From Gammaproteobacteria bacterium (lineage in GTDB: Bacteria > Pseudomonadota > Gammaproteobacteria > Xanthomonadales > SZUA-36), in assembly GCA_030426265.1 (NCBI GenBank), contig JAUHYP010000013.1, forward strand, positions 3,817 through 67,816: a DNA stretch of 64,000 nt. Reading direction: 5' to 3'. How positions within the stretch are numbered: position 1 is the stretch's first letter; every line of letters begins with the position of its first letter. The notes under the pieces were generated by a model. The model was not told where the DNA came from and searched no databases. It was given only the letters and a program-made list of their open reading frames with translations. Both the position numbers and the translations under genes were made by a program. Below, piece after piece: positions 1 through 64,000 of this stretch.

Positions 1-93
1 GCGGGTGTCGCCGGGTTCGGCGGCCGTCGCGACCACGGCAGCGGCGGCTAAAGAGAGGGCGATCAAGTTGGCAGTGAAGCGGAAAGAGGGCAC
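1..93 (-). CDS. 5' end of a gene for an exported protein running off the window (signal-peptide-like N-terminus only)
   Basis: The minus-strand frame from GTG at 93 reads VPSFRFTANLIALSLAAAAVVATAAEPGDTR. AGGA lies 8 nt upstream. The segment is too short for the ORF track. Confidence 0.3.
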   Translation of the reverse strand, partial: MPSFRFTANLIALSLAAAAVVATAAEPGDTR

Positions 94-237
94 GGCATTG
101 ATCCTTCTTGTTCGGTTGCCCGTACCCTAGCCGCCCACGGCTCCGAAAGCCATGGGGCCAGCGTCAGGGGGCCGGGGGCAGTCTATACTGCCTTTCTCCC
201 ACGGCATTGCGGATTCACCAATGATCAATTCCGAACA

Positions 238-681
238 ATGAACTGGACCGCCGCCTCGATCGTCATCGAACTCGTCGGCGTCATCGTCGTCGTGGTGACC
301 CTGTGGTACGTGGCCATACAGATCCGTCAGAACACCAACGCGCTGGTGGCCAGCACGCGGCAAGGCTTGCTCGATGCGGATCTCGGCCTGATTTCAGACT
401 TCATCGAGTACGGCATCGACCCACATTTGATCGGCGATGATATCGAACTGTCGGATCTGGACGAACGTCGGTTCACCTGGATCGTGATCAAGGCAATCCG
501 GGTCCGGGAATTCGCATGGCACCAGTATCATGCAGGGAATCTCGACGAGGAAACCTTTCAGTCCTATATGGCGCCTGTGCCTGGTATTTTTTCGACCGAA
601 CGTGCGAGGGCTATTCTGAAGTTCTACACAGGTAGTGAGGCGTTTCTGAAAATCCTCAAGGAGCATGCGGGGTTGAGTTGA
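238..681 (+). CDS. small membrane protein, function unknown
   Basis: 147-aa ORF with an N-terminal hydrophobic helix AASIVIELVGVIVVVVTLWYVAI. The overlapping antisense ORFs look like Arg/Gly/Pro-rich shadow frames. Confidence 0.55.
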   Translation: MNWTAASIVIELVGVIVVVVTLWYVAIQIRQNTNALVASTRQGLLDADLGLISDFIEYGIDPHLIGDDIELSDLDERRFTWIVIKAIRVREFAWHQYHAGNLDEETFQSYMAPVPGIFSTERARAILKFYTGSEAFLKILKEHAGLS

Positions 682-809
682 GCCAGCTGTGACTGGCCAA
701 CAACAGGGACATCGACGAACCCGTCCAGGGGAGGCCCCGGAATGAACACCAGCAAATTGCAGGCAGGCAGCGCGGTTCCCGCGCTCATCCAGGGAGACAG
801 GTCATCAAC

Positions 810-1877
810 ATGACAGCCAAACTGAACCCAATCATTTCCCAGGGGATGACCCGCCGGCAGCTCCTCGGCGCGGGCCTGGCGCTCGGTGCATCCTCGGTGG
901 CAAATGCCGTAACGCCCTGGCCCGGAGCGCCGGTGCGTTACCCCGATCCGCGACTGGTCAGCCTGGATCCGCGTTTCGACCGCTACCGCATCGGCAATAC
1001 GCCGGTGCAGCGCCTGCATACAGGAAACCTTTGGGCCGAGGGGCCGGCCTGGAACGCCGTGGGGCGCTACCTGCTCTGGAGTGACATTCCCGGCAACCAG
1101 CAATGGCGCTGGCTGGACGAGAATGGAGCCGTCAGCGTGCTGCGCAATCCTTCCAATCACAGCAACGGCAACACTTTCGATTTTCAGGGGCGCCAGATCA
1201 GTTGCGAACACCTCCGGGCGCTGGTGCGCTACGGGCACGACGGTGAACGCACGGTGCTCGCCGACCGCTACGACGGCAAGCGCCTGAACGCCCCGAACGA
1301 CGCGGTGGTGCATCCGGAGGACGGCGCGATCTGGTTCACCGACCCGGGCTACGGCAGCATGGGCGATTACGAAGGCGAACTCGGCGAGCTGGAGCTGAAG
1401 GAAGCGGTATACCGGCTCGACGTGCAGACCGGAGCGCTGGACAAGGTGACGGACGAACTGCACAAGCCGAACGGCCTGTGTTTCTCGCCGGATTACCGGA
1501 CCCTGTACATCACCGACACCGGCCTGCCCGAAGACAGCGCCGACGCGACCGGCATCATGGCGTGGGACGTGGACGGCAAGCGGCTGCGGAACCGCCGGCC
1601 GTTCGCTTCCATGACGCTCGACGGTCGCCGGGGGGCGGCGGACGGAATCCGGGCCGATGTCGATGGCAATATCTGGGCCAGCGCAGGATGGGTGGGCGAA
1701 GGTTACGACGGTGTGCATGTGTTCGCGCCCGACGGCCAGCGCATCGGCCAAATCCACCTCCCGGAGATCTGCTCGAACGTGTGTTTCGGTGGTGCCCGGC
1801 GCAATCGCCTGTTCATGACGGCCAGCCAGTCCGTGTACGCTGTCTACGTCGGTACCCGGGGCGCGCACATCACCTAG
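810..1877 (+). CDS. SMP-30/gluconolactonase/LRE-family (lactonase-like) protein, Tat-exported
   Basis: Twin-arginine signal MTRRQLLGAGLALGASSVANA. Family-typical strings are AEGPAWN, NAPNDAVVHPEDGAIWFTDP, PNGLCFSPD and ADGIRADVDGNIWAS. Confidence 0.85.
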   Translation: MTAKLNPIISQGMTRRQLLGAGLALGASSVANAVTPWPGAPVRYPDPRLVSLDPRFDRYRIGNTPVQRLHTGNLWAEGPAWNAVGRYLLWSDIPGNQQWRWLDENGAVSVLRNPSNHSNGNTFDFQGRQISCEHLRALVRYGHDGERTVLADRYDGKRLNAPNDAVVHPEDGAIWFTDPGYGSMGDYEGELGELELKEAVYRLDVQTGALDKVTDELHKPNGLCFSPDYRTLYITDTGLPEDSADATGIMAWDVDGKRLRNRRPFASMTLDGRRGAADGIRADVDGNIWASAGWVGEGYDGVHVFAPDGQRIGQIHLPEICSNVCFGGARRNRLFMTASQSVYAVYVGTRGAHIT

Positions 1878-2016
1878 GCGGCTAAAGGCAGTCGGTCAGA
1901 CCCCGTCCGGAACCTGAAGGGATCGGCAGCATGTCGGGTGTCAACCGGGGCTGGAGGGCGCAGCAGGGAATTCAGTCGTCACACGACACTCGATATCGAG
2001 ATTCCCGATCCCGGTA

Positions 2017-4485
2017 TCAACGCGCATCGCCGTTCACCAGTTCGTTGGCGGCGTGGGCCAGGAACAGGTAGCTGCCGCCCAGGTTGATCACGTACTCGTT
2101 CTCGCCCCAGAGGAACGGCCAGTCCTCCTTGTTCTCCGGCAGGTCCGGTTTCAGGATCAGCACGCCGGGCACGATGCCTCCGGCGATGAACGAGAAATCC
2201 GCGCGGTTCATTCCGTACGCCACGCGCTTGGACTCCGCGCCGACGGCGGACACGAAGGAAATGTCGGAATCGGGATGCGTCCCGAACACGTAGTTCAGTC
2301 CGCCCAGCACGTCCTCGGCGCTGAACAGGTCCGGCCAGGCCTTGTGCAGGTACCAGTTGGCCACCGCGATATTGATGATCGCGCCATTGCCGGCCCAGCC
2401 GCCTTCCGTGATCAGAACGCCGAACGGATTTGCGGTGCGCATTTCCGCCCAGCGCTCCGCATGAGCCTCCGCCATCGAACGCACCTGTTCCCGGAATGCC
2501 TGGTCCATTTTCGGCAGCGCCTTCAGCACCGGGACCACGTGAAAGGCGAACTGCGACTCGATGGTCGACAGGTCGGCGCGCAGTGCATCGGCAAACCGTG
2601 ATTCACCCGTTGCGAGCAGGAGTTCAGCGTTGGCGCGAATGCGTTCGCCTTCCAGCGAGCCACCGGTGGTGTTGCCGTGGCGGAAAAGGTGCGGTTCGTG
2701 GTCCTGCTCCTCTTCCCAGGCGCGCAGGGCCGTTGCCAAGGCCTTGTCCGCCAGCGCATCGTCGAAGCCACGCAGCGCTCGGCTGGCGGCCGCCAGTCCG
2801 GCGACCGAGCCGTAGTTGAGCGCGGATGACCGGCTGGTGAAGGCCCAGCGGTCGTCGAATTTGCCCGAGCGACCGCCTTTCACTTCCAGTTCGCCCAGGT
2901 CGGGGTCGTACACGAGGTTGTCGGTCATGGTCAGGCCGTCGCCCAGGTGGGTGTACTGCGACAGGTCCGGCACGATGATGCCGGGGATGGCGTGCCCCAC
3001 CGCCTCGTGCTGGGCCAACAGCTGCAGGGCGCCGTGCGTGATCTGTTGCAGGATGTCCGGCCTGCCGTCAGGCACGTGAAGGTCGACGTACTTGCGGTCA
3101 TAGTCGACCAGGGTGTTGTCCCGTTCGGGGCGGAACGTCTCCCAGGTCGCGACCAGGCCCAGTACCGCGGAATACTGCGTCTGCGTGCGGATGTCGTAGT
3201 CCCCGGCGTCGTACCAGCCCCCGACATTCAACCCGGGGATGTGTTCCCCGGGCTGGAACGGCGATTCGGTGGTCGGTCCCTGGGCGTAGAGATCGAAGTG
3301 CTCGTGATTGACCGGTGCCTGCAGGGCATCGTCGAGGTGCGAGGCGCCGTGCCACACCCGGTAGGCCTCGTTGACCAGGACATGGTCCATCTGCACGGGA
3401 AAGAAGACGTCCAGGGTCGGCTGCCAGGTGTTGGCGTAAGCGTCCGAGGCGATCCGAAACGGCGCGGTAACGACGTCGCCGAATTCCAGCCGGTACAGGC
3501 CCGGTGTATCGACGTCGCTGAAGTCGAACGTGGCGTAGTCGTAGCGTTTCCACCGGCCCCAGGGTTCGGGCGTGGCGGACTTGACGGTTTCCGTCCCGTT
3601 CGCCCCGATGCGCACCAGTCGGGCCTCACCCTCGTCCGTGTCGTTCGGGTCGCGTTCGATCACCGCGACCTTGTGGAAGCCGGGCGCGTAACCGACCTGC
3701 GAATGCGCGATGACGGGCGCGCGCGTCCAGCCCTCGATGGCGTTCGCAGTGAGTGACCACTCCAGCACCTTGCCGCTGCGCTCGGACGGCAGCAGCGAGC
3801 GCACCACGAACCAGCCGTTCTGCGCCTTGGCGCGCCCGTCGTACAGCGCCATCTCGACATCGGAAACCAGCGAGACCCGACGCTCCGGATCGCCGGGGGC
3901 GAGCACCAGCCGCTTGCCGGCGGCCAGCGGGACGGGCGCGACGCCATCGACGCTTTCCTTCGGACCGGTGGGGTACAGGGGAAACTGCCCGGTGGCGTCA
4001 TCGGCGATGAAGGCCCGGCCGAAATAGGCCGATGGCAGGAACTCCAGGTTGAATCCGGCGACGCCTTCCAGTGCTTTGGGAAGGGGTTCTGGCAGGTGCA
4101 CGGATACAGTGATGGCTTCGCCGTCGCCCCGCGCCTCGATGGTGAATTCGAAGTCGTGGTCATCGTAACGCGACGTGGCCCGGACCACCCCGGCATCCGG
4201 GTCGACTTCGCGCCCCTGGAACGCGGGAATCGCGTCCCACTGCTCCGGGGTGGCGTGCAGGCGCACATCGCCGTTCGTCGCTGTGCGCCGTCCGTGGTGG
4301 ACCAGTTCCATGCCGCTGATCTTCGAGTCGCTGAACAAGCCGTCGTACCAGTTGCTGAACACCAGCCAGTTGACGCCACGCGTCTCGAAATACTCCTTGT
4401 CATTGAGCTGGAGCGCCGCATCGGCCTTGGAGGCTGGCATGGCAAGGAAAATGGAAAGCAGTGCCAGGGTGAGCCGCTTCTGCAT
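2017..4485 (-). CDS. glycoside hydrolase family 9 (endoglucanase-like) with N-terminal Ig-like region
   Basis: Signal peptide MQKRLTLALLSIFLAMPASKADA. GH9 hallmark GGWYDAGDYD lies in the catalytic core and NEYVINLGGSYLFLAH near the C-terminus. Confidence 0.85.
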   Translation of the reverse strand: MQKRLTLALLSIFLAMPASKADAALQLNDKEYFETRGVNWLVFSNWYDGLFSDSKISGMELVHHGRRTATNGDVRLHATPEQWDAIPAFQGREVDPDAGVVRATSRYDDHDFEFTIEARGDGEAITVSVHLPEPLPKALEGVAGFNLEFLPSAYFGRAFIADDATGQFPLYPTGPKESVDGVAPVPLAAGKRLVLAPGDPERRVSLVSDVEMALYDGRAKAQNGWFVVRSLLPSERSGKVLEWSLTANAIEGWTRAPVIAHSQVGYAPGFHKVAVIERDPNDTDEGEARLVRIGANGTETVKSATPEPWGRWKRYDYATFDFSDVDTPGLYRLEFGDVVTAPFRIASDAYANTWQPTLDVFFPVQMDHVLVNEAYRVWHGASHLDDALQAPVNHEHFDLYAQGPTTESPFQPGEHIPGLNVGGWYDAGDYDIRTQTQYSAVLGLVATWETFRPERDNTLVDYDRKYVDLHVPDGRPDILQQITHGALQLLAQHEAVGHAIPGIIVPDLSQYTHLGDGLTMTDNLVYDPDLGELEVKGGRSGKFDDRWAFTSRSSALNYGSVAGLAAASRALRGFDDALADKALATALRAWEEEQDHEPHLFRHGNTTGGSLEGERIRANAELLLATGESRFADALRADLSTIESQFAFHVVPVLKALPKMDQAFREQVRSMAEAHAERWAEMRTANPFGVLITEGGWAGNGAIINIAVANWYLHKAWPDLFSAEDVLGGLNYVFGTHPDSDISFVSAVGAESKRVAYGMNRADFSFIAGGIVPGVLILKPDLPENKEDWPFLWGENEYVINLGGSYLFLAHAANELVNGDAR

Positions 4486-4540
4486 GGTGCGCGTGACCTA
4501 CGTTGTCATCATCTTTCCCGAAGCATACCAAGCCGTGAGG

Positions 4541-5857
4541 TCACAGCGGCCAGGGGCCGTAGATCTTCCAGGGACCGGAGGATTCCCGGCGCAGGGGAAT
4601 CCGGTTGTCCGGTTCCACCTGTACGCCGCGTTCGTCGTAGCGAAGAATCCGCACGGTTGCCTGTTCGACCAGGGGCTTGGCGCGCGCGGCGAGATCGGAC
4701 TGGTCGTCTTCGCTGAGGAATACCGACTCGAGGTCATTGGCCCGCTCACCCTGGATGACCACGTCGCTGACCACCTCGTCGGGTTCGACGTGCACGTACA
4801 GGTCGCGCAGCCGCCTCTGGGTGATGTCCCAGTAGTAGCGCAACCGCTCCCGGCTGCGGTCCGTTTCCTTCCAACTGTCGTGGATCAGCGACAGGTAGAG
4901 CTCCCAGTTGCGTTCCTTGATGGCCGCTACGTAGGCCGCCATCACCTCCAGCGGTGGCGCGTCCGCGCGAACCTCCGTCACCGAATAATTCGCCGATTTC
5001 AGCGATTCGAGGGTTTCCTGGCCGGCAAATCGGCCGGGTTCGGTTCCCGTACCGGCCAGTGCCACGGTCCGGCCCGGCACGCGCAGGGCGACGGGTTCCA
5101 CAACCCACCCGAAATGCGCGGCCGTGACGGGTTCCGCGCCCGCTTCAGGCACCATCAGGTCGATGCCTTCGATGGTGCCCAGCAGGCTCCAGGGACCGGC
5201 GGTGTCGGCGCTGACCTGGCTCTGGTACTCGCGCAGGGCCCGGTAGGCGGTGGCCCAGCCACGTCCGGACAGGTCGACGAACCAGAGGCCTTCAGAGGGT
5301 GATCCCACCGCCAGCCAGGATTTACCCGCGCTGGTGAACTGGCGCGCCGGGTAGTCGATCAGGCCGTCGAGCACCACGGTCCGGCCCTGCAGGGCGGCGG
5401 AGGAGGTGGACCGGTAGTCGGGTGCGGGCAGGGCAGGGCCTTCGAGCGCCTGGTCGGCGCGTGATTCCAGCAGTTGGGTCCAGGCCTCGTCCGCAGTGCC
5501 GGCGAGCTGATCGACCAGGGCCTCCTGGGCGGCGCGGTAGGCCACCATCTCCGGGGTGATCTCGAACACCGTGCCGCGACTGGCCAGCAGCGCGGCCCGG
5601 ACGCGGTCGAACAGGTCCTGCACGCGCGGGTCATCCGGATTGGATTCATTGAGCGCGGCGACCCGGCGCATGGCCTCCTTCGCGTCATGACCAGGGTTGA
5701 AAGGCGCGCCGTCCGCCCGTTCAACCTGCAACTCGAACTCGGACAGGTAGCGCTCGGCGGCGGACAGGGCCGAGGGTGACGGGGCATCGGACTGGGCGTT
5801 CACCAGCAGGGGTGCGGCCAGCAGGACAATGGTAAAAATGCGGTTCAGCCGGTTCAT
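4541..5857 (-). CDS. secreted protein, function unknown
   Basis: 438-aa ORF with signal peptide MNRLNRIFTIVLLAAPLLVNAQS. Its start overlaps the stop of the upstream gene (ATGA at 5854-5857). I recognise no domain. Confidence 0.7.
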   Translation of the reverse strand: MNRLNRIFTIVLLAAPLLVNAQSDAPSPSALSAAERYLSEFELQVERADGAPFNPGHDAKEAMRRVAALNESNPDDPRVQDLFDRVRAALLASRGTVFEITPEMVAYRAAQEALVDQLAGTADEAWTQLLESRADQALEGPALPAPDYRSTSSAALQGRTVVLDGLIDYPARQFTSAGKSWLAVGSPSEGLWFVDLSGRGWATAYRALREYQSQVSADTAGPWSLLGTIEGIDLMVPEAGAEPVTAAHFGWVVEPVALRVPGRTVALAGTGTEPGRFAGQETLESLKSANYSVTEVRADAPPLEVMAAYVAAIKERNWELYLSLIHDSWKETDRSRERLRYYWDITQRRLRDLYVHVEPDEVVSDVVIQGERANDLESVFLSEDDQSDLAARAKPLVEQATVRILRYDERGVQVEPDNRIPLRRESSGPWKIYGPWPL

Positions 5858-6921
5858 GATGACAGCACCTCCCTGGCTTGTTGCACGGCGGCGGCCCAGC
5901 GCCGCGCCAGTTCCTCGTACCGTGTCGACAGGTCATCGAAGCTCTTGATGCCCAGCGGCAACCGCACCTCGCTGCCGAACTCGCCGGTCCGCAACGGCAG
6001 GGTGACCTCTTCGAGGTCGTCCACACTCCTGGTGAAGGTCTCCCGGCGTTGCAGGACCTCCTTGATGAACTTCTCGTAGAGTCCCGCCGTGCCTCGGGAA
6101 CCGGTGAGGCTCGCGGGCAGGCCGGCAATCAGGTCGTCGTAGACTTCCTCGCGCTCCTCCAGCCAGTCGAGGTAGTCCGAGTAGGCGGATTCCCGGCGGC
6201 CGCCGGCTTTCACCGTGTTCTCCAGCAGGGAGATCTCGGTGGGGTAGACGTGTCTCGCATCTTCTTCCACCTGAAACTGCGCCAGTTCGCTTCGCTCAGC
6301 GTCGGTCAGCGTTCGTCCCATCCTCGCCTTGGACAGGATGGGTTCAACCTCGGCCAACGTGTCGTCGATGTCCTCGATCAGGGTGGCCGCGAACTCCACG
6401 TTATCGACGAGCGTGTTCCAGCTCTTGGCGGCGTGGCCGGTCGATTCCTGCAGCCACTCCGTCTCCTCCTCGAGTTGGTAGAAGACGATCGCCGCCGTGC
6501 TGCCGTGTTCGCACAACTGGCTGACGGCCTCGGTTTCGTCGGCGATCCAGTCGGTGACCTCGGATGACAGGCCGGCATCCCCGGGCGCGGCATCCTGCAG
6601 CTGCCCCAGCAGATCCACGAGGCCGACCAGCACCTGGTCGCAGTGGTCGTCCCAGTCATGGCTGGGTTCGTCGCCATCGGCATCCAGCGAAAAGTACCGG
6701 GTCATGGCGTTCAAGGCCGAGTACCAGGTGTTGCGATAAAGGATGAAATAAGGCTGTCCCCAGGGCGGAATGCGGGGCGGAGACTCGGCCGAGGCCCAGA
6801 CCATCCCGGTACGTTCTTCCGTCCGGGCATCTTTCTCCGGGTCCCAGTCGATCTGGGCGTCGGAGAGAGGACTGATCAGCAGGCCGGTCAACAGCACGGC
6901 AATGGATGTCGGGTGGCGCAT
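5854..6921 (-). CDS. secreted acidic helical protein, function unknown
   Basis: 355-aa ORF with signal peptide MRHPTSIAVLLTGLLISPLSDAQ and GAGGAA SD upstream. I recognise no domain. Confidence 0.7.
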   Translation of the reverse strand: MRHPTSIAVLLTGLLISPLSDAQIDWDPEKDARTEERTGMVWASAESPPRIPPWGQPYFILYRNTWYSALNAMTRYFSLDADGDEPSHDWDDHCDQVLVGLVDLLGQLQDAAPGDAGLSSEVTDWIADETEAVSQLCEHGSTAAIVFYQLEEETEWLQESTGHAAKSWNTLVDNVEFAATLIEDIDDTLAEVEPILSKARMGRTLTDAERSELAQFQVEEDARHVYPTEISLLENTVKAGGRRESAYSDYLDWLEEREEVYDDLIAGLPASLTGSRGTAGLYEKFIKEVLQRRETFTRSVDDLEEVTLPLRTGEFGSEVRLPLGIKSFDDLSTRYEELARRWAAAVQQAREVLSS

Positions 6922-6992
6922 GACGGATTCCTCGTATCCGGAAAAGTGGCGGGCGGACTCCCCTTGTCCGCCCGCCGTTCCCCTTGGAGCCC

Positions 6993-7706
6993 CTACGGGT
7001 GGCGAGCGGAAAGTGGCAGCGTGGCGGCGGAGAAGCTCACGCGGGTTTCGGGGTCGAGCGACAGGGGCGCCACGATGAGCAGGCTGTCGGCCGGGCCTTC
7101 GTAGCTGGCGCCGTCGGAGCCCCAGACGGCTTCGAGCACCTGCTCCGGCGTGGCGGCGCCCTTGCCGCCGACACCGCGGCGGTAGGCGCGGGTGGCGCCG
7201 GGGTTGAACAAGACGCCGTCGGTCCCCCAGACCGCTTCCAGTGGCCCGCCCAGGATGCCGAACAGCGGATCCTCGAAGCCGAACAGGGGGTCCTCGAACC
7301 CACTGGGCGGCGCGACCTTGCCGAACAGCGGGTCCTCGAATCCGAACAGCGGGTCTTCGAAACCCTGCCAGGGTGAGCGCAGCCGACCCTTGCCGGCCAG
7401 CTGAAGGCTTTCCTGGCCGGCCACGGCCGTCATGGGCTGTGACAGGGCGCCATAAAGGATCTTTCCGCTGCGCATGTCGAGCACGCCGGCCACCAGGATG
7501 AAGTCCTCGCTTTCGCGCACGGCGGCTGACAGGCGGGTGTTTTCCAGTACCAGTTGTGCCAGGTCAGGCAGGTTGTCGTAGCGTCGTTCGGTGATGTCTT
7601 CGTCGAACCAGGCGGCAACCAGGTCCTGGCGCTGGGCCATTGCCTGGGTGGACAGGGCAAGGGCCAGGGTGGCCAGGCCCAGGTTTCTGAGTACGTTGAA
7701 TCTCAT
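6993..7706 (-). CDS. secreted protein with GFEDPLF tandem motifs, function unknown
   Basis: The first ATG with a good SD (GAGGAGGAAACC) is at 7706, giving MRFNVLRNLGLATLALALSTQAMAQ. The ORF-track start at 7907 is an upstream extension. The protein contains GFEDPLFGFEDPLFG twice and LEAVWG(T/S)DG twice. Confidence 0.65.
   Translation of the reverse strand: MRFNVLRNLGLATLALALSTQAMAQRQDLVAAWFDEDITERRYDNLPDLAQLVLENTRLSAAVRESEDFILVAGVLDMRSGKILYGALSQPMTAVAGQESLQLAGKGRLRSPWQGFEDPLFGFEDPLFGKVAPPSGFEDPLFGFEDPLFGILGGPLEAVWGTDGVLFNPGATRAYRRGVGGKGAATPEQVLEAVWGSDGASYEGPADSLLIVAPLSLDPETRVSFSAATLPLSARHP
7258..7365 (-). repeat. in-frame tandem coding repeat (4 x GFEDPLF in two pairs)
   Basis: Nucleotide units CCGAACAG(C/G)GG(A/G)TCCTCGAA recur at 7258-7301 and 7321-7365, read directly from the sequence. 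Confidence 0.8.
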
Positions 7707-7845
7707 GGTTTCCTCCTCGTGGTTCGGTGCCGTGCCGGAACCGGAACAAGCGGTCATGACAAGGCCATCGATGATGCTTTCCCCTCTGTCCACACGCGGG
7801 CGGGGGAAAAGGTGACACGCCAGGAGAAAAAAATTTCTTGGGAGG

Positions 7846-10284
7846 TCAGTCCAGGGAGTGGGCGGCCAGCAGTTCGCGGAAGGGTTCGTCGTCCATTCCG
7901 GCGTCACGGAGGGTGTCGACCAGGGGTCGCGCCTCTTCGTAGCGACCCAGATGCACCAGTGCGGTGGCCTGGGTGTACTGGTAGTACTTGTTGTCCGGCT
8001 CCCGGGCCAGGACGGGCGTCATCAGTCTGGATGCTTCGCTCCAGAGCGCCACGGCCTGCTCCCTGGTACCGATTCGGGCCAGCACGCTACCCAGGCTGAC
8101 CAGGTCGATAGCCAGGTCATTGGCCGCGGTAAAGCTGCCCGAGTCGGCTTCGGCGAGCTGGCGCGAGATGTCCAGGCTCTCTTTGTACAGCGCTCGCGCC
8201 GCCTCCAGGTTGCCCTGGCGCTCGGCGATCTCCCCGCGCGTGGTGAGTGAATAGGCCAGCTCCCGTTCGTACTCGAGGTTCTGTGGCGCCATGAGCTGCA
8301 GCTGGCGGCCGGTTTCGATGGCCCGGTCCGCCGCGGCCGCAGCCTCGGCGGCGCGACCCTCCTGGGTCAGCATGAAGGCCAACTGGTTGAGCACGATGCG
8401 CAGGTTGTGGTGGGTTTCAATGACGTCTCCGGCCTCAGCCACGGCCCCTTCCGCCTGTTCGATGGCGCGGCGCATGGCGGGCTCGGCTTCCGCGGCGTCG
8501 CCATAGTCGTAGGCGTACCAGGCCAGCGCCTGCCAGCTGTGGGATCGGTTGATCAGCCAGTCATGGGTCTCGACGCCCACCTGCTGTGTATTGGCGAGTT
8601 CCAGGGCTGCCTGTAGTTGTTCCTCGGCCTGTTCTGGCCGGTCGTATTCCATCAGGTACCAGCCCAGCAGCAAGCGTGCTTCCCACAGCAGGGCGTGGCC
8701 TTCATCGTATTGATCCACCAGGCGCCCGGCACGGTCCACCGCTTCGCGCAAAAGGGTCTCCGTGACGGCGCCCTGACCTTCGGTGGCGCTGGACTCGCTT
8801 TCGAGGATCAACAGGGTCGCCCGCTGGCGCAGCCAGTCGCGCTCCCGCCCGGGCGCCTGCTCCAGCGGCGCCAGGTTCAGCGCGGCCTGTTCGAAGGCAT
8901 GCTGGGCCCGGGTGGGTTGTTCCAGGGCATCGAGCACCTGGCCGGCGTTGGCGTAGGCGGCCGAGGTCAGCAAGCGGGCGTCATCGTCCATGATGCCGGG
9001 GTCCTGCTGCGACAGATGTTCCAGGCTGCGGTCCGCGACCAGGGAGAGCAGGTCGATGCGTCCCAGGTCGGTCAAGCGCTCGAACAGGTCGCCGAGCATG
9101 AAGTTGATCAGGGTGTCGCTTTGCTTCTTCTCAGCCAGGGTGGCCGACTGCAGGCTCCTCACGTCCATGGTGTACTTGAACGTGAACGCCACGCCAGCGA
9201 ACAGCGCAAGGGCCGCCACCGAGGCGGCCAGGGCATGACGCCGCAGGGCCTTTACGACGACGTGAAACAGCCGGTGCCGACTGGCCTCCAGGGGAAATCC
9301 GTTGAGCCAGGCGTCGAGGTCGATGCGCAGGGCCTCCGCCGACGCGTAGCGATCCTCGGGATGCTCTCGGGTGCATCGCTCGATCACATCCACCAGGTCT
9401 CCGGGCACGCCATGCGCGGACAGGGCGCGACGCCGGGCATCCCGGGTCATGCGGCCAGCGTTGTCCGTGTCGCCGTCGAGCAGCACCTGGGCCAGCAGTA
9501 TCCCCAGGGCGTACAGGTCGGCGCGCGGGTCCACGGCTTCGCCGGCCAGTTGTTCCGGAGCCGCAAACCCCGGCGTGCCGAAGCGAACCCCTCGTCGTGC
9601 CTGTCCAAGGCCGGCGGCTTCCAACGCGATGCCGAAATCGATCAGAACGGGATAGGCCGCGCCACTGATGTCGCGGATGAGGACATTGGCCGGCTTGATG
9701 TCCATGTGCACGATGCCCCGCAAGTGCACGAAACGCAGGGCATCGCACAACTCGCGAAACATCCGCACGACCGAACGCGTGTCGGATGCATGCTGACGGA
9801 AATACGCGTCAATGTGCGGTCCGTCGATCTTCTCGAGCACCAGCCAGGGGCGGCCGCCCGCACCGAAGCCGCCATCGAGGATCTGCACGATGCCGGGGTG
9901 GCCCAGGTCCGCCAGCAACTGCATCTCGCGCAGCAGCTGTTCCCGGGCCGTGTCCTGGTCGTAACGCGCAGCGAGGAGCTTGATGACGACCGTCCGGGCG
10001 TACACGCCGTCCGCGCGCTCCGCCAGGTAGACATCGCTCTGGCCGCCGGTGTCCAGGCGCTCCAGTACGCGATAGCGCGTGCCGCCGATCTCGGCGGTGG
10101 GTGGTTCGTCCTCGAAGGCTTGTCCGAGCAGGCTGCCCAGGCGGTCCTGGAGGGCGGGGGGCGCCAGGGGCGCTTCGATGCCCAGTTGGCGCAGGCAATC
10201 TTCGGGATCGAGGCTGTCGTCGTCGTCAAAGGCGGCATCGATTCGCCGCCAGAGTTCGTGGGTGTTCCCGGGTGGCTCGTTCAT
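7846..10284 (-). CDS. membrane Ser/Thr protein kinase with extracytoplasmic TPR-like repeats
   Basis: Hanks kinase motifs are present: VVIKLL Lys, HMDIKPANVLI catalytic loop, DFGIA and APE. One TM helix (LAASVAALALFAGVAFTF) is followed by about 430 aa of helical TPR-like repeats. An ATGA overlap with the sigma gene lies at 10281-10284. Confidence 0.9.
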   Translation of the reverse strand: MNEPPGNTHELWRRIDAAFDDDDSLDPEDCLRQLGIEAPLAPPALQDRLGSLLGQAFEDEPPTAEIGGTRYRVLERLDTGGQSDVYLAERADGVYARTVVIKLLAARYDQDTAREQLLREMQLLADLGHPGIVQILDGGFGAGGRPWLVLEKIDGPHIDAYFRQHASDTRSVVRMFRELCDALRFVHLRGIVHMDIKPANVLIRDISGAAYPVLIDFGIALEAAGLGQARRGVRFGTPGFAAPEQLAGEAVDPRADLYALGILLAQVLLDGDTDNAGRMTRDARRRALSAHGVPGDLVDVIERCTREHPEDRYASAEALRIDLDAWLNGFPLEASRHRLFHVVVKALRRHALAASVAALALFAGVAFTFKYTMDVRSLQSATLAEKKQSDTLINFMLGDLFERLTDLGRIDLLSLVADRSLEHLSQQDPGIMDDDARLLTSAAYANAGQVLDALEQPTRAQHAFEQAALNLAPLEQAPGRERDWLRQRATLLILESESSATEGQGAVTETLLREAVDRAGRLVDQYDEGHALLWEARLLLGWYLMEYDRPEQAEEQLQAALELANTQQVGVETHDWLINRSHSWQALAWYAYDYGDAAEAEPAMRRAIEQAEGAVAEAGDVIETHHNLRIVLNQLAFMLTQEGRAAEAAAAADRAIETGRQLQLMAPQNLEYERELAYSLTTRGEIAERQGNLEAARALYKESLDISRQLAEADSGSFTAANDLAIDLVSLGSVLARIGTREQAVALWSEASRLMTPVLAREPDNKYYQYTQATALVHLGRYEEARPLVDTLRDAGMDDEPFRELLAAHSLD

Positions 10285-10817
10285 GCCCCCGCGGCCGCCA
10301 GCATCGCCTGGGCCTTTTTCCAGTCGCGAATCGCGGTGCGCTTGCTCACGGTGAGCACGTCGGCCACTTCATCCAGGGTCATGTCCCCGAAAAACCGATA
10401 GGTGAACACTTTCTCCAGGCGGGGCGAATAGTCGCGCAAGGCGCGGAGTTGGCGCTCCAGGTCGATGAGAAACTCGGACTGGTCCTGGACCGCATGTTGC
10501 TCGGGAGCGGATGCCTCGTCGACGAAAGTGACCAGCCGGTTGCGTCGCGCCTGGTTATAGAGAATGTGGCGCATGGCGAGGGCGCAGTACGCGTAAAAAT
10601 GGTTGCGGTCGTTGAAGGCGGTCGGCTTTTCGCGATGCTTGAGCCAAGCTTCGTGGACCAGCGCGGTCGTGTCGATCTTTCGTCCATGCACACGGAATCG
10701 CTGGCCACGCGCCACCGACTTGAGCTGCTGGTACACATCTTCCATGGTGCGCTGCTGCTCCGGCGTCAACGACGCCGGATCCATGTTCACGATCTCCGTG
10801 ATCGGCAGGCCATCCAT
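10281..10817 (-). CDS. ECF-type RNA polymerase sigma factor (Sigma70_ECF-like)
   Basis: Region 2 strings are ALVHEAWLKH and FYAYCALAMRHILYNQARRNRL. The region 4 HTH is MTLDEVADVLTVSKRTAIRDWKKAQAML. The first ATG is at 10817 with GGGGAGA SD; the track start at 10838 is TTG. Confidence 0.85.
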   Translation of the reverse strand: MDGLPITEIVNMDPASLTPEQQRTMEDVYQQLKSVARGQRFRVHGRKIDTTALVHEAWLKHREKPTAFNDRNHFYAYCALAMRHILYNQARRNRLVTFVDEASAPEQHAVQDQSEFLIDLERQLRALRDYSPRLEKVFTYRFFGDMTLDEVADVLTVSKRTAIRDWKKAQAMLAAAGA

Positions 10818-10942
10818 GCCCCATCTCCCCAATTGCAACTGCTCGTCGGTCAGTATAGCGATGTGACCGGGATGTCAGTGTTCAGGGGCGATGTGAACCC
10901 ACACACCTTCCGCTCGAACCGCCCCGGTGACGCCGGGCTGCT

Positions 10943-11866
10943 TTACAGGGCCCGATCCCACTCCGGTCGCCAGGTTTCGATCACAGTGACGAACCCTGGG
11001 GCGACATCGGTCATGCCGGTGAACGGCAGCGGCGCCGCGTGGGGTGGCTGCGGCGGAGTGAGGGACCTTGCAAGGACACCGGCGATCACTGACTGATTGA
11101 CCACGCCGTCCATGTACTTGGCCAGTTGCCTGGCCACACTCTCGAAGACCTGATTGCCCACGCTCCTGGCGCCCGGCTGGAGCAGGTTGTCGTAAAGGCC
11201 GAGCCAGTGGGGGTCAGCCGCGTTGGCCAGCTTCGACTGGATGCTGGGTTCGTTGAGCAGGTGGGCGTTCGTTCGCCCCAGGTCTGACAGGAAGGAGTGA
11301 CTGTTGGGCATGCCGGGGACGTAGGCGGGAAGGATCGCTGCGTAAGGCGGGTACCAGGACAGGCCCAGCGGTGCGAGGCCGGCCCTCCAGTTCTCGAAAT
11401 GCCTGGCCAGTGCGTCCACGGCTTTCAGGCAGAATTCCCTGGCCTCTTTCCTGGCGGGTGGGCCGCCACCGCCCGGAGCCATGTGAGTCCGGCTCAGGAG
11501 GAGGGTGCTGAGCGGCGCAGTGGCCGTGACGCAGCCGGGCGAACCCTGGACGATGGCCATGGTGACCTTGCACGGCTGGAGCATGAACGACTTTATCCAC
11601 TTGGGAATCGCCTCCGCGAAGCTGTCCACCAGGAAGGCCTCCGACTGGGCCCACAGGGCCGCGTACTCGGGTGGCGTGACCAGATCACCCGGGTGAATGG
11701 GCTGCGCCTGGGGCCCCGGCCGCATGCCGACATTCCTGCCTGTTCCGCCCAGTTTTTTCTGGAGTTCGTCGGCGCGCTGGCGGATGGACTTCTTTTCCTT
11801 CTGTGCGGGCGGCGCGACAGCGGGTGCGCCCGGCGTCGGTTTGTTGGTGATTCCGTTATTACTCAT
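10943..11866 (-). CDS. hypothetical protein
   Basis: ATG at 11866 is preceded by AAGGAG, giving MSNNGITNKPTPGAP. It has a Pro/Lys-rich N-terminus and no domain I recognise. Confidence 0.6.
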   Translation of the reverse strand: MSNNGITNKPTPGAPAVAPPAQKEKKSIRQRADELQKKLGGTGRNVGMRPGPQAQPIHPGDLVTPPEYAALWAQSEAFLVDSFAEAIPKWIKSFMLQPCKVTMAIVQGSPGCVTATAPLSTLLLSRTHMAPGGGGPPARKEAREFCLKAVDALARHFENWRAGLAPLGLSWYPPYAAILPAYVPGMPNSHSFLSDLGRTNAHLLNEPSIQSKLANAADPHWLGLYDNLLQPGARSVGNQVFESVARQLAKYMDGVVNQSVIAGVLARSLTPPQPPHAAPLPFTGMTDVAPGFVTVIETWRPEWDRAL

Positions 11867-12014
11867 CGGTCGTGGCTCCTTGATTTTTCTTGGGCGTGTC
11901 CCCGTAGCCAGCATAGGTCAATTGAGGTGTTTGCACCGAGGGTTGCGGGCCGGGTCGACGGTGGCGGCTGGCTTTGTGTGAGAATCGTCGCTTCTCACTG
12001 GGTGGAGCCCTTCG

Positions 12015-12479
12015 ATGTCACGGTACCAGGCAACGATTCACTGGGCGCGTCGCGAAGGCGAGGCGTTCACCGACAACCGCTACAGCCGAGGCCACCAATG
12101 GCAGTTTGACGGGGGGCTGACCGTGCCCGCGTCTTCCGCGCCGGACGCGGTGCCGCTGCCGTACTCCGTGGCCGAGAACGTCGACCCCGAGGAGGCACTT
12201 GTGGCCTCCCTGTCGTCCTGCCACATGCTGTTTTTCCTGGCCTTCGCCGCCAAGGGGGGCTGGCGGGTGGACGACTACAGTGACGAGGCGGAAGGCATCA
12301 TGGAGAAGAACGCCGCCGGCAAGATCGCCATGACCCGGGTGACCCTGCGGCCCAGGGTCCGCTTCGACGGGGCATCACCGGATCGCGCGGCGCTGGAAGA
12401 CCTGCATCATCGCGCCCATGAGCACTGCTACATCGCCAACTCCGTCACCGCCGAGATCGTGACGGAGATTCAGGACTGA
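12015..12479 (+). CDS. OsmC/Ohr-family peroxiredoxin-like protein
   Basis: 154 aa with two conserved Cys contexts typical of the fold (LSSCHMLFF and AHEHCYIANS). Confidence 0.8.
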   Translation: MSRYQATIHWARREGEAFTDNRYSRGHQWQFDGGLTVPASSAPDAVPLPYSVAENVDPEEALVASLSSCHMLFFLAFAAKGGWRVDDYSDEAEGIMEKNAAGKIAMTRVTLRPRVRFDGASPDRAALEDLHHRAHEHCYIANSVTAEIVTEIQD

Positions 12480-12493
12480 GCGAAGGGGCCGCC

Positions 12494-14884
12494 TCAGAAA
12501 CTGAACTGCGCGCTCAGCCAGTAGTTTCGGCGTGCGTCCTTGACGTTGTAGTCGTCGGTGAAGATGACTTCGCTGACGGCCCCGCGACCGGTGGCCAGGG
12601 TGTAGATCCCGTCGCCGTCGATGTCGATGAAGTCGGTCTGGTACGAGGTGAAGTCTTCATCCAGCAGGTTGTTCACGCGAGCGAACACCGAGATGTTCTC
12701 GGTGATGTCGTAACGCAGCCCGAGGTTCCACACGTGGTAGTTCTTGTAGTACAGCGGCCGGTCCAGGGTGTTGTCCCAGCCCCGGTAGCGGTCGGAGCGC
12801 AACTCGGCCTGTAGCGACACCGAGAGCGGTTCCAGCGCCTGCCAGTCCAGGCTGGCATTGGCCATGTGTTCCGCGGTGTTGGTGAGTGGCTGGCCGGCCT
12901 CGGGTCCGCTTTTCTGCTCGCTGTCGGTCCAGGTGTAGTTGCCCCGCAGCGTCCAGTCGTCGCTGATCTGCAGCAGACCGGCCACTTCCACGCCCTGGAT
13001 TTCCACCTTGTCGATGTTGATCTTCTGGCTGTAGGTGCTGTAACCCAGTTCGTCGTAGGCGCCCAGGTTGACGCAGGGCCGCTGGCCGCCGGTCACCGTG
13101 CAGCTGTAGATGGTGTCGCCACTGGCGATCTTGTCGTCGAAGTGGGTCAGGAAGTAGGTGATGTTGAAGTTGTGGCCACGCGGGCTGGTCCAGTAGAGCG
13201 CCGCTTCGCTGTTGACGCTGGTTTCCGGTTCCAGGTCCGGGTTTCCCGCGAACGGCGAGGTGCCCTGGCCGCCGAATCCGGTGATGCCGTCGTAGAGGTC
13301 GGTGGTCTGCGGGGTCTTGTAGCCGGTGCTGACGCCCCCCTTGACGGTCCATTGCTCGCTGATCGTGTACACCGCGTACAGCCGCGGTGACACCTGGCCG
13401 CCGAACACGTCGTGGTGGTCGTAGCGAACGCCGCCGGTAAGGGTCAGCGGCGTGGTCACGGTCCAGCTGTCTTCCACGAACAGGGAGGCCATTTCCTGGT
13501 CCTGGGTGCCGCCGGGTTCACCGCTTTCCATACCGAACACGCCGTCCTCCAGTTCACCGTCGATCACCTGGGCTCCGACGACCAGCATGTGCTGTCCGGC
13601 GGCCTCGAACGGGATGTCCAGGCGGGCATCCAGGGTGTACTGGCTGCTGTTCAGCGGCCGCGCCGGACGGGGCAGGAAGGTGCTCTCGGCCAGCGCCTTG
13701 CGTTCCTCTTCGGGCATGCCGGCATAGTCTCCGACACCGTCGTACATGTCCTGCAGCAGAAGGCGCTCGGCCACCGTCAGGGGCAGGGTACGTCCTTCGT
13801 TGGCGGTATCCACATAGGACAGCGCCAGGTAGCTGGTGCCGAAGTCCCAGGTCGCGTCATGCACCACTGACCACCAGTCGCGTGAAAACTCCTGGTCCGC
13901 CGCATAGCCGGCGCGGGGATTGACCTGGCCCCGGCTGGCTTGCCACAGGGCCTCGATATTGTCCTTGGTGCCCAGTGGATAGCTGATCGTGCCGGTGTCC
14001 GGGTCGATGAAGGGGGTGTTGTCGTAGACCTGGCTGGAGGTGTCGTAGTCGAAGCGCAGGGTCTGCCTGTCACTCAGGGCCCAGGTGAGGGTGGCCCCGA
14101 GCTCCTGGACTTCGCTGTCCACCGTCCGGCCGCCACCACCGAAGCCGAGCGACCGCACATGCACCGTGCCGTTCGGGTCAACGGCGGGTTCGAACTGCGG
14201 TGACGACGCATCGCTCTCGTAATAGCTGCCACGCAGCGCGACCGAAAGCGTGTCGGCGACGATCGGTCCGTTCAGGTAGAACTCGCCCTGCAGGTCGTTG
14301 CCGAACTGGTCGTTCTCCTGGAGGGTGCCGGCGAGATTGACAGTGCCGAACCAGCGGTCCGCCGTCTTTTTCGTGATCACGTTGACGACCCCGCCCATGG
14401 CGTCCGCGCCGTAGAGCGTGGAGGCGGGACCGCGCAACACTTCGATGCGTTCGATGGCCTCGGTCGGCGGCAGGTGCCCGAAGGCGTTGCCGCCGAAATT
14501 GTTGGGGTAGATGTCGCCGTGGTTGTTCTGGCGTTTGCCATCGATCAGCAGCAGCGTGTACTCGCCGGTCAGGCCACGCATGCTGACGCTGCCTTGGCCC
14601 GTCTTGTCGCGGGTGGTGCCGATGTCGATGCCTTCCTGGTACTTGAGCATGTCCAGCAGGTTGTTGTGGGGCCGTGACAGGATCTCGTCCTGGGAGACCA
14701 CGGAAATGCTGGCGGGCGCGTCGGTGATCTTCTGCTCGAAACCCGTGGCTGTCACCACGACTTCTTCCAGCATTCCGTCTCGCTCTTCTTCGGCAGCGTC
14801 CCCATCCGCGAATGCGCCGGTTGAAGCCAGGATGGTGGCGGCCAGCATGCCGCGGCGCCCTCCGGCGGCCAGGAAAATCCCCAT
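12494..14884 (-). CDS. TonB-dependent outer-membrane receptor
   Basis: Plug-domain start EEVVVTATGFEQKITDAPASISVV, a long beta-barrel and a C-terminal aromatic end (LSAQFSF). Confidence 0.9.
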   Translation of the reverse strand: MGIFLAAGGRRGMLAATILASTGAFADGDAAEEERDGMLEEVVVTATGFEQKITDAPASISVVSQDEILSRPHNNLLDMLKYQEGIDIGTTRDKTGQGSVSMRGLTGEYTLLLIDGKRQNNHGDIYPNNFGGNAFGHLPPTEAIERIEVLRGPASTLYGADAMGGVVNVITKKTADRWFGTVNLAGTLQENDQFGNDLQGEFYLNGPIVADTLSVALRGSYYESDASSPQFEPAVDPNGTVHVRSLGFGGGGRTVDSEVQELGATLTWALSDRQTLRFDYDTSSQVYDNTPFIDPDTGTISYPLGTKDNIEALWQASRGQVNPRAGYAADQEFSRDWWSVVHDATWDFGTSYLALSYVDTANEGRTLPLTVAERLLLQDMYDGVGDYAGMPEEERKALAESTFLPRPARPLNSSQYTLDARLDIPFEAAGQHMLVVGAQVIDGELEDGVFGMESGEPGGTQDQEMASLFVEDSWTVTTPLTLTGGVRYDHHDVFGGQVSPRLYAVYTISEQWTVKGGVSTGYKTPQTTDLYDGITGFGGQGTSPFAGNPDLEPETSVNSEAALYWTSPRGHNFNITYFLTHFDDKIASGDTIYSCTVTGGQRPCVNLGAYDELGYSTYSQKINIDKVEIQGVEVAGLLQISDDWTLRGNYTWTDSEQKSGPEAGQPLTNTAEHMANASLDWQALEPLSVSLQAELRSDRYRGWDNTLDRPLYYKNYHVWNLGLRYDITENISVFARVNNLLDEDFTSYQTDFIDIDGDGIYTLATGRGAVSEVIFTDDYNVKDARRNYWLSAQFSF

Positions 14885-14939
14885 TGAACGCTCCTTTGCA
14901 GTTCTTGCTTGGTATTGGAAGGAAGCGCCAAATAGTAAT

Positions 14940-14958
14940 GAAAATGGTTCTCATTAAC
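14940..14958 (-). promoter_or_regulatory. candidate Fur box upstream of the TonB-dependent receptor
   Basis: The minus strand reads GTTAATGAGAACCATTTTC. By hand this matches 15 of 19 positions of the classical GATAATGATAATCATTATC. It lies 56-74 nt upstream of the start at 14884, inside an AT-rich patch. Confidence 0.5.
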
Positions 14959-15056
14959 AAGAAAGAAATGGAGCGGGTCGGTGGATGACACGGTGGTTCC
15001 GACGGAGGTGAGGAAATCGGACGGTGCGCCAGAAGGCGCACTTTCGATTTCAGCGA

Positions 15057-16457
15057 TCAGGGATCGATTGTCGGGGTGGTTTGCCTGGCGCGTTCCTCGC
15101 GCAACAGCGCCCAGACCAGGAAGCCCACCAGTCCCACCGCCGCGAGCAGACCGGTCCAGACCAGCACCGTGCGCCAGCCCCATCTCCGAACCTCGGTGAG
15201 CGCCCGCTCACCCGCGCCGATCCGTCGCGCGCCGATGGTCGCCAGGCCCGGTTCGCCCGCCTGTTCCAGCATGGAGAACAGCGCCCCGTCCCCCATCTGC
15301 CGATCCTGCGGGAATTGCTCCAACTGGTCCCGGGCGCGCCCGCTCGCCAGCGAAAAGGGCGCCTCGCCCTGCGCCAGGAACAACAGTCGGTCGGGCCGCC
15401 AGCCCAGCCGAAGCCGCAGGTCGCCGTCGACCTGCCCGGACCGTAGCTGGACGCGCCACTGCGTGCTGCGCGTGGGCTTCAACACCGCCGGGCTCGAGAC
15501 CAGCTCATTCCCGGAAGGCGCAATGCGATAGAACATGTCGTCGTGGCGCTGGCGCCACTCGTCCTCGGGACCGTCACGCACCTCGACCGATGCCCGGACC
15601 ACGCCGCGCCCGCCGGGAAACGCCAGGTCGACGCGGTCCACCGGTGGATAGCCATCCAGGGCGTAGATGAAGGAACGGCCGTCCTCGCTCCGCTCGACCG
15701 GCGGAATTTCCAGCCATTCCCGTTCCGCCGCGGGCCCGAGCTCCCGGCGGATGGCCGTCATCGATTCCGGTCGCCAGCCGGACGGCATGCCGCGCCAGGT
15801 CACGCGCAGGTAGTCGCCCGGCTGGCGGTCGACGTCGATACGCTTCTGCTCGATCCGGGCCTCCTCGTAGGCCAGGTCCGCCAGCATGCCCTGCGCCAGG
15901 GGCGCCCAGTTCGCCAGGTCGTAACCGTCCTCGATGATGACCGTCCCGATGAAGCCACCAGGCGCGCCGGAGCCGCTGAATTCCAGGGCGGATATCCGGT
16001 CGTCGTGTTCACGCAGGTCGACGATGAGGGCGCGCAATTGAAGCTGTGGATCGGCAGGCTCGGGCAGCTCGGACTGGAACTTGAGGCTGGTTCCGGGCTC
16101 GTCGATCTGCATCAGCAATTGCAGGCGGAGCGCGGCTTCGGAGATCTCGCCGTACAGCGGCAGCACCCCCAGGGGCGCCCGGGTCTCCAGCATCTCGACC
16201 TGCTCCTCGGGGCGCTCGAAGGTACGCGGCACCGCGCGCCCGGCGGCGTTGTAGACACCCAGGTCCCGCAGTTCGGGGTCGGTCACCGAGCGATAGACTT
16301 CGAACGGTACGTCCAGGGCCTGGAACTCGCCAGGCGCCACGATGTCGAGCGGGAAGTGCCAGGCGTATTCGTCACGATCCGGCACCTGGCCGGCTGCGGC
16401 AGCTGCGTAGCCCGCCGCCAGTGCCGCCAACGCCAGGCGTGTCACACCCAATCTCAT
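15057..16457 (-). CDS. exported protein, DUF3999-type partner of the upstream membrane protein (family assignment from memory)
   Basis: Start MRLGVTRLALAALAAGYAAAAAGQ at 16457 forms an ATGA overlap with the upstream stop (16454-16457). There is a C-terminal TM helix. The ORF-track start at 16628 is an extension. Confidence 0.7.
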   Translation of the reverse strand: MRLGVTRLALAALAAGYAAAAAGQVPDRDEYAWHFPLDIVAPGEFQALDVPFEVYRSVTDPELRDLGVYNAAGRAVPRTFERPEEQVEMLETRAPLGVLPLYGEISEAALRLQLLMQIDEPGTSLKFQSELPEPADPQLQLRALIVDLREHDDRISALEFSGSGAPGGFIGTVIIEDGYDLANWAPLAQGMLADLAYEEARIEQKRIDVDRQPGDYLRVTWRGMPSGWRPESMTAIRRELGPAAEREWLEIPPVERSEDGRSFIYALDGYPPVDRVDLAFPGGRGVVRASVEVRDGPEDEWRQRHDDMFYRIAPSGNELVSSPAVLKPTRSTQWRVQLRSGQVDGDLRLRLGWRPDRLLFLAQGEAPFSLASGRARDQLEQFPQDRQMGDGALFSMLEQAGEPGLATIGARRIGAGERALTEVRRWGWRTVLVWTGLLAAVGLVGFLVWALLREERARQTTPTIDP

Positions 16458-19237
16458 TCGTCCTCCTCCCTGGCGCGCGGCGGCGCCGGTGCGAAATAGC
16501 CCACCACCAGCAGCAGCACCCCGACGCCGATGAAGGAAACGATGCGTTCGATGGTGCCGGAGTTGCCCAGGTCGACCAGGAACAGCTTCAGCACCACCAG
16601 GGCCATGAACCCGGCGCCGATCAGCCACAACTGGCGGTGCGCGCGCCGGGCGCCCAGCACCATGGCCGTAAAGCCCAGCACACCCCAGTAGATGGACAGT
16701 GCGGTCTGGGCCACGACCGAGTCGTACAGGCGATCGAAGTCCCAGGGAACGCCGGCCACGTGATGCACCCCGCGTAGCAGGGCCGCGGTGGTCAGGATGA
16801 AGAAGGCGATGGCCAGGAAGCCCTTGTACACCGGCAGTCCGTCCTGGATTCGGCTGACGGCGACCAGCGAGATGTCACGCCCCAGCACCAGCAGCGACAT
16901 CACCGCCACGACGGCCGCGAACACCGTGGCCAGGTCCAGCGGATTGAGCACCGGGAGGTAGGGCAGGGGCCCCGGGTCACCGGGCAGCGCGATGCTCAAC
17001 ACGCACAGGTGGAGCACCTGTCCCGCCACCAGGAACAGGCTCAGCGCCCGGTAGGTAACCGGGTGCGCCGGAACCGGCCAGGCCGGGCGCTCACGGAATC
17101 GCCAGATGGCCAGCGCGATGATGCCGGGAATGGCGTTGGACGCGGCCTCGGCCCAGGCCCCGGGAACGATAGGGCGTACCTGGTAGCGGACCTCGACGGC
17201 CAGCATGAGGGTGAGCAACAGGGTGGTCCCCACGTGCCATCCGCCGGCCAGGCGGTGCACCCGCTTGTCCATCAGGCGGGTGAGCCATGCCTGGACCGCG
17301 AGCGCCAGCGGCCAGGACAGCCAGCCCGGACCGGAAAGGAAGTGTCGCTCGAAATCGACGGTCTGAAGCGCCATCAGGGCCAGTACCGGCAGCCACAAAA
17401 GGGACAGGTACCGCGCCATGCGCCAGTCCCGGTGTGCGCCAAGCCAGGCCGCCATCGCGGCGGTGGCGGCCAGGAACAGTACGGCGACAGGCAGTTCATG
17501 ATCGCGGGCCAGGCGATCGGAGATTTCCACCATGCCCGTCGCCACCCACCAGGTCACCCCCCAGGCAAACAGGCCCCAGGCCATGACGGCGTAGAAGCGT
17601 CCGACGGGAGGCAGCCGGAAGTCCTCCAGTCGGCGCGCCGCGAACAGTGCCGACAGGCTGATCAGGACGCCATTGAGCACGTTGCCGTTCAGTACGGGCC
17701 AGCCTTCGTCACTGCGCCATCCGTGCAGCAGGAAGGACACACCGCTGAACACGATCAGCGCGGCGCCGGCGAAATTGGCCAGGTGCTGACGCTGCCGCGT
17801 GGCCACCCACACCAGCGCCGCGCCTTCCAGCGCCCAGGCCGTCGCTGTCCAGCGGGCATCCAGCGCCAGCGGGATGGAGATGGTGGCAAAGGCCACGGCC
17901 AGGGCGATGAAGGAATCCCTGAGCACCCGCAGGGTCGCGCCGTGTTTTTGATGCAGCCAGGTGGCCAGCAGGGCATAGAACACCGCCAGGACCGCTGCGC
18001 TGATGGCCAGTCCGTACTCGAAGTCGCGCACCAGCGCGGCCTGCAGCGCGAAGGCGATCACGGGGGTGCCGAACACCAGAGTACCGTCGACCAGGCCGAT
18101 ACGGCTTGGCGGCTGGCGCAGGGCGAACATGATGGCGATGGCCTGGTAGAGCAGGAAATGGATGACCAGGAACGGCTCGGTGCTGGCGAACAGTTCCGGG
18201 CGGTAGTAGCGGTAGCCCCAGAAACTGCCGATCACGAAGGTGAACACGAAGCCGACGAGGTTGACCGAGCGCCAGGCCTGGAACCAGGCCACCGCGAAGA
18301 TCAGCGCATTGAGCACCAGGTAGTAGCTGAACAGCGCGACATGGCTGCCCTCGCCTGTGGAGGTGAGCACCGGCGCGAGAAAGCCGCCGATCGCGCCAAG
18401 CAACACCAGGCCCCGTGCCTTCTGCAACACCGCCAGCGCACCCGAGAAGGCGGCCAGGGCCACCAGCAATGCAAAGGCGAATCCGGCCGGGACCAGCTGC
18501 CAGATCCTGAAGGCCGCGAACAGCGTCAGGAACAGGATGCCGATGCCGCCGCCCTGCAGGCTGATGCCGTATACGCGCATCCGCGTTCGCAGTCGCCAGC
18601 CGATGACGACCAGTGCCACGCCCGCCGCGGCGACCGCCAGGAGGCGGAATTCGATGGGCAGCGTGAACAGCTCGTTGTCGATGGCGTACTTGAGAAAGAA
18701 CGCCACGCCGATGAACGAGAGGATGACACCGACCTTGACCGGCACGTTGCCCGTCGTGAACCAGGCCGTGAGTCGTTGTCCGAGATCGTTGACCGTGGTC
18801 GTGAAGCGTGAGGGGGCCTTCGGGGTGCCGATGGCAGCAGGTTCGCTCACCGACATCGCGGCTGCGGCGCCTGCGATGGGTGGGGGACTGGACGGGGAAG
18901 GGGGCGGGGCCGCCGTTGGACCGGTGGATTCCGGACCTGCACCCGGTGTTTCGGGGCGGACAGGCGGGGCAGGCGAGGCGACGGGCGCGGCAGGAGCCTG
19001 AACGCCCGGATCAACTGGCGCCGTTGACGAATCCGTCGCGGCCGGCACACTCGATACTCCACGCCGAGCCAGGTCATCGAGTGTCGCCTCCAGCGCCCGC
19101 GAACGTCGCTCGAGCAGGACGACCCGGGACACCAGGAAGCCGATCACCGCGCCGCCCAGCGGGCCCAGCAAATAGCCGCCACCGGCCGCAAACGCCAGGC
19201 CGATGAAAAAACCCACCAGGGTCAGGGCAATCGCCAT
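16454..19237 (-). CDS. large polytopic membrane protein, DUF2339-type (family assignment from memory)
   Basis: About 925 aa. An N-terminal TM is followed by a Pro/Ala-rich linker and more than 20 hydrophobic helices. The first ATG is at 19237; the track start at 19243 is TTG. Confidence 0.75.
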   Translation of the reverse strand: MAIALTLVGFFIGLAFAAGGGYLLGPLGGAVIGFLVSRVVLLERRSRALEATLDDLARRGVSSVPAATDSSTAPVDPGVQAPAAPVASPAPPVRPETPGAGPESTGPTAAPPPSPSSPPPIAGAAAAMSVSEPAAIGTPKAPSRFTTTVNDLGQRLTAWFTTGNVPVKVGVILSFIGVAFFLKYAIDNELFTLPIEFRLLAVAAAGVALVVIGWRLRTRMRVYGISLQGGGIGILFLTLFAAFRIWQLVPAGFAFALLVALAAFSGALAVLQKARGLVLLGAIGGFLAPVLTSTGEGSHVALFSYYLVLNALIFAVAWFQAWRSVNLVGFVFTFVIGSFWGYRYYRPELFASTEPFLVIHFLLYQAIAIMFALRQPPSRIGLVDGTLVFGTPVIAFALQAALVRDFEYGLAISAAVLAVFYALLATWLHQKHGATLRVLRDSFIALAVAFATISIPLALDARWTATAWALEGAALVWVATRQRQHLANFAGAALIVFSGVSFLLHGWRSDEGWPVLNGNVLNGVLISLSALFAARRLEDFRLPPVGRFYAVMAWGLFAWGVTWWVATGMVEISDRLARDHELPVAVLFLAATAAMAAWLGAHRDWRMARYLSLLWLPVLALMALQTVDFERHFLSGPGWLSWPLALAVQAWLTRLMDKRVHRLAGGWHVGTTLLLTLMLAVEVRYQVRPIVPGAWAEAASNAIPGIIALAIWRFRERPAWPVPAHPVTYRALSLFLVAGQVLHLCVLSIALPGDPGPLPYLPVLNPLDLATVFAAVVAVMSLLVLGRDISLVAVSRIQDGLPVYKGFLAIAFFILTTAALLRGVHHVAGVPWDFDRLYDSVVAQTALSIYWGVLGFTAMVLGARRAHRQLWLIGAGFMALVVLKLFLVDLGNSGTIERIVSFIGVGVLLLVVGYFAPAPPRAREEDE

Positions 19238-19256
19238 CGGCAAAGTCTAGCGCAAG
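19229..19256 (+). repeat. left copy of the direct repeat bracketing the TIR/caspase island
   Basis: The 15-nt core AAAGTCTAGCGCAAG (19242-19256) is identical to 29610-29624. The 13 nt to its left match 7 of 13 by hand alignment, and a shared ATCGAT lies a few nt to the right. Confidence 0.55.
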
Positions 19257-19314
19257 AATCGATTTTCCAAGGAAATAAGGCGGAATGGGTGGCGTGCCCG
19301 GCATGCTGCGTTGA

Positions 19315-19521
19315 GGCATTGTCGCCGGGTGGGAACTCCTGGATGCACTGTCGCAATGGATCGACGCCTTCGCGGGCGGAGGTGGGATCGACATCGCCGT
19401 GCTGTTCGCCAGCGCCCTGGCCGTGACCATCTACTGCAAGCTGATGGCGAAAACCCTGGCGCCGAAGCACGTCCGGGTGAATGTCGTGACGCTAGCTGGT
19501 TTCAGAATGCCGCCGGCTTGA
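19315..19521 (+). pseudogene. possible remnant of a short-chain dehydrogenase gene
   Basis: This open frame has no start codon and reads GGGGIDIAVLFASALAVTIYCKLMAKTLAPKHVRVNVVTLAGF. It matches the SDR pattern (Y-x3-K, then A-K-x2-A-x3-[IV]-R-V-N-x4-G) seen in the intact SDRs of this window. Both ends are truncated and the segment overlaps the 3' end of the TIR gene. Confidence 0.3.
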
Positions 19522-21460
19522 GGTTTCGCGAATGCCAGACCATGCCGTTCTCGTCGGTGCCCTGGTAGTAGTCGCCGACCCGCCTGTGAAAGGGAATTCG
19601 GATGTTGAGCGGTTCACCTGATGTTACGACCAGTCCGCTCAATTGAACGCCGAGGTGAATCGGGTTTGTCTGGTGGTCTCCGGCATCGAGCAAGGGATAC
19701 CCGCTTCCGTGAATCTGTTGCGCTGATTTGCCCGGAAGGATCAACTGCCCGTCGAATTGCTGATCGGAGGCCAGTTGGAACTGTAGTTCGATCACTCCAT
19801 GGAGGCTCGCCGCCCGTGCTTCCCAGTGGCCCTCGTACCGGACCTCCTGAACTCCTTCGTCATTGACCTGGCGGGCCGGTACGAATCGGGGTAAGTGTGA
19901 AGTGTCCGCCTTGCTGCTCAGGTCTTCCCCGGTCGCAAGTCGCTGCTCGATACTCTCAAGGTCTTGCTGGGTTTTGCGCGAGGAGGCGGCCTCCCTCTCC
20001 AAAAGGTCGACGAGGTCCTGGACCAGGTAGGGAAATTCAGACCTGAACCGGCTTTCGTTCAATCCAACAGCGTGCAGTGTGGTCAGCCGCTTCAGGGAGC
20101 TGGGAAGTTCTTCAATCGCGGGCATATCGGCGCCATTCAGAAGTACCGGAAGGATCGCACGGAAACTCTCGAAGGCGGTTTCCACCTCCCTGCGGACCAC
20201 GTCCTGGACGGTCATTATCCCGCCATTGCGAGTCCAGTCCTTATCGATCAGGACCAGTACCACGTTTGCCCGGCGTATTTCGTCGCGAATCGCTTGGGTC
20301 CAGTCCGTTGCTGCTACGTTGTCCGCCACGTCCTGGAACACCTTCATGCGGGGAAAACGCAGCTCCAGTTCGCGTTTGATCTGTCCCGCCAGCGTCGAGG
20401 CGCCGGAGCGGCGGTAGGACAGGACAATGCGTGTCTCGCGCTGGCGGACATAGGCATCCTGTTGCAGAGGTTGCATCCATGGCCTCGCGGCGGGCTCGAA
20501 CTCGTCTGCCAGGTCGGGAGCGGTCGAACTATAGTCACCTGGCGCCAACCCCTGGCTGAGCATGAGAGCGGTGGCAATCCGCGCCAGCTGGCCGTACTCC
20601 TCGAAACCGGTCGCTTCGGGATGCGTGGCATTCCGCGACAGGGTGACGTAGGCCTCCAGGGCCGAGGGGAAGGCACAGAGTTTGCAGAGATCCCGCAACA
20701 GATTCGACCGCAGGCTGGGCCTGTGCGGGTCCAGGTGAATGCCGAACAGGTTTTCACGCAGGGAATCTGTATGTCGACCCATCTTGCTGTACACCACCGC
20801 CAGGGTGCCACGAAAGTAGGCGTCGTAGGGATTGAGCTGTTTGAGGCCTTCAAATCCCTCTCGCGCCGAGTCGATGTCGCCGCGCTTTAGCGCCTGAAAG
20901 TGTTCTTCCGCCCTGTCGTAGGCTTGTTCCATGGTCACGCGTTCCACCACGGACCGCGCCTCGCCGTCGACCAGGAGACTGGCCAGTTCCCGTTCCGCAT
21001 CGTCGAAGAGTCGACTGAGGCCCGATCCGGCCAGGTCGGCGTACAGGCGCAGCGCTCGTTCGGTATCGGCCCGTTGATCGGGTCTGGCGATTCGCATGTG
21101 CGTCACCAGGCCATTGCCAAGGACATCCGGAAGCTGGTCTGCACAGTCAGCGTAGGACCAGGCATCGATGGGATCCAGCTGTTCAAACCGGGCATTGGTG
21201 AATGCATTGAGCGCTCGCATCGACCGGACCAGTGCGATCTGTGTGAACTGGACTTCGAGCGCGGCCGGTCGATCACCGAAGCGCTGCAGGAAGGTTGCTA
21301 TCGCGTTGCTGGCGGCGGTGAGTGATTTCGCGTCCAGTGCGAGGGGACGGGTGCACCCCAGCAGCTCCTGTTCGTCGCCAGGAAGCAACGCCTGTCCACA
21401 GTGCCGACAGAAGGCGCTGTCGTCAGGATTGTCGCCCTGGCATTGCGTGCACTGCGTCAT
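19502..21460 (-). CDS. zinc-ribbon / TPR-like / TIR-domain protein with unknown C-terminal domain
   Basis: Start MTQCTQCQGDNPDDSAFCRHCGQ (CxxC...CxxC zinc ribbon). Helical TPR-like middle region. The TIR domain lies at about 19997-20434 (RIVLSYRRSGAS ... VVLVLIDKDW ... REVETAF). About 135 aa of unassigned beta-rich C-terminus follow. Confidence 0.8.
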   Translation of the reverse strand: MTQCTQCQGDNPDDSAFCRHCGQALLPGDEQELLGCTRPLALDAKSLTAASNAIATFLQRFGDRPAALEVQFTQIALVRSMRALNAFTNARFEQLDPIDAWSYADCADQLPDVLGNGLVTHMRIARPDQRADTERALRLYADLAGSGLSRLFDDAERELASLLVDGEARSVVERVTMEQAYDRAEEHFQALKRGDIDSAREGFEGLKQLNPYDAYFRGTLAVVYSKMGRHTDSLRENLFGIHLDPHRPSLRSNLLRDLCKLCAFPSALEAYVTLSRNATHPEATGFEEYGQLARIATALMLSQGLAPGDYSSTAPDLADEFEPAARPWMQPLQQDAYVRQRETRIVLSYRRSGASTLAGQIKRELELRFPRMKVFQDVADNVAATDWTQAIRDEIRRANVVLVLIDKDWTRNGGIMTVQDVVRREVETAFESFRAILPVLLNGADMPAIEELPSSLKRLTTLHAVGLNESRFRSEFPYLVQDLVDLLEREAASSRKTQQDLESIEQRLATGEDLSSKADTSHLPRFVPARQVNDEGVQEVRYEGHWEARAASLHGVIELQFQLASDQQFDGQLILPGKSAQQIHGSGYPLLDAGDHQTNPIHLGVQLSGLVVTSGEPLNIRIPFHRRVGDYYQGTDENGMVWHSRNLKPAAF

Positions 21461-21501
21461 GATCGTTCCGATCCAATCGTCTACCCGAACAGGAGGGACC
21501 C

Positions 21502-22482
21502 TCAGATCCGCCCCTTCTGAACCAGCCGCCGGTAGTGCTCGCCCAGCTCCGTCAGCCTGCACGCTGTGCGCTCCATCGCGGCATGCCACATGTTGGCCTT
21601 CGAGGCGCCCACGGGGACGACCAGGTTCAGGCGGTTCATTTTCTGCAACAACAGGAACCTGGCGACGTTTTCCGGGTCGGGAGGCGGCGCGTCCGGTTCG
21701 CGGCCGGCCATTTCCGGTTCGAAGCTCGGGTCCAGCGCGAACTCGCTGCCGGGTTCGGGGAAGAATTTCAGGATCTTGCGCAGCTCAGCGAGCTCGATCG
21801 GCGGCGGGACGTTTCTCAGCGACACGAACTTCTTGATATTGGTCCGGAACAGCGGGCGCTGCTCGAAGCCGCCCAGTGATTCGTCGATGTGCGCGTAGAC
21901 GCTGCCGGGCGATATGGCGCCCAGCAGATTCGCGGCGCTGCCTTTCAGGGCATCCACGAACAGGGTCGTGAACACTCCGCGCCCGTCCTTTTCACTCGCA
22001 TACTGCTCCGCGGTGGATGCGGTGAGCACTGTCAGGCCTTCGGACAGGACCACGAGGTCCTTGTGCAGGGGCGCGGCGCCCGCGATGCCGGAGTGGCAGC
22101 TGTCCAGGATGACGAGCTTGTTCCGGGCCGGTGAAAGGTTGGCGTAGGTCAGGACGTCGTTGAGCGAGAGCCCTTCGTCGCCCCGGCTCGAGTCCGAGGT
22201 CAGCAGGTAGCCGCCCGTCGCCTCGATGTGCCCATGGCCGGCGAAGTAGAACAGGGCCACGTCCGCGTCGATGGAGAACACTTCCTTGACGGCGTCGCGC
22301 AGCTGCCTCCGTCCGAGGCCGCTGGCAGCGTCCTTCGCCAGGAACGGCTTGCAATCGAAGTTGCGGGAACCATCACCGTTCCGACCCAGGACATCGAGCA
22401 CGGCACGGGCATCCTCGACGCACCCGAACAAGGGCCGCCCGTGTTGGTAGTAATTGATTCCGACAACCAGCGCGACGCGCAT
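21502..22482 (-). CDS. caspase-like (Peptidase_C14 / orthocaspase-type) protease with unknown C-terminal domain
   Basis: MRVALVVGINYY start. The catalytic His sits in FYFAGHGH (codon 22234-22236) and the Cys in ILDSCHSG (22096-22098). About 115 aa of unassigned C-terminus follow. An alternative GTG start lies at 22491. Confidence 0.85.
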   Translation of the reverse strand: MRVALVVGINYYQHGRPLFGCVEDARAVLDVLGRNGDGSRNFDCKPFLAKDAASGLGRRQLRDAVKEVFSIDADVALFYFAGHGHIEATGGYLLTSDSSRGDEGLSLNDVLTYANLSPARNKLVILDSCHSGIAGAAPLHKDLVVLSEGLTVLTASTAEQYASEKDGRGVFTTLFVDALKGSAANLLGAISPGSVYAHIDESLGGFEQRPLFRTNIKKFVSLRNVPPPIELAELRKILKFFPEPGSEFALDPSFEPEMAGREPDAPPPDPENVARFLLLQKMNRLNLVVPVGASKANMWHAAMERTACRLTELGEHYRRLVQKGRI

Positions 22483-22653
22483 TTCGTCCACTCACGATCG
22501 AATTGTCTATAAATGTAGCAAGTGCGGAGCATCTTGCTCGTGCGCGCAGGTCTTTGTTTTTCAAAGCGACAGGGCGCAGACTATGGGCAGGCCGGTGGGT
22601 GGTTGGTGCTATTCGCCGGACACGCCGCACGCTGTACGGAACGAGGCGCCCTT
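22483..22653. promoter_or_regulatory. divergent control region between the two TIR/caspase operons
   Basis: About 170 bp, locally AT-richer. It holds a TATAAA element at 22508-22513 and an inverted repeat AGCAAG-N10-CTTGCT at 22517-22538. No promoter could be called confidently. Confidence 0.3.
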
Positions 22654-25554
22654 GTGAATGACATCCACATACCCGGCTACGAAATCCTCAAGCAGTTGGG
22701 GATCGGGGGCATGGCCAGGGTGTACAAGGCGCGCCAGTTGTCGCTGGAGCGGGAAGTCGCCATCAAGGTCTTGCGGGCCGATCTCGGGGACGACGTCGAG
22801 TCCTTCAAGAGGCGGTTTTTCAACGAGGGCAGGATCCTCGCCAGCATCACGCACCCCAACATTGTCGCCGTCTACGACCTCGGCGAGGCGGGGGACGCGC
22901 TCTACATCGCCATGGAGCTCGTGCCCGGGGACACCCTCGAGGAGATGGTCCGCAGGGACGGCGTGACGCTGGAACAGGCCATCGGAATCTGCCGGAAGAT
23001 TGCAGGCGCCCTGGATCGGGCGCACGCCAAGGGCGTGATTCACCGCGACATCAAGCCCTCGAACATCCTCATGGAAGACCTGGACACGCCGAAGCTGGTC
23101 GATTTCGGCATCGCCCGGGGTCGCCAGGCCGATGTCGGCATGACCCAGGAAGGCGTCATGCTCGGCACGCCGTTGTACATGAGTCCGGAGCAGGTCCAGG
23201 GCGTCGCCATCGACGAGCGTACGGACATCTATGCGTTGGGCGTCACGCTGTACTGGCTCCTGGCGGGCCGCCATCCTTTCGAGGGGGACGCCGCGCTCGG
23301 CATCGCACTCAAGCACCTGCATGATCCGATCCCCGAACTTCCCGAAGCGGTGGCCGGACTGCAGGCCATCGTCGAGCGCGCGATGGCCAAGGACCCGGCA
23401 GATCGTTTCCAGAGCGCCAGGGAGTTTGCCGATGCCCTCGACGCGGTGGAACTCGATGGTCCGCCGCTCCATCTCGGTGTTCCGACCGCCGATCCGGCGG
23501 GACCCACGCTCGGTCGCACCCAGCCGGCTTACCCGACCCTCGAGGTGCCCCGCAGGGGCGCCTCGCCCGCGACGAAACGCGGTGGTTGGCTCAGCGCCAT
23601 CCTCGGCTGGTTCGGGAAGTCAGACGACGGGGGTGAAGCCGGAACGACCGGGCGCGCATCCGCTCAAGCTCCCGCGGCGCCGGACCCGCAGGCGCAGACC
23701 CACCCACAGATGCCCTCCGTCTCCGGTTCCGAAAAGGGTGCAACGCCGGCCCCCACGCCGGCCCCCTGGCAGGAGTCCACGGGCGCCGCCACCATCCTGA
23801 GTCCCATCACGCCGCCCGCCGAACCCGAATCCCCACCCACCCTCCCCGGGGAACTGGCGCCGCCGTCGGGTGATGACACGCAGTTCCTGGTTCCCGGCGA
23901 GGCCGGCACGGAGCAGGGGCTGGTCGTCAGCCTCGCCGTGACGAGCTCGCCTGACCCATCGTTCGTGGGCACCCGGGTCCAGTGCCAGTCGTTCCCGTTC
24001 CGGATTGGCAGGGGCGGAGAGGCCGATCTGAAAATCGAGCGCGACAGCGCCATCTCCCGGAACCATGCCGAGATCTTCAAGATCGGCTCGGGGTATTACC
24101 TCAAGGACACCAGCGCCAACGGCATCGTGGTCAACGGACAGCTGGGCAAGGACCAGTCCGTGCCCCTGCCGTTCAACAGCTCGATCCAGCTCTCCGATTC
24201 GACGACGCTGACGTTCCAGCCCCACCTCGAACTGCTGCCGGACCTGACGGGCCAGCGCATCGGCGACCGTTTCGACGTCGAGAAAGCCCTCCACCACAGC
24301 ATCAAGGCCTCCACCTACCGCTGCCGGGACCTCGACATGCCGCGCACCGTGGTGGTCAAGCTGTTCTCCCCGCACCTCATGTCCCTGGAGCAGTTCCGGG
24401 ACGAATTCGAACGGCAGGCGAGGCTGACCATGAAGTTCACTTCGCCGCACATCGTCAAGGTGCTCGAGTTCAAGGAGTTCCCGATCCCGCAGATCGCCGC
24501 CGGCAAGCCGGTTTCCTACGTGTGCACCGAGTACATGGAAGGCGGCAGCCTGGCCCGGCGCATGGATGACGAGGACTTTCCGGAAGCGGAACAGGCGCTG
24601 AACTGGGTGGTCGTGCTGGCGCGCGCGTTGGACCATGCTCACCGGCGCGGTGTCGTGCATGGCGACCTCAAGCCCAGCTGCATCGTGTTCGATGCCGACG
24701 GCGCGCCCTACGTCACGGATTTCGCCATGGCGGTGACGGAAGGGGAGGGCAAGGACAGCGCCCGGACCGGCACGCCGGCCTTCTGGGCGCCGGAACAGTG
24801 GGACCGCCAGGCGGCGACCGAGCGCACGGACCAGTACAGCCTGGCCGTGCTGGCCTACTTCATGCTCTCCGGCGCCCGGCCCTTCGAAGGCCAGTCGCAG
24901 CCCCGGATTCGCGAGCGAAACTTCCGCCGCGGCCCCGAGCCGGTGCACGAGGTGGCCGAGCGACGGCGCGGACTGGCGCTCAACAGCAACCTGTCCCAGG
25001 TTCTGGCGCGGGGCATGAGCGTCGACCCGGAAGCGCGCTACGAGTCCGTGACCGCCTTCGCCACCGCCCTGTCCCAGGCAGCGCACACGGCCGAGCAGCG
25101 CCGCAGCACCCCGCGCGTGTTCATCAGTTACCGGCGCAAGGCCAACGCGGGTTGGGCGAACCTCTTTGATTACAACCTCAGGAACCAGTTCGGGTTCGAG
25201 GTGTTCATCGATGCGCGCGCGGTGGACGGTTCGCCGCAGATCCCGACCCGGGTGCGGAACGAAATCGATCGTTGCGATGTCTTCGTCTGCCTGCTCCACC
25301 CCGAGACACTGGAGTCGGACTGGGTGCGGGCGGAGATCAAGCTGGCGCACGAGGCCCGCAAACCCATGGTTCCGGTGTTCTCGGAACACTTCCAGCCCGG
25401 CGCCTACAAGGAGGCGGCGGCCGAAATCCAGGCCCTGCTGGACCACGAGGCCGTCATCTTGCTCGACCAGAAGAACGTCTACCTGGATGCGGCCCTCAAG
25501 ATGCTGGCCGACCAGGTGCAAAAGCTCGTGGGGCCGAGCGGTCGCGTGCACTGA
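22654..25554 (+). CDS. Ser/Thr kinase - FHA - kinase-like (possibly pseudokinase) - TIR fusion protein
   Basis: - Kinase 1 (about 22678-23445): GIGGMARVY loop, VAIK Lys 22765-22767, HRD Asp 23047-23049, DFG, SPE.
- Pro-rich linker.
- FHA (about 23950-24225): FRIGRG, SRNHA, ANG.
- Second kinase-like domain (about 24250-25075): no Gly-rich loop, HGD at 24658-24666, DFA instead of DFG.
- C-terminal TIR (about 25111-25530): RVFISYRR ... SDWVRAEI.
- The start is inferred as GTG 22654 (GAGG upstream); the track start at 22522 is an upstream GTG. Confidence 0.85.
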   Translation: MNDIHIPGYEILKQLGIGGMARVYKARQLSLEREVAIKVLRADLGDDVESFKRRFFNEGRILASITHPNIVAVYDLGEAGDALYIAMELVPGDTLEEMVRRDGVTLEQAIGICRKIAGALDRAHAKGVIHRDIKPSNILMEDLDTPKLVDFGIARGRQADVGMTQEGVMLGTPLYMSPEQVQGVAIDERTDIYALGVTLYWLLAGRHPFEGDAALGIALKHLHDPIPELPEAVAGLQAIVERAMAKDPADRFQSAREFADALDAVELDGPPLHLGVPTADPAGPTLGRTQPAYPTLEVPRRGASPATKRGGWLSAILGWFGKSDDGGEAGTTGRASAQAPAAPDPQAQTHPQMPSVSGSEKGATPAPTPAPWQESTGAATILSPITPPAEPESPPTLPGELAPPSGDDTQFLVPGEAGTEQGLVVSLAVTSSPDPSFVGTRVQCQSFPFRIGRGGEADLKIERDSAISRNHAEIFKIGSGYYLKDTSANGIVVNGQLGKDQSVPLPFNSSIQLSDSTTLTFQPHLELLPDLTGQRIGDRFDVEKALHHSIKASTYRCRDLDMPRTVVVKLFSPHLMSLEQFRDEFERQARLTMKFTSPHIVKVLEFKEFPIPQIAAGKPVSYVCTEYMEGGSLARRMDDEDFPEAEQALNWVVVLARALDHAHRRGVVHGDLKPSCIVFDADGAPYVTDFAMAVTEGEGKDSARTGTPAFWAPEQWDRQAATERTDQYSLAVLAYFMLSGARPFEGQSQPRIRERNFRRGPEPVHEVAERRRGLALNSNLSQVLARGMSVDPEARYESVTAFATALSQAAHTAEQRRSTPRVFISYRRKANAGWANLFDYNLRNQFGFEVFIDARAVDGSPQIPTRVRNEIDRCDVFVCLLHPETLESDWVRAEIKLAHEARKPMVPVFSEHFQPGAYKEAAAEIQALLDHEAVILLDQKNVYLDAALKMLADQVQKLVGPSGRVH

Positions 25555-25688
25555 ACGCCTGGCGGGTGCGGCGCAGGGCGAGGCAGGGGCCTGCCCGAAC
25601 CAGCGAATTTCCCGGCGCTGTCCTATAGTCGAATTCATGCGGATCATTTCAATGATTCGTTGTCGACACGGAAGGAGGTCAGAGGGAA

Positions 25689-27533
25689 GTGGCCAGGAAA
25701 GCGGCCATCGTGATCGGGGTGAACACCACGGGTGGCCTCACCCCGTTGCGCTCGGCGGCGCGCTGCGCCGACGAGGTGGCGGAGTGGCTCGAGGCGGAGG
25801 GCTATGACGTCGCCTGCCTGACGGACGCGGACGAACCGGTCACCACCGGCCGCGTCACCGACGCCATGGACCGGTTCGTGACCGTGCCGCCGCGCTATGC
25901 GCAACTGGTGGTGTACTTCACCGGACACGGGTACTGGCACGCCCGGGCCGACATCTGGCTGCTCAGCAAGGCGCCGGTCCGGACGGAAGAAGCCATCAAC
26001 CTCGAGGGCGCCATCGACCTGGCCCGCTATTCGGGCATCCGCAACGTCATCTTCATCTCGGACGCCTGCCGGTCCCTGCCCGACGTACGGTCCGGCGCGC
26101 TGGTCCAGGGCATCGACGCTTTTCCCAACTTCGCCGACATCACGACCCAGTCGAAGATCGACGTGTTCCGCGCCACCAGTGACGCCCAGGCGGCCTACGA
26201 GGCGGAGGTGGACGGCCAGCCCACCAGCCTGCTGACGCACGCGCTGCGTGCGGCCTTCCGCGAACCCGAGCCCGACATGCTGCGGGACGTGGGCGGTCAG
26301 CAGGTCGTCCCGAACCGGCGGCTCGAGAAGTACCTGCAGCGCAAGATCGACACCACCCTGGGGGCCATCGACCTCAACCTGCGCCAGCGCATCGAGGTCA
26401 ACGTCCCCTCGGATGACGACATCTACATCGCGACCGCCGCCGTCGCCCCGAGCCGACCGCCACCCGGCGAAGTCGTGCATCGTGGTGCGGGCGACGACTT
26501 TGGGATGGACGACCTTCCCATGACTTCGGGTGCGGAGCCGGCATCCCCGGAACCGGAGCCCCCGAAATCGGTGCCTCCCGCAGAGGCCGTTCCCCCCGCG
26601 CCTTCGGTGCTCGGGGACATCCGCGGCAACCTGGATCGCGTGTTCTCCGAGCCCATGGGCATGTCCGACTCCGCCACGATCAATTTCACGATGGACATGA
26701 CGGAGACCGTCGACCGCCTGTCCGGACTCATGCCCCGACCGGACGTGGCGGATCACTTCGAATCCCATTGCGGGTTCACGATTTCCGGCGCCCGGATCGA
26801 GGAGGCCATCTGCGGCGGCGCCGCGGACGGGGTCTTCATCGAACGGTTGTACGAGGGCGATGGCGCGGACCAGCCGGCCGTGGTCCGCCTGTGGGACGCC
26901 GCCCCCGGCGCGACCGTGTTGCTGCGCACGGACGACGGTCGCGTCCTGGTGCTGGCCGGCTTGCCCGATTTCATCGGGCACGCGACGGTCGGCGAAGCCG
27001 GCCTGAAGAACGTGAGCTACATCCCGTCGTCCAATGCCGGCGAGCTCTACGATTTCTACCGGGAAAAGCAGGAGCGCATCGATCGCTTCCGCGCCCTGGT
27101 CGCCCTGGCGGCCAACGAAAACGAGTTCCGGCTGGAATCCGATGACGCGGCCATCCGGCTGGCGGACGAGATCCGGATGGTCAAGGCCCTGGATCCCACG
27201 CTGGGACTGTACGCCGCCCATGCCTACGCCCAGGCCAGCAAGGTGGAAAAGGTGGCCAGTGTCGCCGACGCCATGCGCCACGACCTGCACATCGACCTGT
27301 TCGACCTGGTCGTATTGACCTCGCGCCGTGGCGATCCCTGGCCGGACCGCCCGGTCATGCCGTTCTGCCCGCTGCTCACGCAAACCTGGAACCTGCTCCG
27401 GCCCCGCGGAATCGAGCTGCATCCCGCGCTGGCGGAAGCGTCCGCCTACCTGCGCAACGCCCTGTGGACGACCTTCGAGGCCGAGGCCTGGGATCCGCTC
27501 CGCGCGGCGATGGAATTGGGAGAGTTGAGATGA
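25689..27533 (+). CDS. caspase-like protease domain with a ~400-aa unknown C-terminal region
   Basis: GTG start with AGGAGG SD. KAAIVIGVN is followed by His in VVYFTGHG (25926-25928) and Cys in FISDACRS (26067-26069). A Pro-rich linker leads into an unassigned C-terminal region. Confidence 0.8.
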   Translation: MARKAAIVIGVNTTGGLTPLRSAARCADEVAEWLEAEGYDVACLTDADEPVTTGRVTDAMDRFVTVPPRYAQLVVYFTGHGYWHARADIWLLSKAPVRTEEAINLEGAIDLARYSGIRNVIFISDACRSLPDVRSGALVQGIDAFPNFADITTQSKIDVFRATSDAQAAYEAEVDGQPTSLLTHALRAAFREPEPDMLRDVGGQQVVPNRRLEKYLQRKIDTTLGAIDLNLRQRIEVNVPSDDDIYIATAAVAPSRPPPGEVVHRGAGDDFGMDDLPMTSGAEPASPEPEPPKSVPPAEAVPPAPSVLGDIRGNLDRVFSEPMGMSDSATINFTMDMTETVDRLSGLMPRPDVADHFESHCGFTISGARIEEAICGGAADGVFIERLYEGDGADQPAVVRLWDAAPGATVLLRTDDGRVLVLAGLPDFIGHATVGEAGLKNVSYIPSSNAGELYDFYREKQERIDRFRALVALAANENEFRLESDDAAIRLADEIRMVKALDPTLGLYAAHAYAQASKVEKVASVADAMRHDLHIDLFDLVVLTSRRGDPWPDRPVMPFCPLLTQTWNLLRPRGIELHPALAEASAYLRNALWTTFEAEAWDPLRAAMELGELR

Positions 27534-28405
27534 GAATCCTGTTCATTCACGGACGCGCCCAGGGTGGCAAGGACCCGGTCGCCCTGGCGAAACTCTGGAA
27601 CGACACCCTGAAGCTGGGCTTGGAATCGGCCACGGAGGCCCTGCCGGACGGGGTCGGGGTGGACTTTCCCTATTACGGCGATGCGCTGGACGACTTCACC
27701 GCGCGCGCCGATCTGCCGTCCCCGGACGAGGTGGTCGCCAAGGGGCCGGGCCAGGACGCCGGCTTCGAATCGTTCATGCAGAGCGCCCTGGACGAGATGT
27801 ACCAGAAATCCAGCCTCACCGAGGACCAGGTGGAAGCCGAGATGACCACCGGCCAGGTGCAGGAGAAGGGCCCGCAGAACTGGGGCTGGGTGCAGGCCAT
27901 CGCCCGGGCCCTGGACAAGCATGTCACGGGAGCGGCGGACTGGACCATCGACCGATTCCTGAAGGACGTGTACCTGTACGTCAACATCCCGACCGTCACC
28001 CGCGGCATCAACGCCATCGTCGAGGACATGATCACGGATGAGCCGACCGTGGTGGTCGGCCATTCCCTGGGCACCGTGGTGGGCTACAAGGTCATCCAGG
28101 AGAACCAGGGCAGGCTCAACGCCTGCAAGTACATCACCCTGGGCTCACCCCTGGGCATTCGCGCCATCAGTTCGAAACTGGGCCTCCCGGAAAACCTCGC
28201 CAAACAGGGCTGGTACAACGCCTACGACGACGGCGACGTGGTGGCCCTGAACCCGCTGGATGACCGGTATTTCCCGACCGACCCGGAAATCGTGAACAAC
28301 AACGGCGTCCACAATTTCACGGACAACCAGCACGGCATCGCCGGCTACCTGAACGACGCCAGGGTGGCGGCGGAGATCGTCAAGGCGGTGCGCGGTCACC
28401 CTTAG
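27530..28405 (+). CDS. alpha/beta-fold hydrolase (lipase/esterase-like)
   Basis: ATGA overlap with the upstream stop (27530-27533). MRILFIHGRAQGG start. The nucleophile elbow is VVVGHSLGT (Ser codon 28064-28066). There is no signal peptide. Confidence 0.75.
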   Translation: MRILFIHGRAQGGKDPVALAKLWNDTLKLGLESATEALPDGVGVDFPYYGDALDDFTARADLPSPDEVVAKGPGQDAGFESFMQSALDEMYQKSSLTEDQVEAEMTTGQVQEKGPQNWGWVQAIARALDKHVTGAADWTIDRFLKDVYLYVNIPTVTRGINAIVEDMITDEPTVVVGHSLGTVVGYKVIQENQGRLNACKYITLGSPLGIRAISSKLGLPENLAKQGWYNAYDDGDVVALNPLDDRYFPTDPEIVNNNGVHNFTDNQHGIAGYLNDARVAAEIVKAVRGHP

Positions 28406-28432
28406 TCCCGGTCGATTCCGGCTGTCGGGCGA

Positions 28433-29551
28433 TCAGTCCTGGTCGGATTCAGTGATGCGAATGTCGCGGAGCAGTCGCTCCAGGGCACGCTCATAGCTCG
28501 TGGCGTCCTGCCAGTTCGAGAAATCACCGATCTGCCGCGCGTTGCGAATGTCCGAACTCCAACCTGATTCCACATCGAGAATCGAGTCGTCGAGCCGGAT
28601 CGGCAGGAGGACGCCGATCTTCAGTTTGGTTTCCTTGCGAAAAGCGGTTTCGACTTCCTTTTCGATCCACGGGCTCTCAAAGGAATTCGCGGACAGCACG
28701 AGCAGCAGGTGATCGTGTTGCCCGATGGCTTCGTCGATGCGGTTGCGAATACGGTCGCCGATTCTCATGTCTTCCGGAGCGAACCAGCAGCGAACCCCTG
28801 CGGCCTGCAGGTCCCCGTACAGCTTCCGGACGAAGGCTTCGTCACGTTGGTTGTAACTGATGAAACAGGAGCGGTATTTCTGAAGCTGGGCGACCTCTTC
28901 GGTATACAGCGCGATCACCCTGTCCGGCATGCCGCAACCTCGCAGAAATTCCGGAACGGCATGCCCCATCCAGCGAACGGTGTCGTGATCCAGGGAACTG
29001 GGGCCGAGATGAACCGTGTCGTCGAGTCCGGTCGCTTCGCGAAAGTCGGTCCGACCGAAGACGGTATCCAGGAAACTCGCCCGGCCAAGCGCCGCGCGAT
29101 AGAAATTGGTTTTGCGAAGGTCTGCGCCCGCCAGGTTGCTCCCGGTCATGGTTGCGCGAACCAGGCGGGCCCTGCGCAGGCAGGCCTGGCTGAGATCTGA
29201 ATCGATGAGATAGGCGCGCTCCAGGTTCGCGCCGCTGAGGTCTGCCTGGTACAGGGTCGCGTGATCGAGCGTCGCCTTGCTCAGGTCAGCCCCTCCGAGA
29301 TTGGCCTTGACCAGCCGTGCGCCCGTCAGGTTCGCGCCACAGAGGTTCGCGTAGGTCAGGTTGGCATGGCCCAGATCCGAGCCGGAAAGATCGGTGCCCA
29401 GGAGCATCGCGTCCTGCAGGTCGATGTGACCCAGGTCCTTTCCAGCCAGGTTGGCGCCGGACAGGTTGGCGTCTTCCCCTCGGCGCTGTTTCCACTCGTT
29501 CCATGCGAGAACGCCGGCTTCGAGCTTGCGCAACTGCTTGGGGTTCGCCAT
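28433..29551 (-). CDS. pentapeptide-repeat - TIR-domain protein
   Basis: ATG at 29551 (MANPKQLRKLE). About 28 pentapeptide units (ANLSGANLAGKDLGHIDLQDAMLLGTDLSG...) span about 29053-29473. The C-terminal TIR lies at about 28570-28870 (SCFISYNQRD ... LLLVLSANSFESPWIEKEVETAF). Confidence 0.85.
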   Translation of the reverse strand: MANPKQLRKLEAGVLAWNEWKQRRGEDANLSGANLAGKDLGHIDLQDAMLLGTDLSGSDLGHANLTYANLCGANLTGARLVKANLGGADLSKATLDHATLYQADLSGANLERAYLIDSDLSQACLRRARLVRATMTGSNLAGADLRKTNFYRAALGRASFLDTVFGRTDFREATGLDDTVHLGPSSLDHDTVRWMGHAVPEFLRGCGMPDRVIALYTEEVAQLQKYRSCFISYNQRDEAFVRKLYGDLQAAGVRCWFAPEDMRIGDRIRNRIDEAIGQHDHLLLVLSANSFESPWIEKEVETAFRKETKLKIGVLLPIRLDDSILDVESGWSSDIRNARQIGDFSNWQDATSYERALERLLRDIRITESDQD

Positions 29552-29596
29552 GCGGTCGTTTCCTTTGACCTCGATCCCGGCCGAGGGATCCAGTCC

Positions 29597-29624
29597 GATC
29601 ACCACCAAAAAAGTCTAGCGCAAG
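29597..29624 (+). repeat. right copy of the direct repeat bracketing the TIR/caspase island
   Basis: The core AAAGTCTAGCGCAAG at 29610-29624 is identical to 19242-19256. A perfect 7-bp inverted repeat CGAACGG-N5-CCGTTCG follows at 29636-29654. Confidence 0.55.
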
Positions 29625-29724
29625 TTGTTATCGATCGAACGGATCACCCGTTCGTGGGGGCGCGGTCGGGCGAACTTCGAATGGCGAGGGCGTCTCCGGG
29701 AACCTAAGCTTTGGTCATCATCCT

Positions 29725-30246
29725 ATGATGCCATCCGGTGATGCCAACATGAGCCACGCACGTCCGATCCCTTCAGAGGTCCGCTACCGCGACCCGGCCT
29801 TCGAGCAGGCACTGGGGAGTCTTGGTGGCCCCGTGAAGGGGCAGGGCGCCACGGTCTGGCTGTTTACCGGGATGCCGGGCGCGTTCCTGCGCAAGGAAGC
29901 CCAGTCCGTGGCGGCCCGGCTGGGCAAGCGCCTGGTCACGGTCGACCTGAAACCCGCCGGCAGCCGCTACATCGGCGAAACGGAAAAGAACCTGTCCCGC
30001 ATGTTCGGCGAGGCCAGCCGCTCCGGCTGGATCCTGTTCTTCGACGAGGCCGACGCCCTGTTCGGCAAGCGCAGCAACGTCCAGGACGCCCACGACCGAT
30101 ATGCCAACCAGGAAGTCAGCTACCTGCTGCAATCCATCGAGGCGCACCAGGGCCTGGTCATCCTGGCGACCAACCATCCTTCCGCGGCGAAACCGGCGTT
30201 CAAGTCCAGCCGGACGCGGAGCATGGTGGTGAAGTTTCCGCCTTAG
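29725..30246 (+). CDS. truncated/degenerate classical-clade AAA+ ATPase module
   Basis: The core is strongly AAA-like: SRYIGETEKNLSRMFGEA, Walker B ILFFDEADALFGKR (30031-30054) and DRYANQEVSYLLQ. The Walker A position reads GMPGAFLRKEA (29869-29895) instead of GxxGxGK[ST]. The protein is only 173 aa. Confidence 0.7.
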   Translation: MMPSGDANMSHARPIPSEVRYRDPAFEQALGSLGGPVKGQGATVWLFTGMPGAFLRKEAQSVAARLGKRLVTVDLKPAGSRYIGETEKNLSRMFGEASRSGWILFFDEADALFGKRSNVQDAHDRYANQEVSYLLQSIEAHQGLVILATNHPSAAKPAFKSSRTRSMVVKFPP

Positions 30247-30445
30247 TGCGCAGGCCTCACGCCGATCAGGTCCGTTGATCGTTATCGGCCCGAAACGCCT
30301 GAATGGGCCGGCTCAGCCCGCCTTGCAGCGATAGACCCCATAGGTTCGGCTGCCGCCCTCGACCCCGGTGCAACGGTCCGGCGGGCGGCATAGTATCCAT
30401 CCACGGGGCCATTTCGACAAAGCGAATCCATGAACCAGCGAGAGG

Positions 30446-31327
30446 ATGACGGCAGTGAGAACTGAAGACCCGGGCGCCTTCCTCGAAGGCTTCGACGACC
30501 CGGCCAACAAGTGGCTGTTTGCCGGTTCGATCGGTCTGTTCATCGCCCTGTTCATGATGGCGTTCCTGCCGTTCGGCGTCACCAACCACGACCCGGATTT
30601 CAGGCTCAACCTGGCTTTCGTCACCATGCTGCTCGGCTTCGGTGCGGTGGTTGCCCTGGTGCTGGCGGCCAACGAGTTCCTGTTGCGGCCCCTGTTGTTC
30701 AGCGTGCTCACCCCGGCCCGCCTGGTCGCCTGGATCGCGTGGGTGTACGTGCTGGTCGGCTCGGTTGTCTTCCTGCTCTACAACTTCGTCGGGGGGTGGC
30801 ACGATTTCATCTTCGCCAGCTGGCTGGGGTTTCTGCGGGACGTCGGCATGATGGTGACGTTTCCCATTGCCGGCTTCCTGTTCTATCTGCGGCACGAGGC
30901 CCTGAAGTCCGAGTACACACGGTTGCAATCGAGCCCGCCGGAGCCGAGTGACGCCCTGGTCACGTTCACGTCCGAGAACGGCAAGGACCCGCTGGTGGTG
31001 TCGCTGCGGGACCTGCTGTACCTGGAATCCGAGGACAACTACGTCAGCATTTCCTACCTCGAGGGCGAACAGGCCCGATCCCACCTGGTCCGCTCCAGCC
31101 TGAAACGGCTGGAGGGCATGCTGGATGATCCCAACCTGGCCCGCTGTCACCGCTCCTTCATCGTCAACCTGGCCCGCGTTCGCAGCTGCCGGGGCAACCG
31201 GCACGGGCTGCACCTGAAACTCTCAGGGATGGATGGAATGGTGCCCGTGTCGCGGAAATACACCGAGAACATCCTTGCGGCCCTGCGTGTGGAGCCTGCC
31301 GAAGGTCATGCCGCGCGTGGTCAGTAG
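30446..31327 (+). CDS. membrane-fused LytTR-family DNA-binding protein
   Basis: About 4 N-terminal TM helices, then a LytTR domain (LLYLESEDNYVSISYLEGEQARSHLVRSSLKRLEGML ... CHRSFIVNLARV). No receiver domain is present. Confidence 0.8.
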   Translation: MTAVRTEDPGAFLEGFDDPANKWLFAGSIGLFIALFMMAFLPFGVTNHDPDFRLNLAFVTMLLGFGAVVALVLAANEFLLRPLLFSVLTPARLVAWIAWVYVLVGSVVFLLYNFVGGWHDFIFASWLGFLRDVGMMVTFPIAGFLFYLRHEALKSEYTRLQSSPPEPSDALVTFTSENGKDPLVVSLRDLLYLESEDNYVSISYLEGEQARSHLVRSSLKRLEGMLDDPNLARCHRSFIVNLARVRSCRGNRHGLHLKLSGMDGMVPVSRKYTENILAALRVEPAEGHAARGQ

Positions 31328-31426
31328 TCCCTGAGCAGCCCCATTCGTCCCAAACACCCCTGGGCGCCTTCCCGCCCGGCACCGCCCGCGCTAGTTTTCC
31401 GGGGAACCCAACCCGGAGAGAGCGCA

Positions 31427-32092
31427 ATGCATGTCATGGCCAACGAATCGACCTCGAACGCCTGGATTCGCAATGGATCGCTGATGGGGCTGACGGCCGC
31501 CCTGATCTATTACTTCATGGTGCTGCCACCGGTTCCCGACCGGTTGTCCGAGTTCCTCGCCCTGATCTTTCCAGGCCTGCTGCTGTGCGGCCACGTGGCT
31601 TTGTTCCACTGGTTCCAGCGCAAAGGACCCTCGGCCCTCAATCAGGCAGCGTTGATCTTCGGCATCGGCGCGCCCGTGCTCTTCTCGGCCATGGTCTGCG
31701 CCCAGATGTCCATGGTCGACTACATGCAAAGGTACTACCACACCCTCGACGAGGCCGGCCGCGCGGCGCAGATCAACATCTGGCGCGCCACGGACTCCAT
31801 CCAGCTCGGCATCGACGTGGCCTGGGACATGTTCATCCTGCCCACCATCATCATGTTCGCCATCCTGGCGTTCCGGCACCTGCCCTTCGGCAAGCTCCTG
31901 GGTTCGGCCGGGGTGGTGATCGGCCTGGGCGGGCTGGCGTTCAACATCTGGACCTTCCCGACGCCGCCCATCGACGTGGGCCTGCCCGACGTGGGTCCGT
32001 TCGCGATGGCCTGGTACGCCCTGTTCTTCATCACGGTGTTCGTCCATCGCGATGCCGGCCCGGTCGTGGCCGGGCAAGCGGCGCGGGCGTAG
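31427..32092 (+). CDS. integral membrane protein, function unknown
   Basis: 221 aa with about six hydrophobic helices. It is co-directional with the LytTR gene. Confidence 0.6.
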   Translation: MHVMANESTSNAWIRNGSLMGLTAALIYYFMVLPPVPDRLSEFLALIFPGLLLCGHVALFHWFQRKGPSALNQAALIFGIGAPVLFSAMVCAQMSMVDYMQRYYHTLDEAGRAAQINIWRATDSIQLGIDVAWDMFILPTIIMFAILAFRHLPFGKLLGSAGVVIGLGGLAFNIWTFPTPPIDVGLPDVGPFAMAWYALFFITVFVHRDAGPVVAGQAARA

Positions 32093-32116
32093 CCACTGAA
32101 CCACGGGGAGTCCGCC

Positions 32117-32785
32117 ATGTTCGCCCGCATCAAGCGCACCGGTCCGCGCAACTTCGTCGTCGAGATCCTGATGATCGTGATCGGCATCAGCATCGCGCTC
32201 TGGTTCGAGGGGCTCTACGAGGAGCGCCAGGAGCGCGAGGCCGAGCGCAGCTATCTAGAAGGCCTGGCAGAAGACCTGCGCACCGATCTCGCCCAGCTGG
32301 ACCTGACGCTCGCCCACAGCGAAGCGAAGGTCCGGGGACTGCAGGAAATCATTCCCGGGCTTCAGGCGCTGGCGGAGGCCCCACCGGAGACGCAGGCGCA
32401 GACCGTCTTTGCGCCCTCGTCCTACCACTTCTTCGAGCCGGCGAACGTGACCTACCTGTCGATGCGTGAAAGCGGTGACTTTCGCTTGTTGTCTCAGCCG
32501 CTGATCAAGGAGTCGCTGCTGTCGCTGATGCGCCGCTACGACCAGATCACGCTGATGCAGGAGAATTTCCTCCAGGCCATCGATGACGGGTACATTCCAC
32601 TGGTGATGGGTGGTTTCGACCTGGTCGAGTTCCGGATCACGGATCCGGGCTTGCTGGACGACCAGAAATTTCGGAACTTCTATGTCTACACCCTCCAGGA
32701 CATCGGGCAGCGCCTCGAGACCTTGAAATCGGCCCGACGACAGGCCGCTGAACTCCTGGAGGCCATCGAAACCCAGCTGGGATGA
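32117..32785 (+). CDS. membrane-anchored helical protein, function unknown
   Basis: N-terminal anchor FVVEILMIVIGISIALWF followed by a charged helical region. It resembles DUF6090-type proteins from memory, unverified. Confidence 0.6.
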   Translation: MFARIKRTGPRNFVVEILMIVIGISIALWFEGLYEERQEREAERSYLEGLAEDLRTDLAQLDLTLAHSEAKVRGLQEIIPGLQALAEAPPETQAQTVFAPSSYHFFEPANVTYLSMRESGDFRLLSQPLIKESLLSLMRRYDQITLMQENFLQAIDDGYIPLVMGGFDLVEFRITDPGLLDDQKFRNFYVYTLQDIGQRLETLKSARRQAAELLEAIETQLG

Positions 32786-32801
32786 GTGACAACGCCGACC
32801 C

Positions 32802-33419
32802 ATGAATGACCTGGAACGGATCCGCCGACGCACCCTCGCGGTGTACGACCGCAACGCCGAGGGCTGGGACCGACACCGGCCCCGCGTATTGATCGAGCGG
32901 GCCTGGCTGGAGCGGTTCACCGGTCTGTTGCCGGCGGGCGGGCGCGTGCTGGATGCCGGATGCGGGGCCGGTGAACCCATCGCCGCCTATCTGCTCGGGC
33001 AGGGCTTCGAGCTGACCGGCATCGATGCCTCCGAGCGCATGCTGGCGCTGTGCCGGGCGCGTTTTCCCGACGCGAACTGGCGGCAGATGGACCTCAGGGA
33101 ACTCGACCTCGACCAGCGCTTCGACGGCATCGTCAGCTGGGACGCCAGTTTTCACCTGACCCAGGACGAGCAGCGGGCGCTGTTGCCACGCTTCGCCGCC
33201 CACCTCGCCCCCGGCGGCGCGCTGCTGATGACCATCGGCCACGAGGCGGGTGAAGTGCAGGGCACGGTGGAAGGCGAGGCGGTCTACCACGCCAGCCTGG
33301 CGCCCGAGGAATACCGGGAACGCCTCGGCGAATTGGGCCTGGACATCGTCCAGATGACCCTGGAGGACCAGGGCTGCGACTTTCACTCGGTGCTGCTCGC
33401 GGCGCGGCGACCGGTCTAG
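32802..33419 (+). CDS. class I SAM-dependent methyltransferase
   Basis: Motif I is VLDAGCGAGEP; post-I/II strings are DGIVSWDASFHL and PGGALLM. Confidence 0.85.
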   Translation: MNDLERIRRRTLAVYDRNAEGWDRHRPRVLIERAWLERFTGLLPAGGRVLDAGCGAGEPIAAYLLGQGFELTGIDASERMLALCRARFPDANWRQMDLRELDLDQRFDGIVSWDASFHLTQDEQRALLPRFAAHLAPGGALLMTIGHEAGEVQGTVEGEAVYHASLAPEEYRERLGELGLDIVQMTLEDQGCDFHSVLLAARRPV

Positions 33420-33435
33420 TCGCCCGCAGGGAACG

Positions 33436-34122
33436 TCAGCCCAGGGAACCCCAGGTCGCCGGTCCCACGATCCCGTCCGGCTTCAGCCCCTTGTCCACCT
33501 GGTAGGCGATCACCGCTTCGAAGGTGCCGCGGCCGAAGATGCCGTCCTCCAGCAGGTTTGCGCCGTGCCGGTTCAGCAGGATCTGCAGGATCATCACGGC
33601 GTCACCGCGGTCGGTCAGGCGCAGCACCGGTCGCTCGAGTTCCGGGGACACGGGGTCTTCGCGGTCCGTGATGGGTGGCTGCGTCATCGAGCCGTCCTCG
33701 CTCAGGCCCAGCACGCGGGCGAAATCGAACACGGGGCAGGACTTGCTCGAGACTTCCCGGTGCCCGTGAAAGGTCACCTGCGACTCGTAGGCCGCGTCGA
33801 TCTCCTTGCACAACTTCACCAGGGCATTGAACTGGTGCCCGGTGAACCGGTGGTTCTCCAGCCCGTGCACGCAAATCGCGATGGTGCGGGTGTTGTGGCC
33901 GGCCTGGGCGGCCGGAGTTTCCTCCAGCGGGCGGCCTTCTTCCAGCCGGCCGGTCTTGCGGATGAAGTAGTGATAGCCAATGTCCCGCCAGCCGCGGCCC
34001 TGCGGTTTGGGGTCGGTATGCCAGCGACGCATGACATCGACGTCGTCGTGATGGGGGTGGTCACTGGCACTGCAGTGGATGAACACGCGCTCGACGGTTC
34101 GCTGGGGCTTTTGAAAAGGCAT
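33436..34122 (-). CDS. N-acetylmuramoyl-L-alanine amidase (Amidase_2 fold) with C-terminal peptidoglycan-binding domain
   Basis: N-terminal VFIHCSASDH, GWRDIGYHYFI and SCP strings are typical of the T7-lysozyme/AmpD fold. The C-terminal PG_binding_1-like string is GDAVMILQILLNRHGANLLEDGIFGRGTFEAVIAYQVDKGLKPDGIVGPATWGSL. No signal peptide is evident. Confidence 0.8.
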   Translation of the reverse strand: MPFQKPQRTVERVFIHCSASDHPHHDDVDVMRRWHTDPKPQGRGWRDIGYHYFIRKTGRLEEGRPLEETPAAQAGHNTRTIAICVHGLENHRFTGHQFNALVKLCKEIDAAYESQVTFHGHREVSSKSCPVFDFARVLGLSEDGSMTQPPITDREDPVSPELERPVLRLTDRGDAVMILQILLNRHGANLLEDGIFGRGTFEAVIAYQVDKGLKPDGIVGPATWGSLG

Positions 34123-34256
34123 GGTCTGCGCCTCCCGGTGCTTGCACCCTCACCCCAAGCGTAGCAACTGGCGCGGGATTCGCTCGCCGGGGAGTTCCTG
34201 CGTGTCGGTTCTGACTCGGCGCCGGGCGGCAGCTTTCGCTGCGCTGCCTATACTCA

Positions 34257-36062
34257 ATGAACGCCGATCATGGAGTGAACGGCCTTGAGACGATGCCAGT
34301 TCCCGCCACCCGGGCCGACGATAGGTCGCGCCTTCCTTCCCATGCTGCTCCTGTGACGAGGCTCTCCAAACCTGCGGGCGAGATTCGTGATCGCTACGAC
34401 GTGGTCGTGGTCGGGTCCGGCTATGGCGGCGGCGTGGCGGCCTGCCGGCTGGCCGCGGCCGGACGGCGCGTGTGCGTGCTGGAAAGGGGACGGGAACTGC
34501 AGCCTGGCGACTACCCGAACGACACGCGTTCCATGGCCAGGGAGGTCCAGGTCGACACGGGGCTCGGCCACTTCGGCTCCGAGTCCGCGATGTTTGACCT
34601 GCGCGCCTACGAGGACCTCAACGTGGCGATGGGCTGTGGCCTGGGTGGGACGTCCCTGATCAATGCCGGGCTGTGCCTGCGGCCCGATCCCCGCACCTTC
34701 GAAGACCCCCGCTGGCCCGATGAACTGGGGGAACCGGGCGTTCTGGACTCGTACTTTCAACGCGCGGAGGCGGTGCTCCAGCCGGCGCCGTGGCCTGAGG
34801 CCTTCGGCCAACCCGCCAAGCTCGGGGCCCTGGAGCGCATCGCCCGCGAGCTGAACGCGCCCATCAGCCGGGTGCCCATGGCTGTCAACTTCGAGGCGCT
34901 GCCGGACGGGCTCAACCGGGCGGGCGTGGCGCAGCAGCCCTGCGTCGGCTGTGGCGACTGCCTCACGGGTTGCAACTACGCCGCCAAGAACACCGTGTTG
35001 ATGAACTACCTGCCCCAGGCGCGACGGCACGGCGCGGAACTGTTCACCGGGGCTAAGGTGGCCCATGTCGAGCAGTCCAGCGCAGGCTGGCGCGTGTGGT
35101 TCCAGGTGGCCGGGCCGGATGGAAAGCACTTTTCGGATGACCTGCGCAGCGTCATCGCCGACACCGTCGTGCTCTCGGCCGGCGCCCTGGGCAGCACGGA
35201 AATCCTGTTGCGCTCGCGAACGTCCGGGCTCGCGCTCTCACCGGCGCTCGGCCACCATGTCTCCGGCAACGGCGACACGGTGGGCCTGGTCTACAACGCC
35301 GATGTGCCCATCCACGGCATCGGCCATGGCAAACGGCCGGCGGAGGGCCGCAAGCGCGTGGGCGCCTGTTCCACCGGCATCATCGACGGGCGTATCGGGA
35401 CGGCGCTCGAAGACGGCTGGGTCCTGATCGATGGCGCCATTCCGGGCGCCCTCGGCAAGTGGTTGCCAGCAATGGTTGGTGTGCTCGACCTGTTCACCGG
35501 CCGCGACACCGATACCGGATTCGGGGATCACTTCCGCGAGCGGCGCCGGGCCTGGCAGAGCAAGCTGTTCGGCCCCTATACCGGCGCCGTGAACCACACC
35601 CAGGCCTGCCTGATGGTGACGCAGGACGACGCCAGCGGTGAACTGCGCATGGAGGGCGACCGCCTGGTGCTGCACTGGCCGGATGTGGGCCGCCAGGCGC
35701 CATTCCGCAATGCCGATGCCACCATGCACGAGGCCGCCCGGGCGCTGGGCGGCACCTATGTCCCCAACCCCGTCTGGCACGAACTGCTCGGGCGCAAGCT
35801 CATCACCGGCCACCCACTGGGTGGCAGCGCCATGGCCAACGATGCCCGCGACGGCGTGGTGAACCATCTCGGGCAGGTCTTCAGCGAAGCGACCGGGACC
35901 GCCGTGCACCAGGGCCTTTTCGTCATGGACGGAGCAGTGGTGCCGAGGTCGCTGGGCGTCAATCCACTGATGGCCATCACGGCACTGGCGGAGCGGAGTG
36001 TGGACCACCTGATTCATGCCAGTGACGCGTCCAGGCTGGCAATCGCTCAGGGCCTTCGCTAA
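34257..36062 (+). CDS. GMC-family FAD oxidoreductase (cholesterol-oxidase-like)
   Basis: Rossmann motif YDVVVVGSGYGGGVAACRLA. The C-terminal GMC region reads ITGHPLGGSAM ... LFVMDGAVVPRSLGVNP. The exact start is uncertain. Confidence 0.85.
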   Translation: MNADHGVNGLETMPVPATRADDRSRLPSHAAPVTRLSKPAGEIRDRYDVVVVGSGYGGGVAACRLAAAGRRVCVLERGRELQPGDYPNDTRSMAREVQVDTGLGHFGSESAMFDLRAYEDLNVAMGCGLGGTSLINAGLCLRPDPRTFEDPRWPDELGEPGVLDSYFQRAEAVLQPAPWPEAFGQPAKLGALERIARELNAPISRVPMAVNFEALPDGLNRAGVAQQPCVGCGDCLTGCNYAAKNTVLMNYLPQARRHGAELFTGAKVAHVEQSSAGWRVWFQVAGPDGKHFSDDLRSVIADTVVLSAGALGSTEILLRSRTSGLALSPALGHHVSGNGDTVGLVYNADVPIHGIGHGKRPAEGRKRVGACSTGIIDGRIGTALEDGWVLIDGAIPGALGKWLPAMVGVLDLFTGRDTDTGFGDHFRERRRAWQSKLFGPYTGAVNHTQACLMVTQDDASGELRMEGDRLVLHWPDVGRQAPFRNADATMHEAARALGGTYVPNPVWHELLGRKLITGHPLGGSAMANDARDGVVNHLGQVFSEATGTAVHQGLFVMDGAVVPRSLGVNPLMAITALAERSVDHLIHASDASRLAIAQGLR

Positions 36063-36152
36063 CCTACGCCACCCCCGAACAGGCACCCGGCGCGATATTC
36101 GCGTTCAACCGAATCCAACTTTGATCTCGATTTCATCCTGGAACAGGGTGAC

Positions 36153-37115
36153 ATGCCCAGGAGCACATCAGCACCCATGAACCGGTTGATACGCATCCTC
36201 AAATGGTTCCTGCTCCTGGTGATTGGGCTGGTGCTGCTCCTGGTGGCCTACGCCTTCCTTGCACCCATTCCCGAAAGGCCGGACATCAATGTGGCGACGC
36301 TGCGCGAGGAAGTGACCCAGCCCTACCACCTGTTGGAAACTTCGGACGGTGAAACCCTGTTCATTCGTCGCTGGGATCCGGTGGTTCGCCCTGCCAGGCG
36401 GGATGTGGCCGTACTCATCCTCCACGGGATCACGGCCCACAGTGGAGCCTACGATTTCATGGCCGAGCCGCTGGCCGCGGCGGGATACACCACGTTCGGG
36501 CTGGACTACCGGGGGCACGGCCTATCCGGGGGTACGCGTGGGGACAGCCCGGGCAAGGATCGCTCCCAGGCCGACCGCGTGGAGGCGCTGCGCTTCATCG
36601 AGAACCTCGGATTCTCAAAGGTCGTCGTGCTGGGCCACAGCCTGGGCGTGGCTTCGGCCATCTATCTGGCCAAGGAAGTCCCCGGGGACATCGCTGGACT
36701 CGTCCTGCTTTCCGGCGCATACCAGAGCAAACTGCCGCCCCGGAAATTCGGGTTTTTCGAGCGCCTGACCATTCTGACGAATGCCGTGCTCCGCCCGGGC
36801 AGGGCGGTGATCGAATATCAGCGCGAAGGCCATGTGAAAAGCAAGGACCCCCTGTTCACCTATGCCTACACGCTGCGCTTCGTGACCATGCTGGACATGG
36901 ATGAACTGGTATTTGACACAGCACCTCCTTATCCGGTCCTCGTCGGAATGGGTGACCAGGATGAACTGTTCAGCGTGGCGGCGGCCCGAGAGCTCTACGA
37001 GCGAATCCCGGGAGAGGACAAGGACTTCTGGGTGATGAAGGGGGCCTTGCACGCCACCTTCCCGCCAGACACCTGGTTGGAGTTGGTGGCCTGGCTGGAT
37101 GCGCAGGGCTTCTGA
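36153..37115 (+). CDS. alpha/beta hydrolase (lysophospholipase / monoacylglycerol-lipase-like), membrane-anchored
   Basis: N-terminal TM helix, LILHGITAHSG, and nucleophile elbow VVVLGHSLGV. Confidence 0.85.
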   Translation: MPRSTSAPMNRLIRILKWFLLLVIGLVLLLVAYAFLAPIPERPDINVATLREEVTQPYHLLETSDGETLFIRRWDPVVRPARRDVAVLILHGITAHSGAYDFMAEPLAAAGYTTFGLDYRGHGLSGGTRGDSPGKDRSQADRVEALRFIENLGFSKVVVLGHSLGVASAIYLAKEVPGDIAGLVLLSGAYQSKLPPRKFGFFERLTILTNAVLRPGRAVIEYQREGHVKSKDPLFTYAYTLRFVTMLDMDELVFDTAPPYPVLVGMGDQDELFSVAAARELYERIPGEDKDFWVMKGALHATFPPDTWLELVAWLDAQGF

Positions 37116-37130
37116 GCGGGGGGCTGTTCC

Positions 37131-38801
37131 CTAGTCGCCGCCAGGCGGCGGAACCGGATCACCGATCCCGGCCCGAAGACCCCAAGGCTGGTTGCCTGAG
37201 CGTCGCTGCCGCTGCATGACCTCCTCGTGCAATTCGAACATGCCCGGCATGACCTGGGGTGAGACGACGGGCGTTGCCTCGAATCGCATCCAGGGCCGCT
37301 CCGGCGCGTATTGCGGCCAGTCCGGGTGCCCCGGGGCCGTCGGAGCGCCATCGCGTGCAAACGAGGTCCAGTAGGCCAGCATGGCCTGCGACAGGGCCTT
37401 TTCGACCGGGCCTTCCGGCGCAGGCCAGTTCGGTGTCAGCGGCGAGCCCTTGTCGACATGACCGAAGATGAAAGGCAGTTCCGCCGCGTGAAAGGCATGC
37501 AGCTGTCGGTCGAGCGCGGCGGGGTAGGTGTGCTCGAACAGGTAGGTGTAGGAAGGCTGGCCGGCGTCGGCCATGCTCCGGGCCACGCGCTCGGCGCTCC
37601 ATCCCATCGACACGTCACGTGCCGCGGCCATCATGCTGGCCCTGACGTCTTCGCCCGGGTACAGCGCCAGGTAGGCGGAGGCGAGATCGCCGTAAATGCG
37701 GCGAACGCCGCTTTCGTAGGCTTCGGCCGATGGGGGCAAGGCCGGCATGAGGCCCATCAGCGTCTCCATCTCGTCGCGGTTGAAGCCGACCATCGTGGGG
37801 ACCTTTGCCTGTTCCCCGTGATCGAACACTTCCACCAGTTGCCGTTTCAATACGTGGCCATCGACCGTGCCCTTGAGAAACAGGCGGCTGCGCAAGGCCG
37901 CGCCGGTCACGGCGTGTCCGTCCATGGCGCGCAAGGCGCCGAGGTCGTCCGTACCGGTGGCCTGGAGCAGTCGCGACCCTTGGGACTCGGCGGAGGGCAG
38001 ACCGTGCCGCGCCGCATCCAGCTCGGGAATGGCGTAAATGGCGAAGCTCTGCGCGATGGCCTTGTGAAACAGCCCCTTCGCCAGGGGCGTCGCCAGCAGG
38101 TAGGCGACGCTCATCCCGCCCGCCGACTCGCCCATGATGGTCACGTTGGCGGGGTCGCCGCCGAAGGCAGCGATGTTGTCCCGAACCCACGCCAGGGCCT
38201 GGACCTGGTCCAGCAGGCCGTAGTTTCCGGAGACCTGGTCCGGCGACTCGGCGCTCAGCTCAGGCAGGGCCAGCCACCCCAGGGCGCCGAGCCGGTAGTT
38301 GATGGTCACGAACACGACACCCTGCTCCGCGAAGTGCGTGCCGTCGTAGTAGGGGTCGCCACCGCTGCCGCGCACAAGGCTGCCCCCGTGGATGAAGACG
38401 ATGACCGGCGCACCCCGTGCTTCGGCGGGCGACCAGATGTTCAGGAACAGGCAGTCTTCGCTGGTCGGCGCCGGTGGAACGGCGAAGATGCTCTGTGCGG
38501 GCCAGGGAGGCTGGATGCAGCCTGCACCGAACTGCGTCGCATCGCGAACACCTGCCCAGGGTTCCGGGGCAGTGGGCGCCGTCCAGCGGAATTCGCCCAC
38601 AGGCGGCCGGGCGTAAGGAATCCCCTTGAAGACCCGTATCCCGCCGGGCCCGGCGGTTCCCTCGAGCGAACCCTGGGCGATACGGGCCAGGGCCATGTCC
38701 GGTGCGGCGTCTATGGGGGCAACGGGCGCGTCGCACTGTGCCGTCGGGACCAGGAAGAGGCCCCCGATCATCCACATCAAGCCTGCCAACATTCTGCTCA
38801 T
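37131..38801 (-). CDS. type-B carboxylesterase/lipase, secreted
   Basis: Signal peptide, then FKGIPYARPP, EDCLFLNIW and nucleophile elbow GESAGG. Confidence 0.85.
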   Translation of the reverse strand: MSRMLAGLMWMIGGLFLVPTAQCDAPVAPIDAAPDMALARIAQGSLEGTAGPGGIRVFKGIPYARPPVGEFRWTAPTAPEPWAGVRDATQFGAGCIQPPWPAQSIFAVPPAPTSEDCLFLNIWSPAEARGAPVIVFIHGGSLVRGSGGDPYYDGTHFAEQGVVFVTINYRLGALGWLALPELSAESPDQVSGNYGLLDQVQALAWVRDNIAAFGGDPANVTIMGESAGGMSVAYLLATPLAKGLFHKAIAQSFAIYAIPELDAARHGLPSAESQGSRLLQATGTDDLGALRAMDGHAVTGAALRSRLFLKGTVDGHVLKRQLVEVFDHGEQAKVPTMVGFNRDEMETLMGLMPALPPSAEAYESGVRRIYGDLASAYLALYPGEDVRASMMAAARDVSMGWSAERVARSMADAGQPSYTYLFEHTYPAALDRQLHAFHAAELPFIFGHVDKGSPLTPNWPAPEGPVEKALSQAMLAYWTSFARDGAPTAPGHPDWPQYAPERPWMRFEATPVVSPQVMPGMFELHEEVMQRQRRSGNQPWGLRAGIGDPVPPPGGD

Positions 38802-38858
38802 GGTGAAGTCCTTCGGGTGTACCAGGCGGACACGCGCCTACTCTGCCAGCCCGGTCGG

Positions 38859-40439
38859 CTAGTGTGCAGGCGCATGGTTGGGTGGAACATAGGTGGACGT
38901 TTCGTCGTAGCGATCCCGCCAGTCTTCCGGTGGCAGCGGCAGGGCCCGGCTGTCCTCCGCCCGCGCCGGGGTGAAGGCCGCGCGGGGCTCGTCGGATCGC
39001 AGCTGCTCCAGCCAGAACACGCCATCGAGGGATCCACTGTTGCCACGCGTGGCGACGAAGTCGATGTCGCCGTCCCCGTCGATGTCGCGGGGGATGAACA
39101 GGTCGACCATGCCGCGCACGCGACGTGAAACGTCGTGGCGATTCCAGGCGACGCCAGGGATGCCGGGGTTTTCGAACCACGCGATGCGCCCGACGGTGGA
39201 GGCCGCCGTGACGCGGGGGTCGTCATGGTCCCGCGAGGCGCCGGAATACGCACCGGTCAGGATGTTCAGGCCCGAGTAGCCGCCCGTCATCACGTCCGGG
39301 TCGCCGTCGCCGTCGATGTCGGCGACCGCCAGGCCGACGACGACATCGGGGAGCGTATCGCCGATCCGGAAATAGACCCAGGGCTGGTCCAGGCGATGGG
39401 GCTGGCGCAGCCAGCCAACCGCCAGATCATCCCGCCGTTCGGTGCCGTCCCCGGACGTTTCGGTGACACCGACGACGAGGTCCGGGCGTCCGTCAGCGTC
39501 CAGGTCGGCGAACACCGACTGGATGGCCCCCGACGAGGCCTGCCGATCTGCTTCCGACGTGACGCCGGGAACGACCTTGATGGGGTGGGGCTGCAGGCTC
39601 AACCCGTCGCCGGTGTCCAGGCCCAGGACTTCCAGCATCGTCATCCGCCGTTCCAGCCGGTCGGCCGTGAAGATGTCTTGGTCGCCGTCACCGTCGATGT
39701 CTACGGGCATCGCGGTATTGGGCACCCCGGTGCGGAACAGGACTTCCTCGCGCCAGGCGTCCGGCTGCAATGGGTCCCCGTCGATGCGGAACAGCGAAAC
39801 CGCGCGGCCGGTGGAGTGATCCGCGTCCGGGTCGATGATGTCCGCCGCGCCCTTGTTTGGCGCCACCACGTCCAACCGGCCATCCTGGTCAAGGTCCGTG
39901 ATGAAGACGCGCAGCCAGGAGCCACGATCCTGCGTGATCGGCAGTACTAGGCGCGGCCAGCGCACGGACCGTTCCCCTTGCCCCGGGTTCTGGAAATACA
40001 CGAGGTGCGCGTCCTCGCAGGCGCCGACCAGGTCTGGCCAGCCGTCACCATTCAAGTCGCCGATGGCGACGTCCTCGATGGCGCCGACGACGCTGCCTTC
40101 GCCCACAGTGACCCGATCCATGAATTCCGATGTTCCCGTCCCGAAGGCGATTCGGAGGTGGTTCGAATCCTCGTGGACCGAGACAATGTCCTCGAAACCA
40201 TCCAGGTCGATGTCGGCCATGGCAAGCCCGTCGCCGCCGCGGATCGCCGTCCCGCCATTGAGTGCTTCATCATCGATCCGGTGCTCCACCCAGGAAATGG
40301 TCCGTCCGTCCGGCGTACGCGCCTTGCTGGCCGTTTCCGCGACGGTCAGGGGTTCGTTCGGGCGCAGCCCGGCGTCCGCCTCTGCGAACGACATGGCAGA
40401 TGGCGCGAGCACCAGGATGCAGGCGAGCGTGCGGATCAC
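38859..40439 (-). CDS. FG-GAP/VCBS-repeat (beta-propeller) protein, secreted
   Basis: Signal peptide. Seven Ca-binding-like D-x-D-x-D-G repeats are present: DIDLDGFEDI, DLNGDGWPDL, DLDQDGRLDV, DIDGDGDQDI, DLDADGRPDL, DIDGDGDPDV and DIDGDGDIDF. Confidence 0.8.
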   Translation of the reverse strand: MIRTLACILVLAPSAMSFAEADAGLRPNEPLTVAETASKARTPDGRTISWVEHRIDDEALNGGTAIRGGDGLAMADIDLDGFEDIVSVHEDSNHLRIAFGTGTSEFMDRVTVGEGSVVGAIEDVAIGDLNGDGWPDLVGACEDAHLVYFQNPGQGERSVRWPRLVLPITQDRGSWLRVFITDLDQDGRLDVVAPNKGAADIIDPDADHSTGRAVSLFRIDGDPLQPDAWREEVLFRTGVPNTAMPVDIDGDGDQDIFTADRLERRMTMLEVLGLDTGDGLSLQPHPIKVVPGVTSEADRQASSGAIQSVFADLDADGRPDLVVGVTETSGDGTERRDDLAVGWLRQPHRLDQPWVYFRIGDTLPDVVVGLAVADIDGDGDPDVMTGGYSGLNILTGAYSGASRDHDDPRVTAASTVGRIAWFENPGIPGVAWNRHDVSRRVRGMVDLFIPRDIDGDGDIDFVATRGNSGSLDGVFWLEQLRSDEPRAAFTPARAEDSRALPLPPEDWRDRYDETSTYVPPNHAPAH

Positions 40440-40455
40440 CGCGACGGCCCGTCCA

Positions 40456-41808
40456 TCAGGTGGACAGTTTCGCGATGTCCTCGCGCACGCTGCGGGCCGC
40501 GATCACGTAGTGCACGCAGGCCCAGACCGCCGCGATGACGCCGACCGTCAGCATGGCCTTGCCGAGCGGCCCTTCAACGCCGGAACGGGACAGGTGATCG
40601 CTCAGCATCCCGACACTGGTCGGGCCGAGCCCCATGCCGATGAGGTTGATGGCAAAGAACAGGATCGCCGACGTGAGCGCCCGCATCCGCAGGCCGACGA
40701 GGTTGTGCGAAACCGCCAGCACCGCGCCGAGATAGGCGGCGGTCAGGAAGTTGAGCGGGCCGACGAGCACCAGCCCCAAGACCATGGAATCGGTGCCGAG
40801 AATGGTGACCATGACCGGAATGGCGAGGGCCGTCAGCATGGCTGGCGCCCACAGGTACCAGCGCGCGTCCCGGGCGCCCAGGCGATCTGCGATCCAGCCA
40901 CCGAAGAAAGAGCCGAGCCCTCCGCCGAAACCCGTGGTCAGCGCCATCCAGGTACCTAGATGGCCGATGCCGATGTCGTGGGTGCGCAGAAAATAGGAAG
41001 GCAACCAGTTGCCGATCGCGTAAATGATGAAGGCCTGCAGGCTCGCCGCTATCGCGATGTGCCGAAAGGAGTTGCGCGACCACAGCAGCCGCGCCACTTC
41101 CATCAACGGCGGTGCTGGCGTCGCCTGCTGTGCCCGGCCTTCGGACCAACCGCGTTGCGGTTCGCGCACCGTCATCCGCAGCAGGATGGCCAACAGCACC
41201 CCCGGCGCGCCGACCACGAAAAAGGCCAGTCGCCAGCCAAAGTACTCCGTGATCCAGCCGCCAAGCAGGTAGCCGCCCAGGATCCCGATATAGATGCCGA
41301 CGGAGTAGATCGACAGGGCTGTCGCGCGGTGCTTGCGGTCGAAGATGTCGGAGATCATGGAGTGGGCCGGCGGGCTGCCACCGGCTTCACCGACACCGAC
41401 ACCCACCCGGGCCAGCAGGAGTTGGGTGTAGTTCTGCGCCAGCCCGCTGATGGCGGTCATGACGCTCCAGACCGTCAGGGCGAGCGCGATGATGCTGCGT
41501 CGTACGCCCTTGTCCGCCCACCGTGCGATCGGAATGCCGCAAACGACATAGAACAACGCGAAGGCGAAGCCGGTGAGCAGCCCGAGTTGCGTGTCCGAGA
41601 GACCGAGTTCGGCCTTGATGGGCTCCTGGAGAATGACCAGCAACTGCCGGTCGATGAAATTGAAGGCGTACACCACGACCAGTATCGCCAGCACGTAGTA
41701 GCGATAGAGGGCGGATTCGTAAGGTGTGGTCTCCGGTGCGGCGCCAGCGATTGCGTCGTTGGCGCGGTCCGTCGTACCGGCGTCCCCGGATTCGGTCGTT
41801 TCGCTCAT
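40456..41808 (-). CDS. MFS transporter
   Basis: ATG at 41808 (MSETTESGDAG). About 12 TM helices and a loop 2-3 motif GIPIARWADKGVRR. The track start at 41898 is TTG. Confidence 0.85.
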   Translation of the reverse strand: MSETTESGDAGTTDRANDAIAGAAPETTPYESALYRYYVLAILVVVYAFNFIDRQLLVILQEPIKAELGLSDTQLGLLTGFAFALFYVVCGIPIARWADKGVRRSIIALALTVWSVMTAISGLAQNYTQLLLARVGVGVGEAGGSPPAHSMISDIFDRKHRATALSIYSVGIYIGILGGYLLGGWITEYFGWRLAFFVVGAPGVLLAILLRMTVREPQRGWSEGRAQQATPAPPLMEVARLLWSRNSFRHIAIAASLQAFIIYAIGNWLPSYFLRTHDIGIGHLGTWMALTTGFGGGLGSFFGGWIADRLGARDARWYLWAPAMLTALAIPVMVTILGTDSMVLGLVLVGPLNFLTAAYLGAVLAVSHNLVGLRMRALTSAILFFAINLIGMGLGPTSVGMLSDHLSRSGVEGPLGKAMLTVGVIAAVWACVHYVIAARSVREDIAKLST

Positions 41809-42310
41809 GGTGGCACACGTCCTCTCTTGTGAATTGTTGTACAGCGTGGCCGACACAGCAGCGACACCCGGAGGATCAGCAAACGCTCCCGGAGCCAATT
41901 GGGGACGCTGCTCACGCCTGGTACGCCCGGGTTCGATGCACCCATGGCGCCCTCTGACACGATCTCAAACAAAAACTTGACGAGTCCAGACAATCATACA
42001 ATACTAATTCACACATTAATGAATATAAAACCAGAAGCACTTTGGGACGTCATGGCTCGTGAAGTTCGTTACTACAAAAGTGCTGTTGACGCCGGGCTTT
42101 TACTGCCTTGCGCAGGTCGTGCATGCACGGCCGTGTAACGGGGATACAACTGACCGCGTCGACCCCTTTGGCCTCTGGTTCGCAATCAACCCAGGAGAGA
42201 ACAGTCGCCCCATGCATCCGTGACGCCACGTCGGACCCAGGGTCGGACGACGGAGCGGGCTGTAGCGGCATTGCGATGACCTGGACCGGCAACCGGGAGG
42301 TTAGGCTCAC

Positions 42311-44575
42311 ATGAAACACACAGCTATTGCAGTCGCGTTCTTCATTGTTTCTGGTTCGGCCCTCGCACAGGATGTGGATTCCGATTCCGCGGGGGACCGC
42401 GAACTCGATGCCGTGCTCGAAGAGGTCATCGTCACCGCGACGCGGCGTTCCGAACGCCTTCAGGATGTGCCCCTGAGCATTACCGCCTTCTCCCAGGATG
42501 ACCTGACGGAGAAGGGCATTGTTGATTACCAGGGCCTGGCCCACAACACGCCCGGCACGATCATCAACCGGGCGTCCGCGAACTTTAACAACTTCAGCGT
42601 TCGCGGCATTTCCACCAATGGCTACTCCGCCGGTTTGCAGAGTTCCGTCGCGATCTACCTGGATGAACTTCCGATTTCGTCCAACGGCAACTCGACCATC
42701 CTGGATCCGAATCTCTTCGACGTCGAGCGCGTCGAGTTCCTGCGCGGGCCCCAGGGCACCCTGTTCGGCGCCAACTCCCTCGCCGGCGCCGTGCGCATCC
42801 TTTCCAACCACCCGGATCTCGATGAATTCGATGCCGCGGCCTTGGTGGACTTCGGCCTGACGGATGGTGATTCCCTGCGACAGCGCTACAACGGAATGAT
42901 CAACGTACCGCTGGTCGAGAACACCCTCGGATTGCGGATGGTGGGCTTTTACCGGGATGAAGAAGGGTATATCGACAACATCGGTACGGGCATCGACGAC
43001 TCGAACACGCTGGTCGACTGGGGTGGCCGCGTCATGCTGCGCTGGGAACCGACCGAGCGCTTCACGGCGCAGTTGACCTACATGCGCGAGGACAGCGAAC
43101 CCGAGGATTCCTCGCTGGTGGCCCCCCACCTCGGTGACAAGGTGCGCCTGTCGGACCGTCCGGACCTGTTCCAGGCCTACCTGGAGTCGACCAACCTCAC
43201 ACTCGGCTACGAGTTCGACGGCGCGGACCTGACCAGCTCGACGACATGGTCGACCTATGACGGCAAGTTCTACGTCGACCTGGCCGGCAGTTACGGGCAG
43301 CTCTTCCCCTTCGCGCTGGACGCCTTCGGTTATGACGACACCTTCGTCGAGGAAATCCGCCTGGTGTCCGACTCTGGCGGCAAGTTCGAATGGGTGCTCG
43401 GTGGCTACTACCAATCCAAGACTCGTACCGTCGACTACGCCTACCGATCCACCCAGGAATTCCTGGACGCGCGGGGCATCACCGGCCTGCCGGATGAGTA
43501 CTACTCTCGCTACGAGGCCTATTTCGATACGCACGAACTGGCGGGCTTCGCCTCACTCACCTACCATTTCAATGATGACCTCTGGCTTACAGGTGGTGTC
43601 CGCTACACCCAGACCGACGTACAGGGGTTCTTCTACACCGCGCCGGGTGGCTACACGAGCAACTACCTGACCCTGGCCTACTTCGGCCTGTCGGGACCGG
43701 TGACGATTACCCCGCTGGCGTATGCCGAGGGCCTGAAGGTCGAGGAGAGCGGCCCATCCTTCAAGCTCAGCCTGTCGTGGAGTCCGGCGGACAACGTGAC
43801 GACGTACGCCTCGGTGTCCAATGGTTTCCGCACACCGGTCGCAAACGCGCGGGCAGGGCAGCCCAGCGCCCTCGATCCCAACGACATCATCATTCCGGAT
43901 GGGGCGGACTCGGATGAGTTGACAAACTACGAACTGGGCGTGAAAGGCACCTGGCTCGATAACTCGATGACGGCCCACTTCGCCGTGTACTACATCGACT
44001 GGAGCGACATCCAGGTCCAGGCCAACCGCGTGTCCGACACGGTGCAGTTCGCTACCAACATCGGCCAGGCCATCAGCAAGGGCGTCGAGGCCGAGATCAC
44101 CTACGCGCCGGCCCCGGGGTGGCTGCTCGGCTTCAACGGTTCCTACAACAACTCCGAAGTGACCGAGCTGACGCCCGAGGAAGCGGCGATCTCTGGCGCG
44201 GCCGAAGGTGCGCAGCTCGCGTTCCCCGAATGGCAGGGCAACGCCTATGTGCGCTACGACTTCAGCTATGGCGCAAACCGGGGTGGCTTTGTGACGGCCA
44301 ACGCACAGTACGTCGACGGTTATCCCAACATGTTCCCGTACCGGCCGGGCGTTCCGGGCGTTCCCAGCCCCACCTATGATGAGACCGACAGCTATACCAG
44401 CGTCGACATGAGCCTGGGGACCATCCTGAACGAGAACTTCACGGTGACGGCCTACGTCGAGAACGTGTTCGACGACGACTCCTACATCTACGTGCATCCC
44501 GAAGCCTTCATCGAGAGCCGTTACGGGATCCAGCGTCCGCGCACCATTGGCGTCCGCGTCCTGTACCAGTACTAG
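42311..44575 (+). CDS. TonB-dependent outer-membrane receptor
   Basis: Signal peptide MKHTAIAVAFFIVSGSALA, plug start EEVIVTATRRSERLQDVPLSITAF, and a C-terminal aromatic end (VLYQY). Confidence 0.9.
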   Translation: MKHTAIAVAFFIVSGSALAQDVDSDSAGDRELDAVLEEVIVTATRRSERLQDVPLSITAFSQDDLTEKGIVDYQGLAHNTPGTIINRASANFNNFSVRGISTNGYSAGLQSSVAIYLDELPISSNGNSTILDPNLFDVERVEFLRGPQGTLFGANSLAGAVRILSNHPDLDEFDAAALVDFGLTDGDSLRQRYNGMINVPLVENTLGLRMVGFYRDEEGYIDNIGTGIDDSNTLVDWGGRVMLRWEPTERFTAQLTYMREDSEPEDSSLVAPHLGDKVRLSDRPDLFQAYLESTNLTLGYEFDGADLTSSTTWSTYDGKFYVDLAGSYGQLFPFALDAFGYDDTFVEEIRLVSDSGGKFEWVLGGYYQSKTRTVDYAYRSTQEFLDARGITGLPDEYYSRYEAYFDTHELAGFASLTYHFNDDLWLTGGVRYTQTDVQGFFYTAPGGYTSNYLTLAYFGLSGPVTITPLAYAEGLKVEESGPSFKLSLSWSPADNVTTYASVSNGFRTPVANARAGQPSALDPNDIIIPDGADSDELTNYELGVKGTWLDNSMTAHFAVYYIDWSDIQVQANRVSDTVQFATNIGQAISKGVEAEITYAPAPGWLLGFNGSYNNSEVTELTPEEAAISGAAEGAQLAFPEWQGNAYVRYDFSYGANRGGFVTANAQYVDGYPNMFPYRPGVPGVPSPTYDETDSYTSVDMSLGTILNENFTVTAYVENVFDDDSYIYVHPEAFIESRYGIQRPRTIGVRVLYQY

Positions 44576-44600
44576 TACCTGTCACAAGCTCGTTCGTGGC

Positions 44601-44631
44601 GAACACGGCCGGCATGACGCCGGCCGTGTTC
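44601..44631. terminator. GC-rich hairpin between convergent genes (candidate bidirectional terminator)
   Basis: Perfect 13-bp stem GAACACGGCCGGC / GCCGGCCGTGTTC with loop ATGAC. Only a weak T-tract (GTTT) follows. Confidence 0.45.
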
Positions 44632-44641
44632 GTTTCGGGGC

Positions 44642-45412
44642 TCAGTACAGGCGGGTCGTGCTTCCACCGTCGATGGCCAGCACCGCGCCATTCACGTAAC
44701 TCGCCTGTTCCGAACACAGCCACACAATAGCGTTCGCCGTCTCCTGCGCCGCACCCAGGCGGTTCATGGCGGAGTGGCGGGTGACCAGGGTGCCGTAGAT
44801 ATCACCCCCGGGCCGGTCCGGATCCACCATTTCGGTTTGCGTGAATCCGGGGGCGACGGCATTGATCCGCAACCCGGTCTGGCCGTAGTCTACCGCCGCG
44901 GATTGCGTCAGCCCGATCACCCCGAACTTGCTGGTGGCATAGACCGCGTTGCCGATGTCGGCGGGTTTGTACCCGTAGATCGATGCGACATTGACGATGG
45001 CGCCATCCCCGTGGGCCAGTATGGCGGGAATCTGGTATTTCATGCACAACCAGACGCCTTTGAGGTTGACGCCCATGACCTTGTCCCAGCCCGCTTCGGT
45101 GACCTCCGCCACCGGAATGGCGCTGGGTCCGACGATGCCGGCATTGTTGACGGCGCAGTCCAGGCGGCCGAAGCGTTGCACCGCGGCTTCGACCATCGCT
45201 TCGACATCTTCCGCCCGACTCACGTCGGCCTGGACGTGGAATCCCTCCGACCCGGCGGCTTCGATGCGCTCGACGACCCGTGCGCAGTGATCGGCACGGC
45301 GGGCCGCAATCACGACCCGGGCGCCTTCCTCCGCACACTTCAACGCGGTGGCCTCGCCGAGACCCGAACTTGCACCAGTCACCAGGGCGACTTTGCCGTC
45401 AAGCATCCCCAT
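44642..45412 (-). CDS. SDR-family oxidoreductase
   Basis: TGASSGLG, NNAGI and YATSK (Y-x3-K). The start is chosen at ATG 45412, 9 nt after GGAGG. It overlaps the 3' end of the upstream SDR gene. Confidence 0.85.
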   Translation of the reverse strand: MGMLDGKVALVTGASSGLGEATALKCAEEGARVVIAARRADHCARVVERIEAAGSEGFHVQADVSRAEDVEAMVEAAVQRFGRLDCAVNNAGIVGPSAIPVAEVTEAGWDKVMGVNLKGVWLCMKYQIPAILAHGDGAIVNVASIYGYKPADIGNAVYATSKFGVIGLTQSAAVDYGQTGLRINAVAPGFTQTEMVDPDRPGGDIYGTLVTRHSAMNRLGAAQETANAIVWLCSEQASYVNGAVLAIDGGSTTRLY

Positions 45413-46325
45413 TTGCGTCATCCTCCACGTATCCGGCCTTGGCCAGTTCCAGGCGCGCCTGTTCCCAGCCCTGCGCCGGTACAATCTCGCCCTGGCGGTC
45501 GGCGAGTTCGTCCCATCGAAGGAGCAGTGATTCCGCCGTGGCGGCTTCCCCGGCCAGGTGAATGCCTTGCGTCAGGGTGATGTGCGCCATCTCAAAGCTC
45601 CCGGCGCCGGCACAGACGATGGCCCGCGTCGGGGCCTCGTCGGAGACCAGGGCCAACACCGCGGGGCTGACCCGCTCGGGCTGCAGCAGGTCCAGCTGGT
45701 CGGCAGGAAACAGACCTTCGAGCATCTGCGTGGACGCCGTGGGGGCGATGCAGTTCACGCGTATGTCGTACTTTGCGCCTTCGAGCGCCAGGGTCTGCAT
45801 GAGGCCAACCAGCGCGAGCTTGGCCGCAGCATAGTTCGACTGGCCGAAGTTGCCGTACAGCCCGGAAGAAGAGGTTGTCATGACAATACGCCCGTAGTTC
45901 TGATCGCGCATTGTGTTCCAGACCGCCCGGGTGCAGTACACCGAGCCCATCAGGTGTACATCCATCACCAGGCGGAAGTCGTCCAGGTCCATTTTCGCGA
46001 AGCTCTTGTCGCGCAGGATGCCGGCGTTGTTGACCAGCAGGTCGACGCGGTCCCAGGCGGCGAGCGTGTCATCCACCATCTGCTGCACGAATGCGGGGTC
46101 TGATACTGAACCGACGGCGGCCCGCGCTTCGCCGCCTGCTTCCCGGATCTCTCGGCAAACGGTTTCAGCGCCTTCACCGAGGTCGTTGACCAGGACTCGG
46201 GCGCCCCGTCGCGCCAGCAATTGTGCGTGTGCCTTTCCGAGGCCGCTGCCGGCGCCGGTCACGATGGCCACTCGGCCTGTCAGATCAATCACTGTTCGGT
46301 TCCTCTCCCAGGGTGGGTTCGACAT
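45399..46325 (-). CDS. SDR-family oxidoreductase (hydroxyacyl-CoA-dehydrogenase-like)
   Basis: TGAGSGLG, NNAGI and YAAAK. It resembles the dehydrogenase module of multifunctional beta-oxidation enzymes. Confidence 0.85.
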   Translation of the reverse strand: MSNPPWERNRTVIDLTGRVAIVTGAGSGLGKAHAQLLARRGARVLVNDLGEGAETVCREIREAGGEARAAVGSVSDPAFVQQMVDDTLAAWDRVDLLVNNAGILRDKSFAKMDLDDFRLVMDVHLMGSVYCTRAVWNTMRDQNYGRIVMTTSSSGLYGNFGQSNYAAAKLALVGLMQTLALEGAKYDIRVNCIAPTASTQMLEGLFPADQLDLLQPERVSPAVLALVSDEAPTRAIVCAGAGSFEMAHITLTQGIHLAGEAATAESLLLRWDELADRQGEIVPAQGWEQARLELAKAGYVEDDANGDA

Positions 46326-46489
46326 GGGCCGGGATGACGGCCGGAATTTGCATCACGCCGCTAGATTAACTCATGGTAGAATGAATGTTTAGGTGCAGGC
46401 CGCCGCCGTGCATCGGTTTCCGCTGGATGGTCGACCCTGGCCCGTCGCGGAGATGAAGGTCAATAGGGGGATCAGGGAAGCGTTCGTTC

Positions 46490-48127
46490 ATGCAGTCCTA
46501 CACTCTGACAATCGACAAGTTCCTGGACCATGCCGCCAAGTGGTCGGGTGCTCGCCAGGTGGTGACCGCCCGCGAGGGGCTCGAGCCCCGGCGCATCGAT
46601 TACCAGGCGGTCCGGGAACGCAGCAATCACCTGTCGGGAGCTCTGAGGGCCATCGGCCTCGCGCCGGGTGACCGGGTCGCGACCCTGGCGTGGAACACCC
46701 AGCACCACTTCGAGATGTATTTCGCCATCATGGGCGCGGGGTACGTCTGTCACACGCTCAATCCCCGGATCACGGTGGCGCAACTGGCCGCGATCGTCAA
46801 CGAAGCGCAAGACCGCGTGCTGGCGGTCTCCGCTGACCAGGCGCCGTATTGCGAAGAACTGCTGCCCCTGTGCCCGACCGTAGAACACGTCGTGGTCATG
46901 GATGGTGTGCTCGCGGGCCGATCTCCGGGCGATACGGCGCTCGGGGTTCGCTGGTGGACCCACGAGTGGCTGATCGAGGAACTCGGGGCACCCGTCACCT
47001 GGGGCGAATTCGACGAGGAAACGCCGGCGGGCCTGTGCTACACGTCCGGCACAACCGGGTGCCCGAAGGGCGTGATGTACACCCATCGCTCGAACTACCT
47101 GCACACGCTGCGCGCCCTGCAGGCCGACTCCATGGCCGTCACGGGCAGCGACGTGTTGCTGATCGCGGTGCCCATGTTCCACGCCAATGCCTGGGGATTG
47201 CCCTTCGCCGCGCCGGCCGTCGGTGCGGGAATGGTTCTGCCCGGCCGTCACACGGATGGCCCGGGCCTGGCGAAGCTGATGCGGGAAGAGCGGGTCACGC
47301 TCGCCGTGGGTGTCCACACGGTCTGGCTGGGCGTTGTCGAACACCTCGATGCCATTGGCGGAGAGTTGCCGGACCTGAAACGCGTACTGATCGGCGGTTC
47401 GAAGTGCCCCGCCGCCCTGATCCGGCGCCTGGAGTCGCGCCTCGGCGTGACAGTCCAGACCAGCTGGGGCATGACGGAACTCTCGCCCCTGGGCACCATC
47501 GCCGCGCCGGACGCGCCGCCGTCGGATTCCTGGGCCTCCGGCCGGCCACCCCTGGGCCTCGACCTCAAGCTCACCGACGCGGAGGGAAACACGCTAGAGA
47601 CCCAGCGGGGCGTCGTCGGTCATCTCAAGGTCAAGGGCGCCAGCGTCATCGATCGCTACTATGGCGCCGAAACGACCGCGATGGACGAAGAAGGGTACTT
47701 CGACACGGGTGACCTGGCCCTGATCGACGAGGCCGGCAACATGTCCATCAGCGGGCGCTCAAAGGACCTGATCAAGTCCGGCGGGGAATGGATCAATCCC
47801 GCGGAAATCGAGGACATCGTGGGCCATCACCCGACTGTCGGGCAGGTCGCCGTCATCGGTCGGCCGGACGACAAGTGGGGAGAGCGGCCCGTGCTCGTGG
47901 TCGAACCCTCCGCTGGCGAATCCCTCGACCCGGCGTCACTGCTCGAATCCCTTCGCGGCAAGGTCGCGAAGTTCTGGATTCCGGACCAGGTCGTCGAAGT
48001 GCGATCCATGCCGTTGGCGGCGACCGGTAAAATCGACAAGAATCGCCTCAGGGCTGAACTGTCACGGGCGTATTCCGATGATGAACACACTCTGGTTGAC
48101 TTCAACGAAATCACCTATTTAGACTGA
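46490..48127 (+). CDS. acyl-CoA synthetase (AMP-forming fatty-acid--CoA ligase family)
   Basis: AMP-binding motif YTSGTTGCPKGV, plus WGMTE and SKDLIKSGGEWINPAEIE. Confidence 0.9.
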   Translation: MQSYTLTIDKFLDHAAKWSGARQVVTAREGLEPRRIDYQAVRERSNHLSGALRAIGLAPGDRVATLAWNTQHHFEMYFAIMGAGYVCHTLNPRITVAQLAAIVNEAQDRVLAVSADQAPYCEELLPLCPTVEHVVVMDGVLAGRSPGDTALGVRWWTHEWLIEELGAPVTWGEFDEETPAGLCYTSGTTGCPKGVMYTHRSNYLHTLRALQADSMAVTGSDVLLIAVPMFHANAWGLPFAAPAVGAGMVLPGRHTDGPGLAKLMREERVTLAVGVHTVWLGVVEHLDAIGGELPDLKRVLIGGSKCPAALIRRLESRLGVTVQTSWGMTELSPLGTIAAPDAPPSDSWASGRPPLGLDLKLTDAEGNTLETQRGVVGHLKVKGASVIDRYYGAETTAMDEEGYFDTGDLALIDEAGNMSISGRSKDLIKSGGEWINPAEIEDIVGHHPTVGQVAVIGRPDDKWGERPVLVVEPSAGESLDPASLLESLRGKVAKFWIPDQVVEVRSMPLAATGKIDKNRLRAELSRAYSDDEHTLVDFNEITYLD

Positions 48128-48161
48128 CGGGTTCGGTTTCCCCGCGAAGGCTGGCGGCAGT

Positions 48162-48845
48162 TTGGCACAATCGTCCACAAAAAAGCGTCCGCGCAAGAGC
48201 AAGGCGGAACAACGCGCGCAGAGCATCGAGCAGATCCTCGATGCGGCCGAATTCCTGTTTTCGCAGAATGGCCTGCATGGCGTGACACTGCGGGACGTGG
48301 CCAAGCGCGTCGGCATTCACACGACGCTCGTCCATTACTATTTCAACGACAAGCAGCACCTGTTCGAGGAAGTCTTCGCCAGGCGGGCGGGCATTACCAG
48401 TGGTCGCCGGATGGCGGCGTTGGAGGAATACGAGGCACTGGTGGGCGACGCACCCACCGTGGAAGGTGCGCTGCATGCCTTTCTCGACACCGACCTCGAC
48501 CTTTACTACGAGGGTGGTGAGCCCTGGATGAACTACGCCGCGTTCTGCGCCCGGGTCAGCAACACGCCCGAAGGCGCCGAGCTGATGGACCTGCACTTCG
48601 ACCCCGTCGTGCTGAAACTGGTCGAGATTCTCAGGCGCGCACTACCCAACCATTCGGACGAAGACATCTTCTGGGGTTACCACTTCGTCACGGGCGCCTT
48701 CATGAACACCCTGGCGCGGACGGGGCGCATCGATCGCCTGTCCGACGGCATCTGCCACTCCGACGACTTTCCCGAGGTCAAGAAGCGCATCGCACGGTTC
48801 ATGGCCGCGGGGTTTCGCGCCGTCATCGAACCGGAAACGCAGTAA
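48162..48845 (+). CDS. TetR/AcrR-family transcriptional regulator
   Basis: N-terminal HTH is LFSQNGLHGVTLRDVAKRVGIHTTLVHYYFNDKQHLF. A TTG start is the only start codon ahead of the HTH. Confidence 0.8.
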   Translation: MAQSSTKKRPRKSKAEQRAQSIEQILDAAEFLFSQNGLHGVTLRDVAKRVGIHTTLVHYYFNDKQHLFEEVFARRAGITSGRRMAALEEYEALVGDAPTVEGALHAFLDTDLDLYYEGGEPWMNYAAFCARVSNTPEGAELMDLHFDPVVLKLVEILRRALPNHSDEDIFWGYHFVTGAFMNTLARTGRIDRLSDGICHSDDFPEVKKRIARFMAAGFRAVIEPETQ

Positions 48846-48849
48846 CGAA

Positions 48850-48899
48850 GCCGGGACAGCGATCGCGTCCCGGCCCTCCCGGTCGCCTCGTCGGCGACC
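48850..48899. terminator. two GC-rich hairpins between convergent genes
   Basis: GCCGGGAC-N9-GTCCCGGC (48850-48874) and GGTCGCC-N5-GGCGACC (48881-48899). No U-tracts are present. Confidence 0.4.
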
Positions 48900-48900
48900 C

Positions 48901-50586
48901 TCAGCGGCAGACCGTGTCGTCGTCGACCGCGAGCGGTGGTGAAATCAGGCCCGTGTTCCAGTGCCAGGGCCAGGTGCCGCTGGCCTGTCGACGGCACACC
49001 GTCGTTTCGTGCAGTTCATACATCCCGGGCATCAGGTCCGTGGCGGGCTCTGGCGTTTCACCCAGCAACAGGTAGGCACCGGCATCGTCGTCGCCATAGG
49101 CGGGCCAATCGGCCTGGTTCGCGGCCGTGGGACGGCCATCGCGCGTGAAGCTGCTCCAGTAGCCGACCAGGGCATCGGAAAAGGCCACCTCGTCGTCGGT
49201 GTCGGGAATGACCGGCCAGCTCGGCGGCGTGCGGTCGAGGTTCCCCCAGGTGTAGGGCAGTTCGCTGGCGTGGAAGGCATGCAGGCCGGCTTCGTCCGCG
49301 GCCGGGTAGCCGTGGTCGAACAGGTAGAGATACGCCGGCTGCCCCAGCGCGGTCTGGTTCCGTGCCAGGCGTTCCGCCGTCCAGCCGTACAGCGCGTCCC
49401 GCGTGGTCGCGTAGATGCTTTCCTGCAGCTCGTCACTGGGGTAGAGCGCCAGGAACGCGTCGGCGAGGTCGGCGTAACGATCACGAATGACCGCCTCGTA
49501 GGCCTCCGCGCTGGCGGGAGCGGATGGGGCGAGAATGGGCATGGAACGGATTTCACCGCTGTTGAAACCGGCCAGGATGGGGACGGCCGCCTGCTCGCCC
49601 CGGTCGAACACGTTCACCAGTTGGTCCGTCAGAACGACGCCGTCCACCGTGCCCATCGCCAGGTAACGGTTGACGGCGGCGCCGTCTGTCAGCGCTTGTG
49701 CATCGAGCGCCCGCAAGGCAGCGAGATCCGGGGCGTTCAGGGCCGCGCCCAGGCCGACGCCCGTCGCTTCGGCCGTCGGGTAGCCGTGGCGGGCCTCGGC
49801 CAGGGTGGGCATGGACACCATGTAGGCGCTCTGCATGATGGCCCCGGAGAAGAGACCTCGCGCTTCCGGCGAGGCCAGCAGGTACATGACACTCAGGGCG
49901 CCGGCGGACTCACCCGCGATGGTCACCCTCGATGCGTCACCGCCGAAGGCGGCGATGTTCGCCTGGACCCAGCGCAGGGCTTCGATCTGGTCCAGCAGGC
50001 CGTAGTTGCCCGAAATGCCACGCGGTGATTCGGCGCTGAGTTCGGGATGGGCCAGGTAGCCGAGCACGCCGAGCCGGTAGTTGATCGAAACCACGACCAG
50101 GCCGCGACGGGCCAGTTCACTGCCGTCGTACAGGGTTTCCTTGCTCGAGCCGTGGATCAGGGCACCGCCGTGAATCCAGAAGTACACAGGGGCATCGCTC
50201 GCGTCGGCCGGCGCCCACACATTCACGGTCAGACAGTCTTCGCTGTGCGGCGTGATGTCCGAAGCGTAGATCGAGGCGACGACCCGCGTGGGCGCGATGC
50301 AGGAGGGTCCGAAGCTCGTCGCCTGGAGGACGCCGTCCCAGTCGGGCACTGGTTTGGGTGGCGTCCAACGCGCCGCGCCCTCGGGGCTCGCGGCATACGG
50401 GATTCCCTTGAACACATGGACCGAGTCCTCCGCGACACCCTGTACCGAACCGGCCGTCGTTGCCACGACGAGTCCGTCGGCCCCGGCGTTCGCAGGCACC
50501 GATGTGACCGAATGGCAGGCGGCAACGAGCAAGGTGGCGCAGGTCGCCATGGCGCTGATGGCGATGAGTCGATTCATTGGGGTCAC
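48901..50586 (-). CDS. type-B carboxylesterase/lipase, secreted (paralogue of 37131-38801)
   Basis: Signal/lipoprotein-like N-terminus (LLVAAC), then FKGIPYAASP, EDCLTVNVW and GESAGA. Confidence 0.85.
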   Translation of the reverse strand: MTPMNRLIAISAMATCATLLVAACHSVTSVPANAGADGLVVATTAGSVQGVAEDSVHVFKGIPYAASPEGAARWTPPKPVPDWDGVLQATSFGPSCIAPTRVVASIYASDITPHSEDCLTVNVWAPADASDAPVYFWIHGGALIHGSSKETLYDGSELARRGLVVVSINYRLGVLGYLAHPELSAESPRGISGNYGLLDQIEALRWVQANIAAFGGDASRVTIAGESAGALSVMYLLASPEARGLFSGAIMQSAYMVSMPTLAEARHGYPTAEATGVGLGAALNAPDLAALRALDAQALTDGAAVNRYLAMGTVDGVVLTDQLVNVFDRGEQAAVPILAGFNSGEIRSMPILAPSAPASAEAYEAVIRDRYADLADAFLALYPSDELQESIYATTRDALYGWTAERLARNQTALGQPAYLYLFDHGYPAADEAGLHAFHASELPYTWGNLDRTPPSWPVIPDTDDEVAFSDALVGYWSSFTRDGRPTAANQADWPAYGDDDAGAYLLLGETPEPATDLMPGMYELHETTVCRRQASGTWPWHWNTGLISPPLAVDDDTVCR

Positions 50587-50852
50587 GGAGTGGTTCCTCC
50601 CGTTTGTGATGGGTCCCTGCGTGCGAATTCCTTTCGCGAAACGATCCTTGAGCCCTGGCAGGGAAGTTGGGTCCCATGATGCAGCCAGGCCACGGCCTGG
50701 TCAATATTCACTAACACGTGTATTAAGATATGATCCACTGTCCCGGCCGGGTATGTTCCACTGCGTGACGCCATCCCATGGCGCCGCTGGAAATCCCGGA
50801 ACGGGCCAGGACCAGGCTCGAACTTTGACGACAGAATTTCCTTGGATTCAAC

Positions 50853-52649
50853 ATGACACGATACCGTGCACCCCTGCTTGACCTGAAGTTTCTCCTCAAT
50901 GACGTGCTCGACCTCGATGCGCGACTGCGTGAACTGGGCCGCGACGACATCAGCCCGGAGTTCATCGAGACGGTGCTCGAAGAAGGGGCCCGGTTCGCCC
51001 AGGACCGTTTCGCGCCATTGAATCGCCCCGGTGACGAAATCGGGGTCACCTGGGACGATGGCGAGGTCACCACGCCTCCGGGATTCCGCGAGGCCTACCA
51101 GGCGTATTGCGACAACGGCTGGTCCTCAATGAGCGCCCCGCCCGAGTTCGGCGGGCAGGGCCTGCCCGTCAGCCTCGCCGGCCCGTTCCACGAGATGGTG
51201 GCGGCCGGCAACCTGTCACTGCGTTGCTACCTGAGCCTCACCGAGGGCGCGGTGGCCGCCATCGCCGCGCATGCGGACGATTCGCTGAAGCAGACCTACC
51301 TTGAAAAGATGGTCGCCGGCCACTGGTCCGGCACCATGTGCCTGACCGAGCCGCATGCCGGAACCGACCTGGGCATGCTTCGCACCCGGGCCGAGCGCGC
51401 CGGCGACGGCAGCTACCGCATCACCGGCAACAAGATCTTCATCACCAGTGGCGAGCACGACCTGAGCGAGAACATCATTCACCTGGTGCTGGCCAAGTTG
51501 CCCGACGGCCCCGCGGGCGCCCGTGGCATCAGCCTGTTCCTGGTGCCCAAGTTCCTGCCGGACACCGATGGCGGGCCCGGCGAACGCAACGGTGTGCGCT
51601 GCGAATCGGTGGAACACAAGATGGGCATGCGCGCGTCGGCCACGGCTGCACTGAACTTCGACGGGGCCACTGGCTGGATCGTCGGGCCCGAACACCAGGG
51701 CCTCGCCTGCATGTTCACCATGATGAACGGCGCCCGGTACGACGTGGGGATGCAATCCCTGGGCCTTGCGCAACAGGCGTTCCAGCACGCGGTGAGCTAC
51801 GCGAACGAGCGCCTGCAGTCACGTTCGCTGTCCGGCGCGAAGGTCCCCGACCAGCCGGCGGACCCCATCATGGTCCACCCTGACGTCCGTCGGATGTTGC
51901 TGACCCAGAAGGCTCTGGTCGAGGGCGGCCGCTGGCTGGCTGCCCGTGCCTCCCTGCTGATCGATGCAGAGCGCCTGCTCCCGGACGGCGCCGAGCGCGA
52001 ACGGGCGGCGCGCCTGCTGGCGCTCCACACCCCCATCGTCAAGGCCTTCCTGTCCGACATGGCGCTGGAAGTGACGTCCCTGGCCATCCAGGTTCATGGT
52101 GGCCACGGCTATATCCGTGAGACCGGCGTCGAGCAGTTCTACCGCGATGCCCGCATCCTCGCCATCTGGGAAGGCACCAATGGTGTGCAGGCCCAGGACC
52201 TGGTGCGACGCAAGCTGCTCGGCGACGGCGGTGAGGCCTTTGATGCACTGATCGAGCGCCTGCGTGTCGAGGCCGACGAATCGTCCGGGGCCGCTGAGCT
52301 CGCGGACTTCCGGTCGACGACCCTCGGCCTGCTGGCCGAATGGTCGGCACTCGGCCGTGAGGTCATGGAGGCCGCGGCGCGTGATCCTGAAGAAATCGGT
52401 GCCACCGCCCATGATTTTCTTCATTACAGCGCGCTGGTGCTACTGGCCAACGGTTGGTTGCAGATGGCCGCGGCCGCGACACGACGTCTTGCGGAAGGCA
52501 AGGACCGCGACTTCTGCGAATCCAAGCTCGCAGCGGCCGGGTTCTTCTTCGATCGCCTCCTGCCCCGGGCCGCGGCGCACCGTGCGGCGCTCGTCTCGGG
52601 TGCGTCAAACCTGATGAAACCGACGCCTGAACAGTTCCTGTTCACCTGA
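50853..52649 (+). CDS. long (FadE-type) acyl-CoA dehydrogenase
   Basis: 598 aa. ACAD core strings are LTEPHAGTDLG and YANERLQ, with a C-terminal extension typical of long ACADs. Confidence 0.9.
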   Translation: MTRYRAPLLDLKFLLNDVLDLDARLRELGRDDISPEFIETVLEEGARFAQDRFAPLNRPGDEIGVTWDDGEVTTPPGFREAYQAYCDNGWSSMSAPPEFGGQGLPVSLAGPFHEMVAAGNLSLRCYLSLTEGAVAAIAAHADDSLKQTYLEKMVAGHWSGTMCLTEPHAGTDLGMLRTRAERAGDGSYRITGNKIFITSGEHDLSENIIHLVLAKLPDGPAGARGISLFLVPKFLPDTDGGPGERNGVRCESVEHKMGMRASATAALNFDGATGWIVGPEHQGLACMFTMMNGARYDVGMQSLGLAQQAFQHAVSYANERLQSRSLSGAKVPDQPADPIMVHPDVRRMLLTQKALVEGGRWLAARASLLIDAERLLPDGAERERAARLLALHTPIVKAFLSDMALEVTSLAIQVHGGHGYIRETGVEQFYRDARILAIWEGTNGVQAQDLVRRKLLGDGGEAFDALIERLRVEADESSGAAELADFRSTTLGLLAEWSALGREVMEAAARDPEEIGATAHDFLHYSALVLLANGWLQMAAAATRRLAEGKDRDFCESKLAAAGFFFDRLLPRAAAHRAALVSGASNLMKPTPEQFLFT

Positions 52650-52681
52650 GACAGCGTCCCCGGAACCGGAGCCCCAGATTC

Positions 52682-54795
<2,114 letters not shown>

Positions 54796-54799
<4 letters not shown>

Positions 54800-55980
54800 G
54801 AGAAGCCGTCATCGTTTCGACCGCACGCACGCCCATTGGCCGTGCCTTTCGCGGCGCCTTCAACAACATCAAGTCACCTACTCTGGCCGGGCACGCCATT
54901 CGCCATGCCGTCGAGCGCGCCGGTGTCGCCGTTGATGAGATCGACGACCTCGTGCTCGGCTCGGTGCTGACGGCCGGCACCGCGGGCGGAAACATCGCGC
55001 GCAACGCCGCACTGGCGGCGGGGCTGCCCGTGAGCGTGGCGGCGCAGACCGTTGACCGGCAATGCGCGTCGGGCCTGATGGCCATTGCCATCGCCGCGCG
55101 CCAGGTCATGGCGGATGGCATGAACGTCGTGGTCGCCGGCGGGCAGGAGAACATTTCCGCCGTGCAGGGACCCTATTTCGAGTGGACGGACCAGGCCAGG
55201 GACGAGAACGTCGTCGCCCGGGCGCCCGAGGCCTACATGCCGATGCTGCTGACCGCCGAGCACGTCTGCCGGACCTACGACATCTCCCGCGACGCCCAGG
55301 ACGTGTATGCCCTGTCGTCGCAACAGCGCACCGCCGCGGCGCAGGCGGCCGGTCGCTTCGACGACGAGATCGTGCCTCTGGACTCGGTGCAGCGCATCAA
55401 GGATCGCGAGACCGGCGAAGTCAGCGAACGCACGGTGCGGCTTGAACGCGACGAAGGCAACCGACCGGACACCACGCTCGAGGGGCTGGCGGGCCTGTCA
55501 CCGGTGATCGAGGACGGAACGATCACGGCCGGCAACGCCAGCCAGTTGTCCGACGGCGCTTCGGCCTGCGTGGTCATGGACGCCCGCCTGGCTGAACGTC
55601 GAGGTCTGCAGCCGCTGGGCATCTATCGCGGCATGGCGGTGGCCGGCCTGGCGCCGGAAGAAATGGGGATCGGGCCGGTGTTCGCCGTTCCCCGGCTTCT
55701 CGAGCGGCACGGGCTGCGGGTCGACGATGTCGACCTGTGGGAACTCAACGAGGCCTTTGCCTGCCAGGCACTGTACTGTCGCGACCGTCTGGGCATCGAC
55801 CCGGACCTCTACAACGTGAACGGAGGTGGGATTGCCATCGGCCACCCCTATGGAATGACCGGTGCGCGCCTGGTGGGACATGCCCTCATCGAGGGAAGGC
55901 GCCGGGGCGCCCGGTACGTGGTGGTCACCATGTGCGTGGGTGGCGGCATGGGCGCCGCCGGTCTTTTCGAGGTCGCCTGA
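54796..55980 (+). CDS. acetyl-CoA C-acyltransferase (3-ketoacyl-CoA thiolase)
   Basis: ATGA overlap with the upstream gene. The active-site Cys context is VDRQCASGL; C-terminal strings are [18 protein letters not shown] and MCVGGGMG. Confidence 0.9.
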
Positions 55981-55988
55981 AGCGGGGG

Positions 55989-56753
55989 CTAGAGCGTCAT
56001 GCCGCCGTCCACAACGATGCATTCGCCCGTGGTGTAGCGGGCAGCGTCGGACACCAGATACAGCACGGCGCCCGACATGTCGTCGGGCTCGGCATGGTGA
56101 CGCAGGGGAATCTGCGACATCATCCGGCGATAGAGGTCCTCGTCCTCGAACAGGGCGCCGGCGAAACGGGTCCGGGTCAGGCCCGGGAGGAGGGCGTTGA
56201 CGCGGATGCCGTCGGCCGCGCATTCCTTGGCGAAGGCGCGGGTCATGTTGACTACGGCGGCCTTGGAAATCGAATAGATGCCCAGGCCGATGCCCGGCTG
56301 AAGCGCGTTGATCGAGGCGGTGTTCACGATGGCACCGCCACCGTTTTCACGCATCAGCTTCCCGGCGGCCACGGACATGTAAAAGTAGCCGCGGACGTTG
56401 ACCTCGAAAGTCTTCTGGAATGCGTCCGGCGGGGTGTCGAGAATGGGCCCGAAGTACGGGTTGGCCGCGGCGTTGTTGACCAGGATGTCCAGCCGGCCGT
56501 GGCGCTGGCGAAGGGTGTCGAAACAGCGTTCGATGTCGTCCATGTCGCCCACGTGGCAGGCGAGCGCCTCGGCGGCGCCACCGTCGGCGATGATGGCGTC
56601 GACGACCGCCTGGCAGCCTTCGAGATAGCGGCTGGAAACGACGACCTGCGCGCCGCTGGATGCGAGGCGCCGTGCGATGGCCTCGCCGATGCCGCGACTG
56701 GCGCCAGTCACCAGGGCAATGCGCCCCTCCAGGTTGAACGGATCACGGCTCAT
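55989..56753 (-). CDS. SDR-family oxidoreductase
   Basis: ATG at 56753 after GGGAGGG. TGASRGIG, NNAA and YSISK. The ORF-track extension up to 57569 is antisense to the ligase gene and is rejected. Confidence 0.85.
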   Translation of the reverse strand: MSRDPFNLEGRIALVTGASRGIGEAIARRLASSGAQVVVSSRYLEGCQAVVDAIIADGGAAEALACHVGDMDDIERCFDTLRQRHGRLDILVNNAAANPYFGPILDTPPDAFQKTFEVNVRGYFYMSVAAGKLMRENGGGAIVNTASINALQPGIGLGIYSISKAAVVNMTRAFAKECAADGIRVNALLPGLTRTRFAGALFEDEDLYRRMMSQIPLRHHAEPDDMSGAVLYLVSDAARYTTGECIVVDGGMTL

Positions 56754-56849
56754 GGCGAAGCCCTCCCGCATGGGTTTCGCCCATTCGACCACACCGCATT
56801 GCCGAATAGAAGATGAACCCGCCACAGGGACAACAAGAGGAATGAACTG

Positions 56850-58493
56850 ATGGAGCTCACCATGACGGCCACACCTTCCGCCCACGACTGCCCCCTGCTG
56901 ATCGGGACCATCCTGACCCAGGGCGTGGCGCGGGCGCCCGGGCAGGAGATCGTCTATGCCGACCGTGCCCGGTACAGCTACCGTGAACTGGAAGGTCGCG
57001 TTCACCGCCTGGCGGGGACGCTGGCGGCGCTCGGCGTGCGGCCCGGTCACACCGTCGGCGTGATGGACTGGGACAGTCACCGGTACCTGGAATGCTTCTT
57101 CGCCATCCCGATGATGGGCGCGGTGCTGCACACCATCAATGTCCGTCTGAGCCCTGAACAGGTGCTTTACACCATCAACCATGCCCGGGATGACGTGCTT
57201 CTGGTCAACCGCGAGTTTCTGTCGATGCTGGCGGCGGTCGCCGACCAGATCGAAAACACGAACACGCGATTCGTCCTGCTCGATGATGGTGACGTGTCTC
57301 CACTCGAGGGATTCGATTTCGAAGGCGAATACGAATCCCTGCTGGCGGCGGCCCCGGAGCGGTACGCGTTCCCGGAACTGGACGAGAACACACGCGCCAC
57401 CACCTTCTACACCACCGGTACGACCGGGCTGCCCAAGGGTGTGTTTTTCAGTCATCGACAGCTGGTGCTGCATACCGTCGCCGGTCGGGCGCTGGAACGC
57501 GGTACGGCGCAGGGTGAACTGACCACCAATGACGTCTACATGCCTCTGACGCCGATGTTCCACGTGCATGCATGGGGTGTCCCGTACCAGGCGACCCTGA
57601 AGGGCGTGAAACAGGTCTATCCAGGTCGATACGATCCCGCCAGGCTGGTGCGGCTATTCCAGGAAGAAGGAGTGACTTTTTCCCATTGCGTCCCGACCAT
57701 CTTCCAGATGATCGTGGGCTGCGAGGCCGCACGCGGGGTGGATTTCAGCGGATGGAAAGTGACCATCGGCGGCGCCGCGTTGCCGCCGTCCATGTGCCGC
57801 AAGGCCCTGGAGCAGGGCATCGACATCACCGCCGGCTACGGGATGAGCGAGACCTGCCCGATCCTGACCCTGGCCCTGCTGCCACGCGACCTGGTCGATG
57901 CCGACATCGACACCCAGGTTGCTTACCGTTGCCGTGCGGGCCGTCCCGTCCCCATGGTGCAGCTGCGTGTAGTCGACGCCGACATGAACGACGTGCCACA
58001 CGACGACAAAACGCCCGGTGAAATCGTGGTCCGGGCGCCCTGGTTGACCCAGGGCTATTTGCACGACGCGGAGCATTCCGAAGTCCTGTGGGCCGGTGGC
58101 TGGCTGCACACCGGCGACATCGGGGTCATGAGCGCCGATGGCTGGCTGCGCATCACCGACCGAATCAAGGACGTCATCAAGACCGGTGGTGAGTGGGTCT
58201 CGTCCGTGGACCTGGAAAACCTGATCCTGCAGCATCCCGCCGTTGCCGAGTGCGCGGTGATCGGCGTACCAGACGAGAAATGGGGTGAACGCCCGCTGGC
58301 GCTGGTCGTGGCGCGGCCGGACCTGGCCATCGAACCGGACAGCATCATCGAGTTGCTCCAGACCCATGTCGACCGGGGACACATTCCCCGCTACGGCATC
58401 CCTGACCGGGTGGCTGTCGTCGAAAGCTTGCCCCGCACCAGTGTCGGCAAGCTGGACAAGAAGTTGATGCGACAGACACTTGCCCAGGAATAA
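56850..58493 (+). CDS. acyl-CoA synthetase (AMP-forming)
   Basis: YTTGTTGLPKGV, GYGMSET and DRIKDVIKTGGEWVSS. Confidence 0.9.
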   Translation: MELTMTATPSAHDCPLLIGTILTQGVARAPGQEIVYADRARYSYRELEGRVHRLAGTLAALGVRPGHTVGVMDWDSHRYLECFFAIPMMGAVLHTINVRLSPEQVLYTINHARDDVLLVNREFLSMLAAVADQIENTNTRFVLLDDGDVSPLEGFDFEGEYESLLAAAPERYAFPELDENTRATTFYTTGTTGLPKGVFFSHRQLVLHTVAGRALERGTAQGELTTNDVYMPLTPMFHVHAWGVPYQATLKGVKQVYPGRYDPARLVRLFQEEGVTFSHCVPTIFQMIVGCEAARGVDFSGWKVTIGGAALPPSMCRKALEQGIDITAGYGMSETCPILTLALLPRDLVDADIDTQVAYRCRAGRPVPMVQLRVVDADMNDVPHDDKTPGEIVVRAPWLTQGYLHDAEHSEVLWAGGWLHTGDIGVMSADGWLRITDRIKDVIKTGGEWVSSVDLENLILQHPAVAECAVIGVPDEKWGERPLALVVARPDLAIEPDSIIELLQTHVDRGHIPRYGIPDRVAVVESLPRTSVGKLDKKLMRQTLAQE

Positions 58494-58533
58494 GTCTCGA
58501 TGATCAATTTGGGTAGAAATGAAGTGCTATTTC

Positions 58534-58692
58534 TTATGTCGGGCGTCTATCGGAACTGCTGGACCAGGTGAGTAGCATTTGTGCCAGCGCGGCGCGCCCC
58601 AATGCGCCGTAGGGGCTGGCCAGTGTCTCGATGACCTCGAAGTGGTTGTAAATGCAGATGTGGTCATGCACGACGTGGTGGTGTCTAGGCAT
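58534..58692 (-). pseudogene. 3'-terminal remnant of an alpha/beta-hydrolase gene (paralogue of 63192-64000)
   Basis: The frame reads MPRHHHVVHDHICIYNHFEVIETLASPYGALGRAALAQM..., versus ...RVVAEHYNHFEVIETLASPYGVLGRAALRQMGLG in the intact gene. At nucleotide level 58585-58650 matches 63213-63278 at about 61 of 66 positions by hand alignment. Confidence 0.55.
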
Positions 58693-58875
58693 TTGGACGA
58701 TGTTACTTGACCCGAGACAGTGCTAAACACATTCTTCGCTGTGAAGAAGAGATTTACGCCCCTCTTCGCGAACCCCGCTTGAGGCGGGTTCGTGCCAAGA
58801 CTCCTTAAGAGCACGGCTTCCGTTTCGCACTCGTTAGGGGCGGTCGGACACTTGTGTCTCAACAAGGAGCCGACG

Positions 58876-59280
58876 GTGCCCTCATCCCTTCAAAGAATCC
58901 GATCAAGAGCGTTCCACCGACAGTCCGGTCGATGTTACTACTGTGGCTTCCCCATGTGGAACGAAGACCATCCGGGCTTCGCCAGGAAATTCAGACTCCC
59001 ACTGCGGGCTTCCGCAAGATTGAAATGCACAGCCGAGCATCTGGTCGCTCGACAAGACGGTGGCACAAACCGCCGAGCGAACATCGTTGCGGCCTGTCAG
59101 TTCTGCAATCAAACACGTCACACGATTTCATCTCCACCCGCGCCTGATGTGTACCTCAAGCGCGTCAGAAGACGTGTCGGCAAGGGCAAATGGCACCCGA
59201 AACCGCTGCATTTGGGTGGAACAAGTGACCAGCATTCACTAACTTGTGACCAATCTGGGTGGAGGTCTTCAGGAAAGTGA
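58876..59280 (+). CDS. small HNH-family endonuclease
   Basis: GTG at 58876 lies 6 nt after AAGGAG. Two CxxC pairs (CYYC, CQFC) and a His/Asn/His pattern (TAEHLV, ANIVAAC, QTRH) are present. The track start at 58792 is an upstream GTG. Confidence 0.6.
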   Translation: MPSSLQRIRSRAFHRQSGRCYYCGFPMWNEDHPGFARKFRLPLRASARLKCTAEHLVARQDGGTNRRANIVAACQFCNQTRHTISSPPAPDVYLKRVRRRVGKGKWHPKPLHLGGTSDQHSLTCDQSGWRSSGK

Positions 59281-60266
59281 ATCGGCGCAGTTGGATCACG
59301 CTGTCTTGCCTGATTGTTGTGGGCATTTCGCTGTTCATCGCCTGCATACATGGTTTTCGCTTCAGTCCTTCGAGTGCATTCGTCGCTCATGACGACGCTC
59401 CGCAGTTTTCGAAAGGTCGAGGTGAATTGGCGCCAATGGGCACACAGCGCCCGGCATTGACCGCCTCCGACACAGATGAGCGAGAGGCGATCGAGTCTCT
59501 CCGGGTCTTCGACCGGAACACGTTGGCGGGGTTGCTGGGCCTGACCGCCGAGCCGTTTGAACAGGCAGAAGGGTCCTTTGCCGCCCGCCTCGTTCGGCTC
59601 GAAGCGGGTGATCGGGGCGAGGCGCGTGACTTCTCGAGCCGCCTCAGTGAGTGTCGCTCCATGCTGCGCAACCGGGCGCTTCGTCATTTGCTGGGAGAGG
59701 ACGCCGGGTCAGAAATGCAGGCGCCGTCCGAGAAGGACCTGGCTGAGTTACGCGCCGGTATTCCCCGGTGCGCCCCCTTCCTGCAACAGGGCGACCAGGC
59801 GCTGAGGGATTTGCTCGAGCAGTGGGCGGATGCTGGAAACGTGGCGGCGCGGGCCGTCTACGCGCTCTGGCCTCCGCACCGGGACCTACAGCATCCCTCG
59901 CACGCCACCCTGCGCCACTGGGAACTGCGGGCCATGGAGTTCTCACTGGCCAACCTGGCGCTTGGGGAATCCCTGGGTTTCCACGTTTTTGCAGAGAGCT
60001 TTCGGTCAGGGCTGTTCACGCCGGGAAGCCCGCTCCTCAGCCTGGATTTCAGGTTGGCGAGTATGCGGTGTGGCTTTTCAGGGCCCGAAAACATCCTTGA
60101 GTCCCTGCAGCACCTGTCCCGACACCACCAGTATGAAAGCATTCCCGCAACGTTCCTCGACATGTTGAACCAGCGATCAGAGCAACTCCGCGCTTATTGC
60201 CGCTCCGGTCATTGGCTGGGGACGGAAGCAGCGACCGCATTGATTCAAGAGGCATGGCCGCCATGA
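59259..60266 (+). CDS. membrane-anchored protein, function unknown (paralogue A)
   Basis: N-terminal hydrophobic helix WITLSCLIVVGISLFIACI. The start is uncertain: GTG 59259, or GTG 59277 overlapping the HNH stop. It shares collinear motifs with the next gene. Confidence 0.5.
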   Translation: MEVFRKVNRRSWITLSCLIVVGISLFIACIHGFRFSPSSAFVAHDDAPQFSKGRGELAPMGTQRPALTASDTDEREAIESLRVFDRNTLAGLLGLTAEPFEQAEGSFAARLVRLEAGDRGEARDFSSRLSECRSMLRNRALRHLLGEDAGSEMQAPSEKDLAELRAGIPRCAPFLQQGDQALRDLLEQWADAGNVAARAVYALWPPHRDLQHPSHATLRHWELRAMEFSLANLALGESLGFHVFAESFRSGLFTPGSPLLSLDFRLASMRCGFSGPENILESLQHLSRHHQYESIPATFLDMLNQRSEQLRAYCRSGHWLGTEAATALIQEAWPP

Positions 60267-61261
60267 CTGGGTCACGCCTTCTGTTCCTCGGTGTCGCCTT
60301 GCTGTTGCTGGTGGGCTTGTTGAGTGACCTGGATGCTCCGGTCGAGACGTCTGAAACAACGCTTTCACCAGCGAGGCTCTCGCGCCAGCCATCTGGAACT
60401 GCCGGGGCGCCGGACAAGGCACTCGGCCCGAATGGCCCCATTGCGGCGGATCACCTTGAAGAAACCGCTCTCGATTGCCTGAATGCGTACAGCAGAGTGA
60501 CCTGCCTGTCACCGGGTGAAACCCTGGCAGGCCCACTCGACGAGGCGCTGGATCTCCTTCGAGGAGGGGAACTGTTGGGCGCGATCAAGCTGTACGAGAT
60601 GCTGATCCACTGTATCCGGTACCCGCGGACCGAACAGGCCTTCGCCTATCGGCTGGCATCGGGTTGGGCCCTGCCGGTGGAGTCATTCAGCTATTTCTCT
60701 GAATCCGCCCTGGTGCAGGGCAGGGAGCAGGAACCCTACCACCAGGAGCAACATGCGCTGTATGTGGCCTACTACACCGAGAGACTACTGCGTTGCGCCC
60801 CCGTCCATGGCTTGGTTGAAGGTGGGTTCCGCTCGACCGTGGCGGAACTGGCTGTCGCCGGGAACGAAGCGGCACAACTGCTGTACAGCCTCTGGCAGCC
60901 GCGGGATGGAACGACGTTCGAGGCGTTCGTCGATTGGCAGATCACTGCGGAAGGTTATGCCCAGGAAGGTCTGCGGCAGCGCCGGCCTTTGGGTGTCGTG
61001 GCCTACAGCTACGGATACTTCGGAATTTTCGTGCCCTACCATTTCATGACTGCCTGGTCGTTCGCCCGGGCTGCTATGGCCTGTGGCATCGACAAGCAGC
61101 TGATTCCGAGCGCTTTCACAACCATCGATCCCGACGAAGAAACCGACCAGTTTGTTCATGGCCTGTTTGCCCAACAGGGAAGGGACGAGTGGACCGAGCA
61201 ATTTACGGCATCGTGCATGCCCCGCGCGACGGACGATTTGGGCCGAAGTGCCGAGCGGTGA
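60263..61261 (+). CDS. membrane-anchored protein, function unknown (paralogue B)
   Basis: ATGA overlap with the upstream stop (60263-60266). N-terminal helix LLFLGVALLLLVGLL. It shares RCAP-N18-AGN-x-AA-x3-Y-x-LW-x-P and A-x-M-x-CG with paralogue A at equal spacing. Confidence 0.55.
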   Translation: MTGSRLLFLGVALLLLVGLLSDLDAPVETSETTLSPARLSRQPSGTAGAPDKALGPNGPIAADHLEETALDCLNAYSRVTCLSPGETLAGPLDEALDLLRGGELLGAIKLYEMLIHCIRYPRTEQAFAYRLASGWALPVESFSYFSESALVQGREQEPYHQEQHALYVAYYTERLLRCAPVHGLVEGGFRSTVAELAVAGNEAAQLLYSLWQPRDGTTFEAFVDWQITAEGYAQEGLRQRRPLGVVAYSYGYFGIFVPYHFMTAWSFARAAMACGIDKQLIPSAFTTIDPDEETDQFVHGLFAQQGRDEWTEQFTASCMPRATDDLGRSAER

Positions 61262-61305
61262 AGAGCGTAGTACCAAAGGCGCCTGCTGTGTCGTGCAGCA
61301 TCTGA

Positions 61306-61431
61306 TCGCCGTATCAAGGCCTCTACGTCATGGACGGAGCAGTGGTGCCCAGGTCGCTGGGCGTCAATCCACTGATGGCCATCACGGGACTGGCGGAGCG
61401 GAGTGTGGAACGGTTGGTGGGTGCCCCGTGA
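61306..61431 (+). pseudogene. 3'-terminal remnant of a GMC oxidoreductase gene (copy of the end of 34257-36062)
   Basis: The frame reads SPYQGLYVMDGAVVPRSLGVNPLMAITGLAERSVERLVGAP-stop, with an in-frame stop immediately upstream. 61326-61409 matches 35921-36004 at 82 of 84 nt by hand alignment. Confidence 0.65.
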
Positions 61432-61437
61432 GACGGA

Positions 61438-61821
61438 TCAGATCACGCGCTGGATCGTCTCGTAGACGATGCTCCACTCCTGTTGCAGGACATCCTGGTC
61501 GACTCCTTTCGCCCGACCCGAAATAGCGAAGACCGGGGCGCCCATTCGGTCATAAGCGGTGATCTCGACCGTTTTACCTTGCCGGATCCGCTGGGACGCC
61601 ATGGGTCCGTTCGGTTTCTTCAAGCGAAAAGTCACCCCGCGCTTGCCGGTATTCCTTTGCACGAATTGCGCCAGATGCTGCATCCCCTGGGGACTGGAGG
61701 CGTGGTGCGGGTCGACCTTGGTGGAAATGCCCTGGAGTTCGGAAAAGCTTCCGATCTGGACGCCATCCATGGAGATTCCGAATCGGGACGCGGCAATGGG
61801 TGTATCGGGGGGCATGAACAT
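61438..61821 (-). CDS. orphan phage-tail-tube-like protein (T4 gp19 / contractile-injection-system tube family), tentative
   Basis: 127 aa. The N-terminal SRFGISMDGVQIGSFSELQGIS fits the family pattern [FY]RF-x-V-x-I-x-G-x5-F-x-E-V-S-G-L. The mid string is VTFRLKKPNG. No other tail genes lie nearby. Confidence 0.5.
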   Translation of the reverse strand: MFMPPDTPIAASRFGISMDGVQIGSFSELQGISTKVDPHHASSPQGMQHLAQFVQRNTGKRGVTFRLKKPNGPMASQRIRQGKTVEITAYDRMGAPVFAISGRAKGVDQDVLQQEWSIVYETIQRVI

Positions 61822-61988
61822 TCCTCCTGCGGAACGACGGCTTGCCGGTCAGGGCAAGGACTCGAGGATTCTGTTCAAAGTATAGGAGGGCTTGGTGGGA
61901 TTGCCCCTGCTGTGATGCGGGCGACGGCTGAGGGCAGATGGGACGCGAAACCAGCCAGGCGCTCACGTTGGACCCCTGGGGGCCTGCT

Positions 61989-62017
61989 GGAGCGCTGAAC
62001 GTCACGTTCAGCGCTCC
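61989..62017. terminator. strong hairpin just downstream of the glycine-rich protein gene
   Basis: Perfect 13-bp stem GGAGCGCTGAACG / CGTTCAGCGCTCC with loop TCA, 9 nt beyond the stop at 62026. No clear U-tract follows. Confidence 0.5.
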
Positions 62018-62025
62018 TTGTCCGT

Positions 62026-63045
62026 TCAGTCCGGTCGTCCAAACCCTCGGTAGCCGAGGAACACCAGGCTCAGGATGAGCGCGAGCAATCCGGCCATCGA
62101 AAGCGTGGGAATGACCTCGGTGGGCGCGACTGGCGGAGCCCCGGGCGCTGCGTTGACCATGAAGCTCAGGACGATCTGCCCGTCGCCCAGGTTGATGTCC
62201 GGGGTGACGGTACCCGTCAGCAGGCCACCGGAGTAGCTGGAACCGCCGCCGCCGCCGCCGCCGCCAACGCCTGAACCATTGCTGGCGCCGCCGCCACCAC
62301 CACCACCGAAGTAGCCGCCGCCACCGCCACCGCCGGCCACGTCATACAGGCCGTTCGATCCGGTGCCCCCGACGCCGATGGCGCCGGCGGTGCCCACGTT
62401 GGTGGCGCCGCCGTCCTGGGGTCCACCCAGGCCGCCGGTGGTGTCACTGCCGCCCGATCCGAAGTTGATGCCGGAGCCCGCGTAGGCAAAGCCGCAGTTG
62501 AACGCAGGATCGCCATCGAGGCCCAGGATGTCGCCGGCCGAACCGCCCGCACCACCGCAGCCGCATGGTTGGCAGGTCCCGTTGCAGTAGTCCCTGCCGC
62601 CACCACCGCCGCCGCCGGCCACGGCCACGCGGTCCGCCAACGTGTTGCCGCCCTGGCGGATGTCGGAAGCGCCGCCGCCGCCGCCGGCGGGGCCGCCACT
62701 GCAACCGCTGCCGGCCTGTCCGTTGCCACCGGCGCCGCCGCCGTTGAAGCCGCCTGTGCCGGTGTTGCTGCCCATGCCTCCGACGTAGAGGTACAGGGTT
62801 TCGCCAGGTGTGACCTGTAGGGTGCCGACCAGTTGAGAACCGAGTCCGCTGCCGCCGAGGTCCTCCCGCCGGTCGAGCGCCGCAGCGCCTTCCCCGCCCA
62901 TGAGTTCGATATCGACCTCGTTTACACCGGGCGGAACGACCCAGGTCTGCTCAGCGCCTGTGAAATTGAAGGTCTGAATGGTTTGCGACAGGCCGACTGC
63001 AGGTAGCAGCAAGCCGCTCAGTACGAGCACGGCACGAAATGACAT
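62026..63045 (-). CDS. secreted glycine-rich protein with IPTL-CTERM-type sorting signal
   Basis: Signal peptide MSFRAVLVLSGLLLPAVGLSQ. The N-terminal TFNFTGAEQTWVVPPGVNEVDIELMGGEG is typical of bacterial glycine-rich-domain proteins. Long GGGG tracts follow. The C-terminus reads VIPTLSMAGLLALILSLVFLGYRGFGR (IPTL motif, TM helix, basic tail). Confidence 0.75.
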   Translation of the reverse strand: MSFRAVLVLSGLLLPAVGLSQTIQTFNFTGAEQTWVVPPGVNEVDIELMGGEGAAALDRREDLGGSGLGSQLVGTLQVTPGETLYLYVGGMGSNTGTGGFNGGGAGGNGQAGSGCSGGPAGGGGGASDIRQGGNTLADRVAVAGGGGGGGRDYCNGTCQPCGCGGAGGSAGDILGLDGDPAFNCGFAYAGSGINFGSGGSDTTGGLGGPQDGGATNVGTAGAIGVGGTGSNGLYDVAGGGGGGGYFGGGGGGGASNGSGVGGGGGGGGSSYSGGLLTGTVTPDINLGDGQIVLSFMVNAAPGAPPVAPTEVIPTLSMAGLLALILSLVFLGYRGFGRPD

Positions 63046-63191
63046 GAATTATTCTCCCCAAGTACTTACTCTCCCAAGGGAAACAATAGCATGTTTGTTG
63101 CTGCGATCGGAGGGGAAATTCGCTCCGGCCAAGGCCCCGTGACATGGGTTCTGCAGGGGCCCCCGGCTCCACTTTCGAAAGACTTCGGACT

Positions 63192-64000
63192 TCAGCCGAG
63201 TCCCATCTGCCGCAGCGCGGCGCGGCCCAGCACGCCGTAGGGGCTGGCCAGGGTCTCGATGACCTCGAAGTGGTTGTAGTGCTCCGCAACCACCCTATCG
63301 ACCGGTTTTCCGGCGGCGCGCACCGCCACGACAAAATCCCTGGACTGGCGCTGGAATTCGGGGCTCTCGAGCGTGCCGTAGGCGACGACGATCGGCGCGT
63401 TCAGCCGGTCGAGGTGCCGCTGGGGGCTGAGATCCTGGATCGTCGGGTCGTCGAAATGGACGTACTCGCGCCGGCTGGAGCGGCTGACCGGCTCGAGGTC
63501 GAACATGCCGCTGCAGAGCAGACCGCCTTTCACGAGCCTGGCCGGCAGGCCGAATGTCCCGGCCCAGTCGGTGGTCATTGCCACACCGGCCAGGTGCGCG
63601 CCGGCCGAGTGGCCCGAGAGATAGATTCTTTCCGGGTCGACGTTCAATGACACGGCATTCCGGTAGATCCAGGCCAGAGCGCGCCGCACCTGGTCGGCCA
63701 ACGGCATCAGCCGTGCGTCGGTGTCGTTCACCGAGGCATAGTTGACGGCGATGAAATGGGCGCCCGCGTTGACGAAATTCTCGGCCAGGAAGGCGTAGTC
63801 GCGCGTGTGGCCGGTCACCCAGGCGCCGCCGCGGATGTAGACGTGCACCGGCGCTGCCGCGGAACCCTCGCTGGTCCCCGTGGCCGGATAGACGTCCAGC
63901 GTCTCGGCCTCCGTGTCGCCGTATGAAAAGGTCCGGGGCTCGCCCAGGCGGCTGCGTGCGAGCTCGCTGTTGCGGCTGTAGCGCTGAAGCACGTCCCGCA
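63192..64000 (-). CDS. alpha/beta hydrolase (esterase / arylformamidase-like), probably continuing beyond the window
   Basis: HVYIRGGAW oxyanion region, nucleophile elbow LSGHSAGAHL, and the C-terminal YNHFEVIETLASPYG. The frame is open to the window edge. Confidence 0.75.
   Translation of the reverse strand, partial: RDVLQRYSRNSELARSRLGEPRTFSYGDTEAETLDVYPATGTSEGSAAAPVHVYIRGGAWVTGHTRDYAFLAENFVNAGAHFIAVNYASVNDTDARLMPLADQVRRALAWIYRNAVSLNVDPERIYLSGHSAGAHLAGVAMTTDWAGTFGLPARLVKGGLLCSGMFDLEPVSRSSRREYVHFDDPTIQDLSPQRHLDRLNAPIVVAYGTLESPEFQRQSRDFVVAVRAAGKPVDRVVAEHYNHFEVIETLASPYGVLGRAALRQMGLG

Follow-up and report, generated by a model that had tools for sequence, protein, structure and literature searches.

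The 10.4-kb block enclosed by a 15-nt direct repeat in the window (the whole 64-kb stretch of DNA that was analyzed) is read here, with a modest tilt in favor, as a composite defense island of three functional layers, and it may couple a candidate new protease–lipase module, encoded by genes D and E, to TIR signaling. The relevant features are the following.

19242..19256: exact 15-nt direct repeat, left copy (AAAGTCTAGCGCAAG), within looser similarity spanning 19223-19256
19502..21460, minus strand: gene A, 652 aa, zinc ribbon, TPR-like region, SARM1-type TIR and beta-rich C-terminal domain
21502..22482, minus strand: gene B, 326-aa ThsE-family caspase-like protease (Pfam Peptidase_C14, E 4e-16)
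22483..22653: B/C intergenic region, 171 bp between divergent genes, presumably containing both promoters
22654..25554, plus strand: gene C, 966 aa, kinase, FHA, pseudokinase-like module and C-terminal TIR
25689..27533, plus strand: gene D, 614-aa caspase-like protease (Pfam Peptidase_C14 at aa 3-195, E 3e-9)
27530..28405, plus strand: gene E, alpha/beta hydrolase of 291 aa, HG oxyanion motif and GHSLG nucleophile elbow
28433..29551, minus strand: gene F, 372 aa, pentapeptide repeats and a C-terminal TIR with Glu299
29610..29624: right-hand copy of the repeat at 19242..19256 (looser similarity 29591-29624), 58 nt upstream of the F start codon
29725..30246, plus strand: gene G, 173-aa AAA+ fragment resembling IetA

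The seven open reading frames called in the first-pass annotation were all confirmed in position and strand, the catalytic codons it listed translate as claimed (E425 in A, E894 in C, E299 in F, H83/C129 in B, H80/C127 in D, and S179 in E), and Pfam recovers its domain calls, with TIR_2 in A, C, and F, Peptidase_C14 in B and D, and Pkinase with FHA in C. Its observation is confirmed, and an immune or conflict island of catalytically intact TIR, caspase-like, and hydrolase proteins is supported; its interpretation as a whole is partly supported. The exact 15-mer occurs twice in the 64-kb window against a chance expectation of 0.07, the two copies flank genes A to F, and the aligned copies of the extended repeat are identical at 26 of 34 positions. 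The left copy overlaps the 5' end and leader of a DUF2339 membrane-protein gene. The 15-nt repeat is short, and no integrase is encoded in the A to F block. Neighboring genes are separated by 41 bp (A-B), 171 bp (B-C, divergent), 134 bp (C-D), and 27 bp (E-F, convergent). The flanks had been described as ordinary chromosomal membrane-protein genes, but the right flank, beyond the repeat-bounded block, opens with the truncated AAA ATPase gene G. This fragment matches the PADLOC IetA model (E 1.5e-14) and the NCBIfam IteA model (E 7.6e-14) over ~110 of ~370 profile positions; its match to Pfam AAA covers positions 15-123 of the 131-position profile. It retains Walker B, has the Walker A lysine substituted (GMPGAFLR), and is missing the lid domain; it is probably the decayed AAA remnant of another defense gene.

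Type IV Thoeris is an anti-phage system composed of the TIR protein ThsB and the caspase-like protease ThsE (Rousset et al., bioRxiv 10.1101/2024.10.24.620036; Science 2025). By sequence, B belongs to the ThsE family of caspases, the effectors of type IV Thoeris, because it is 65-69% identical to proteins of canonical operons in which ThsB is encoded next door, carries Cys129, the position altered in the PsCaspase C129A mutant, and retains all family-invariant residues, including those of the conserved C-terminal domain (aa ~215-326), which is presumed to be the N7-cADPR sensor. The dyad is formed by His83 and Cys129. Among 6248 homologues the best are 64-69% identical, ~324 aa long, and distributed over many phyla, and in five of five neighborhoods inspected a 123-aa ThsB, 66-70% identical to the experimentally validated PsTIR, lies directly upstream of the caspase gene. 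The tree places B together with P0002 in a group sister to the canonical clade. A caspase with an adjacent TIR is what Rousset et al. use to define type IV Thoeris operationally, so the earlier statement that the locus resembles no named system no longer stands for this part of it. The canonical 123-aa ThsB is absent, however: four ThsB sequences searched by tblastn in the window gave only weak matches, to the TIRs of A and C, and none of the window TIRs resembles the validated type IV TIRs, with ~30% identity over <55 residues. The B/C intergenic region contains one terminator-like hairpin (22533-22550), a consensus scan of 22483..22653 found no sigma-70-like promoter, and the region could not be aligned with its equivalent in L017, one of the related loci (given L numbers here).

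The neighbor of B across the divergent intergenic region is C, in which Pfam recognizes Pkinase in two stretches (E 3.5e-79), FHA (E 1e-11), and TIR_2 (E 5.5e-14). The earlier description of C as a dual kinase holds for the first domain, which is of the Hanks Ser/Thr type, retains the VAIK, HRD, and DFG motifs, and is active-looking from its sequence; the second is better regarded as a pseudokinase-like module, because it has a degenerate glycine loop, HGD for HRD and DFA for DFG, and a family consensus of HGG. Across a 20-member family alignment Glu894 of the TIR is invariant, and kinase 1 and FHA are likewise retained; the wider family comprises >100 clusters at 50% identity with a common pseudokinase-TIR C terminus. 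A 951-aa orthologue in L017/L018 is 68% identical over its full length and is divergent from a ThsE-like caspase gene in the same arrangement as in the window, so that the C-ThsE pairing is based on two loci. The TIR of C is a candidate signal producer for B, and the combination of B with an adjacent TIR as a variant type IV Thoeris module carries the same slight preference as the composite reading of which it is part.

The putative sequence of events is modeled on PsCaspase, in that the C-terminal domain of B would bind a TIR-made ADP-ribose derivative (N7-cADPR), and activated B would go on to cut cellular proteins without discrimination, aborting the infection. We infer that the signal would come from C in place of the missing short ThsB, with the kinase, FHA, and pseudokinase modules sensing or gating the trigger. 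The product of A, which is co-transcribed with B, may also make signal, and A and C as two signal sources would parallel the multi-ThsB Thoeris loci that widen phage recognition.

Gene A follows B on the minus strand after a 41-bp gap, and its product is a candidate second sensor-TIR. Pfam supports the zinc ribbon (aa 4-25) and the TIR (TIR_2, aa 345-448, E 3e-9) of the earlier zinc-ribbon/TPR-like/TIR assignment, the TPR-like part of which is weakly supported, by designed consensus-TPR chains in the PDB (E 1e-5). The TIR spans aa ~340-470, and its Glu425 aligns with the catalytic Glu of the TIR-1/SARM1 WVHKE motif. A single full-length homologue was found among 5.8 billion proteins (P0241, 31% identity), and no caspase is visible in the 230-bp upstream flank available on its 2.5-kb contig. 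Gene F, convergent with E, is probably a solitary TIR gene and its product probably an independent NADase or signal generator; it matches Pfam Pentapeptide (E 5e-34) and TIR_2 (E 1.5e-25), its PDB sequence matches are of the PdTIR/AbTIR/TcpB type, and its PADLOC matches (PDC-S66, ThsB, and similar) are restricted to the TIR domain.

The D and E genes constitute, as judged from sequence and neighborhood, an autonomous and widely mobile two-gene cassette, because in 75 of 80 genome loci, spanning at least 11 phyla, D is directly followed by an E-like sequence, clustering of all neighboring open reading frames finds D and E alone to be conserved, and a nearby TIR is missing from ~90% of the 77 non-redundant D-E loci that were examined. 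Three additional close relatives also have TIR-free surroundings, and the upstream neighbors are mostly housekeeping genes. The ATGA coupling of D to E noted earlier is a real 4-bp overlap of the reading frames, which are translationally coupled. The His80/Cys127 dyad of D is invariant in 32 homologues, full-length homologues number ~130, and homology to B is confined to the caspase domain. Past Peptidase_C14, ~400 residues have no Pfam assignment; they include a disordered, Pro-rich and Arg-containing linker (aa ~255-300) and a tail composed of a beta-sandwich (362-446) followed by a helical domain (451-609), whose role is presumably regulatory. The AlphaFold2 model of D has a pLDDT of 86.6. 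Foldseek, proposed earlier as a check on the unassigned C-terminal regions, returned for D caspase-fold relatives as best matches (MALT1 paracaspase caspase-Ig3, GSU0716, and metacaspases), but the tail alone (model pLDDT 85.2) had no match in the PDB below E 0.001. Some rhizobial D homologues (P0237 and P0240) have N-terminal signal-like extensions. In E, Ser179, Asp236, and His268 are invariant in 24 homologues, consistent with a Ser/Asp/His hydrolase of putative lipase/esterase type. As a single sequence E has only a weak Pfam match, to Abhydrolase_6, while 21 of 24 family members match generic alpha/beta-hydrolase models (Abhydrolase, PGAP1, Lipase_3, LCAT); a sequence profile found no significant relative in the PDB. 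The PADLOC search suggested earlier gave nothing for D-E past a weak generic caspase model, and neither PADLOC nor NCBIfam has a family for E. From domain content and co-location, D-E would act as a protease-hydrolase cell-suicide or defense module with its own trigger, repeatedly captured beside TIR/ThsE modules.

Co-occurrence of homologues in other genomes had been suggested as a check, and no fewer than seven other loci do have ThsE-like caspases or TIR genes at most 5 kb from D-E, the caspases, apart from the window, in L014/15, L017/18, L026, and L076, and TIR genes in L014, L017, L021, L022, L026, L073, and L076. Such genes adjoin D-E in at least five independent loci, and the linked loci are spread over at least three separate D lineages. 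Homologues of C, B, D, and E recur together in L017/L018 (identity to the window proteins 68%, 60%, about 60%, and 72%, respectively), though in a different order, with a fourth gene X that differs from the window set and with A and F missing.

These linkages speak for an integrated TIR network in which one or more signals from C, A, or F govern both proteases, a reading that we regard as unlikely but as the strongest of the alternatives. It could take the form of a second messenger sensed by the D C-terminal domain, in which case D-E would be a new effector pair of the Thoeris type, or of a cascade in which signal-activated ThsE cuts the D linker and the hydrolase E is in turn activated by D; a C-terminal domain that is confidently modeled and has no assigned function, preceded by a disordered linker containing arginines, is compatible with either. 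The ThsE-like caspase gene is directly upstream of D-E in L014/15, L017/18, and L026 and near it in L076, an E-like N terminus directly follows thsE in L101, and a large TIR-fusion gene of the same orientation directly precedes D in the window (C, gap 134 bp), in L022 (A-like TIR, 40 bp), and in L076 (TIR-WD40, 65 bp), a pattern that would fit true TIR-to-D coupling better than mere co-location. However, the D tail has no relationship to the ThsE sensor domain or to any known nucleotide-binding fold, the gaps upstream of D (134-395 bp) permit separate transcription, and D-E must work without TIR or ThsE genes in most genomes, since ~90% of its loci are free of both within 5 kb.

It is less likely again that B is an orphaned effector that lost thsB on rearrangement and is now silent or decaying, with A, C, and F as stand-alone NAD-depleting TIRs. 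The canonical thsB, found upstream of all the other close ThsE genes examined, is indeed missing here, the window TIRs are dissimilar to the validated ones, and many bacterial TIR fusions are NADase effectors, which Yirmiya et al. (bioRxiv 10.64898/2025.12.03.692087) left out of their Thoeris set. Yet B shows no sign of decay, with its invariant residues complete and a third-codon GC (GC3) of 0.85, like the host genes; the ThsE-like gene of L017 also has no thsB and is nonetheless retained beside a C orthologue; and ThsE is already paired with several unrelated TIR clusters, with at least four TIR clusters associated with caspases in Table S1 of Yirmiya et al., as far as the available part of that source goes.

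The composite-island reading also differs from the proposal in the first-pass annotation of a single integrated machine, here taken as one obligate multi-component system made up of all seven genes (A to F, G being optional) and lacking any named relative, which we consider very improbable. Contiguity of the genes, their intact catalytic residues, and the enclosure of A to F as a single block by the direct repeat are what it has in its favor. Against it, B belongs to a named and experimentally characterized system, D-E is self-contained, and the seven-gene set was not found again, the nearest locus having C, B, D, E, and gene X. A mosaic origin of the island is indicated because the GC3 of A (0.70) and F (0.75) deviates from that of B to E (0.85-0.88), A is a near-orphan, and both A and F are missing from L017; no counterpart of F is present in L014, L016, or L017, and none of A in the related locus L017/L018. 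Least probable of all is a role of the block, or at least of D-E, outside phage defense (in regulated cell death, development, stress response, or interbacterial conflict). In its favor, most D-E loci lie amid ordinary metabolic genes, some rhizobial D homologues carry the signal-like extensions mentioned above, and Kaur et al. (PMC8195603) describe caspase, TIR, kinase, and FHA combinations in multicellular bacteria as conflict systems resembling apoptosis. Against it, experiments show ThsE/ThsB operons to be anti-phage, genes for Hachiman HamB, IetA, subtilase, CHAT, and DO-GTPase proteins neighbor D-E in several loci, and the patchy cross-phylum spread of D-E is typical of mobile defense genes.

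Compared with canonical type IV Thoeris, the composite island has an effector that agrees in sequence, length, His/Cys dyad, and conserved C-terminal domain, and catalytic-Glu TIR genes adjoin it, which is the arrangement used by the published detection rule. It differs in that both the 123-aa PsTIR-type ThsB and an EcTIR-like protein are absent, in that its TIRs reside in large multidomain proteins (kinase-FHA-pseudokinase-TIR and zinc ribbon-TPR-TIR), and in gene order, with the caspase first and the TIR downstream or divergent, where the canonical operon has TIR then caspase. Complex Thoeris operons, and defense islands that hold multiple ThsB genes together with multiple effectors, have both been described (Yirmiya et al., bioRxiv 10.64898/2025.12.03.692087), and, as far as the available part of that source extends, they are similar in containing several TIRs and more than one putative effector in one region and in tying one effector family to several TIR clusters. 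In the same available part of its main text and tables, no kinase-fused TIR is listed and the term "kinase" does not appear, the only caspase effector entry is "Caspase - Type IV", and the hydrolase effectors are a CMP hydrolase and a HIT hydrolase, neither of them alpha/beta.

The D protein shares the caspase-hemoglobinase fold and His/Cys dyad with MALT1, metacaspases, and the bacterial orthocaspase-like GSU0716, but at 10-18% sequence identity, with a tail that is unmatched when taken alone, and with its coupling to a hydrolase gene. Some MALT1 caspase-Ig3 chains align to D over ~470 columns in Foldseek, at ~23 Å rmsd, so the D beta-sandwich could at most be an Ig3-like counterpart that is oriented differently. 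Lytic effectors activated by a signal or a protease include the caspase-like proteases found beside bacterial gasdermins and the CBASS phospholipase CapV. The D-E pair would follow the same general logic of a regulated protease or signal with an adjacent membrane- or lipid-targeting executioner, although gasdermin and patatin domains are absent and E is a generic alpha/beta hydrolase. For the TIRs of A and F, the best solved-structure matches are SARM1/TIR-1 and PdTIR/AbTIR/TcpB, respectively, with the catalytic Glu aligned, but these relatives are distant (E 1e-5 to 1e-9) and their N-terminal partner domains differ. [quoted passage not shown]

All seven open reading frames that a first-pass annotation had proposed for this block are found at the coordinates it gave, and the catalytic codons it named all translate as claimed. 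The genes of the block, a neighboring gene fragment and a direct repeat are positioned in the window as follows:

19502-21460, minus strand: gene A, a zinc ribbon, TPR-like and TIR protein
21502-22482, minus strand: gene B, a ThsE-family caspase-like protease
22654-25554, plus strand: gene C, a kinase, FHA, pseudokinase and TIR protein
25689-27533, plus strand: gene D, a caspase domain with a long tail
27530-28405, plus strand: gene E, an alpha/beta hydrolase
28433-29551, minus strand: gene F, a pentapeptide-repeat and TIR protein
29725-30246, plus strand: gene G, a 173-aa IetA-like AAA+ fragment in which the Walker A lysine is replaced and the lid domain is missing
19223-19256 and 29591-29624: an imperfect 34-nt direct repeat, 26/34 positions identical

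A and B are separated by 41 bp, the divergent B and C by 171 bp, and C and D by 134 bp, D and E overlap by 4 bp, and the convergent E and F lie 27 bp apart. Gene identities, residue conservation and neighborhood statistics were observed directly. Pfam searches identify a zinc ribbon and a TIR_2 domain (E 3e-9) in A, Peptidase_C14 in both B and D, Pkinase in two stretches of C together with FHA and TIR_2 (E 5.5e-14), and pentapeptide repeats with TIR_2 in F; E by itself gives a weak alpha/beta-hydrolase signal, and generic hydrolase models are matched by 21 of the 24 members of its family. In alignment, Glu425 of A lines up with the catalytic Glu in the WVHKE motif of TIR-1/SARM1, Glu894 of C is invariant in its family (n = 20), and E299 of F lies within the S-x-W-x3-E motif. 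Both dyad residues of B, H83 and C129, are present, His80/Cys127 of D are invariant across 32 homologs, and Ser179/Asp236/His268 of E across 24. The B-C intergenic region and the region upstream of D, where conserved regulatory DNA was sought, are unalignable between loci, and promoter and terminator scans gave results at chance level. On balance, and with moderate confidence, we favor a reading in which the island comprises a variant type IV Thoeris module, an autonomous D-E protease-hydrolase module, and the solitary TIR protein F.

Judged by its sequence, B is a known protein, an effector of type IV Thoeris (ThsE family), so that the first-pass view of the locus as having no named counterpart is not supported: B belongs to a named, published system, and multi-TIR islands are published as well. 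In type IV Thoeris, infection leads the TIR protein to make N7-cADPR, which activates a caspase-like protease that degrades cellular proteins, EF-Tu included; the C129A mutation of the protease abolishes defense, and the C-terminal domain of ThsE is proposed by the authors to be the signal-binding part (Rousset et al., bioRxiv 10.1101/2024.10.24.620036). The validated system is that of Pseudomonas sp. 1-7, whose TIR protein is PsTIR. B has 6248 homologs, of which the best 120, apart from its own 100% match, are 64-69% identical, are 323-327 aa long except for one of 375 aa, and come from Chloroflexota, Bacteroidota, Planctomycetota, Nitrospirota, Pseudomonadota, and others. Over 100% of its length, B is 65-69% identical to ~324-aa proteins encoded within thsB-thsE operons, and in all five neighborhoods inspected (those of P0074, P0020, P0064, P0016, and P0002) a 123-aa ThsB_TIR gene lies directly 5' of the B homolog, its product being 66-70% identical to PsTIR, for which the domain sequence was taken from Table S1 of Yirmiya et al. 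(bioRxiv 10.64898/2025.12.03.692087). The nearest relative of B is P0002, and in a neighbor-joining tree the two together are sister to the canonical clade. In a family alignment of 15 sequences, B matches every invariant column, those that fall at residues 228-319 in the C-terminal domain among them; a sequence search for a solved ThsE structure on which to map ligand-binding residues found none. As a separate observation, a ThsE identical to P0074 occurs with ThsB at the same position of a conserved element in L001-L008 that encodes ParB, DUF932, DUF2958, RPA, and ParA and looks like an integrative conjugative element, and P0074 is found in 250 blocks of the sequence collection and on at least 121 contigs, which indicates how type IV Thoeris spreads.

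The divergent neighbor of B, gene C, belongs to a large family. Residues 540-966 of C, used as the query of an exhaustive HMMER search, recovered more than 100 clusters, formed at 50% identity, in which the second kinase and the TIR domain are both covered, and in these C-like clusters the pseudokinase-TIR part forms the C-terminus of proteins of 860-1340 aa. In the C family alignment the first kinase retains VAIK, HRD, and DFG and the FHA domain is conserved; in the second kinase a consensus HGG replaces HRD (HGD and DFA in the window protein), and for this reason we regard it as a pseudokinase. PADLOC models for PD-T4-6 match C with E values down to 4.8e-143, though over the generic Hanks kinase domain only (aa 5-267), and the FHA-pseudokinase-TIR remainder is absent from those models. 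The closest counterpart is a 951-aa protein, 68% identical to C across its entire length, in L017/L018 (one JGI metagenome contig and one Logan-assembled contig), where its gene is divergent from a ThsE-like caspase gene (335 aa, 60% identical to B) that is followed by D-like and E-like genes and by X, a third gene encoding a 396-aa HExxH-containing protein. The divergent B-C unit is inverted relative to D-E between these loci and the window, and the C-ThsE pairing thus recurs, on the evidence of these two loci. Further C-like loci were sought in a metagenome scan with a two-sequence alignment, which returned one distant kinase only (L099), in a viral-contig scan, which returned generic kinases and zero with a TIR match, and by plasmid tblastn, which returned kinases only.

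Genes D and E form an autonomous two-gene cassette. D has ~130 full-length homologs, and a scan of species-representative genomes yielded 80 D loci from at least 11 phyla, which were analyzed among at least 150 stretches confirmed by tblastn. E-like sequence lies directly 3' of D in 75 of the 80 loci, three of the remaining five stop at the edge of a contig, and clustering of all neighboring ORFs leaves D and E as the sole conserved genes; the 4-bp overlap is found also in six other loci (L014, L016, L017, L182, L183, and L184). Proteins of the D family, ~590 aa long, combine a caspase domain with a tail in which the motifs DPTLGLYAAHAY, CPxLTQxWN, and LWTTF are conserved, and are followed immediately by E proteins of ~290 aa with HG, GHSLG, Asp, and His; every invariant residue of the D-E family is present in the window pair. 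In the AlphaFold2 model of D (pLDDT 86.6), a disordered Pro-rich linker joins the caspase domain to a beta-sandwich, which is followed by a helical domain. Its caspase part matches the MALT1 paracaspase, GSU0716, and metacaspases in Foldseek, and the tail modeled separately (pLDDT 85.2) gave zero PDB matches below E 0.001. Homology of this tail to the ThsE sensor domain was considered and rejected, as profile-profile comparison aligns the caspase domains only. E gives generic family matches only (Abhydrolase_6, PGAP1, Lipase_3, and LCAT), and a sequence-profile search of the PDB returned no relative. PADLOC holds no family for D or E beyond a weak generic caspase match, D homologs in plasmid records are annotated merely as 'caspase family protein', and annotation of the cassette goes only as far as 'caspase family protein / hypothetical protein'.

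Upstream of D-E the neighbors are mainly ordinary metabolic genes, and in the upstream set scanned for enrichment of defense genes a minority is defense-like; these conflict-type genes are six caspases, three TIR_2, two Hachiman HamB, IetA, subtilases, and DO-GTPase2. Around individual cassettes, a 981-aa CHAT protein gene (L182, 10864-13809) and a Peptidase_S8 subtilase gene (L184, 9764-11248) lie within ~1.2 kb 3' of D-E, and L184 has an additional alpha/beta hydrolase gene just 5' of D. In the closest relatives (L016, 12683-13888; L017, 12662-13852; also L022 and L023), D-E is followed by X, a protein of ~400 aa that has no Pfam match and whose HEYAHT/HEYSHT motif hints at a metallopeptidase; the window lacks X, and F on the opposite strand fills that place. 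Rhizobial D homologs (P0237 and P0240) carry N-terminal extensions that resemble twin-arginine or secretion signals, for example MKRRQFLSATAALSAF..., and because of these signal-like extensions some members of the D family may be exported.

Several D-E cassettes lie beside TIR or ThsE genes, in the following arrangements:

L014/L015: TIR_2 (L014 only), thsB, thsE, D, E
L026, an alphaproteobacterial genome: thsB, thsE, D, E
L017/L018: C-like gene divergent from the thsE-like gene, D, E, X
L076, an acidobacterium: TIR-WD40 gene directly 5' of D-E; downstream and convergent, a ThsE-like fragment, a 156-aa ORF, and a 481-aa TIR gene
L022 (Caldimonas): gene for a 324-aa TIR protein, same strand, 40 bp 5' of D-E-X
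L021 and L073: TIR genes at most 5 kb from D-E
L101, 1689-1799: canonical thsB-thsE, then an E-like hydrolase N-terminus where the contig ends, MEIVFVHGRSQQLKDP...

The TIR of L022 is 34% identical to that of A. L101 is the contig carrying the nearest relative of B and apparently has no D between thsE and the E-like hydrolase, an assignment that is tentative because the first 37 residues alone are visible. In L076 the genes lie at 3773-6826 and 9674-11914, the 156-aa ORF is unannotated, and the TIR of the 481-aa protein shares 47% identity with the additional TIR_2 gene in L014. Loci in which D-E is linked to TIR or ThsE span at least three D lineages, and the D subclade that includes the window protein has 11 members, 5 of them linked to TIR. 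Of 77 independent loci, 4 have ThsE no more than 5 kb from D-E, as does the window, and since type IV Thoeris was found in hundreds of ~38,000 genomes (Rousset et al., bioRxiv 10.1101/2024.10.24.620036), this proximity is, as an order-of-magnitude estimate, far above chance. The linkage is compatible with either defense-island clustering or functional coupling.

Functional coupling is the basis of the main rival explanation, an integrated network in which D-E is a hitherto unrecognized effector arm controlled by TIR signaling or in which B, D, and E form a caspase cascade. In the first version, the beta-sandwich and helical tail of D would sense a TIR-derived nucleotide, making D-E a new Thoeris type with a two-enzyme effector; in the second, signal-activated ThsE would act as initiator by cutting the disordered linker of D, and D as executioner would unleash E. 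In both, kinase/FHA-fused TIRs such as C would join phosphorylation-based sensing to TIR signaling. A large TIR-fusion gene directly 5' of D in three loci argues for such a network, whereas ~90% of D-E loci are without any TIR, which argues against it as a general rule, and we consider it unlikely, if the strongest of the alternatives.

Returning to the favored reading, in which a TIR protein of the island serves B, the 64-kb window has neither a PsTIR-like 123-aa ThsB nor an EcTIR-like stand-alone one, as judged by tblastn with four canonical ThsB sequences. A thsB remnant upstream of B was ruled out, tblastn giving no match there, and direct similarity of the A, C, or F TIR to canonical ThsB was likewise dismissed, the matches being marginal. 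None of the available tests tied the TIR of A, C, or F to B, and a ThsE orphaned next to NAD-depleting TIR effectors would fit these results; set beside the recurring C-ThsE pairing, we regard this explanation as rather improbable. The published detection rule for type IV Thoeris, implemented in MacSyFinder, requires that a caspase profile and a profile for TIR_2 or ThsB lie no more than one gene apart (Rousset et al., bioRxiv 10.1101/2024.10.24.620036), and the locus would be called type IV Thoeris under this rule, as A lies directly 3' of B and C is its divergent neighbor, both with TIR_2. The survey of Yirmiya et al. (bioRxiv 10.64898/2025.12.03.692087) places caspase-associated TIRs in at least four TIR clusters and describes rare islands with many ThsB genes and several effectors, and because such diversity is already published a noncanonical TIR partner for B is plausible. 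Which TIR feeds B, what the signal is, and what D-E does are inferences: C, and perhaps also A, would make the TIR signal, and B would execute the response.

Third-codon GC is 0.70 in A and 0.75 in F, compared with 0.85-0.88 in B, C, D, E, G, and the flanking genes, and neither A nor F has a counterpart in L017; the deviation and the absence together suggest that A and F are later additions to a B-C-D-E core, and point to a different or more recent origin for both. Among 5.8 billion proteins, P0241 (31% identity) is the single full-length homolog of A; its contig is short, and no trace of a caspase can be seen on either side of the gene. The TIR of F resembles PdTIR, AbTIR, and TcpB. The first-pass proposal of a single obligate seven-gene system fits the contiguity of the genes, and with A and F missing from L017 and D-E conserved on its own, we think it very improbable. 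The direct repeat brackets A to F precisely, its right copy repeats the DUF2339 gene's leader and start region, and its exact 15-nt core AAAGTCTAGCGCAAG (19242-19256 and 29610-29624) occurs exactly twice in the window, with 0.07 matches expected by chance. Because it both brackets the block and duplicates the DUF2339 start, this repeat suggests that A-F was inserted as a whole at that site. The window has no tRNA genes, and no integrase was seen in the block. G spans ~110 of ~370 positions of the IetA profile (PADLOC and NCBIfam) and lacks the partner protease of IetAS, the next gene encoding a LytTR membrane protein, and it is probably what is left of another defense system at this hot spot; L072 has a full IetA-like gene adjoining D-E. 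Elsewhere in the window, two lower-GC stretches (41000-44000 and 57000-62000, ~0.60-0.61 versus ~0.65-0.68) could be other acquired regions. With a published defense effector in B and a minority of defense-like genes upstream of D-E, a role other than defense is the least probable explanation of all.

What is unexplored in this island is the kinase/FHA-fused TIRs as possible equivalents of ThsB, the D-E cassette with its novel domain, and the recurring D-E-ThsE linkage. Should ThsE be fed by C or A, type IV Thoeris would extend beyond short ThsB sensors, large kinase/FHA- or TPR-fused TIR proteins could drive it, phosphorylation-based sensing would be joined to TIR second-messenger immunity in bacteria, and more than 100 uncharacterized kinase-TIR protein clusters would be given a function. 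Based on its distribution in at least 11 phyla and on a confidently modeled domain of no known fold, D-E is a candidate new protease-lipase system for defense or cell suicide, and its repeated capture beside ThsE makes multistep caspase cascades in bacteria directly testable.

Compared with known systems, the domain-level labels 'novel' and 'PD-T4-6 plus Thoeris' for this locus are both misleading. Cognate effectors of Thoeris types I-III and V-XI (SIR2-SLOG, Macro-TM, SLOG, DUF2270, SLATT, CMP hydrolase, HIT hydrolase, ion channel, and others) were sought among the seven proteins with PADLOC, Pfam, and NCBIfam and gave no match, and E is an alpha/beta hydrolase, in contrast to the CMP or HIT hydrolase effectors of other types. 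Unlike in canonical type IV Thoeris, the TIRs of the window are domains of large proteins unrelated to PsTIR, to which they are ~30% identical over 29-53 residues, compared with 66-70% for canonical ThsBs. As in type IV Thoeris, the protease B has its cysteine at position 129, the same number as the residue mutated in the C129A protease.

What the first reader, a model, noticed from the sequence alone, without database searches (positions are those of the whole stretch)
19502..22482. Two-gene caspase-like protease + TIR operon, reminiscent of TIR-to-caspase signalling
**Seen.** A 326-aa caspase-like protease has an intact AGHG/DSCHSG dyad and a ~115-aa unassigned C-terminal domain. Forty-two nt downstream lies a 652-aa protein with an N-terminal CxxC...CxxC zinc ribbon, TPR-like helices, a TIR domain and a ~135-aa unassigned beta-rich tail.

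**Established (from memory, not verifiable here).** A Thoeris variant has been reported in which a TIR protein makes a nucleotide signal that activates a caspase-like protease.

**Inference.** The protease C-terminal domain could be the signal receptor. The zinc-ribbon, TPR and C-terminal modules of the TIR protein could be the infection sensor. The TIR protein here is much larger and more modular than a minimal ThsB-type TIR.
Basis: partly seen in the sequence, partly recalled or inferred. Interest (0 to 1): 0.8.

Follow-up and report, generated by a model that had tools for sequence, protein, structure and literature searches.

The report
Thoeris caspase with unusual TIR partners
The protease is a clear relative of the effector of a known phage-defence system, type IV Thoeris, but it lacks that system's usual small TIR partner.

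Summary
On the minus strand, a 326-aa caspase-like gene (21502-22482) is followed after 41 nt by a 652-aa protein (19502-21460) with a zinc ribbon, a helical repeat region, a TIR domain and a beta-rich tail.

The protease belongs to the ThsE family, the type IV Thoeris effector. It is 60-68% identical to more than 6000 proteins of about 324 aa. In 80 species-representative genomes, roughly 75 of these follow a short ThsB of one of the two validated kinds. The window has no short ThsB.

The 652-aa TIR protein belongs to a small family. All three independent relatives I could examine stand alone without a caspase. Its TIR is SARM1-like, and its GC3 (0.71) differs from ThsE's (0.86).

An independent metagenome locus (L176) conserves a different set of genes. 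It has a kinase-FHA-kinase-TIR protein divergent from ThsE, plus a second caspase and a hydrolase, and no ThsB or 652-aa TIR. The window holds the same four genes with the kinase-TIR/ThsE pair inverted.

My reading is a type IV Thoeris variant inside a roughly 10-kb multi-TIR island. The kinase-TIR is the conserved partner and the 652-aa TIR is a later, co-transcribed addition whose coupling to ThsE is unproven.

The parts
21502..22482 (-). ThsE-family caspase-like protease, 326 aa. Catalytic His83 is at 22234-22236 and Cys129 at 22096-22098. The conserved C-terminal domain spans about aa 228-326.
   Evidence: Pfam Peptidase_C14 matches at E=4e-16. The protein is 60-68% identical over its full length to more than 6000 proteins of about 324 aa, and it keeps every invariant column of alignment A1. 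Homologue P0074 directly follows a 123-aa ThsB that is 69% identical to the validated PsTIR. The caspase domain is structurally closest to MALT1 and caspases.
19502..21460 (-). 652-aa sensor-type TIR protein. Domains: zinc ribbon (aa 4-24), helical/TPR-like region (about 30-330), SARM1-like TIR (about 344-467, catalytic Glu425 at 20186-20188), long helix (469-509) and an uncharacterised beta domain (about 525-652).
   Evidence: Domain hits are. The AlphaFold2 model has pLDDT 86.8. Foldseek aligns the TIR to SARM1 TIR with target-normalised TM-scores up to 0.86. The family has about 30 representatives at E<=1e-30 with Glu425 invariant. The beta domain has no Pfam or PDB sequence match.
21461..21501 (-). 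41-nt spacer between the ThsE stop codon and the start of the 652-aa TIR gene.
   Evidence: Read directly from the sequence. No terminator-like or promoter-like site was found there, which is compatible with co-transcription.
22483..22653 (.). 171-nt divergent intergenic region between the ThsE start and the kinase-TIR start.
   Evidence: Read from the sequence. L176 has the same divergent arrangement with a 149-nt spacer.
22654..25554 (+). Kinase-FHA-kinase-TIR protein, 966 aa. The first kinase has HRD/DFG; the second has HGD/DFA. The TIR Glu894 is at 25333-25335. This is the conserved neighbour of ThsE.
   Evidence: Pfam hits: Pkinase (two domains), FHA, and TIR_2 at E=6e-14. The gene is called as 966 aa. 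A 66%-identical orthologue lies divergent from a ThsE in L176.
25689..27533 (+). Second caspase-like protein ('casp2'), 614 aa, with an N-terminal C14 domain and about 400 aa of unknown function.
   Evidence: Pfam Peptidase_C14 matches at E=3e-9. The family has 129 clusters of about 590 aa. It is nearly always followed by the hydrolase.
27530..28405 (+). Alpha/beta-hydrolase-like protein, 291 aa, with a GHSLG motif. Its start overlaps the casp2 stop codon by 4 nt.
   Evidence: The Abhydrolase_6 hit is weak, and the L065 orthologue gives a PGAP1-like hit. Orthologues at 58-72% identity follow casp2 in L173-L178.
28433..29608 (-). Pentapeptide-repeat-TIR protein, 391 aa, with TIR Glu318 at 28655-28657.
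   Evidence: Pfam hits: Pentapeptide at E=9e-34 and TIR_2 at E=2e-25. Its TIR domain resembles accessory TIR_2 proteins that flank ThsE elsewhere (L086 at 9e-23, L008 and L012 at about 1e-13, L052 at 7e-9).
19242..19256 (+). Left copy of an exact 15-nt direct repeat (AAAGTCTAGCGCAAG) that brackets the island.
   Evidence: There are only two copies in 64 kb and none in 100 shuffles. The similarity extends to 34 nt at 76% identity.
29610..29624 (+). Right copy of the same 15-nt direct repeat.

Best explanation
The 326-aa protein is a ThsE-type effector. By homology it should be a dormant, arginine-directed caspase-like protease. Its conserved C-terminal domain would bind a TIR-made cyclic ADP-ribose isomer, which is N7-cADPR in the validated systems. 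It would then degrade cell proteins and abort the infection.

In this lineage the usual short ThsB has been replaced by large TIR proteins with built-in sensor modules. The partner that evolution has kept next to ThsE is the divergently transcribed kinase-FHA-kinase-TIR protein (22654-25554), together with a second caspase and a hydrolase.

The 652-aa zinc-ribbon/TPR/TIR gene is a later addition, placed 41 nt downstream of ThsE and probably co-transcribed with it. Its relatives work alone elsewhere, so it most likely acts as a self-contained sensor with a SARM1-like NAD+-consuming TIR. Whether its product also fires ThsE is open; I put that at about one in three.

Shown: the family memberships, the gene order, the conserved residues and the conserved synteny. 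Inferred: the ligand, which TIR supplies the signal, and the protease specificity.
For: ThsE identity:
- The protein is 60-68% identical over its full length to a family of more than 6000 clusters. Mean pairwise identity within the family is 73% across phyla.
- All invariant columns are retained, including 32 in the C-terminal domain.
- Family members follow short TIRs that are 69% and 52% identical to the two experimentally validated type IV TIRs. Residue numbers E79 and C129 match the published mutants.

No short ThsB: none is detectable in the 64-kb window.

Kinase-TIR as the conserved partner:
- L176 carries kinase-TIR (66% identity), ThsE (59%), casp2 (58%) and hydrolase (72%).
- The kinase-TIR and ThsE are divergent there too, the kinase-TIR is the only gene with a TIR domain hit in the gene calls for the 7 kb on each side, and there is no ThsB.
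- The window's gene order equals the L176 order with the kinase-TIR/ThsE pair inverted as a block.

The 652-aa TIR as an add-on:
- Its relatives stand alone in L088, L093/L094 and L095.
- It has no homologue in L176 or in the 80 ThsE loci.
- Its GC3 is 0.714, against 0.856-0.884 for ThsE, kinase-TIR, casp2 and hydrolase.
- Its TIR is closest to SARM1 TIR and shows no significant similarity to any ThsE-linked TIR.

Multiple TIR genes around one Thoeris effector are a published pattern, and I saw it in many ThsE loci.
Against: - The kinase-TIR/ThsE linkage rests on only two lineages, the window and L176.
- In a neighbour-joining tree the two ThsE proteins do not group together. The window's nearest relative, L089, has a normal ThsB.
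- The kinase-TIR is divergently transcribed rather than in the same operon, whereas the 652-aa TIR is on the same strand 41 nt away with no terminator-like site.
- One other locus (L052, Azonexus) has ThsE followed directly by a long TIR_2-Sel1 protein and no ThsB. So a long downstream TIR can be the only TIR beside a ThsE.
- No tool here can predict which cyclic ADPR isomer a TIR makes.
Confidence: 0.55

Rival explanations
1. ThsE and the 652-aa TIR form a dedicated two-gene type IV Thoeris variant. The zinc-ribbon, TPR and beta modules sense infection, the TIR makes the signal, and the ThsE C-terminal domain receives it.
For: - Same strand, 41-nt gap and no terminator-like site.
- The catalytic Glu425 is invariant in the family.
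- ThsE is intact and needs a TIR signal.
- The pair meets the published operational detection rule: a caspase profile plus a TIR_2 or ThsB hit within one gene.
- L052 shows ThsE followed by a long TIR_2-Sel1 protein with no ThsB.
- Extra downstream TIR genes are common in ThsE loci.
Against: - None of the three independent loci carrying full-length relatives of this TIR protein has a caspase gene in the sequence available.
- It is absent from L176, which conserves the rest of the cluster.
- Its GC3 differs from ThsE's by 0.14.
- Its TIR domain is unrelated to any TIR found beside ThsE.
- The FISYRR-type motif of its relatives did not occur in the stored part of the published Thoeris TIR catalogue.
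Confidence: 0.25
2. Mere juxtaposition in a defence island. ThsE is an orphan that lost its ThsB and is no longer triggered. The 652-aa TIR, the kinase-TIR, the pentapeptide-TIR and the casp2-hydrolase pair are each independent systems.
For: - No ThsB is present.
- Relatives of the 652-aa TIR stand alone.
- The casp2-hydrolase pair stands alone in L173, L174, L177 and L178.
- The window's ThsE departs at 7 of 133 highly conserved columns, against a mean of 1.2.
- GC3 is heterogeneous across the island.
Against: - The ORF is intact with the dyad and all invariant columns retained.
- The 7 departures are conservative. Several, such as W206F and H297N, are shared with the closest homologue P0002, which has a ThsB.
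- The four-gene set is conserved with L176 at 58-72% identity despite a rearrangement.
- ThsE recurs with casp2-hydrolase in five loci across phyla.
Confidence: 0.12
3. A shared-effector network. All three sensor TIRs (zinc-ribbon/TPR, kinase/FHA and pentapeptide) make the same signal and converge on ThsE. ThsE in turn processes or cooperates with casp2 and the hydrolase in a protease cascade.
For: - All three TIRs keep the catalytic Glu.
- Thoeris islands with many ThsB proteins and several effectors are published.
- The pentapeptide-TIR's TIR domain is the one most like accessory TIRs of other ThsE loci.
- ThsE and casp2-hydrolase co-localise in the window, L175, L176, L065 and L038.
- A precedent exists for a caspase-like protease activated by another protease in type III-B CRISPR.
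Against: There is no direct evidence for convergence or for a cascade. The three TIR domains are mutually distant. The casp2-hydrolase pair functions without ThsE or any TIR in four loci.
Confidence: 0.08

Closest known systems
Type IV Thoeris (ThsB + ThsE; Pseudomonas sp. 1-7 and E. coli 328 systems, Rousset et al. 2024/2025)
   Same: - The effector family is the same: about 324 aa, a caspase domain with Cys129, and a conserved C-terminal domain of unknown fold.
- A TIR gene lies next door.
- The setting is a defence island.
- The pair meets the published detection rule.
   Different: - There is no short ThsB of either validated kind.
- The adjacent TIR proteins are 652 and 966 aa, carry sensor modules and have TIR_2/SARM1-like TIR domains.
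- One lies downstream and the other is divergent, rather than immediately upstream.
- The window's ThsE is among the more divergent members (63.6% mean identity against a family mean of 73%).
Thoeris islands with multiple ThsB proteins and effectors (Yirmiya et al. 2025, bioRxiv 10.64898/2025.12.03.692087)
   Same: Several TIR proteins are clustered with one or more effectors, and extra genes are attached to a core Thoeris operon.
   Different: The TIRs here are long multidomain proteins rather than ThsB-like ones. A kinase/FHA-TIR and a casp2-hydrolase pair do not appear in the text or in the stored supplementary tables ('kinase' and 'FHA' each occur 0 times).
SARM1 / TIR-1 (animal NAD+ hydrolase)
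   Same: The TIR domain of the 652-aa protein is structurally closest to SARM1 TIR (target-normalised TM-scores up to 0.86, 20-22% identity). The overall layout is also alike, with a helical repeat region ahead of a TIR, and the catalytic Glu is aligned.
   Different: There are no SAM domains. The helical region is TPR-like, not ARM. The protein has an added zinc ribbon and a C-terminal beta domain. The resemblance is of fold class, not orthology.
Stand-alone bacterial TIR defence proteins (for example SpbK)
   Same: A single gene combines a recognition part with a catalytic TIR, and relatives of the 652-aa protein occur without any partner gene.
   Different: There is no sequence relationship, and the trigger and product are unknown.
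PD-T4-6-type defence Ser/Thr kinases (PADLOC)
   Same: The first kinase domain of the 966-aa protein scores E=6e-143 against PD-T4-6 models.
   Different: The match covers the kinase domain only. This protein adds an FHA domain, a second atypical kinase domain and a TIR.

Membership tests
Type IV Thoeris | Effector homologous over its full length to ThsE, with a Cys-His dyad and the conserved C-terminal domain | tested here: met
   The protein is 60-68% identical over 100% of its length to the family. His83, Cys129 and all invariant columns are present. Family members follow ThsBs that are 69% and 52% identical to the two validated TIRs.
Type IV Thoeris | A TIR-domain gene (Pfam TIR_2 or ThsB_TIR) within one gene of the caspase, which is the published MacSyFinder rule | tested here: met
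   TIR_2 proteins lie directly downstream (E=3.4e-9) and directly upstream in divergent orientation (E=6e-14). The rule is quoted.
Type IV Thoeris | A short ThsB (about 120-140 aa) of the PsTIR-like or EcTIR-like kind immediately upstream on the same strand | tested here: not met
   No hit to either short-TIR profile anywhere in the window. Such a ThsB is present in roughly 75 of 80 species-representative loci.
Type IV Thoeris | The TIR partner family co-occurs with ThsE across genomes | tested here: inconclusive
   For the 652-aa TIR family, none of three independent loci has a caspase. For the kinase-TIR, one independent locus out of one examined (L176) has a ThsE.
Type IV Thoeris | Catalytic glutamate in the TIR domain | tested here: met
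   Glu425 is invariant in alignment A2. Glu894 is present in the kinase-TIR and Glu318 in the pentapeptide-TIR.
Type IV Thoeris | The TIR makes N7-cADPR on infection, and this molecule activates the protease, which then cuts after arginine | not testable with these tools
   This is a biochemical property. It is known only for the Pseudomonas sp. 1-7 system.
Peptidase C14 (caspase / metacaspase / paracaspase) | Caspase fold with a His-Cys dyad | tested here: met
   Pfam matches at E=4e-16. Foldseek finds MALT1, caspase-1/-4/-11 and metacaspases at E of 4e-7 to 1e-4. The model is only moderate (pLDDT 65.8).
Stand-alone sensor-TIR NADase (SARM1-like TIR) | SARM1-like TIR fold with the catalytic Glu, and relatives encoded without a partner effector | tested here: met
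   Foldseek aligns the TIR to SARM1 TIR with target-normalised TM-scores up to 0.86. The stand-alone contexts are L088, L093/L094 and L095.
Stand-alone sensor-TIR NADase (SARM1-like TIR) | NAD+ depletion on activation | not testable with these tools
   This is an enzymatic property.

The most novel reading that the evidence does not exclude
In this clade of type IV Thoeris the small ThsB has been replaced by a kinase/FHA-gated TIR protein, so phosphorylation signalling controls production of the nucleotide alarm. ThsE also works with a second caspase and a hydrolase as a multi-enzyme execution module. The 652-aa SARM1-like TIR is a second input that also makes the ThsE ligand, which would show that N7-cADPR synthesis is not confined to ThsB-like TIRs.
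Probability: 0.2. Interest if true: 0.75.

Novelty: new variant of a known kind. Interest (0 to 1): 0.5.

Why it matters
Type IV Thoeris is the clearest bacterial example of TIR-to-caspase signalling, but how its tiny ThsB senses phage is unknown. A variant whose TIR partners carry recognisable sensor modules would make the sensing step experimentally approachable. Those modules are kinase and FHA domains, TPR-like repeats with a zinc ribbon, and pentapeptide repeats.

The variant would also test whether TIR domains far from ThsB, including SARM1-like ones, can make the ThsE ligand. The recurrent caspase-hydrolase pair next to ThsE is an uncharacterised module that could be a new defence system or a second step in a protease cascade.

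If instead the genes are independent, the locus is an ordinary defence island holding one known effector family.

Tried and rejected
- **PADLOC (2023 models):** it gave only a generic 'caspase' hit for ThsE and nothing for the 652-aa TIR. It predates type IV Thoeris, so this is uninformative.
- **NCBIfam:** no ThsE model; the only hit was caspase_w_EACC1, below its cut-off.
- **PDB sequence search with ThsE:** only metacaspases at E>=0.03, so no ThsE structure is available for a structural comparison. Foldseek confirmed only the generic caspase fold.
- **Word-indexed protein search with the 652-aa TIR:** 3 hits, which wrongly suggested an orphan. The exhaustive HMMER search found the family.
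- **Locus search with the 23-sequence alignment A2:** A 9-sequence subset worked but returned only 3 full-length loci among 80.
- **C-terminal beta domain:** a profile search of the PDB and Pfam found nothing.
- **ThsE decay:** I considered that ThsE might be decaying after losing ThsB. I rejected this because its departures from conserved columns are conservative and several are shared with its closest homologue, which has a ThsB.
- **Co-acquisition:** I considered that ThsE and the 652-aa TIR arrived as a unit. The 0.14 difference in GC3 argues against it.
- **Source organism:** I could not name it.
- **Literature:** a search for kinase-FHA-TIR with a caspase found no description.


Full report
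**1. The observation**

The minus strand carries a 326-aa ORF (21502-22482) and, 41 nt downstream, a 652-aa ORF (19502-21460). Gene calls on identical metagenome contigs give the same lengths.

The first protein:
- It matches Pfam Peptidase_C14 at E=4e-16 over aa 1-214.
- His83 lies in FAGHGH and Cys129 in DSCHSG.

The second protein:
- It has a CxxC...CxxC zinc ribbon with weak Pfam hits.
- Helical repeats match consensus TPR structures.
- A TIR_2 domain matches at E=3.4e-9 over aa 345-448. Glu425 is at 20186-20188.
- An AlphaFold2 model built on 23 family members has mean pLDDT 86.8. It shows helices at 30-330, a TIR at 344-467, a long helix at 469-509 and an all-beta domain at 544-646.

The description is confirmed. 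The only correction is 41 nt rather than 42.

**2. What the protease is**

More than 6000 protein clusters match it at 64-68% identity over the full length. Almost all are 324 aa, and they come from Chloroflexota, Bacteroidota, Planctomycetota, Nitrospirota, Pseudomonadota, Patescibacteria and archaea. The window protein keeps every invariant column of a 25-sequence alignment, including 32 in the C-terminal domain.

The link to the published system is direct:
- Homologue P0074 (65% identity) lies 18 nt after a 123-aa TIR with Glu79.
- That TIR is 69% identical to the TIR of the validated Pseudomonas sp. 1-7 type IV Thoeris system. I took the sequence from Table S1 of Yirmiya et al..
- A second kind of short TIR upstream of other homologues is 52% identical to the validated E. 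coli 328 TIR.
- The published active-site mutants are TIR E79Q and caspase C129A, the same residue numbers.

The protease is therefore a member of the ThsE family, the type IV Thoeris effector. In that system a TIR makes N7-cADPR, which switches on an arginine-directed promiscuous protease. The C-terminal domain is the proposed receptor. No ThsE structure is in the PDB. The caspase domain of my moderate model (pLDDT 65.8) is closest to MALT1 and caspases.

**3. How this locus differs from the norm**

I surveyed 80 species-representative genomes that carry a ThsE.
- Roughly 75 have a short ThsB of one of the two validated kinds on the same strand, ending within a few tens of nt of the ThsE start or slightly overlapping it.
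- Several have a second tandem ThsB, or an extra TIR of about 170-190 aa just downstream.
- None has a homologue of the 652-aa protein.
- The window has no short ThsB at all.

The window's ThsE is a divergent member. Its mean identity to the others is 63.6%, against 73% among them. It departs at 7 of 133 highly conserved columns, but the changes are conservative and several are shared with its closest homologue, which does have a ThsB. So it does not look like a decaying gene.

**4. What the 652-aa TIR protein is**

The word-indexed search found only three relatives. An exhaustive HMMER search of 1.84 billion representatives found about 30 at E<=1e-30, of which about 25 are full length. They share the same architecture, with an invariant SYR motif, Glu425 and several residues in the beta domain. 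Shorter proteins with only the TIR and beta domain also exist.

I could read the surroundings of three independent full-length relatives. None has a caspase gene in the sequence available.
- L088 has only about 240 nt of flank on each side of the gene.
- L093 and L094 carry the same gene. It lies between a group II intron reverse transcriptase and housekeeping genes such as a CTP synthase and a nicotinamidase-like gene.
- L095 lies beside transposase remnants.

Other properties also point away from ThsE:
- Its TIR is closest to the SARM1 TIR (sequence E=4e-4; Foldseek target-normalised TM-scores up to 0.86).
- Its TIR has no significant similarity to any TIR found beside a ThsE.
- The beta domain has no Pfam or PDB relative.
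- Its GC3 is 0.714. ThsE (0.856), the kinase-TIR (0.870), casp2 (0.883) and the hydrolase (0.884) match the flanking genes sampled in the window (0.80-0.86).

These points indicate a family that normally works alone and arrived here more recently.

**5. The surroundings change the picture**

Upstream of ThsE, across 171 nt and on the other strand, lies a 966-aa kinase-FHA-kinase-TIR protein. It is followed by a 614-aa second caspase (casp2) and a 291-aa alpha/beta-hydrolase-like protein whose start overlaps the casp2 stop by 4 nt. A pentapeptide-repeat-TIR protein is on the minus strand. The island thus holds three TIR proteins, two caspases and a hydrolase in about 10 kb. All three TIRs keep the catalytic Glu.

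The casp2-hydrolase pair is a conserved two-gene module.
- It stands alone in L173, L174 (Dokdonella koreensis), L177 and L178.
- It lies next to ThsE in L175, L176, L065 and L038.
- The hydrolase alone lies next to ThsE in L052 and L089.

The key locus is L176, from an unrelated metagenome. It has a kinase-FHA-kinase-TIR protein 66% identical to the window's, divergent from a ThsE (59%), then casp2 (58%) and the hydrolase (72%). It has no ThsB and no homologue of the 652-aa TIR. The kinase-TIR is the only gene with a TIR domain hit in the gene calls for the 7 kb on each side. The window's order equals the L176 order with the kinase-TIR/ThsE pair inverted as one block. This is the only TIR-ThsE linkage at this locus that is conserved across lineages.

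**6. Most likely working**

ThsE is the executioner, triggered by a TIR-made nucleotide. This follows from close homology to validated systems. The conserved supplier of that signal in this clade is the kinase/FHA-TIR protein, which I infer from synteny in two lineages. The 652-aa TIR is co-transcribed with ThsE: the gap is 41 nt and has no terminator-like site. However, it belongs to a stand-alone family. It is most likely a self-contained sensor with an NAD+-consuming TIR, with roughly a one-in-three chance that its product also fires ThsE.

Points against my reading:
- The kinase-TIR linkage rests on only two lineages.
- The two ThsE proteins do not group together in a neighbour-joining tree.
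- L052 has hydrolase, ThsE and a TIR_2-Sel1 protein with no ThsB. So a long downstream TIR can be the only TIR beside a ThsE.

**7. Comparison with what is known, and novelty**

It fails the canonical feature of a short upstream ThsB.

Multi-TIR Thoeris islands and operons that fuse Thoeris with other systems are already described. I found no description of a kinase-FHA-TIR, a zinc-ribbon/TPR/TIR protein or a casp2-hydrolase pair associated with ThsE.

I file the locus as a new variant of a known kind.

Noticed in passing
window 25689-28405 (+); also L173, L174, L175, L176, L177, L178, L065, L038: A second caspase of about 590-614 aa is followed, with a 4-nt start/stop overlap, by an alpha/beta-hydrolase-like protein of about 290 aa (GHSLG motif). 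This is a conserved two-gene module of unknown function. It stands alone in four loci and lies next to ThsE in five. L173 and L176 add a third conserved gene of about 400 aa (70% identical to each other) that the window lacks.
   Followed up: partly
window 19242-19256 and 29610-29624: An exact 15-nt direct repeat (AAAGTCTAGCGCAAG) occurs only twice in 64 kb and in none of 100 shuffles. The similarity extends to 34 nt at 76% identity. The copies lie at the start regions of the DUF2339 gene and the pentapeptide-TIR gene, so they bracket the whole TIR/caspase island. This may mark the island's insertion.
   Followed up: partly
window 28433-29608 (-): This pentapeptide-repeat-TIR protein has the TIR domain most similar, among the three TIRs in the window, to the accessory TIR_2 proteins that flank ThsB-ThsE in other genomes (L086, L008, L012, L010, L052).
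   Followed up: partly
L052 718-3785 (Azonexus MAG): A three-gene run of hydrolase, ThsE and a TIR_2-Sel1-repeat protein (cut by the contig end), with no short ThsB. This is a second example of ThsE with only a long repeat-bearing TIR downstream.
   Followed up: partly
L009, L040, L043, L050, L059, L067, L073, L077; L016, L025, L031, L038, L045, L061, L080, L086: Many canonical type IV Thoeris loci carry a second tandem ThsB upstream, or an extra TIR of about 170-190 aa immediately downstream of ThsE.
   Followed up: partly
window 29725-30246 (+): A 173-aa ORF matches the AAA ATPase core of the anti-phage ATPase IteA (E=7.6e-14) but covers only part of the profile. It may be a gene fragment at the edge of the island. 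The neighbouring ORFs at 30266-31213 and 31585-32469 have low GC3 (0.63 and 0.43) and no family hit.
   Followed up: no
window 7846-10284 (-): Another Ser/Thr kinase, fused to TPR repeats (812 aa), lies 9 kb from the island.
   Followed up: no
window 15057-19243 (-): A DUF3999 gene and a DUF2339 membrane-protein gene directly flank the island.
   Followed up: no
L177 7001-13335: In a Thiodiazotropha MAG, casp2 lies beside McrBC genes, an integrase gene and a CHAT protease gene. The hydrolase downstream of casp2 matches only in three separate tblastn pieces, so it may be disrupted.
   Followed up: no

Follow-up and report, generated by a model that had tools for sequence, protein, structure and literature searches.

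A kinase–FHA–pseudokinase–TIR protein as a candidate phosphorylation-gated TIR enzyme

TIR NADases are executioners common to bacterial, plant and animal immunity, and the systems that use them differ in how the enzyme is switched on, which is mostly unknown. A gene in a 64,000-nucleotide stretch of DNA from a gammaproteobacterium (GCA_030426265.1, JAUHYP010000013.1:3817-67816; hereafter the window) raises the question of what two kinase domains and a phosphopeptide reader are doing in front of a TIR domain. The coding sequence, at 22654–25554 on the + strand, encodes a 966-amino acid protein (P0001) in which a kinase, a linker, an FHA domain, a pseudokinase and a TIR domain follow one another on a single chain. 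Read from its sequence, the product is an active-looking kinase, a predicted phosphothreonine reader and a dead kinase placed before a SARM1-like TIR.

The GTG at 22654 was taken as the start codon because a Shine–Dalgarno-like GAGG read from the sequence (22643–22646, + strand) lies 7 nt upstream of it, an independent gene call gives the same 966-residue product and the alignments of homologues begin at the residue it encodes. With this start supported, a longer open reading frame from 22522 is unnecessary. The initial annotation had proposed an intact Ser/Thr kinase, an FHA domain, a degenerate kinase and a TIR domain in this frame, and every motif it listed was found in place when the sequence was read directly. 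The four domain calls hold by Pfam, searches against PDB chains, conservation in the family and Foldseek. The codons it had singled out for mutation, 22765–22767, 23047–23049 and 25333–25335, do encode K38, D132 and E894. Pfam Pkinase matches the protein in two stretches with 266 bits, far above chance, as are the Pfam scores of the FHA and TIR domains given below. The pTM of the full-length AlphaFold2 model was only 0.53. Throughout, the conservation of domain residues was computed over 35 family members, and the linker motif described below was counted over 80.

Kinase 1 (22678–23448, + strand; residues 9–265, Pfam Pkinase 9–253) is a PknB-like Hanks Ser/Thr kinase with its catalytic set intact. 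All of the Hanks features are present, namely the Gly-rich loop (GIGGMARVY, 16–24), the β3 Lys (VAIK, 35–38), the αC Glu, HRD-x-K-x-x-N (HRD, 130–132), DFG (150–152) and the APE motif as SPE (177–179), and K38, E58, H130, R131, D132, N137, D150, F151, G152 and E179 are invariant in the 35 homologues. In structural searches it comes closest to PknB, to which it is 40% identical, with the PknB–GarA complex 6i2p among the top matches. The activation loop holds a T164-Q, which corresponds to the TQT motif in the activation loop of PknB, and position 164 is Thr in 32 of the 35 members. On these residues kinase 1 is predicted to be catalytically intact and to carry out phosphotransfer.

Between kinase 1 and the FHA domain lies a disordered Pro-rich linker of roughly 150 amino acids (23461–23913, + strand; residues ~270–420), with an AlphaFold2 pLDDT below 50 over residues 279–420. 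It is hypervariable in both length and sequence, running from 100 to 201 amino acids across the family with a mean pairwise identity of 0.20, and longer homologues have TPR repeats inserted at this position. This variable middle region, which takes the form of a Pro-rich linker in the present protein and of TPR arrays in homologues, is most likely the site of input or sensing. Two conserved threonines stand out within it. The weaker motif is AATILSP (23785–23805, + strand; residues 378–384), whose T380 is conserved in at least 90% of the 35-member alignment. The other is a [D/E]-x-T-x-Φ-Φ motif, DDTQFL (23872–23889, + strand; residues 407–412), and its T409 is a candidate autophosphorylation site and FHA ligand. 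Scored as [DENSQ]-x-T-x-Φ-Φ, it occurs in 61 of the 80 members, where shuffling would lead one to expect 5.3, and it sits 36–50 residues upstream of the FHA Gly-Arg, with a mode of 41–43. This conserved T409 motif inside a hypervariable linker is a new finding. The segment has a pLDDT of 34–37 in the AlphaFold2 model; the motif could, instead of being a phospho-site, belong in part to the structure of the FHA fold, extending it at its N-terminal side.

The FHA domain itself (23914–24228, + strand; residues 421–525) is matched by Pfam at 450–513 (E 1e-11; 45.6 bits, above the cut-off of 20.7) and modelled with a pLDDT of 78–94. It carries FRIGRG (449–454), SRNHA (468–472) and ANG (488–490), and the phosphothreonine-binding set, G452, R453, S468, R469, H471, N489 and G490, is invariant or at least 90% conserved among the 35 members; from these residues the domain is predicted to be competent to bind phosphothreonine.

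The second Pkinase stretch (24256–25089, + strand; residues 535–812) is a different matter, as it keeps the kinase fold and has lost much of the chemistry. ALHHSIKAS (545–553) stands where a Gly-rich loop is lacking, HRD has become HGD (669–671), the catalytic-loop Asn is Cys and DFG is DFA (689–691), with K569 (of VVVK, 566–569) and D689 kept. The description of this domain as degenerate proved to apply family-wide: the HRD-Arg column is Gly in 33 of 35 members, the HRD-Asp column reads D20/G11/N3/A1, so that 15 of the 35 members lack the catalytic Asp, none of the 35 has Asn in the catalytic-loop Asn column and the DFG-Gly column is Ala in 30. The fold is retained, as a sequence search of PDB chains finds PknB (E 6.6e-27) and the pLDDT is ~85–98. 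The mean pairwise identity of the pseudokinase, 0.46, is the joint highest in the protein together with that of the TIR domain.

The TIR domain (25111–25533, + strand; residues 820–960) is marked by RVFISYRR (821–828) and SDWVRAEI (888–895) and matches Pfam TIR_2 with 53.1 bits, where the cut-off is 28. The SARM1 TIR is its best match among PDB chains (phmmer, E 6e-7), and E894 (codon 25333–25335), at the W-x-x-x-E position, is aligned there with E642 of SARM1, the Glu in its DWVHKEI motif. The residue is unchanged in 35 of 35 members, in keeping with its earlier designation as the catalytic Glu. Modelled by AlphaFold2 (pLDDT 86, pTM 0.84) and searched with Foldseek, the domain returned only SARM1/TIR-1 structures among its top 12 matches (TM 0.68–0.80, E 2.6e-8 to 2.3e-6), the best of them SARM1 (E 2.6e-8, TM 0.73–0.80), at 26–28% identity (24% for TIR-1). 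The likeness to SARM1 extends to the FISYRR start motif, and as in SARM1/TIR-1 and in the bacterial TIR NADase effectors (ThsB-type, AbTir and the SPARTA TIR), the effector is C-terminal, behind regulatory domains. What differs is the control, which in SARM1 is exerted through an ARM domain, a SAM domain and the ratio of NMN to NAD+, whereas here there are a kinase, an FHA domain and a pseudokinase, with no SAM-like oligomerisation domain.

These parts could be assembled into a self-contained, single-chain phospho-switch of the PknB/GarA kind that would gate a SARM1-type TIR NAD+ hydrolase, a reading to which we give an even chance. Kinase 1 would autophosphorylate on its activation loop (T164) and then on T409, and the FHA domain would bind pT409, either in cis, as in the intramolecular switch of GarA and OdhI, or in trans, as in Chk2; the roughly fixed spacing of 36–50 residues between T409 and the FHA domain suggests binding in cis. 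The binding of pT409 would rearrange a rigid FHA–pseudokinase–TIR module, with the pseudokinase acting as a scaffold or dimerisation platform that either unites TIR domains or holds them apart. Assembled TIRs would then cleave NAD+, leading to growth arrest or abortive infection, or would release an ADPR-derived signal; the TIR could also make a signalling nucleotide in place of depleting NAD+. The earlier suggestion of a phosphorylation-gated TIR gains strength from the conserved residues of kinase 1 and the FHA domain (35 members) and from the Thr motif upstream of the latter; phosphorylation could either drive or restrain the TIR.

The closest precedent for such a switch is the mycobacterial pairing of PknB/PknG with GarA (OdhI). 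The GarA motif continues as ETTSVF. As in GarA, the FHA domain here is preceded by an unstructured segment with an acidic-x-Thr-x-hydrophobic-hydrophobic motif; the ETTS motif of GarA lies in an unstructured extension before its FHA domain, and its phosphorylation turns GarA off (PMC5448819). GarA differs in being a separate small protein that controls TCA-cycle enzymes, whereas the present protein joins a PknB-like kinase, the motif and the FHA domain on one chain, followed by the pseudokinase–TIR, and T409 is only a candidate phospho-site. A second comparison is with switches of cell death and immunity, RIPK3–MLKL, the (pseudo)kinase–effector fusions IRE1/RNase L and plant tandem kinases such as Sr62TK and RWT4 (bioRxiv 10.1101/2024.08.30.610287, 10.1101/2024.04.30.591956), with which the protein shares the pairing of an active and a degenerate kinase and a pseudokinase immediately before an executioner domain. 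The logic of these switches fits the pseudokinase as a scaffold or decoy, but it is pure analogy, with no specific homology found past the kinase fold, and where this protein has a TIR they have a 4-helix bundle, RNase or NLR partner, with no FHA reader interposed. It is rather doubtful, to our minds, that this would be the first phosphorylation-gated prokaryotic TIR enzyme and the single-chain bacterial counterpart of those eukaryotic switches, in which the pThr mark written by kinase 1 and read by the FHA domain would license the NADase and the pseudokinase would serve as a built-in decoy or sensor for kinase-targeting phage factors. Among bacterial defence kinases (Stk2, PD-T4-6, MADS Mad6 and BREX PglW), kinase 1 matches the PD-T4-6 and Mad6 models with up to 474 bits, but these matches (PADLOC, a model set without cut-offs) cover generic kinase domains only, and those systems are themselves without FHA, pseudokinase and TIR modules.

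How widespread the arrangement is bears on what it may be for. It had been described as an unusual fusion, which overstates its rarity: a database search for the same architecture and its spread showed a recurrent family, with the FHA–pseudokinase–TIR core present in ~100 clusters at 50% identity among 1.84 billion representatives. Members usually carry the N-terminal kinase and sometimes the inserted TPR repeats, and come from metagenomes and MAGs of unrelated lineages, two of them with acidobacterial names. The accompanying statement that no kinase–FHA–TIR protein has been characterised agrees with the literature searched, and curated defence models (PADLOC, NCBIfam) gave no match past generic kinase or TIR similarity. 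No neighbour gene recurs across 29 family loci, so the protein appears to be a stand-alone unit. The most probable biological role, judging from sequence and context, would be anti-phage or conflict-related cell suicide, that is, abortive-infection defence.

Against this must be weighed the possibility of a physiological regulator, an endogenous NAD+ consumer controlled by Ser/Thr phosphorylation, whose task would be metabolic control, development or dormancy under stress, and not phage defence. In around half of the family contexts the surrounding genes are ordinary housekeeping or metabolic ones, and defence genes are missing from the vicinity; one member lies between plsX/rpmF and fabG/acpP (L088), and two more are among metabolic genes (L086 and L090). 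The family was not found in phage and plasmid collections or in IMG/VR, and the PknB/GarA paradigm is one of metabolic regulation (PMC5448819). We nevertheless consider this reading unlikely, as the spread is patchy, the ~100 clusters being scattered over unrelated lineages and differing genomic sites, transposase fragments or conflict genes adjoin several copies, and some copies are split or frameshifted. Examples are a locus next to smpB with Mrr, a weak Peptidase_U49 match and an IS66 fragment (L084), another with a patatin nearby (L174) and a third in which a TIR fragment is followed by ORFs that look SLOG-like and DUF4062-like by eye (L099). Additional TIR ORFs were seen at 2 of 22 family loci compared with 0 of 80 control kinase loci. 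This patchiness, the mobile and conflict neighbours, the broken copies and the TIR and caspase cluster around the present gene are traits typical of accessory defence genes.

That cluster comprises three TIR proteins within 10 kb, the present one included, two caspases and one hydrolase. Upstream and divergent is a 326-residue caspase-like protease (caspase-326; 21502–22482, − strand) with an AGHG His, a DSCHSG Cys and a ~110-amino acid C-terminal extension (Pfam Peptidase_C14, E 4e-16), and 41 nt downstream of it on the same strand is a 652-residue zinc-ribbon/helical-repeat/TIR protein (19502–21460, − strand; Pfam DZR and TIR_2). On the other side, 134 nt downstream of the gene and on its strand, a second caspase-like protease, caspase-614 (25689–27533, +; 614 aa), has a Peptidase_C14 match at 3–195 with TGHG and DAC motifs and a C-terminal region of ~400 residues of unknown nature. 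Its stop codon overlaps (ATGA) the start of a 291-residue α/β-hydrolase (27530–28405, +) with a FIHG oxyanion motif and a GHSLG nucleophile elbow. The third TIR of the island is a 391-residue pentapeptide-repeat–TIR protein (28433–29608, −; Pfam Pentapeptide and TIR_2, E 1.7e-25), with PADLOC matches to PDC-S66, SAVED-TIR and ThsB-type models. The locus of the closest relative (L002) holds orthologues of the gene under study (66% identical), caspase-326 (59%), caspase-614 (58%) and the hydrolase (72%, with a faint Abhydrolase_6 match). An EACC1/EAD caspase conflict system (Kaur et al. 2020) was considered and rejected, as the caspases score 86.8 (caspase-326) and 31.8 bits with NCBIfam caspase_w_EACC1, under the cut-off of 140, and no EACC1 gene was found among the neighbours in the window by Pfam or NCBIfam.

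The proximity of caspases invites a comparison with type IV Thoeris, in which case an ADPR-derived signal from the TIR would activate the caspases, and these would cut cell proteins or the α/β-hydrolase as a zymogen. In Thoeris systems the TIR sensor shares an operon with an effector that its signal activates, of the SLOG-SIR2, TM/Macro or caspase-like kind. The four genes are linked in both the window and the relative's locus, despite internal rearrangement and otherwise unrelated flanks, and the present protein is the sole TIR-matching one among the called genes of the latter. By description, too, a TIR protein adjoins a caspase-like protease that is extended at its C-terminus, and the C-terminal domain of the type IV Thoeris caspase is proposed to bind N7-cADPR (Rousset et al., bioRxiv 10.1101/2024.10.24.620036). 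A caspase with an α/β-hydrolase has already been described as a protease–effector module (bioRxiv 10.1101/2025.11.14.688446), and by analogy the hydrolase here is likely a caspase-activated zymogen effector. For the gene under study we regard such a role as quite improbable: caspase-326 is linked to it only in this genome and the closest relative, and the caspases and hydrolase are missing from at least 20 other family loci. In the window caspase-326 is divergent from the gene, not in one operon with it, and is already paired with the co-directional TIR protein at 19502–21460. The TIR here bears large kinase, FHA and pseudokinase modules and is closest to NAD-depleting SARM1, and no Thoeris model reached its cut-off, the only match being ThcB4 (NCBIfam, 49.6 bits against 220). 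A non-enzymatic adaptor in the manner of TLR/MyD88–IRAK, whose TIR would be a protein–protein interaction module drawing in the island's other TIR proteins and whose kinase would phosphorylate them or other substrates, would suit the three TIR proteins within 10 kb and the intact kinase 1 and yet is very unlikely, given that the Glu aligned with the catalytic Glu of SARM1 is invariant, that most family loci have no additional TIR genes and that, to our knowledge, the bacterial TIR domains so far studied in defence systems are enzymes.

Returning to the single-chain phospho-switch, it would regulate the TIR by a Ser/Thr phosphorylation that an FHA domain of the same polypeptide reads, and it predicts specific residues that can be mutated: K38, D132, T164, T409, R453, S468 and E894. 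If confirmed, phospho-signalling would join the known modes of bacterial TIR gating, and the protein would offer a tractable minimal model of kinase/pseudokinase control over a death effector. Bacteria would then also have a parallel to the kinase-linked TIR signalling and the tandem-kinase signalling of eukaryotic immunity.

The protein also holds an annotation trap. All NCBIfam equivalogs score under their cut-offs except NF033483 (Stk1/PknB PASTA kinase), with 462 against 450. The match is spurious, since its best stretch covers only profile positions 9–270 of 563 and Pfam finds no PASTA domain in the 966 residues; the cut-off is passed because the scores of the two kinase domains add up, and NCBIfam would wrongly label the protein a "PASTA domain Ser/Thr kinase".

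The gene at 22654-25554 (+), which joins a kinase (kinase 1), a linker, an FHA domain, a pseudokinase and a TIR domain in one chain, belongs to a real, recurrent and uncharacterised family, whose function and trigger we infer. It appears to be a variant of the TIR NADase effectors that carry regulatory modules in the same chain, set apart by its conserved pseudokinase and by a putative Ser/Thr phospho-switch built into the protein. The gene is an ORF of 966 codons, and its GTG start at 22654 was supported by a GAGG 7 nt upstream, by an independent gene call that also gave a 966-aa product, and by homologue alignments that begin at the residue this GTG encodes. All the motifs that the initial annotation had named in kinase 1, the FHA domain, the second kinase and the TIR were found in the sequence where it had placed them, and the three codons it had proposed for mutation encode K38, D132 and E894. 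The domain calls were borne out by Pfam, with two Pkinase stretches (266 bits summed), FHA at 450-513 (45.6 bits, cut-off 20.7) and TIR_2 at 822-912 (53.1 bits, cut-off 28), as well as by a full-length AlphaFold2 model made from 35 homologues, which folded all four domains with confidence (mean pLDDT 79.6) and left the kinase-1 activation loop, along with residues 279-420, disordered. The protein also scored 462 bits against the NCBIfam equivalog NF033483 (Stk1 family PASTA domain-containing Ser/Thr kinase), a score that clears the cut-off of 450 only through the summed contributions of its two kinase domains. Membership among the PASTA kinases was rejected, as the match is spurious and the protein has no PASTA domain, and automated misnaming of the family is therefore likely.

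Conservation was counted in an alignment of 35 full-length members. Invariant or at least 90% conserved were K38, E58, H130-R131-D132, N137, D150-F151-G152 and E179 of kinase 1, the pThr-binding residues G452-R453, S468-R469, H471 and N489-G490 of the FHA domain, and F823, S825, D853, D858 and E894 of the TIR. Kinase 1 is PknB-like (40% identity), with the PknB-GarA complex among its top structural matches, and its activation-loop residue T164 is Thr in 32 of the 35 members. The second kinase domain (residues 535-812) still matched PknB at E 6.6e-27 in a sequence search of PDB chains and keeps the fold while being degenerate family-wide. The Gly-rich loop is absent from the family columns, the HRD Arg is replaced by Gly (33/35) and the DFG Gly by Ala (30/35), the HRD Asp position holds Asp in 20 members, Gly in 11, Asn in three and Ala in one, and none of the 35 has the catalytic-loop Asn, while K569, H669, K673, F690, P713, E714 and W716 are invariant. 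Mean pairwise identity was 0.46 in both the pseudokinase and the TIR, as against 0.40 in kinase 1, 0.39 in the FHA domain and 0.20 in the linker, which argues for strong selection on the dead kinase for a non-catalytic role. Foldseek with the full-length model returned kinases only, so the TIR was modelled alone (pLDDT 86, pTM 0.84). The top 12 structural matches of this model were then SARM1/TIR-1 (TM 0.68-0.80), with plant TIRs, the SPARTA TIR and AbTir ranking lower; SARM1 was also the best PDB sequence match (E 6e-7), and E894 aligned to the Glu of its motif DWVHKEI.

Linker length ranges between 100 and 201 residues across the family, and apart from two conserved Thr islands its sequence cannot be aligned. 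The stronger of these has the form [D/E]-x-T-x-Φ-Φ, reads DDT409QFL in the target protein, and stands 36-50 residues (mode 41-43) ahead of the FHA GR in 61 of 80 linker-bearing members, where shuffling gave an expectation of 5.3. In the model this segment is low-confidence and non-globular (pLDDT 34-37). PknB-type kinases favour upstream acidic residues and a hydrophobic residue at +3, and many FHA domains select pT-x-x-Φ, so that T409 matches the preferences of kinase and FHA alike. The corresponding motif of mycobacterial GarA runs on as ETTSVF, which is again acidic-x-T-x-Φ-Φ. According to the passage of PMC5448819 that cites Nott et al. 2009, GarA has a conserved ETTS motif in the unstructured extension preceding its FHA domain, and phosphorylation of this motif by a Ser/Thr kinase brings about an intramolecular FHA interaction that turns the protein off.

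The protein has an intact kinase, a predicted pThr-competent FHA domain, a conserved Thr motif at constrained spacing, and a conserved pseudokinase placed directly ahead of a TIR that bears the catalytic Glu. The best-supported reading, to which we would give an even chance, is that of a single-chain, PknB/GarA-like phospho-switch that controls a SARM1-type NADase. Kinase 1 would phosphorylate T164 and then T409, and pT409 would be bound by the FHA domain, in cis rather than in trans if the constrained spacing between motif and FHA is a guide. This binding would rearrange the module of pseudokinase and TIR, leading to either assembly or release of the TIR domains, and the assembled TIRs would cleave NAD+. 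The sensor is likely to be the hypervariable or TPR-bearing middle region.

The fusion had first been called unusual, which overstated its rarity, as its FHA-pseudokinase-TIR core recurs in about 100 representatives at 50% identity. A whole-protein homology search was flooded by matches to the N-terminal kinase and gave only three full-length relatives. With the C-terminal 546 residues as query, about 60 clusters at 90% identity shared the kinase-FHA-kinase-TIR order, with identities of 35-50%, and in an exhaustive HMMER search of 1.84 billion 50%-identity representatives roughly 100 matched the FHA-pseudokinase-TIR core. Most of these have 860-1080 aa and the N-terminal kinase. Long members of 1150-1630 aa carry TPR repeats (P0241, P0243, P0265, P0293 and P0297) or one more kinase (P0258, with two N-terminal kinase domains) between kinase 1 and the FHA domain, which marks the middle region as the variable slot of the architecture. 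Nearly all sequences come from metagenomes and MAGs, and the few named members are acidobacterial (Vicinamibacterales, Terriglobales). Neighbouring genes suggest beta- or gammaproteobacterial carriers at other loci. The window comes from an uncultured gammaproteobacterium, and its FadB shares 57-60% identity with proteins of Halieaceae, Cellvibrionales and Pseudomonadales. The FHA-pseudokinase-TIR module was absent from IMG/VR, 50,697 phage records and 72,556 plasmid records, and a contig scan with full-length alignment, run on the generic HRDIKPxN pattern, gave ordinary kinases only and no orthologue among the matches listed. A Terriglobales MAG encodes a pseudokinase-TIR protein of 332 aa that lacks both kinase 1 and the FHA domain (P0181, L174 / L175 6001-6999), next to a gene for a 754-aa patatin-like phospholipase. 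In P0165 (L173 4392-7083) a kinase-FHA ORF and a pseudokinase-TIR ORF overlap by 17 nt; true gene fission was rejected here, since the locus is otherwise orthologous and the split is most likely a frameshift. In P0130 (L084 10326-10798) the TIR end runs on in a different reading frame, and the disruptions in L084 and L173 reflect either gene decay or frameshifts in the assemblies.

When the ORFs of 29 loci were compared all against all, no conserved partner gene emerged, and context look-ups of P0001 (the target), P0002, P0003, P0130, P0159, P0147, P0140, P0143 and P0122 gave no shared neighbour. With no neighbour conserved family-wide, the gene behaves as a stand-alone unit. Recurrent β-lactamase-like and MacB/FtsX genes were set aside as partners, since lineage synteny or an abundance of paralogues seems to account for them. 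Mobile or conflict genes lie beside some copies, among them fragments of IS66 and IS91, Mrr with a weak match to Peptidase_U49 adjoining smpB, and the patatin mentioned above. Directly downstream of one member, L099 4928-6926 contains three ORFs. A TIR fragment of 111 aa, confirmed by BLAST/HMM, comes first; by eye, the second (351 aa) resembles SLOG/LOG proteins and has a C-terminal half like a TIR, and the third seems to have a DUF4062-like start. Other copies are flanked by housekeeping genes. That the protein is a non-immune, physiological regulator of NAD+ is unlikely, and it is the best of the alternatives.

In the window the gene sits in a cluster of roughly 12 kb. A zinc-ribbon/repeat/TIR protein of 652 aa (19502-21460, -) lies 41 nt downstream of, and on the same strand as, a caspase-like protease of 326 aa (21502-22482, -) that is divergent from the target gene. 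On the other side come a caspase fused to a roughly 400-aa C-terminal region without assignment (25689-27533, +), an α/β-hydrolase with GHSLG (27530-28405, +) whose ATG overlaps the caspase stop (ATGA), a pentapeptide-repeat-TIR protein (28433-29608, -; TIR_2 E 1.7e-25), and a 173-aa AAA fragment (29725-30246, +) that resembles the anti-phage ATPase IetA/IteA and is probably a truncated gene. The linkage of the 326-aa caspase, kinase-TIR gene, caspase fusion and hydrolase (21502-28405) is kept in L002 6058-12856, the locus of the closest relative (P0002, 66% identity), where the caspase-fusion and hydrolase pair is inverted and on the opposite side of the target gene; nothing further is common to the two within ±10 kb flanks. 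The caspase fusion and hydrolase at 25689-28405 match the caspase and α/β-hydrolase zymogen pair described as a protease-effector defence module (bioRxiv 10.1101/2025.11.14.688446). A PDB sequence search matched neither caspase and gave only two non-significant matches for the hydrolase (E 0.04-0.15). The 326-aa caspase and the zinc-ribbon/repeat/TIR protein could themselves form a TIR system, either resembling type IV Thoeris or activated by the protease. Signalling from the target TIR to a caspase, of the type IV Thoeris kind, is somewhat less probable than the physiological role, its support being limited to the window/L002 sub-clade. The idea that the TIR is a non-enzymatic adaptor is very improbable for a domain that bears the catalytic-position Glu.

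The phospho-switched NADase so proposed would find its nearest functional counterparts in SARM1 or bacterial TIR NADases for the output and in PknB-GarA for the input. Its combination of a kinase with a pseudokinase has analogues in RIPK3-MLKL, IRE1/RNase L and plant tandem-kinase receptors (bioRxiv 10.1101/2024.08.30.610287), with no specific homology to any of them, and membership in Thoeris, PD-T4-6 or EACC1 systems is not established from the sequence. Literature searches, which took in a systematic TIR-system survey, a domain-centric defence screen, two Aravind-lab conflict-system catalogues and the DUF4062 paper, turned up no description of a bacterial kinase/FHA/pseudokinase plus TIR architecture, in agreement with the earlier impression that no such protein had been characterised. 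Bacterial TIR effectors fused to diverse sensors are by now an expected theme, and this family clearly lends itself to testing and is suggestive in evolutionary terms. A second Ser/Thr kinase, an 812-aa protein with Pkinase and TPR (7846-10284, -), is encoded in the window at a distance of 12 kb upstream from the target. A 339-aa ORF at 62026-63045 (-) matched Pfam ALK_LTK_GRD with 48 bits, an unexpected match on a gammaproteobacterial contig for a glycine-rich domain familiar from the animal ALK/LTK receptor kinases.
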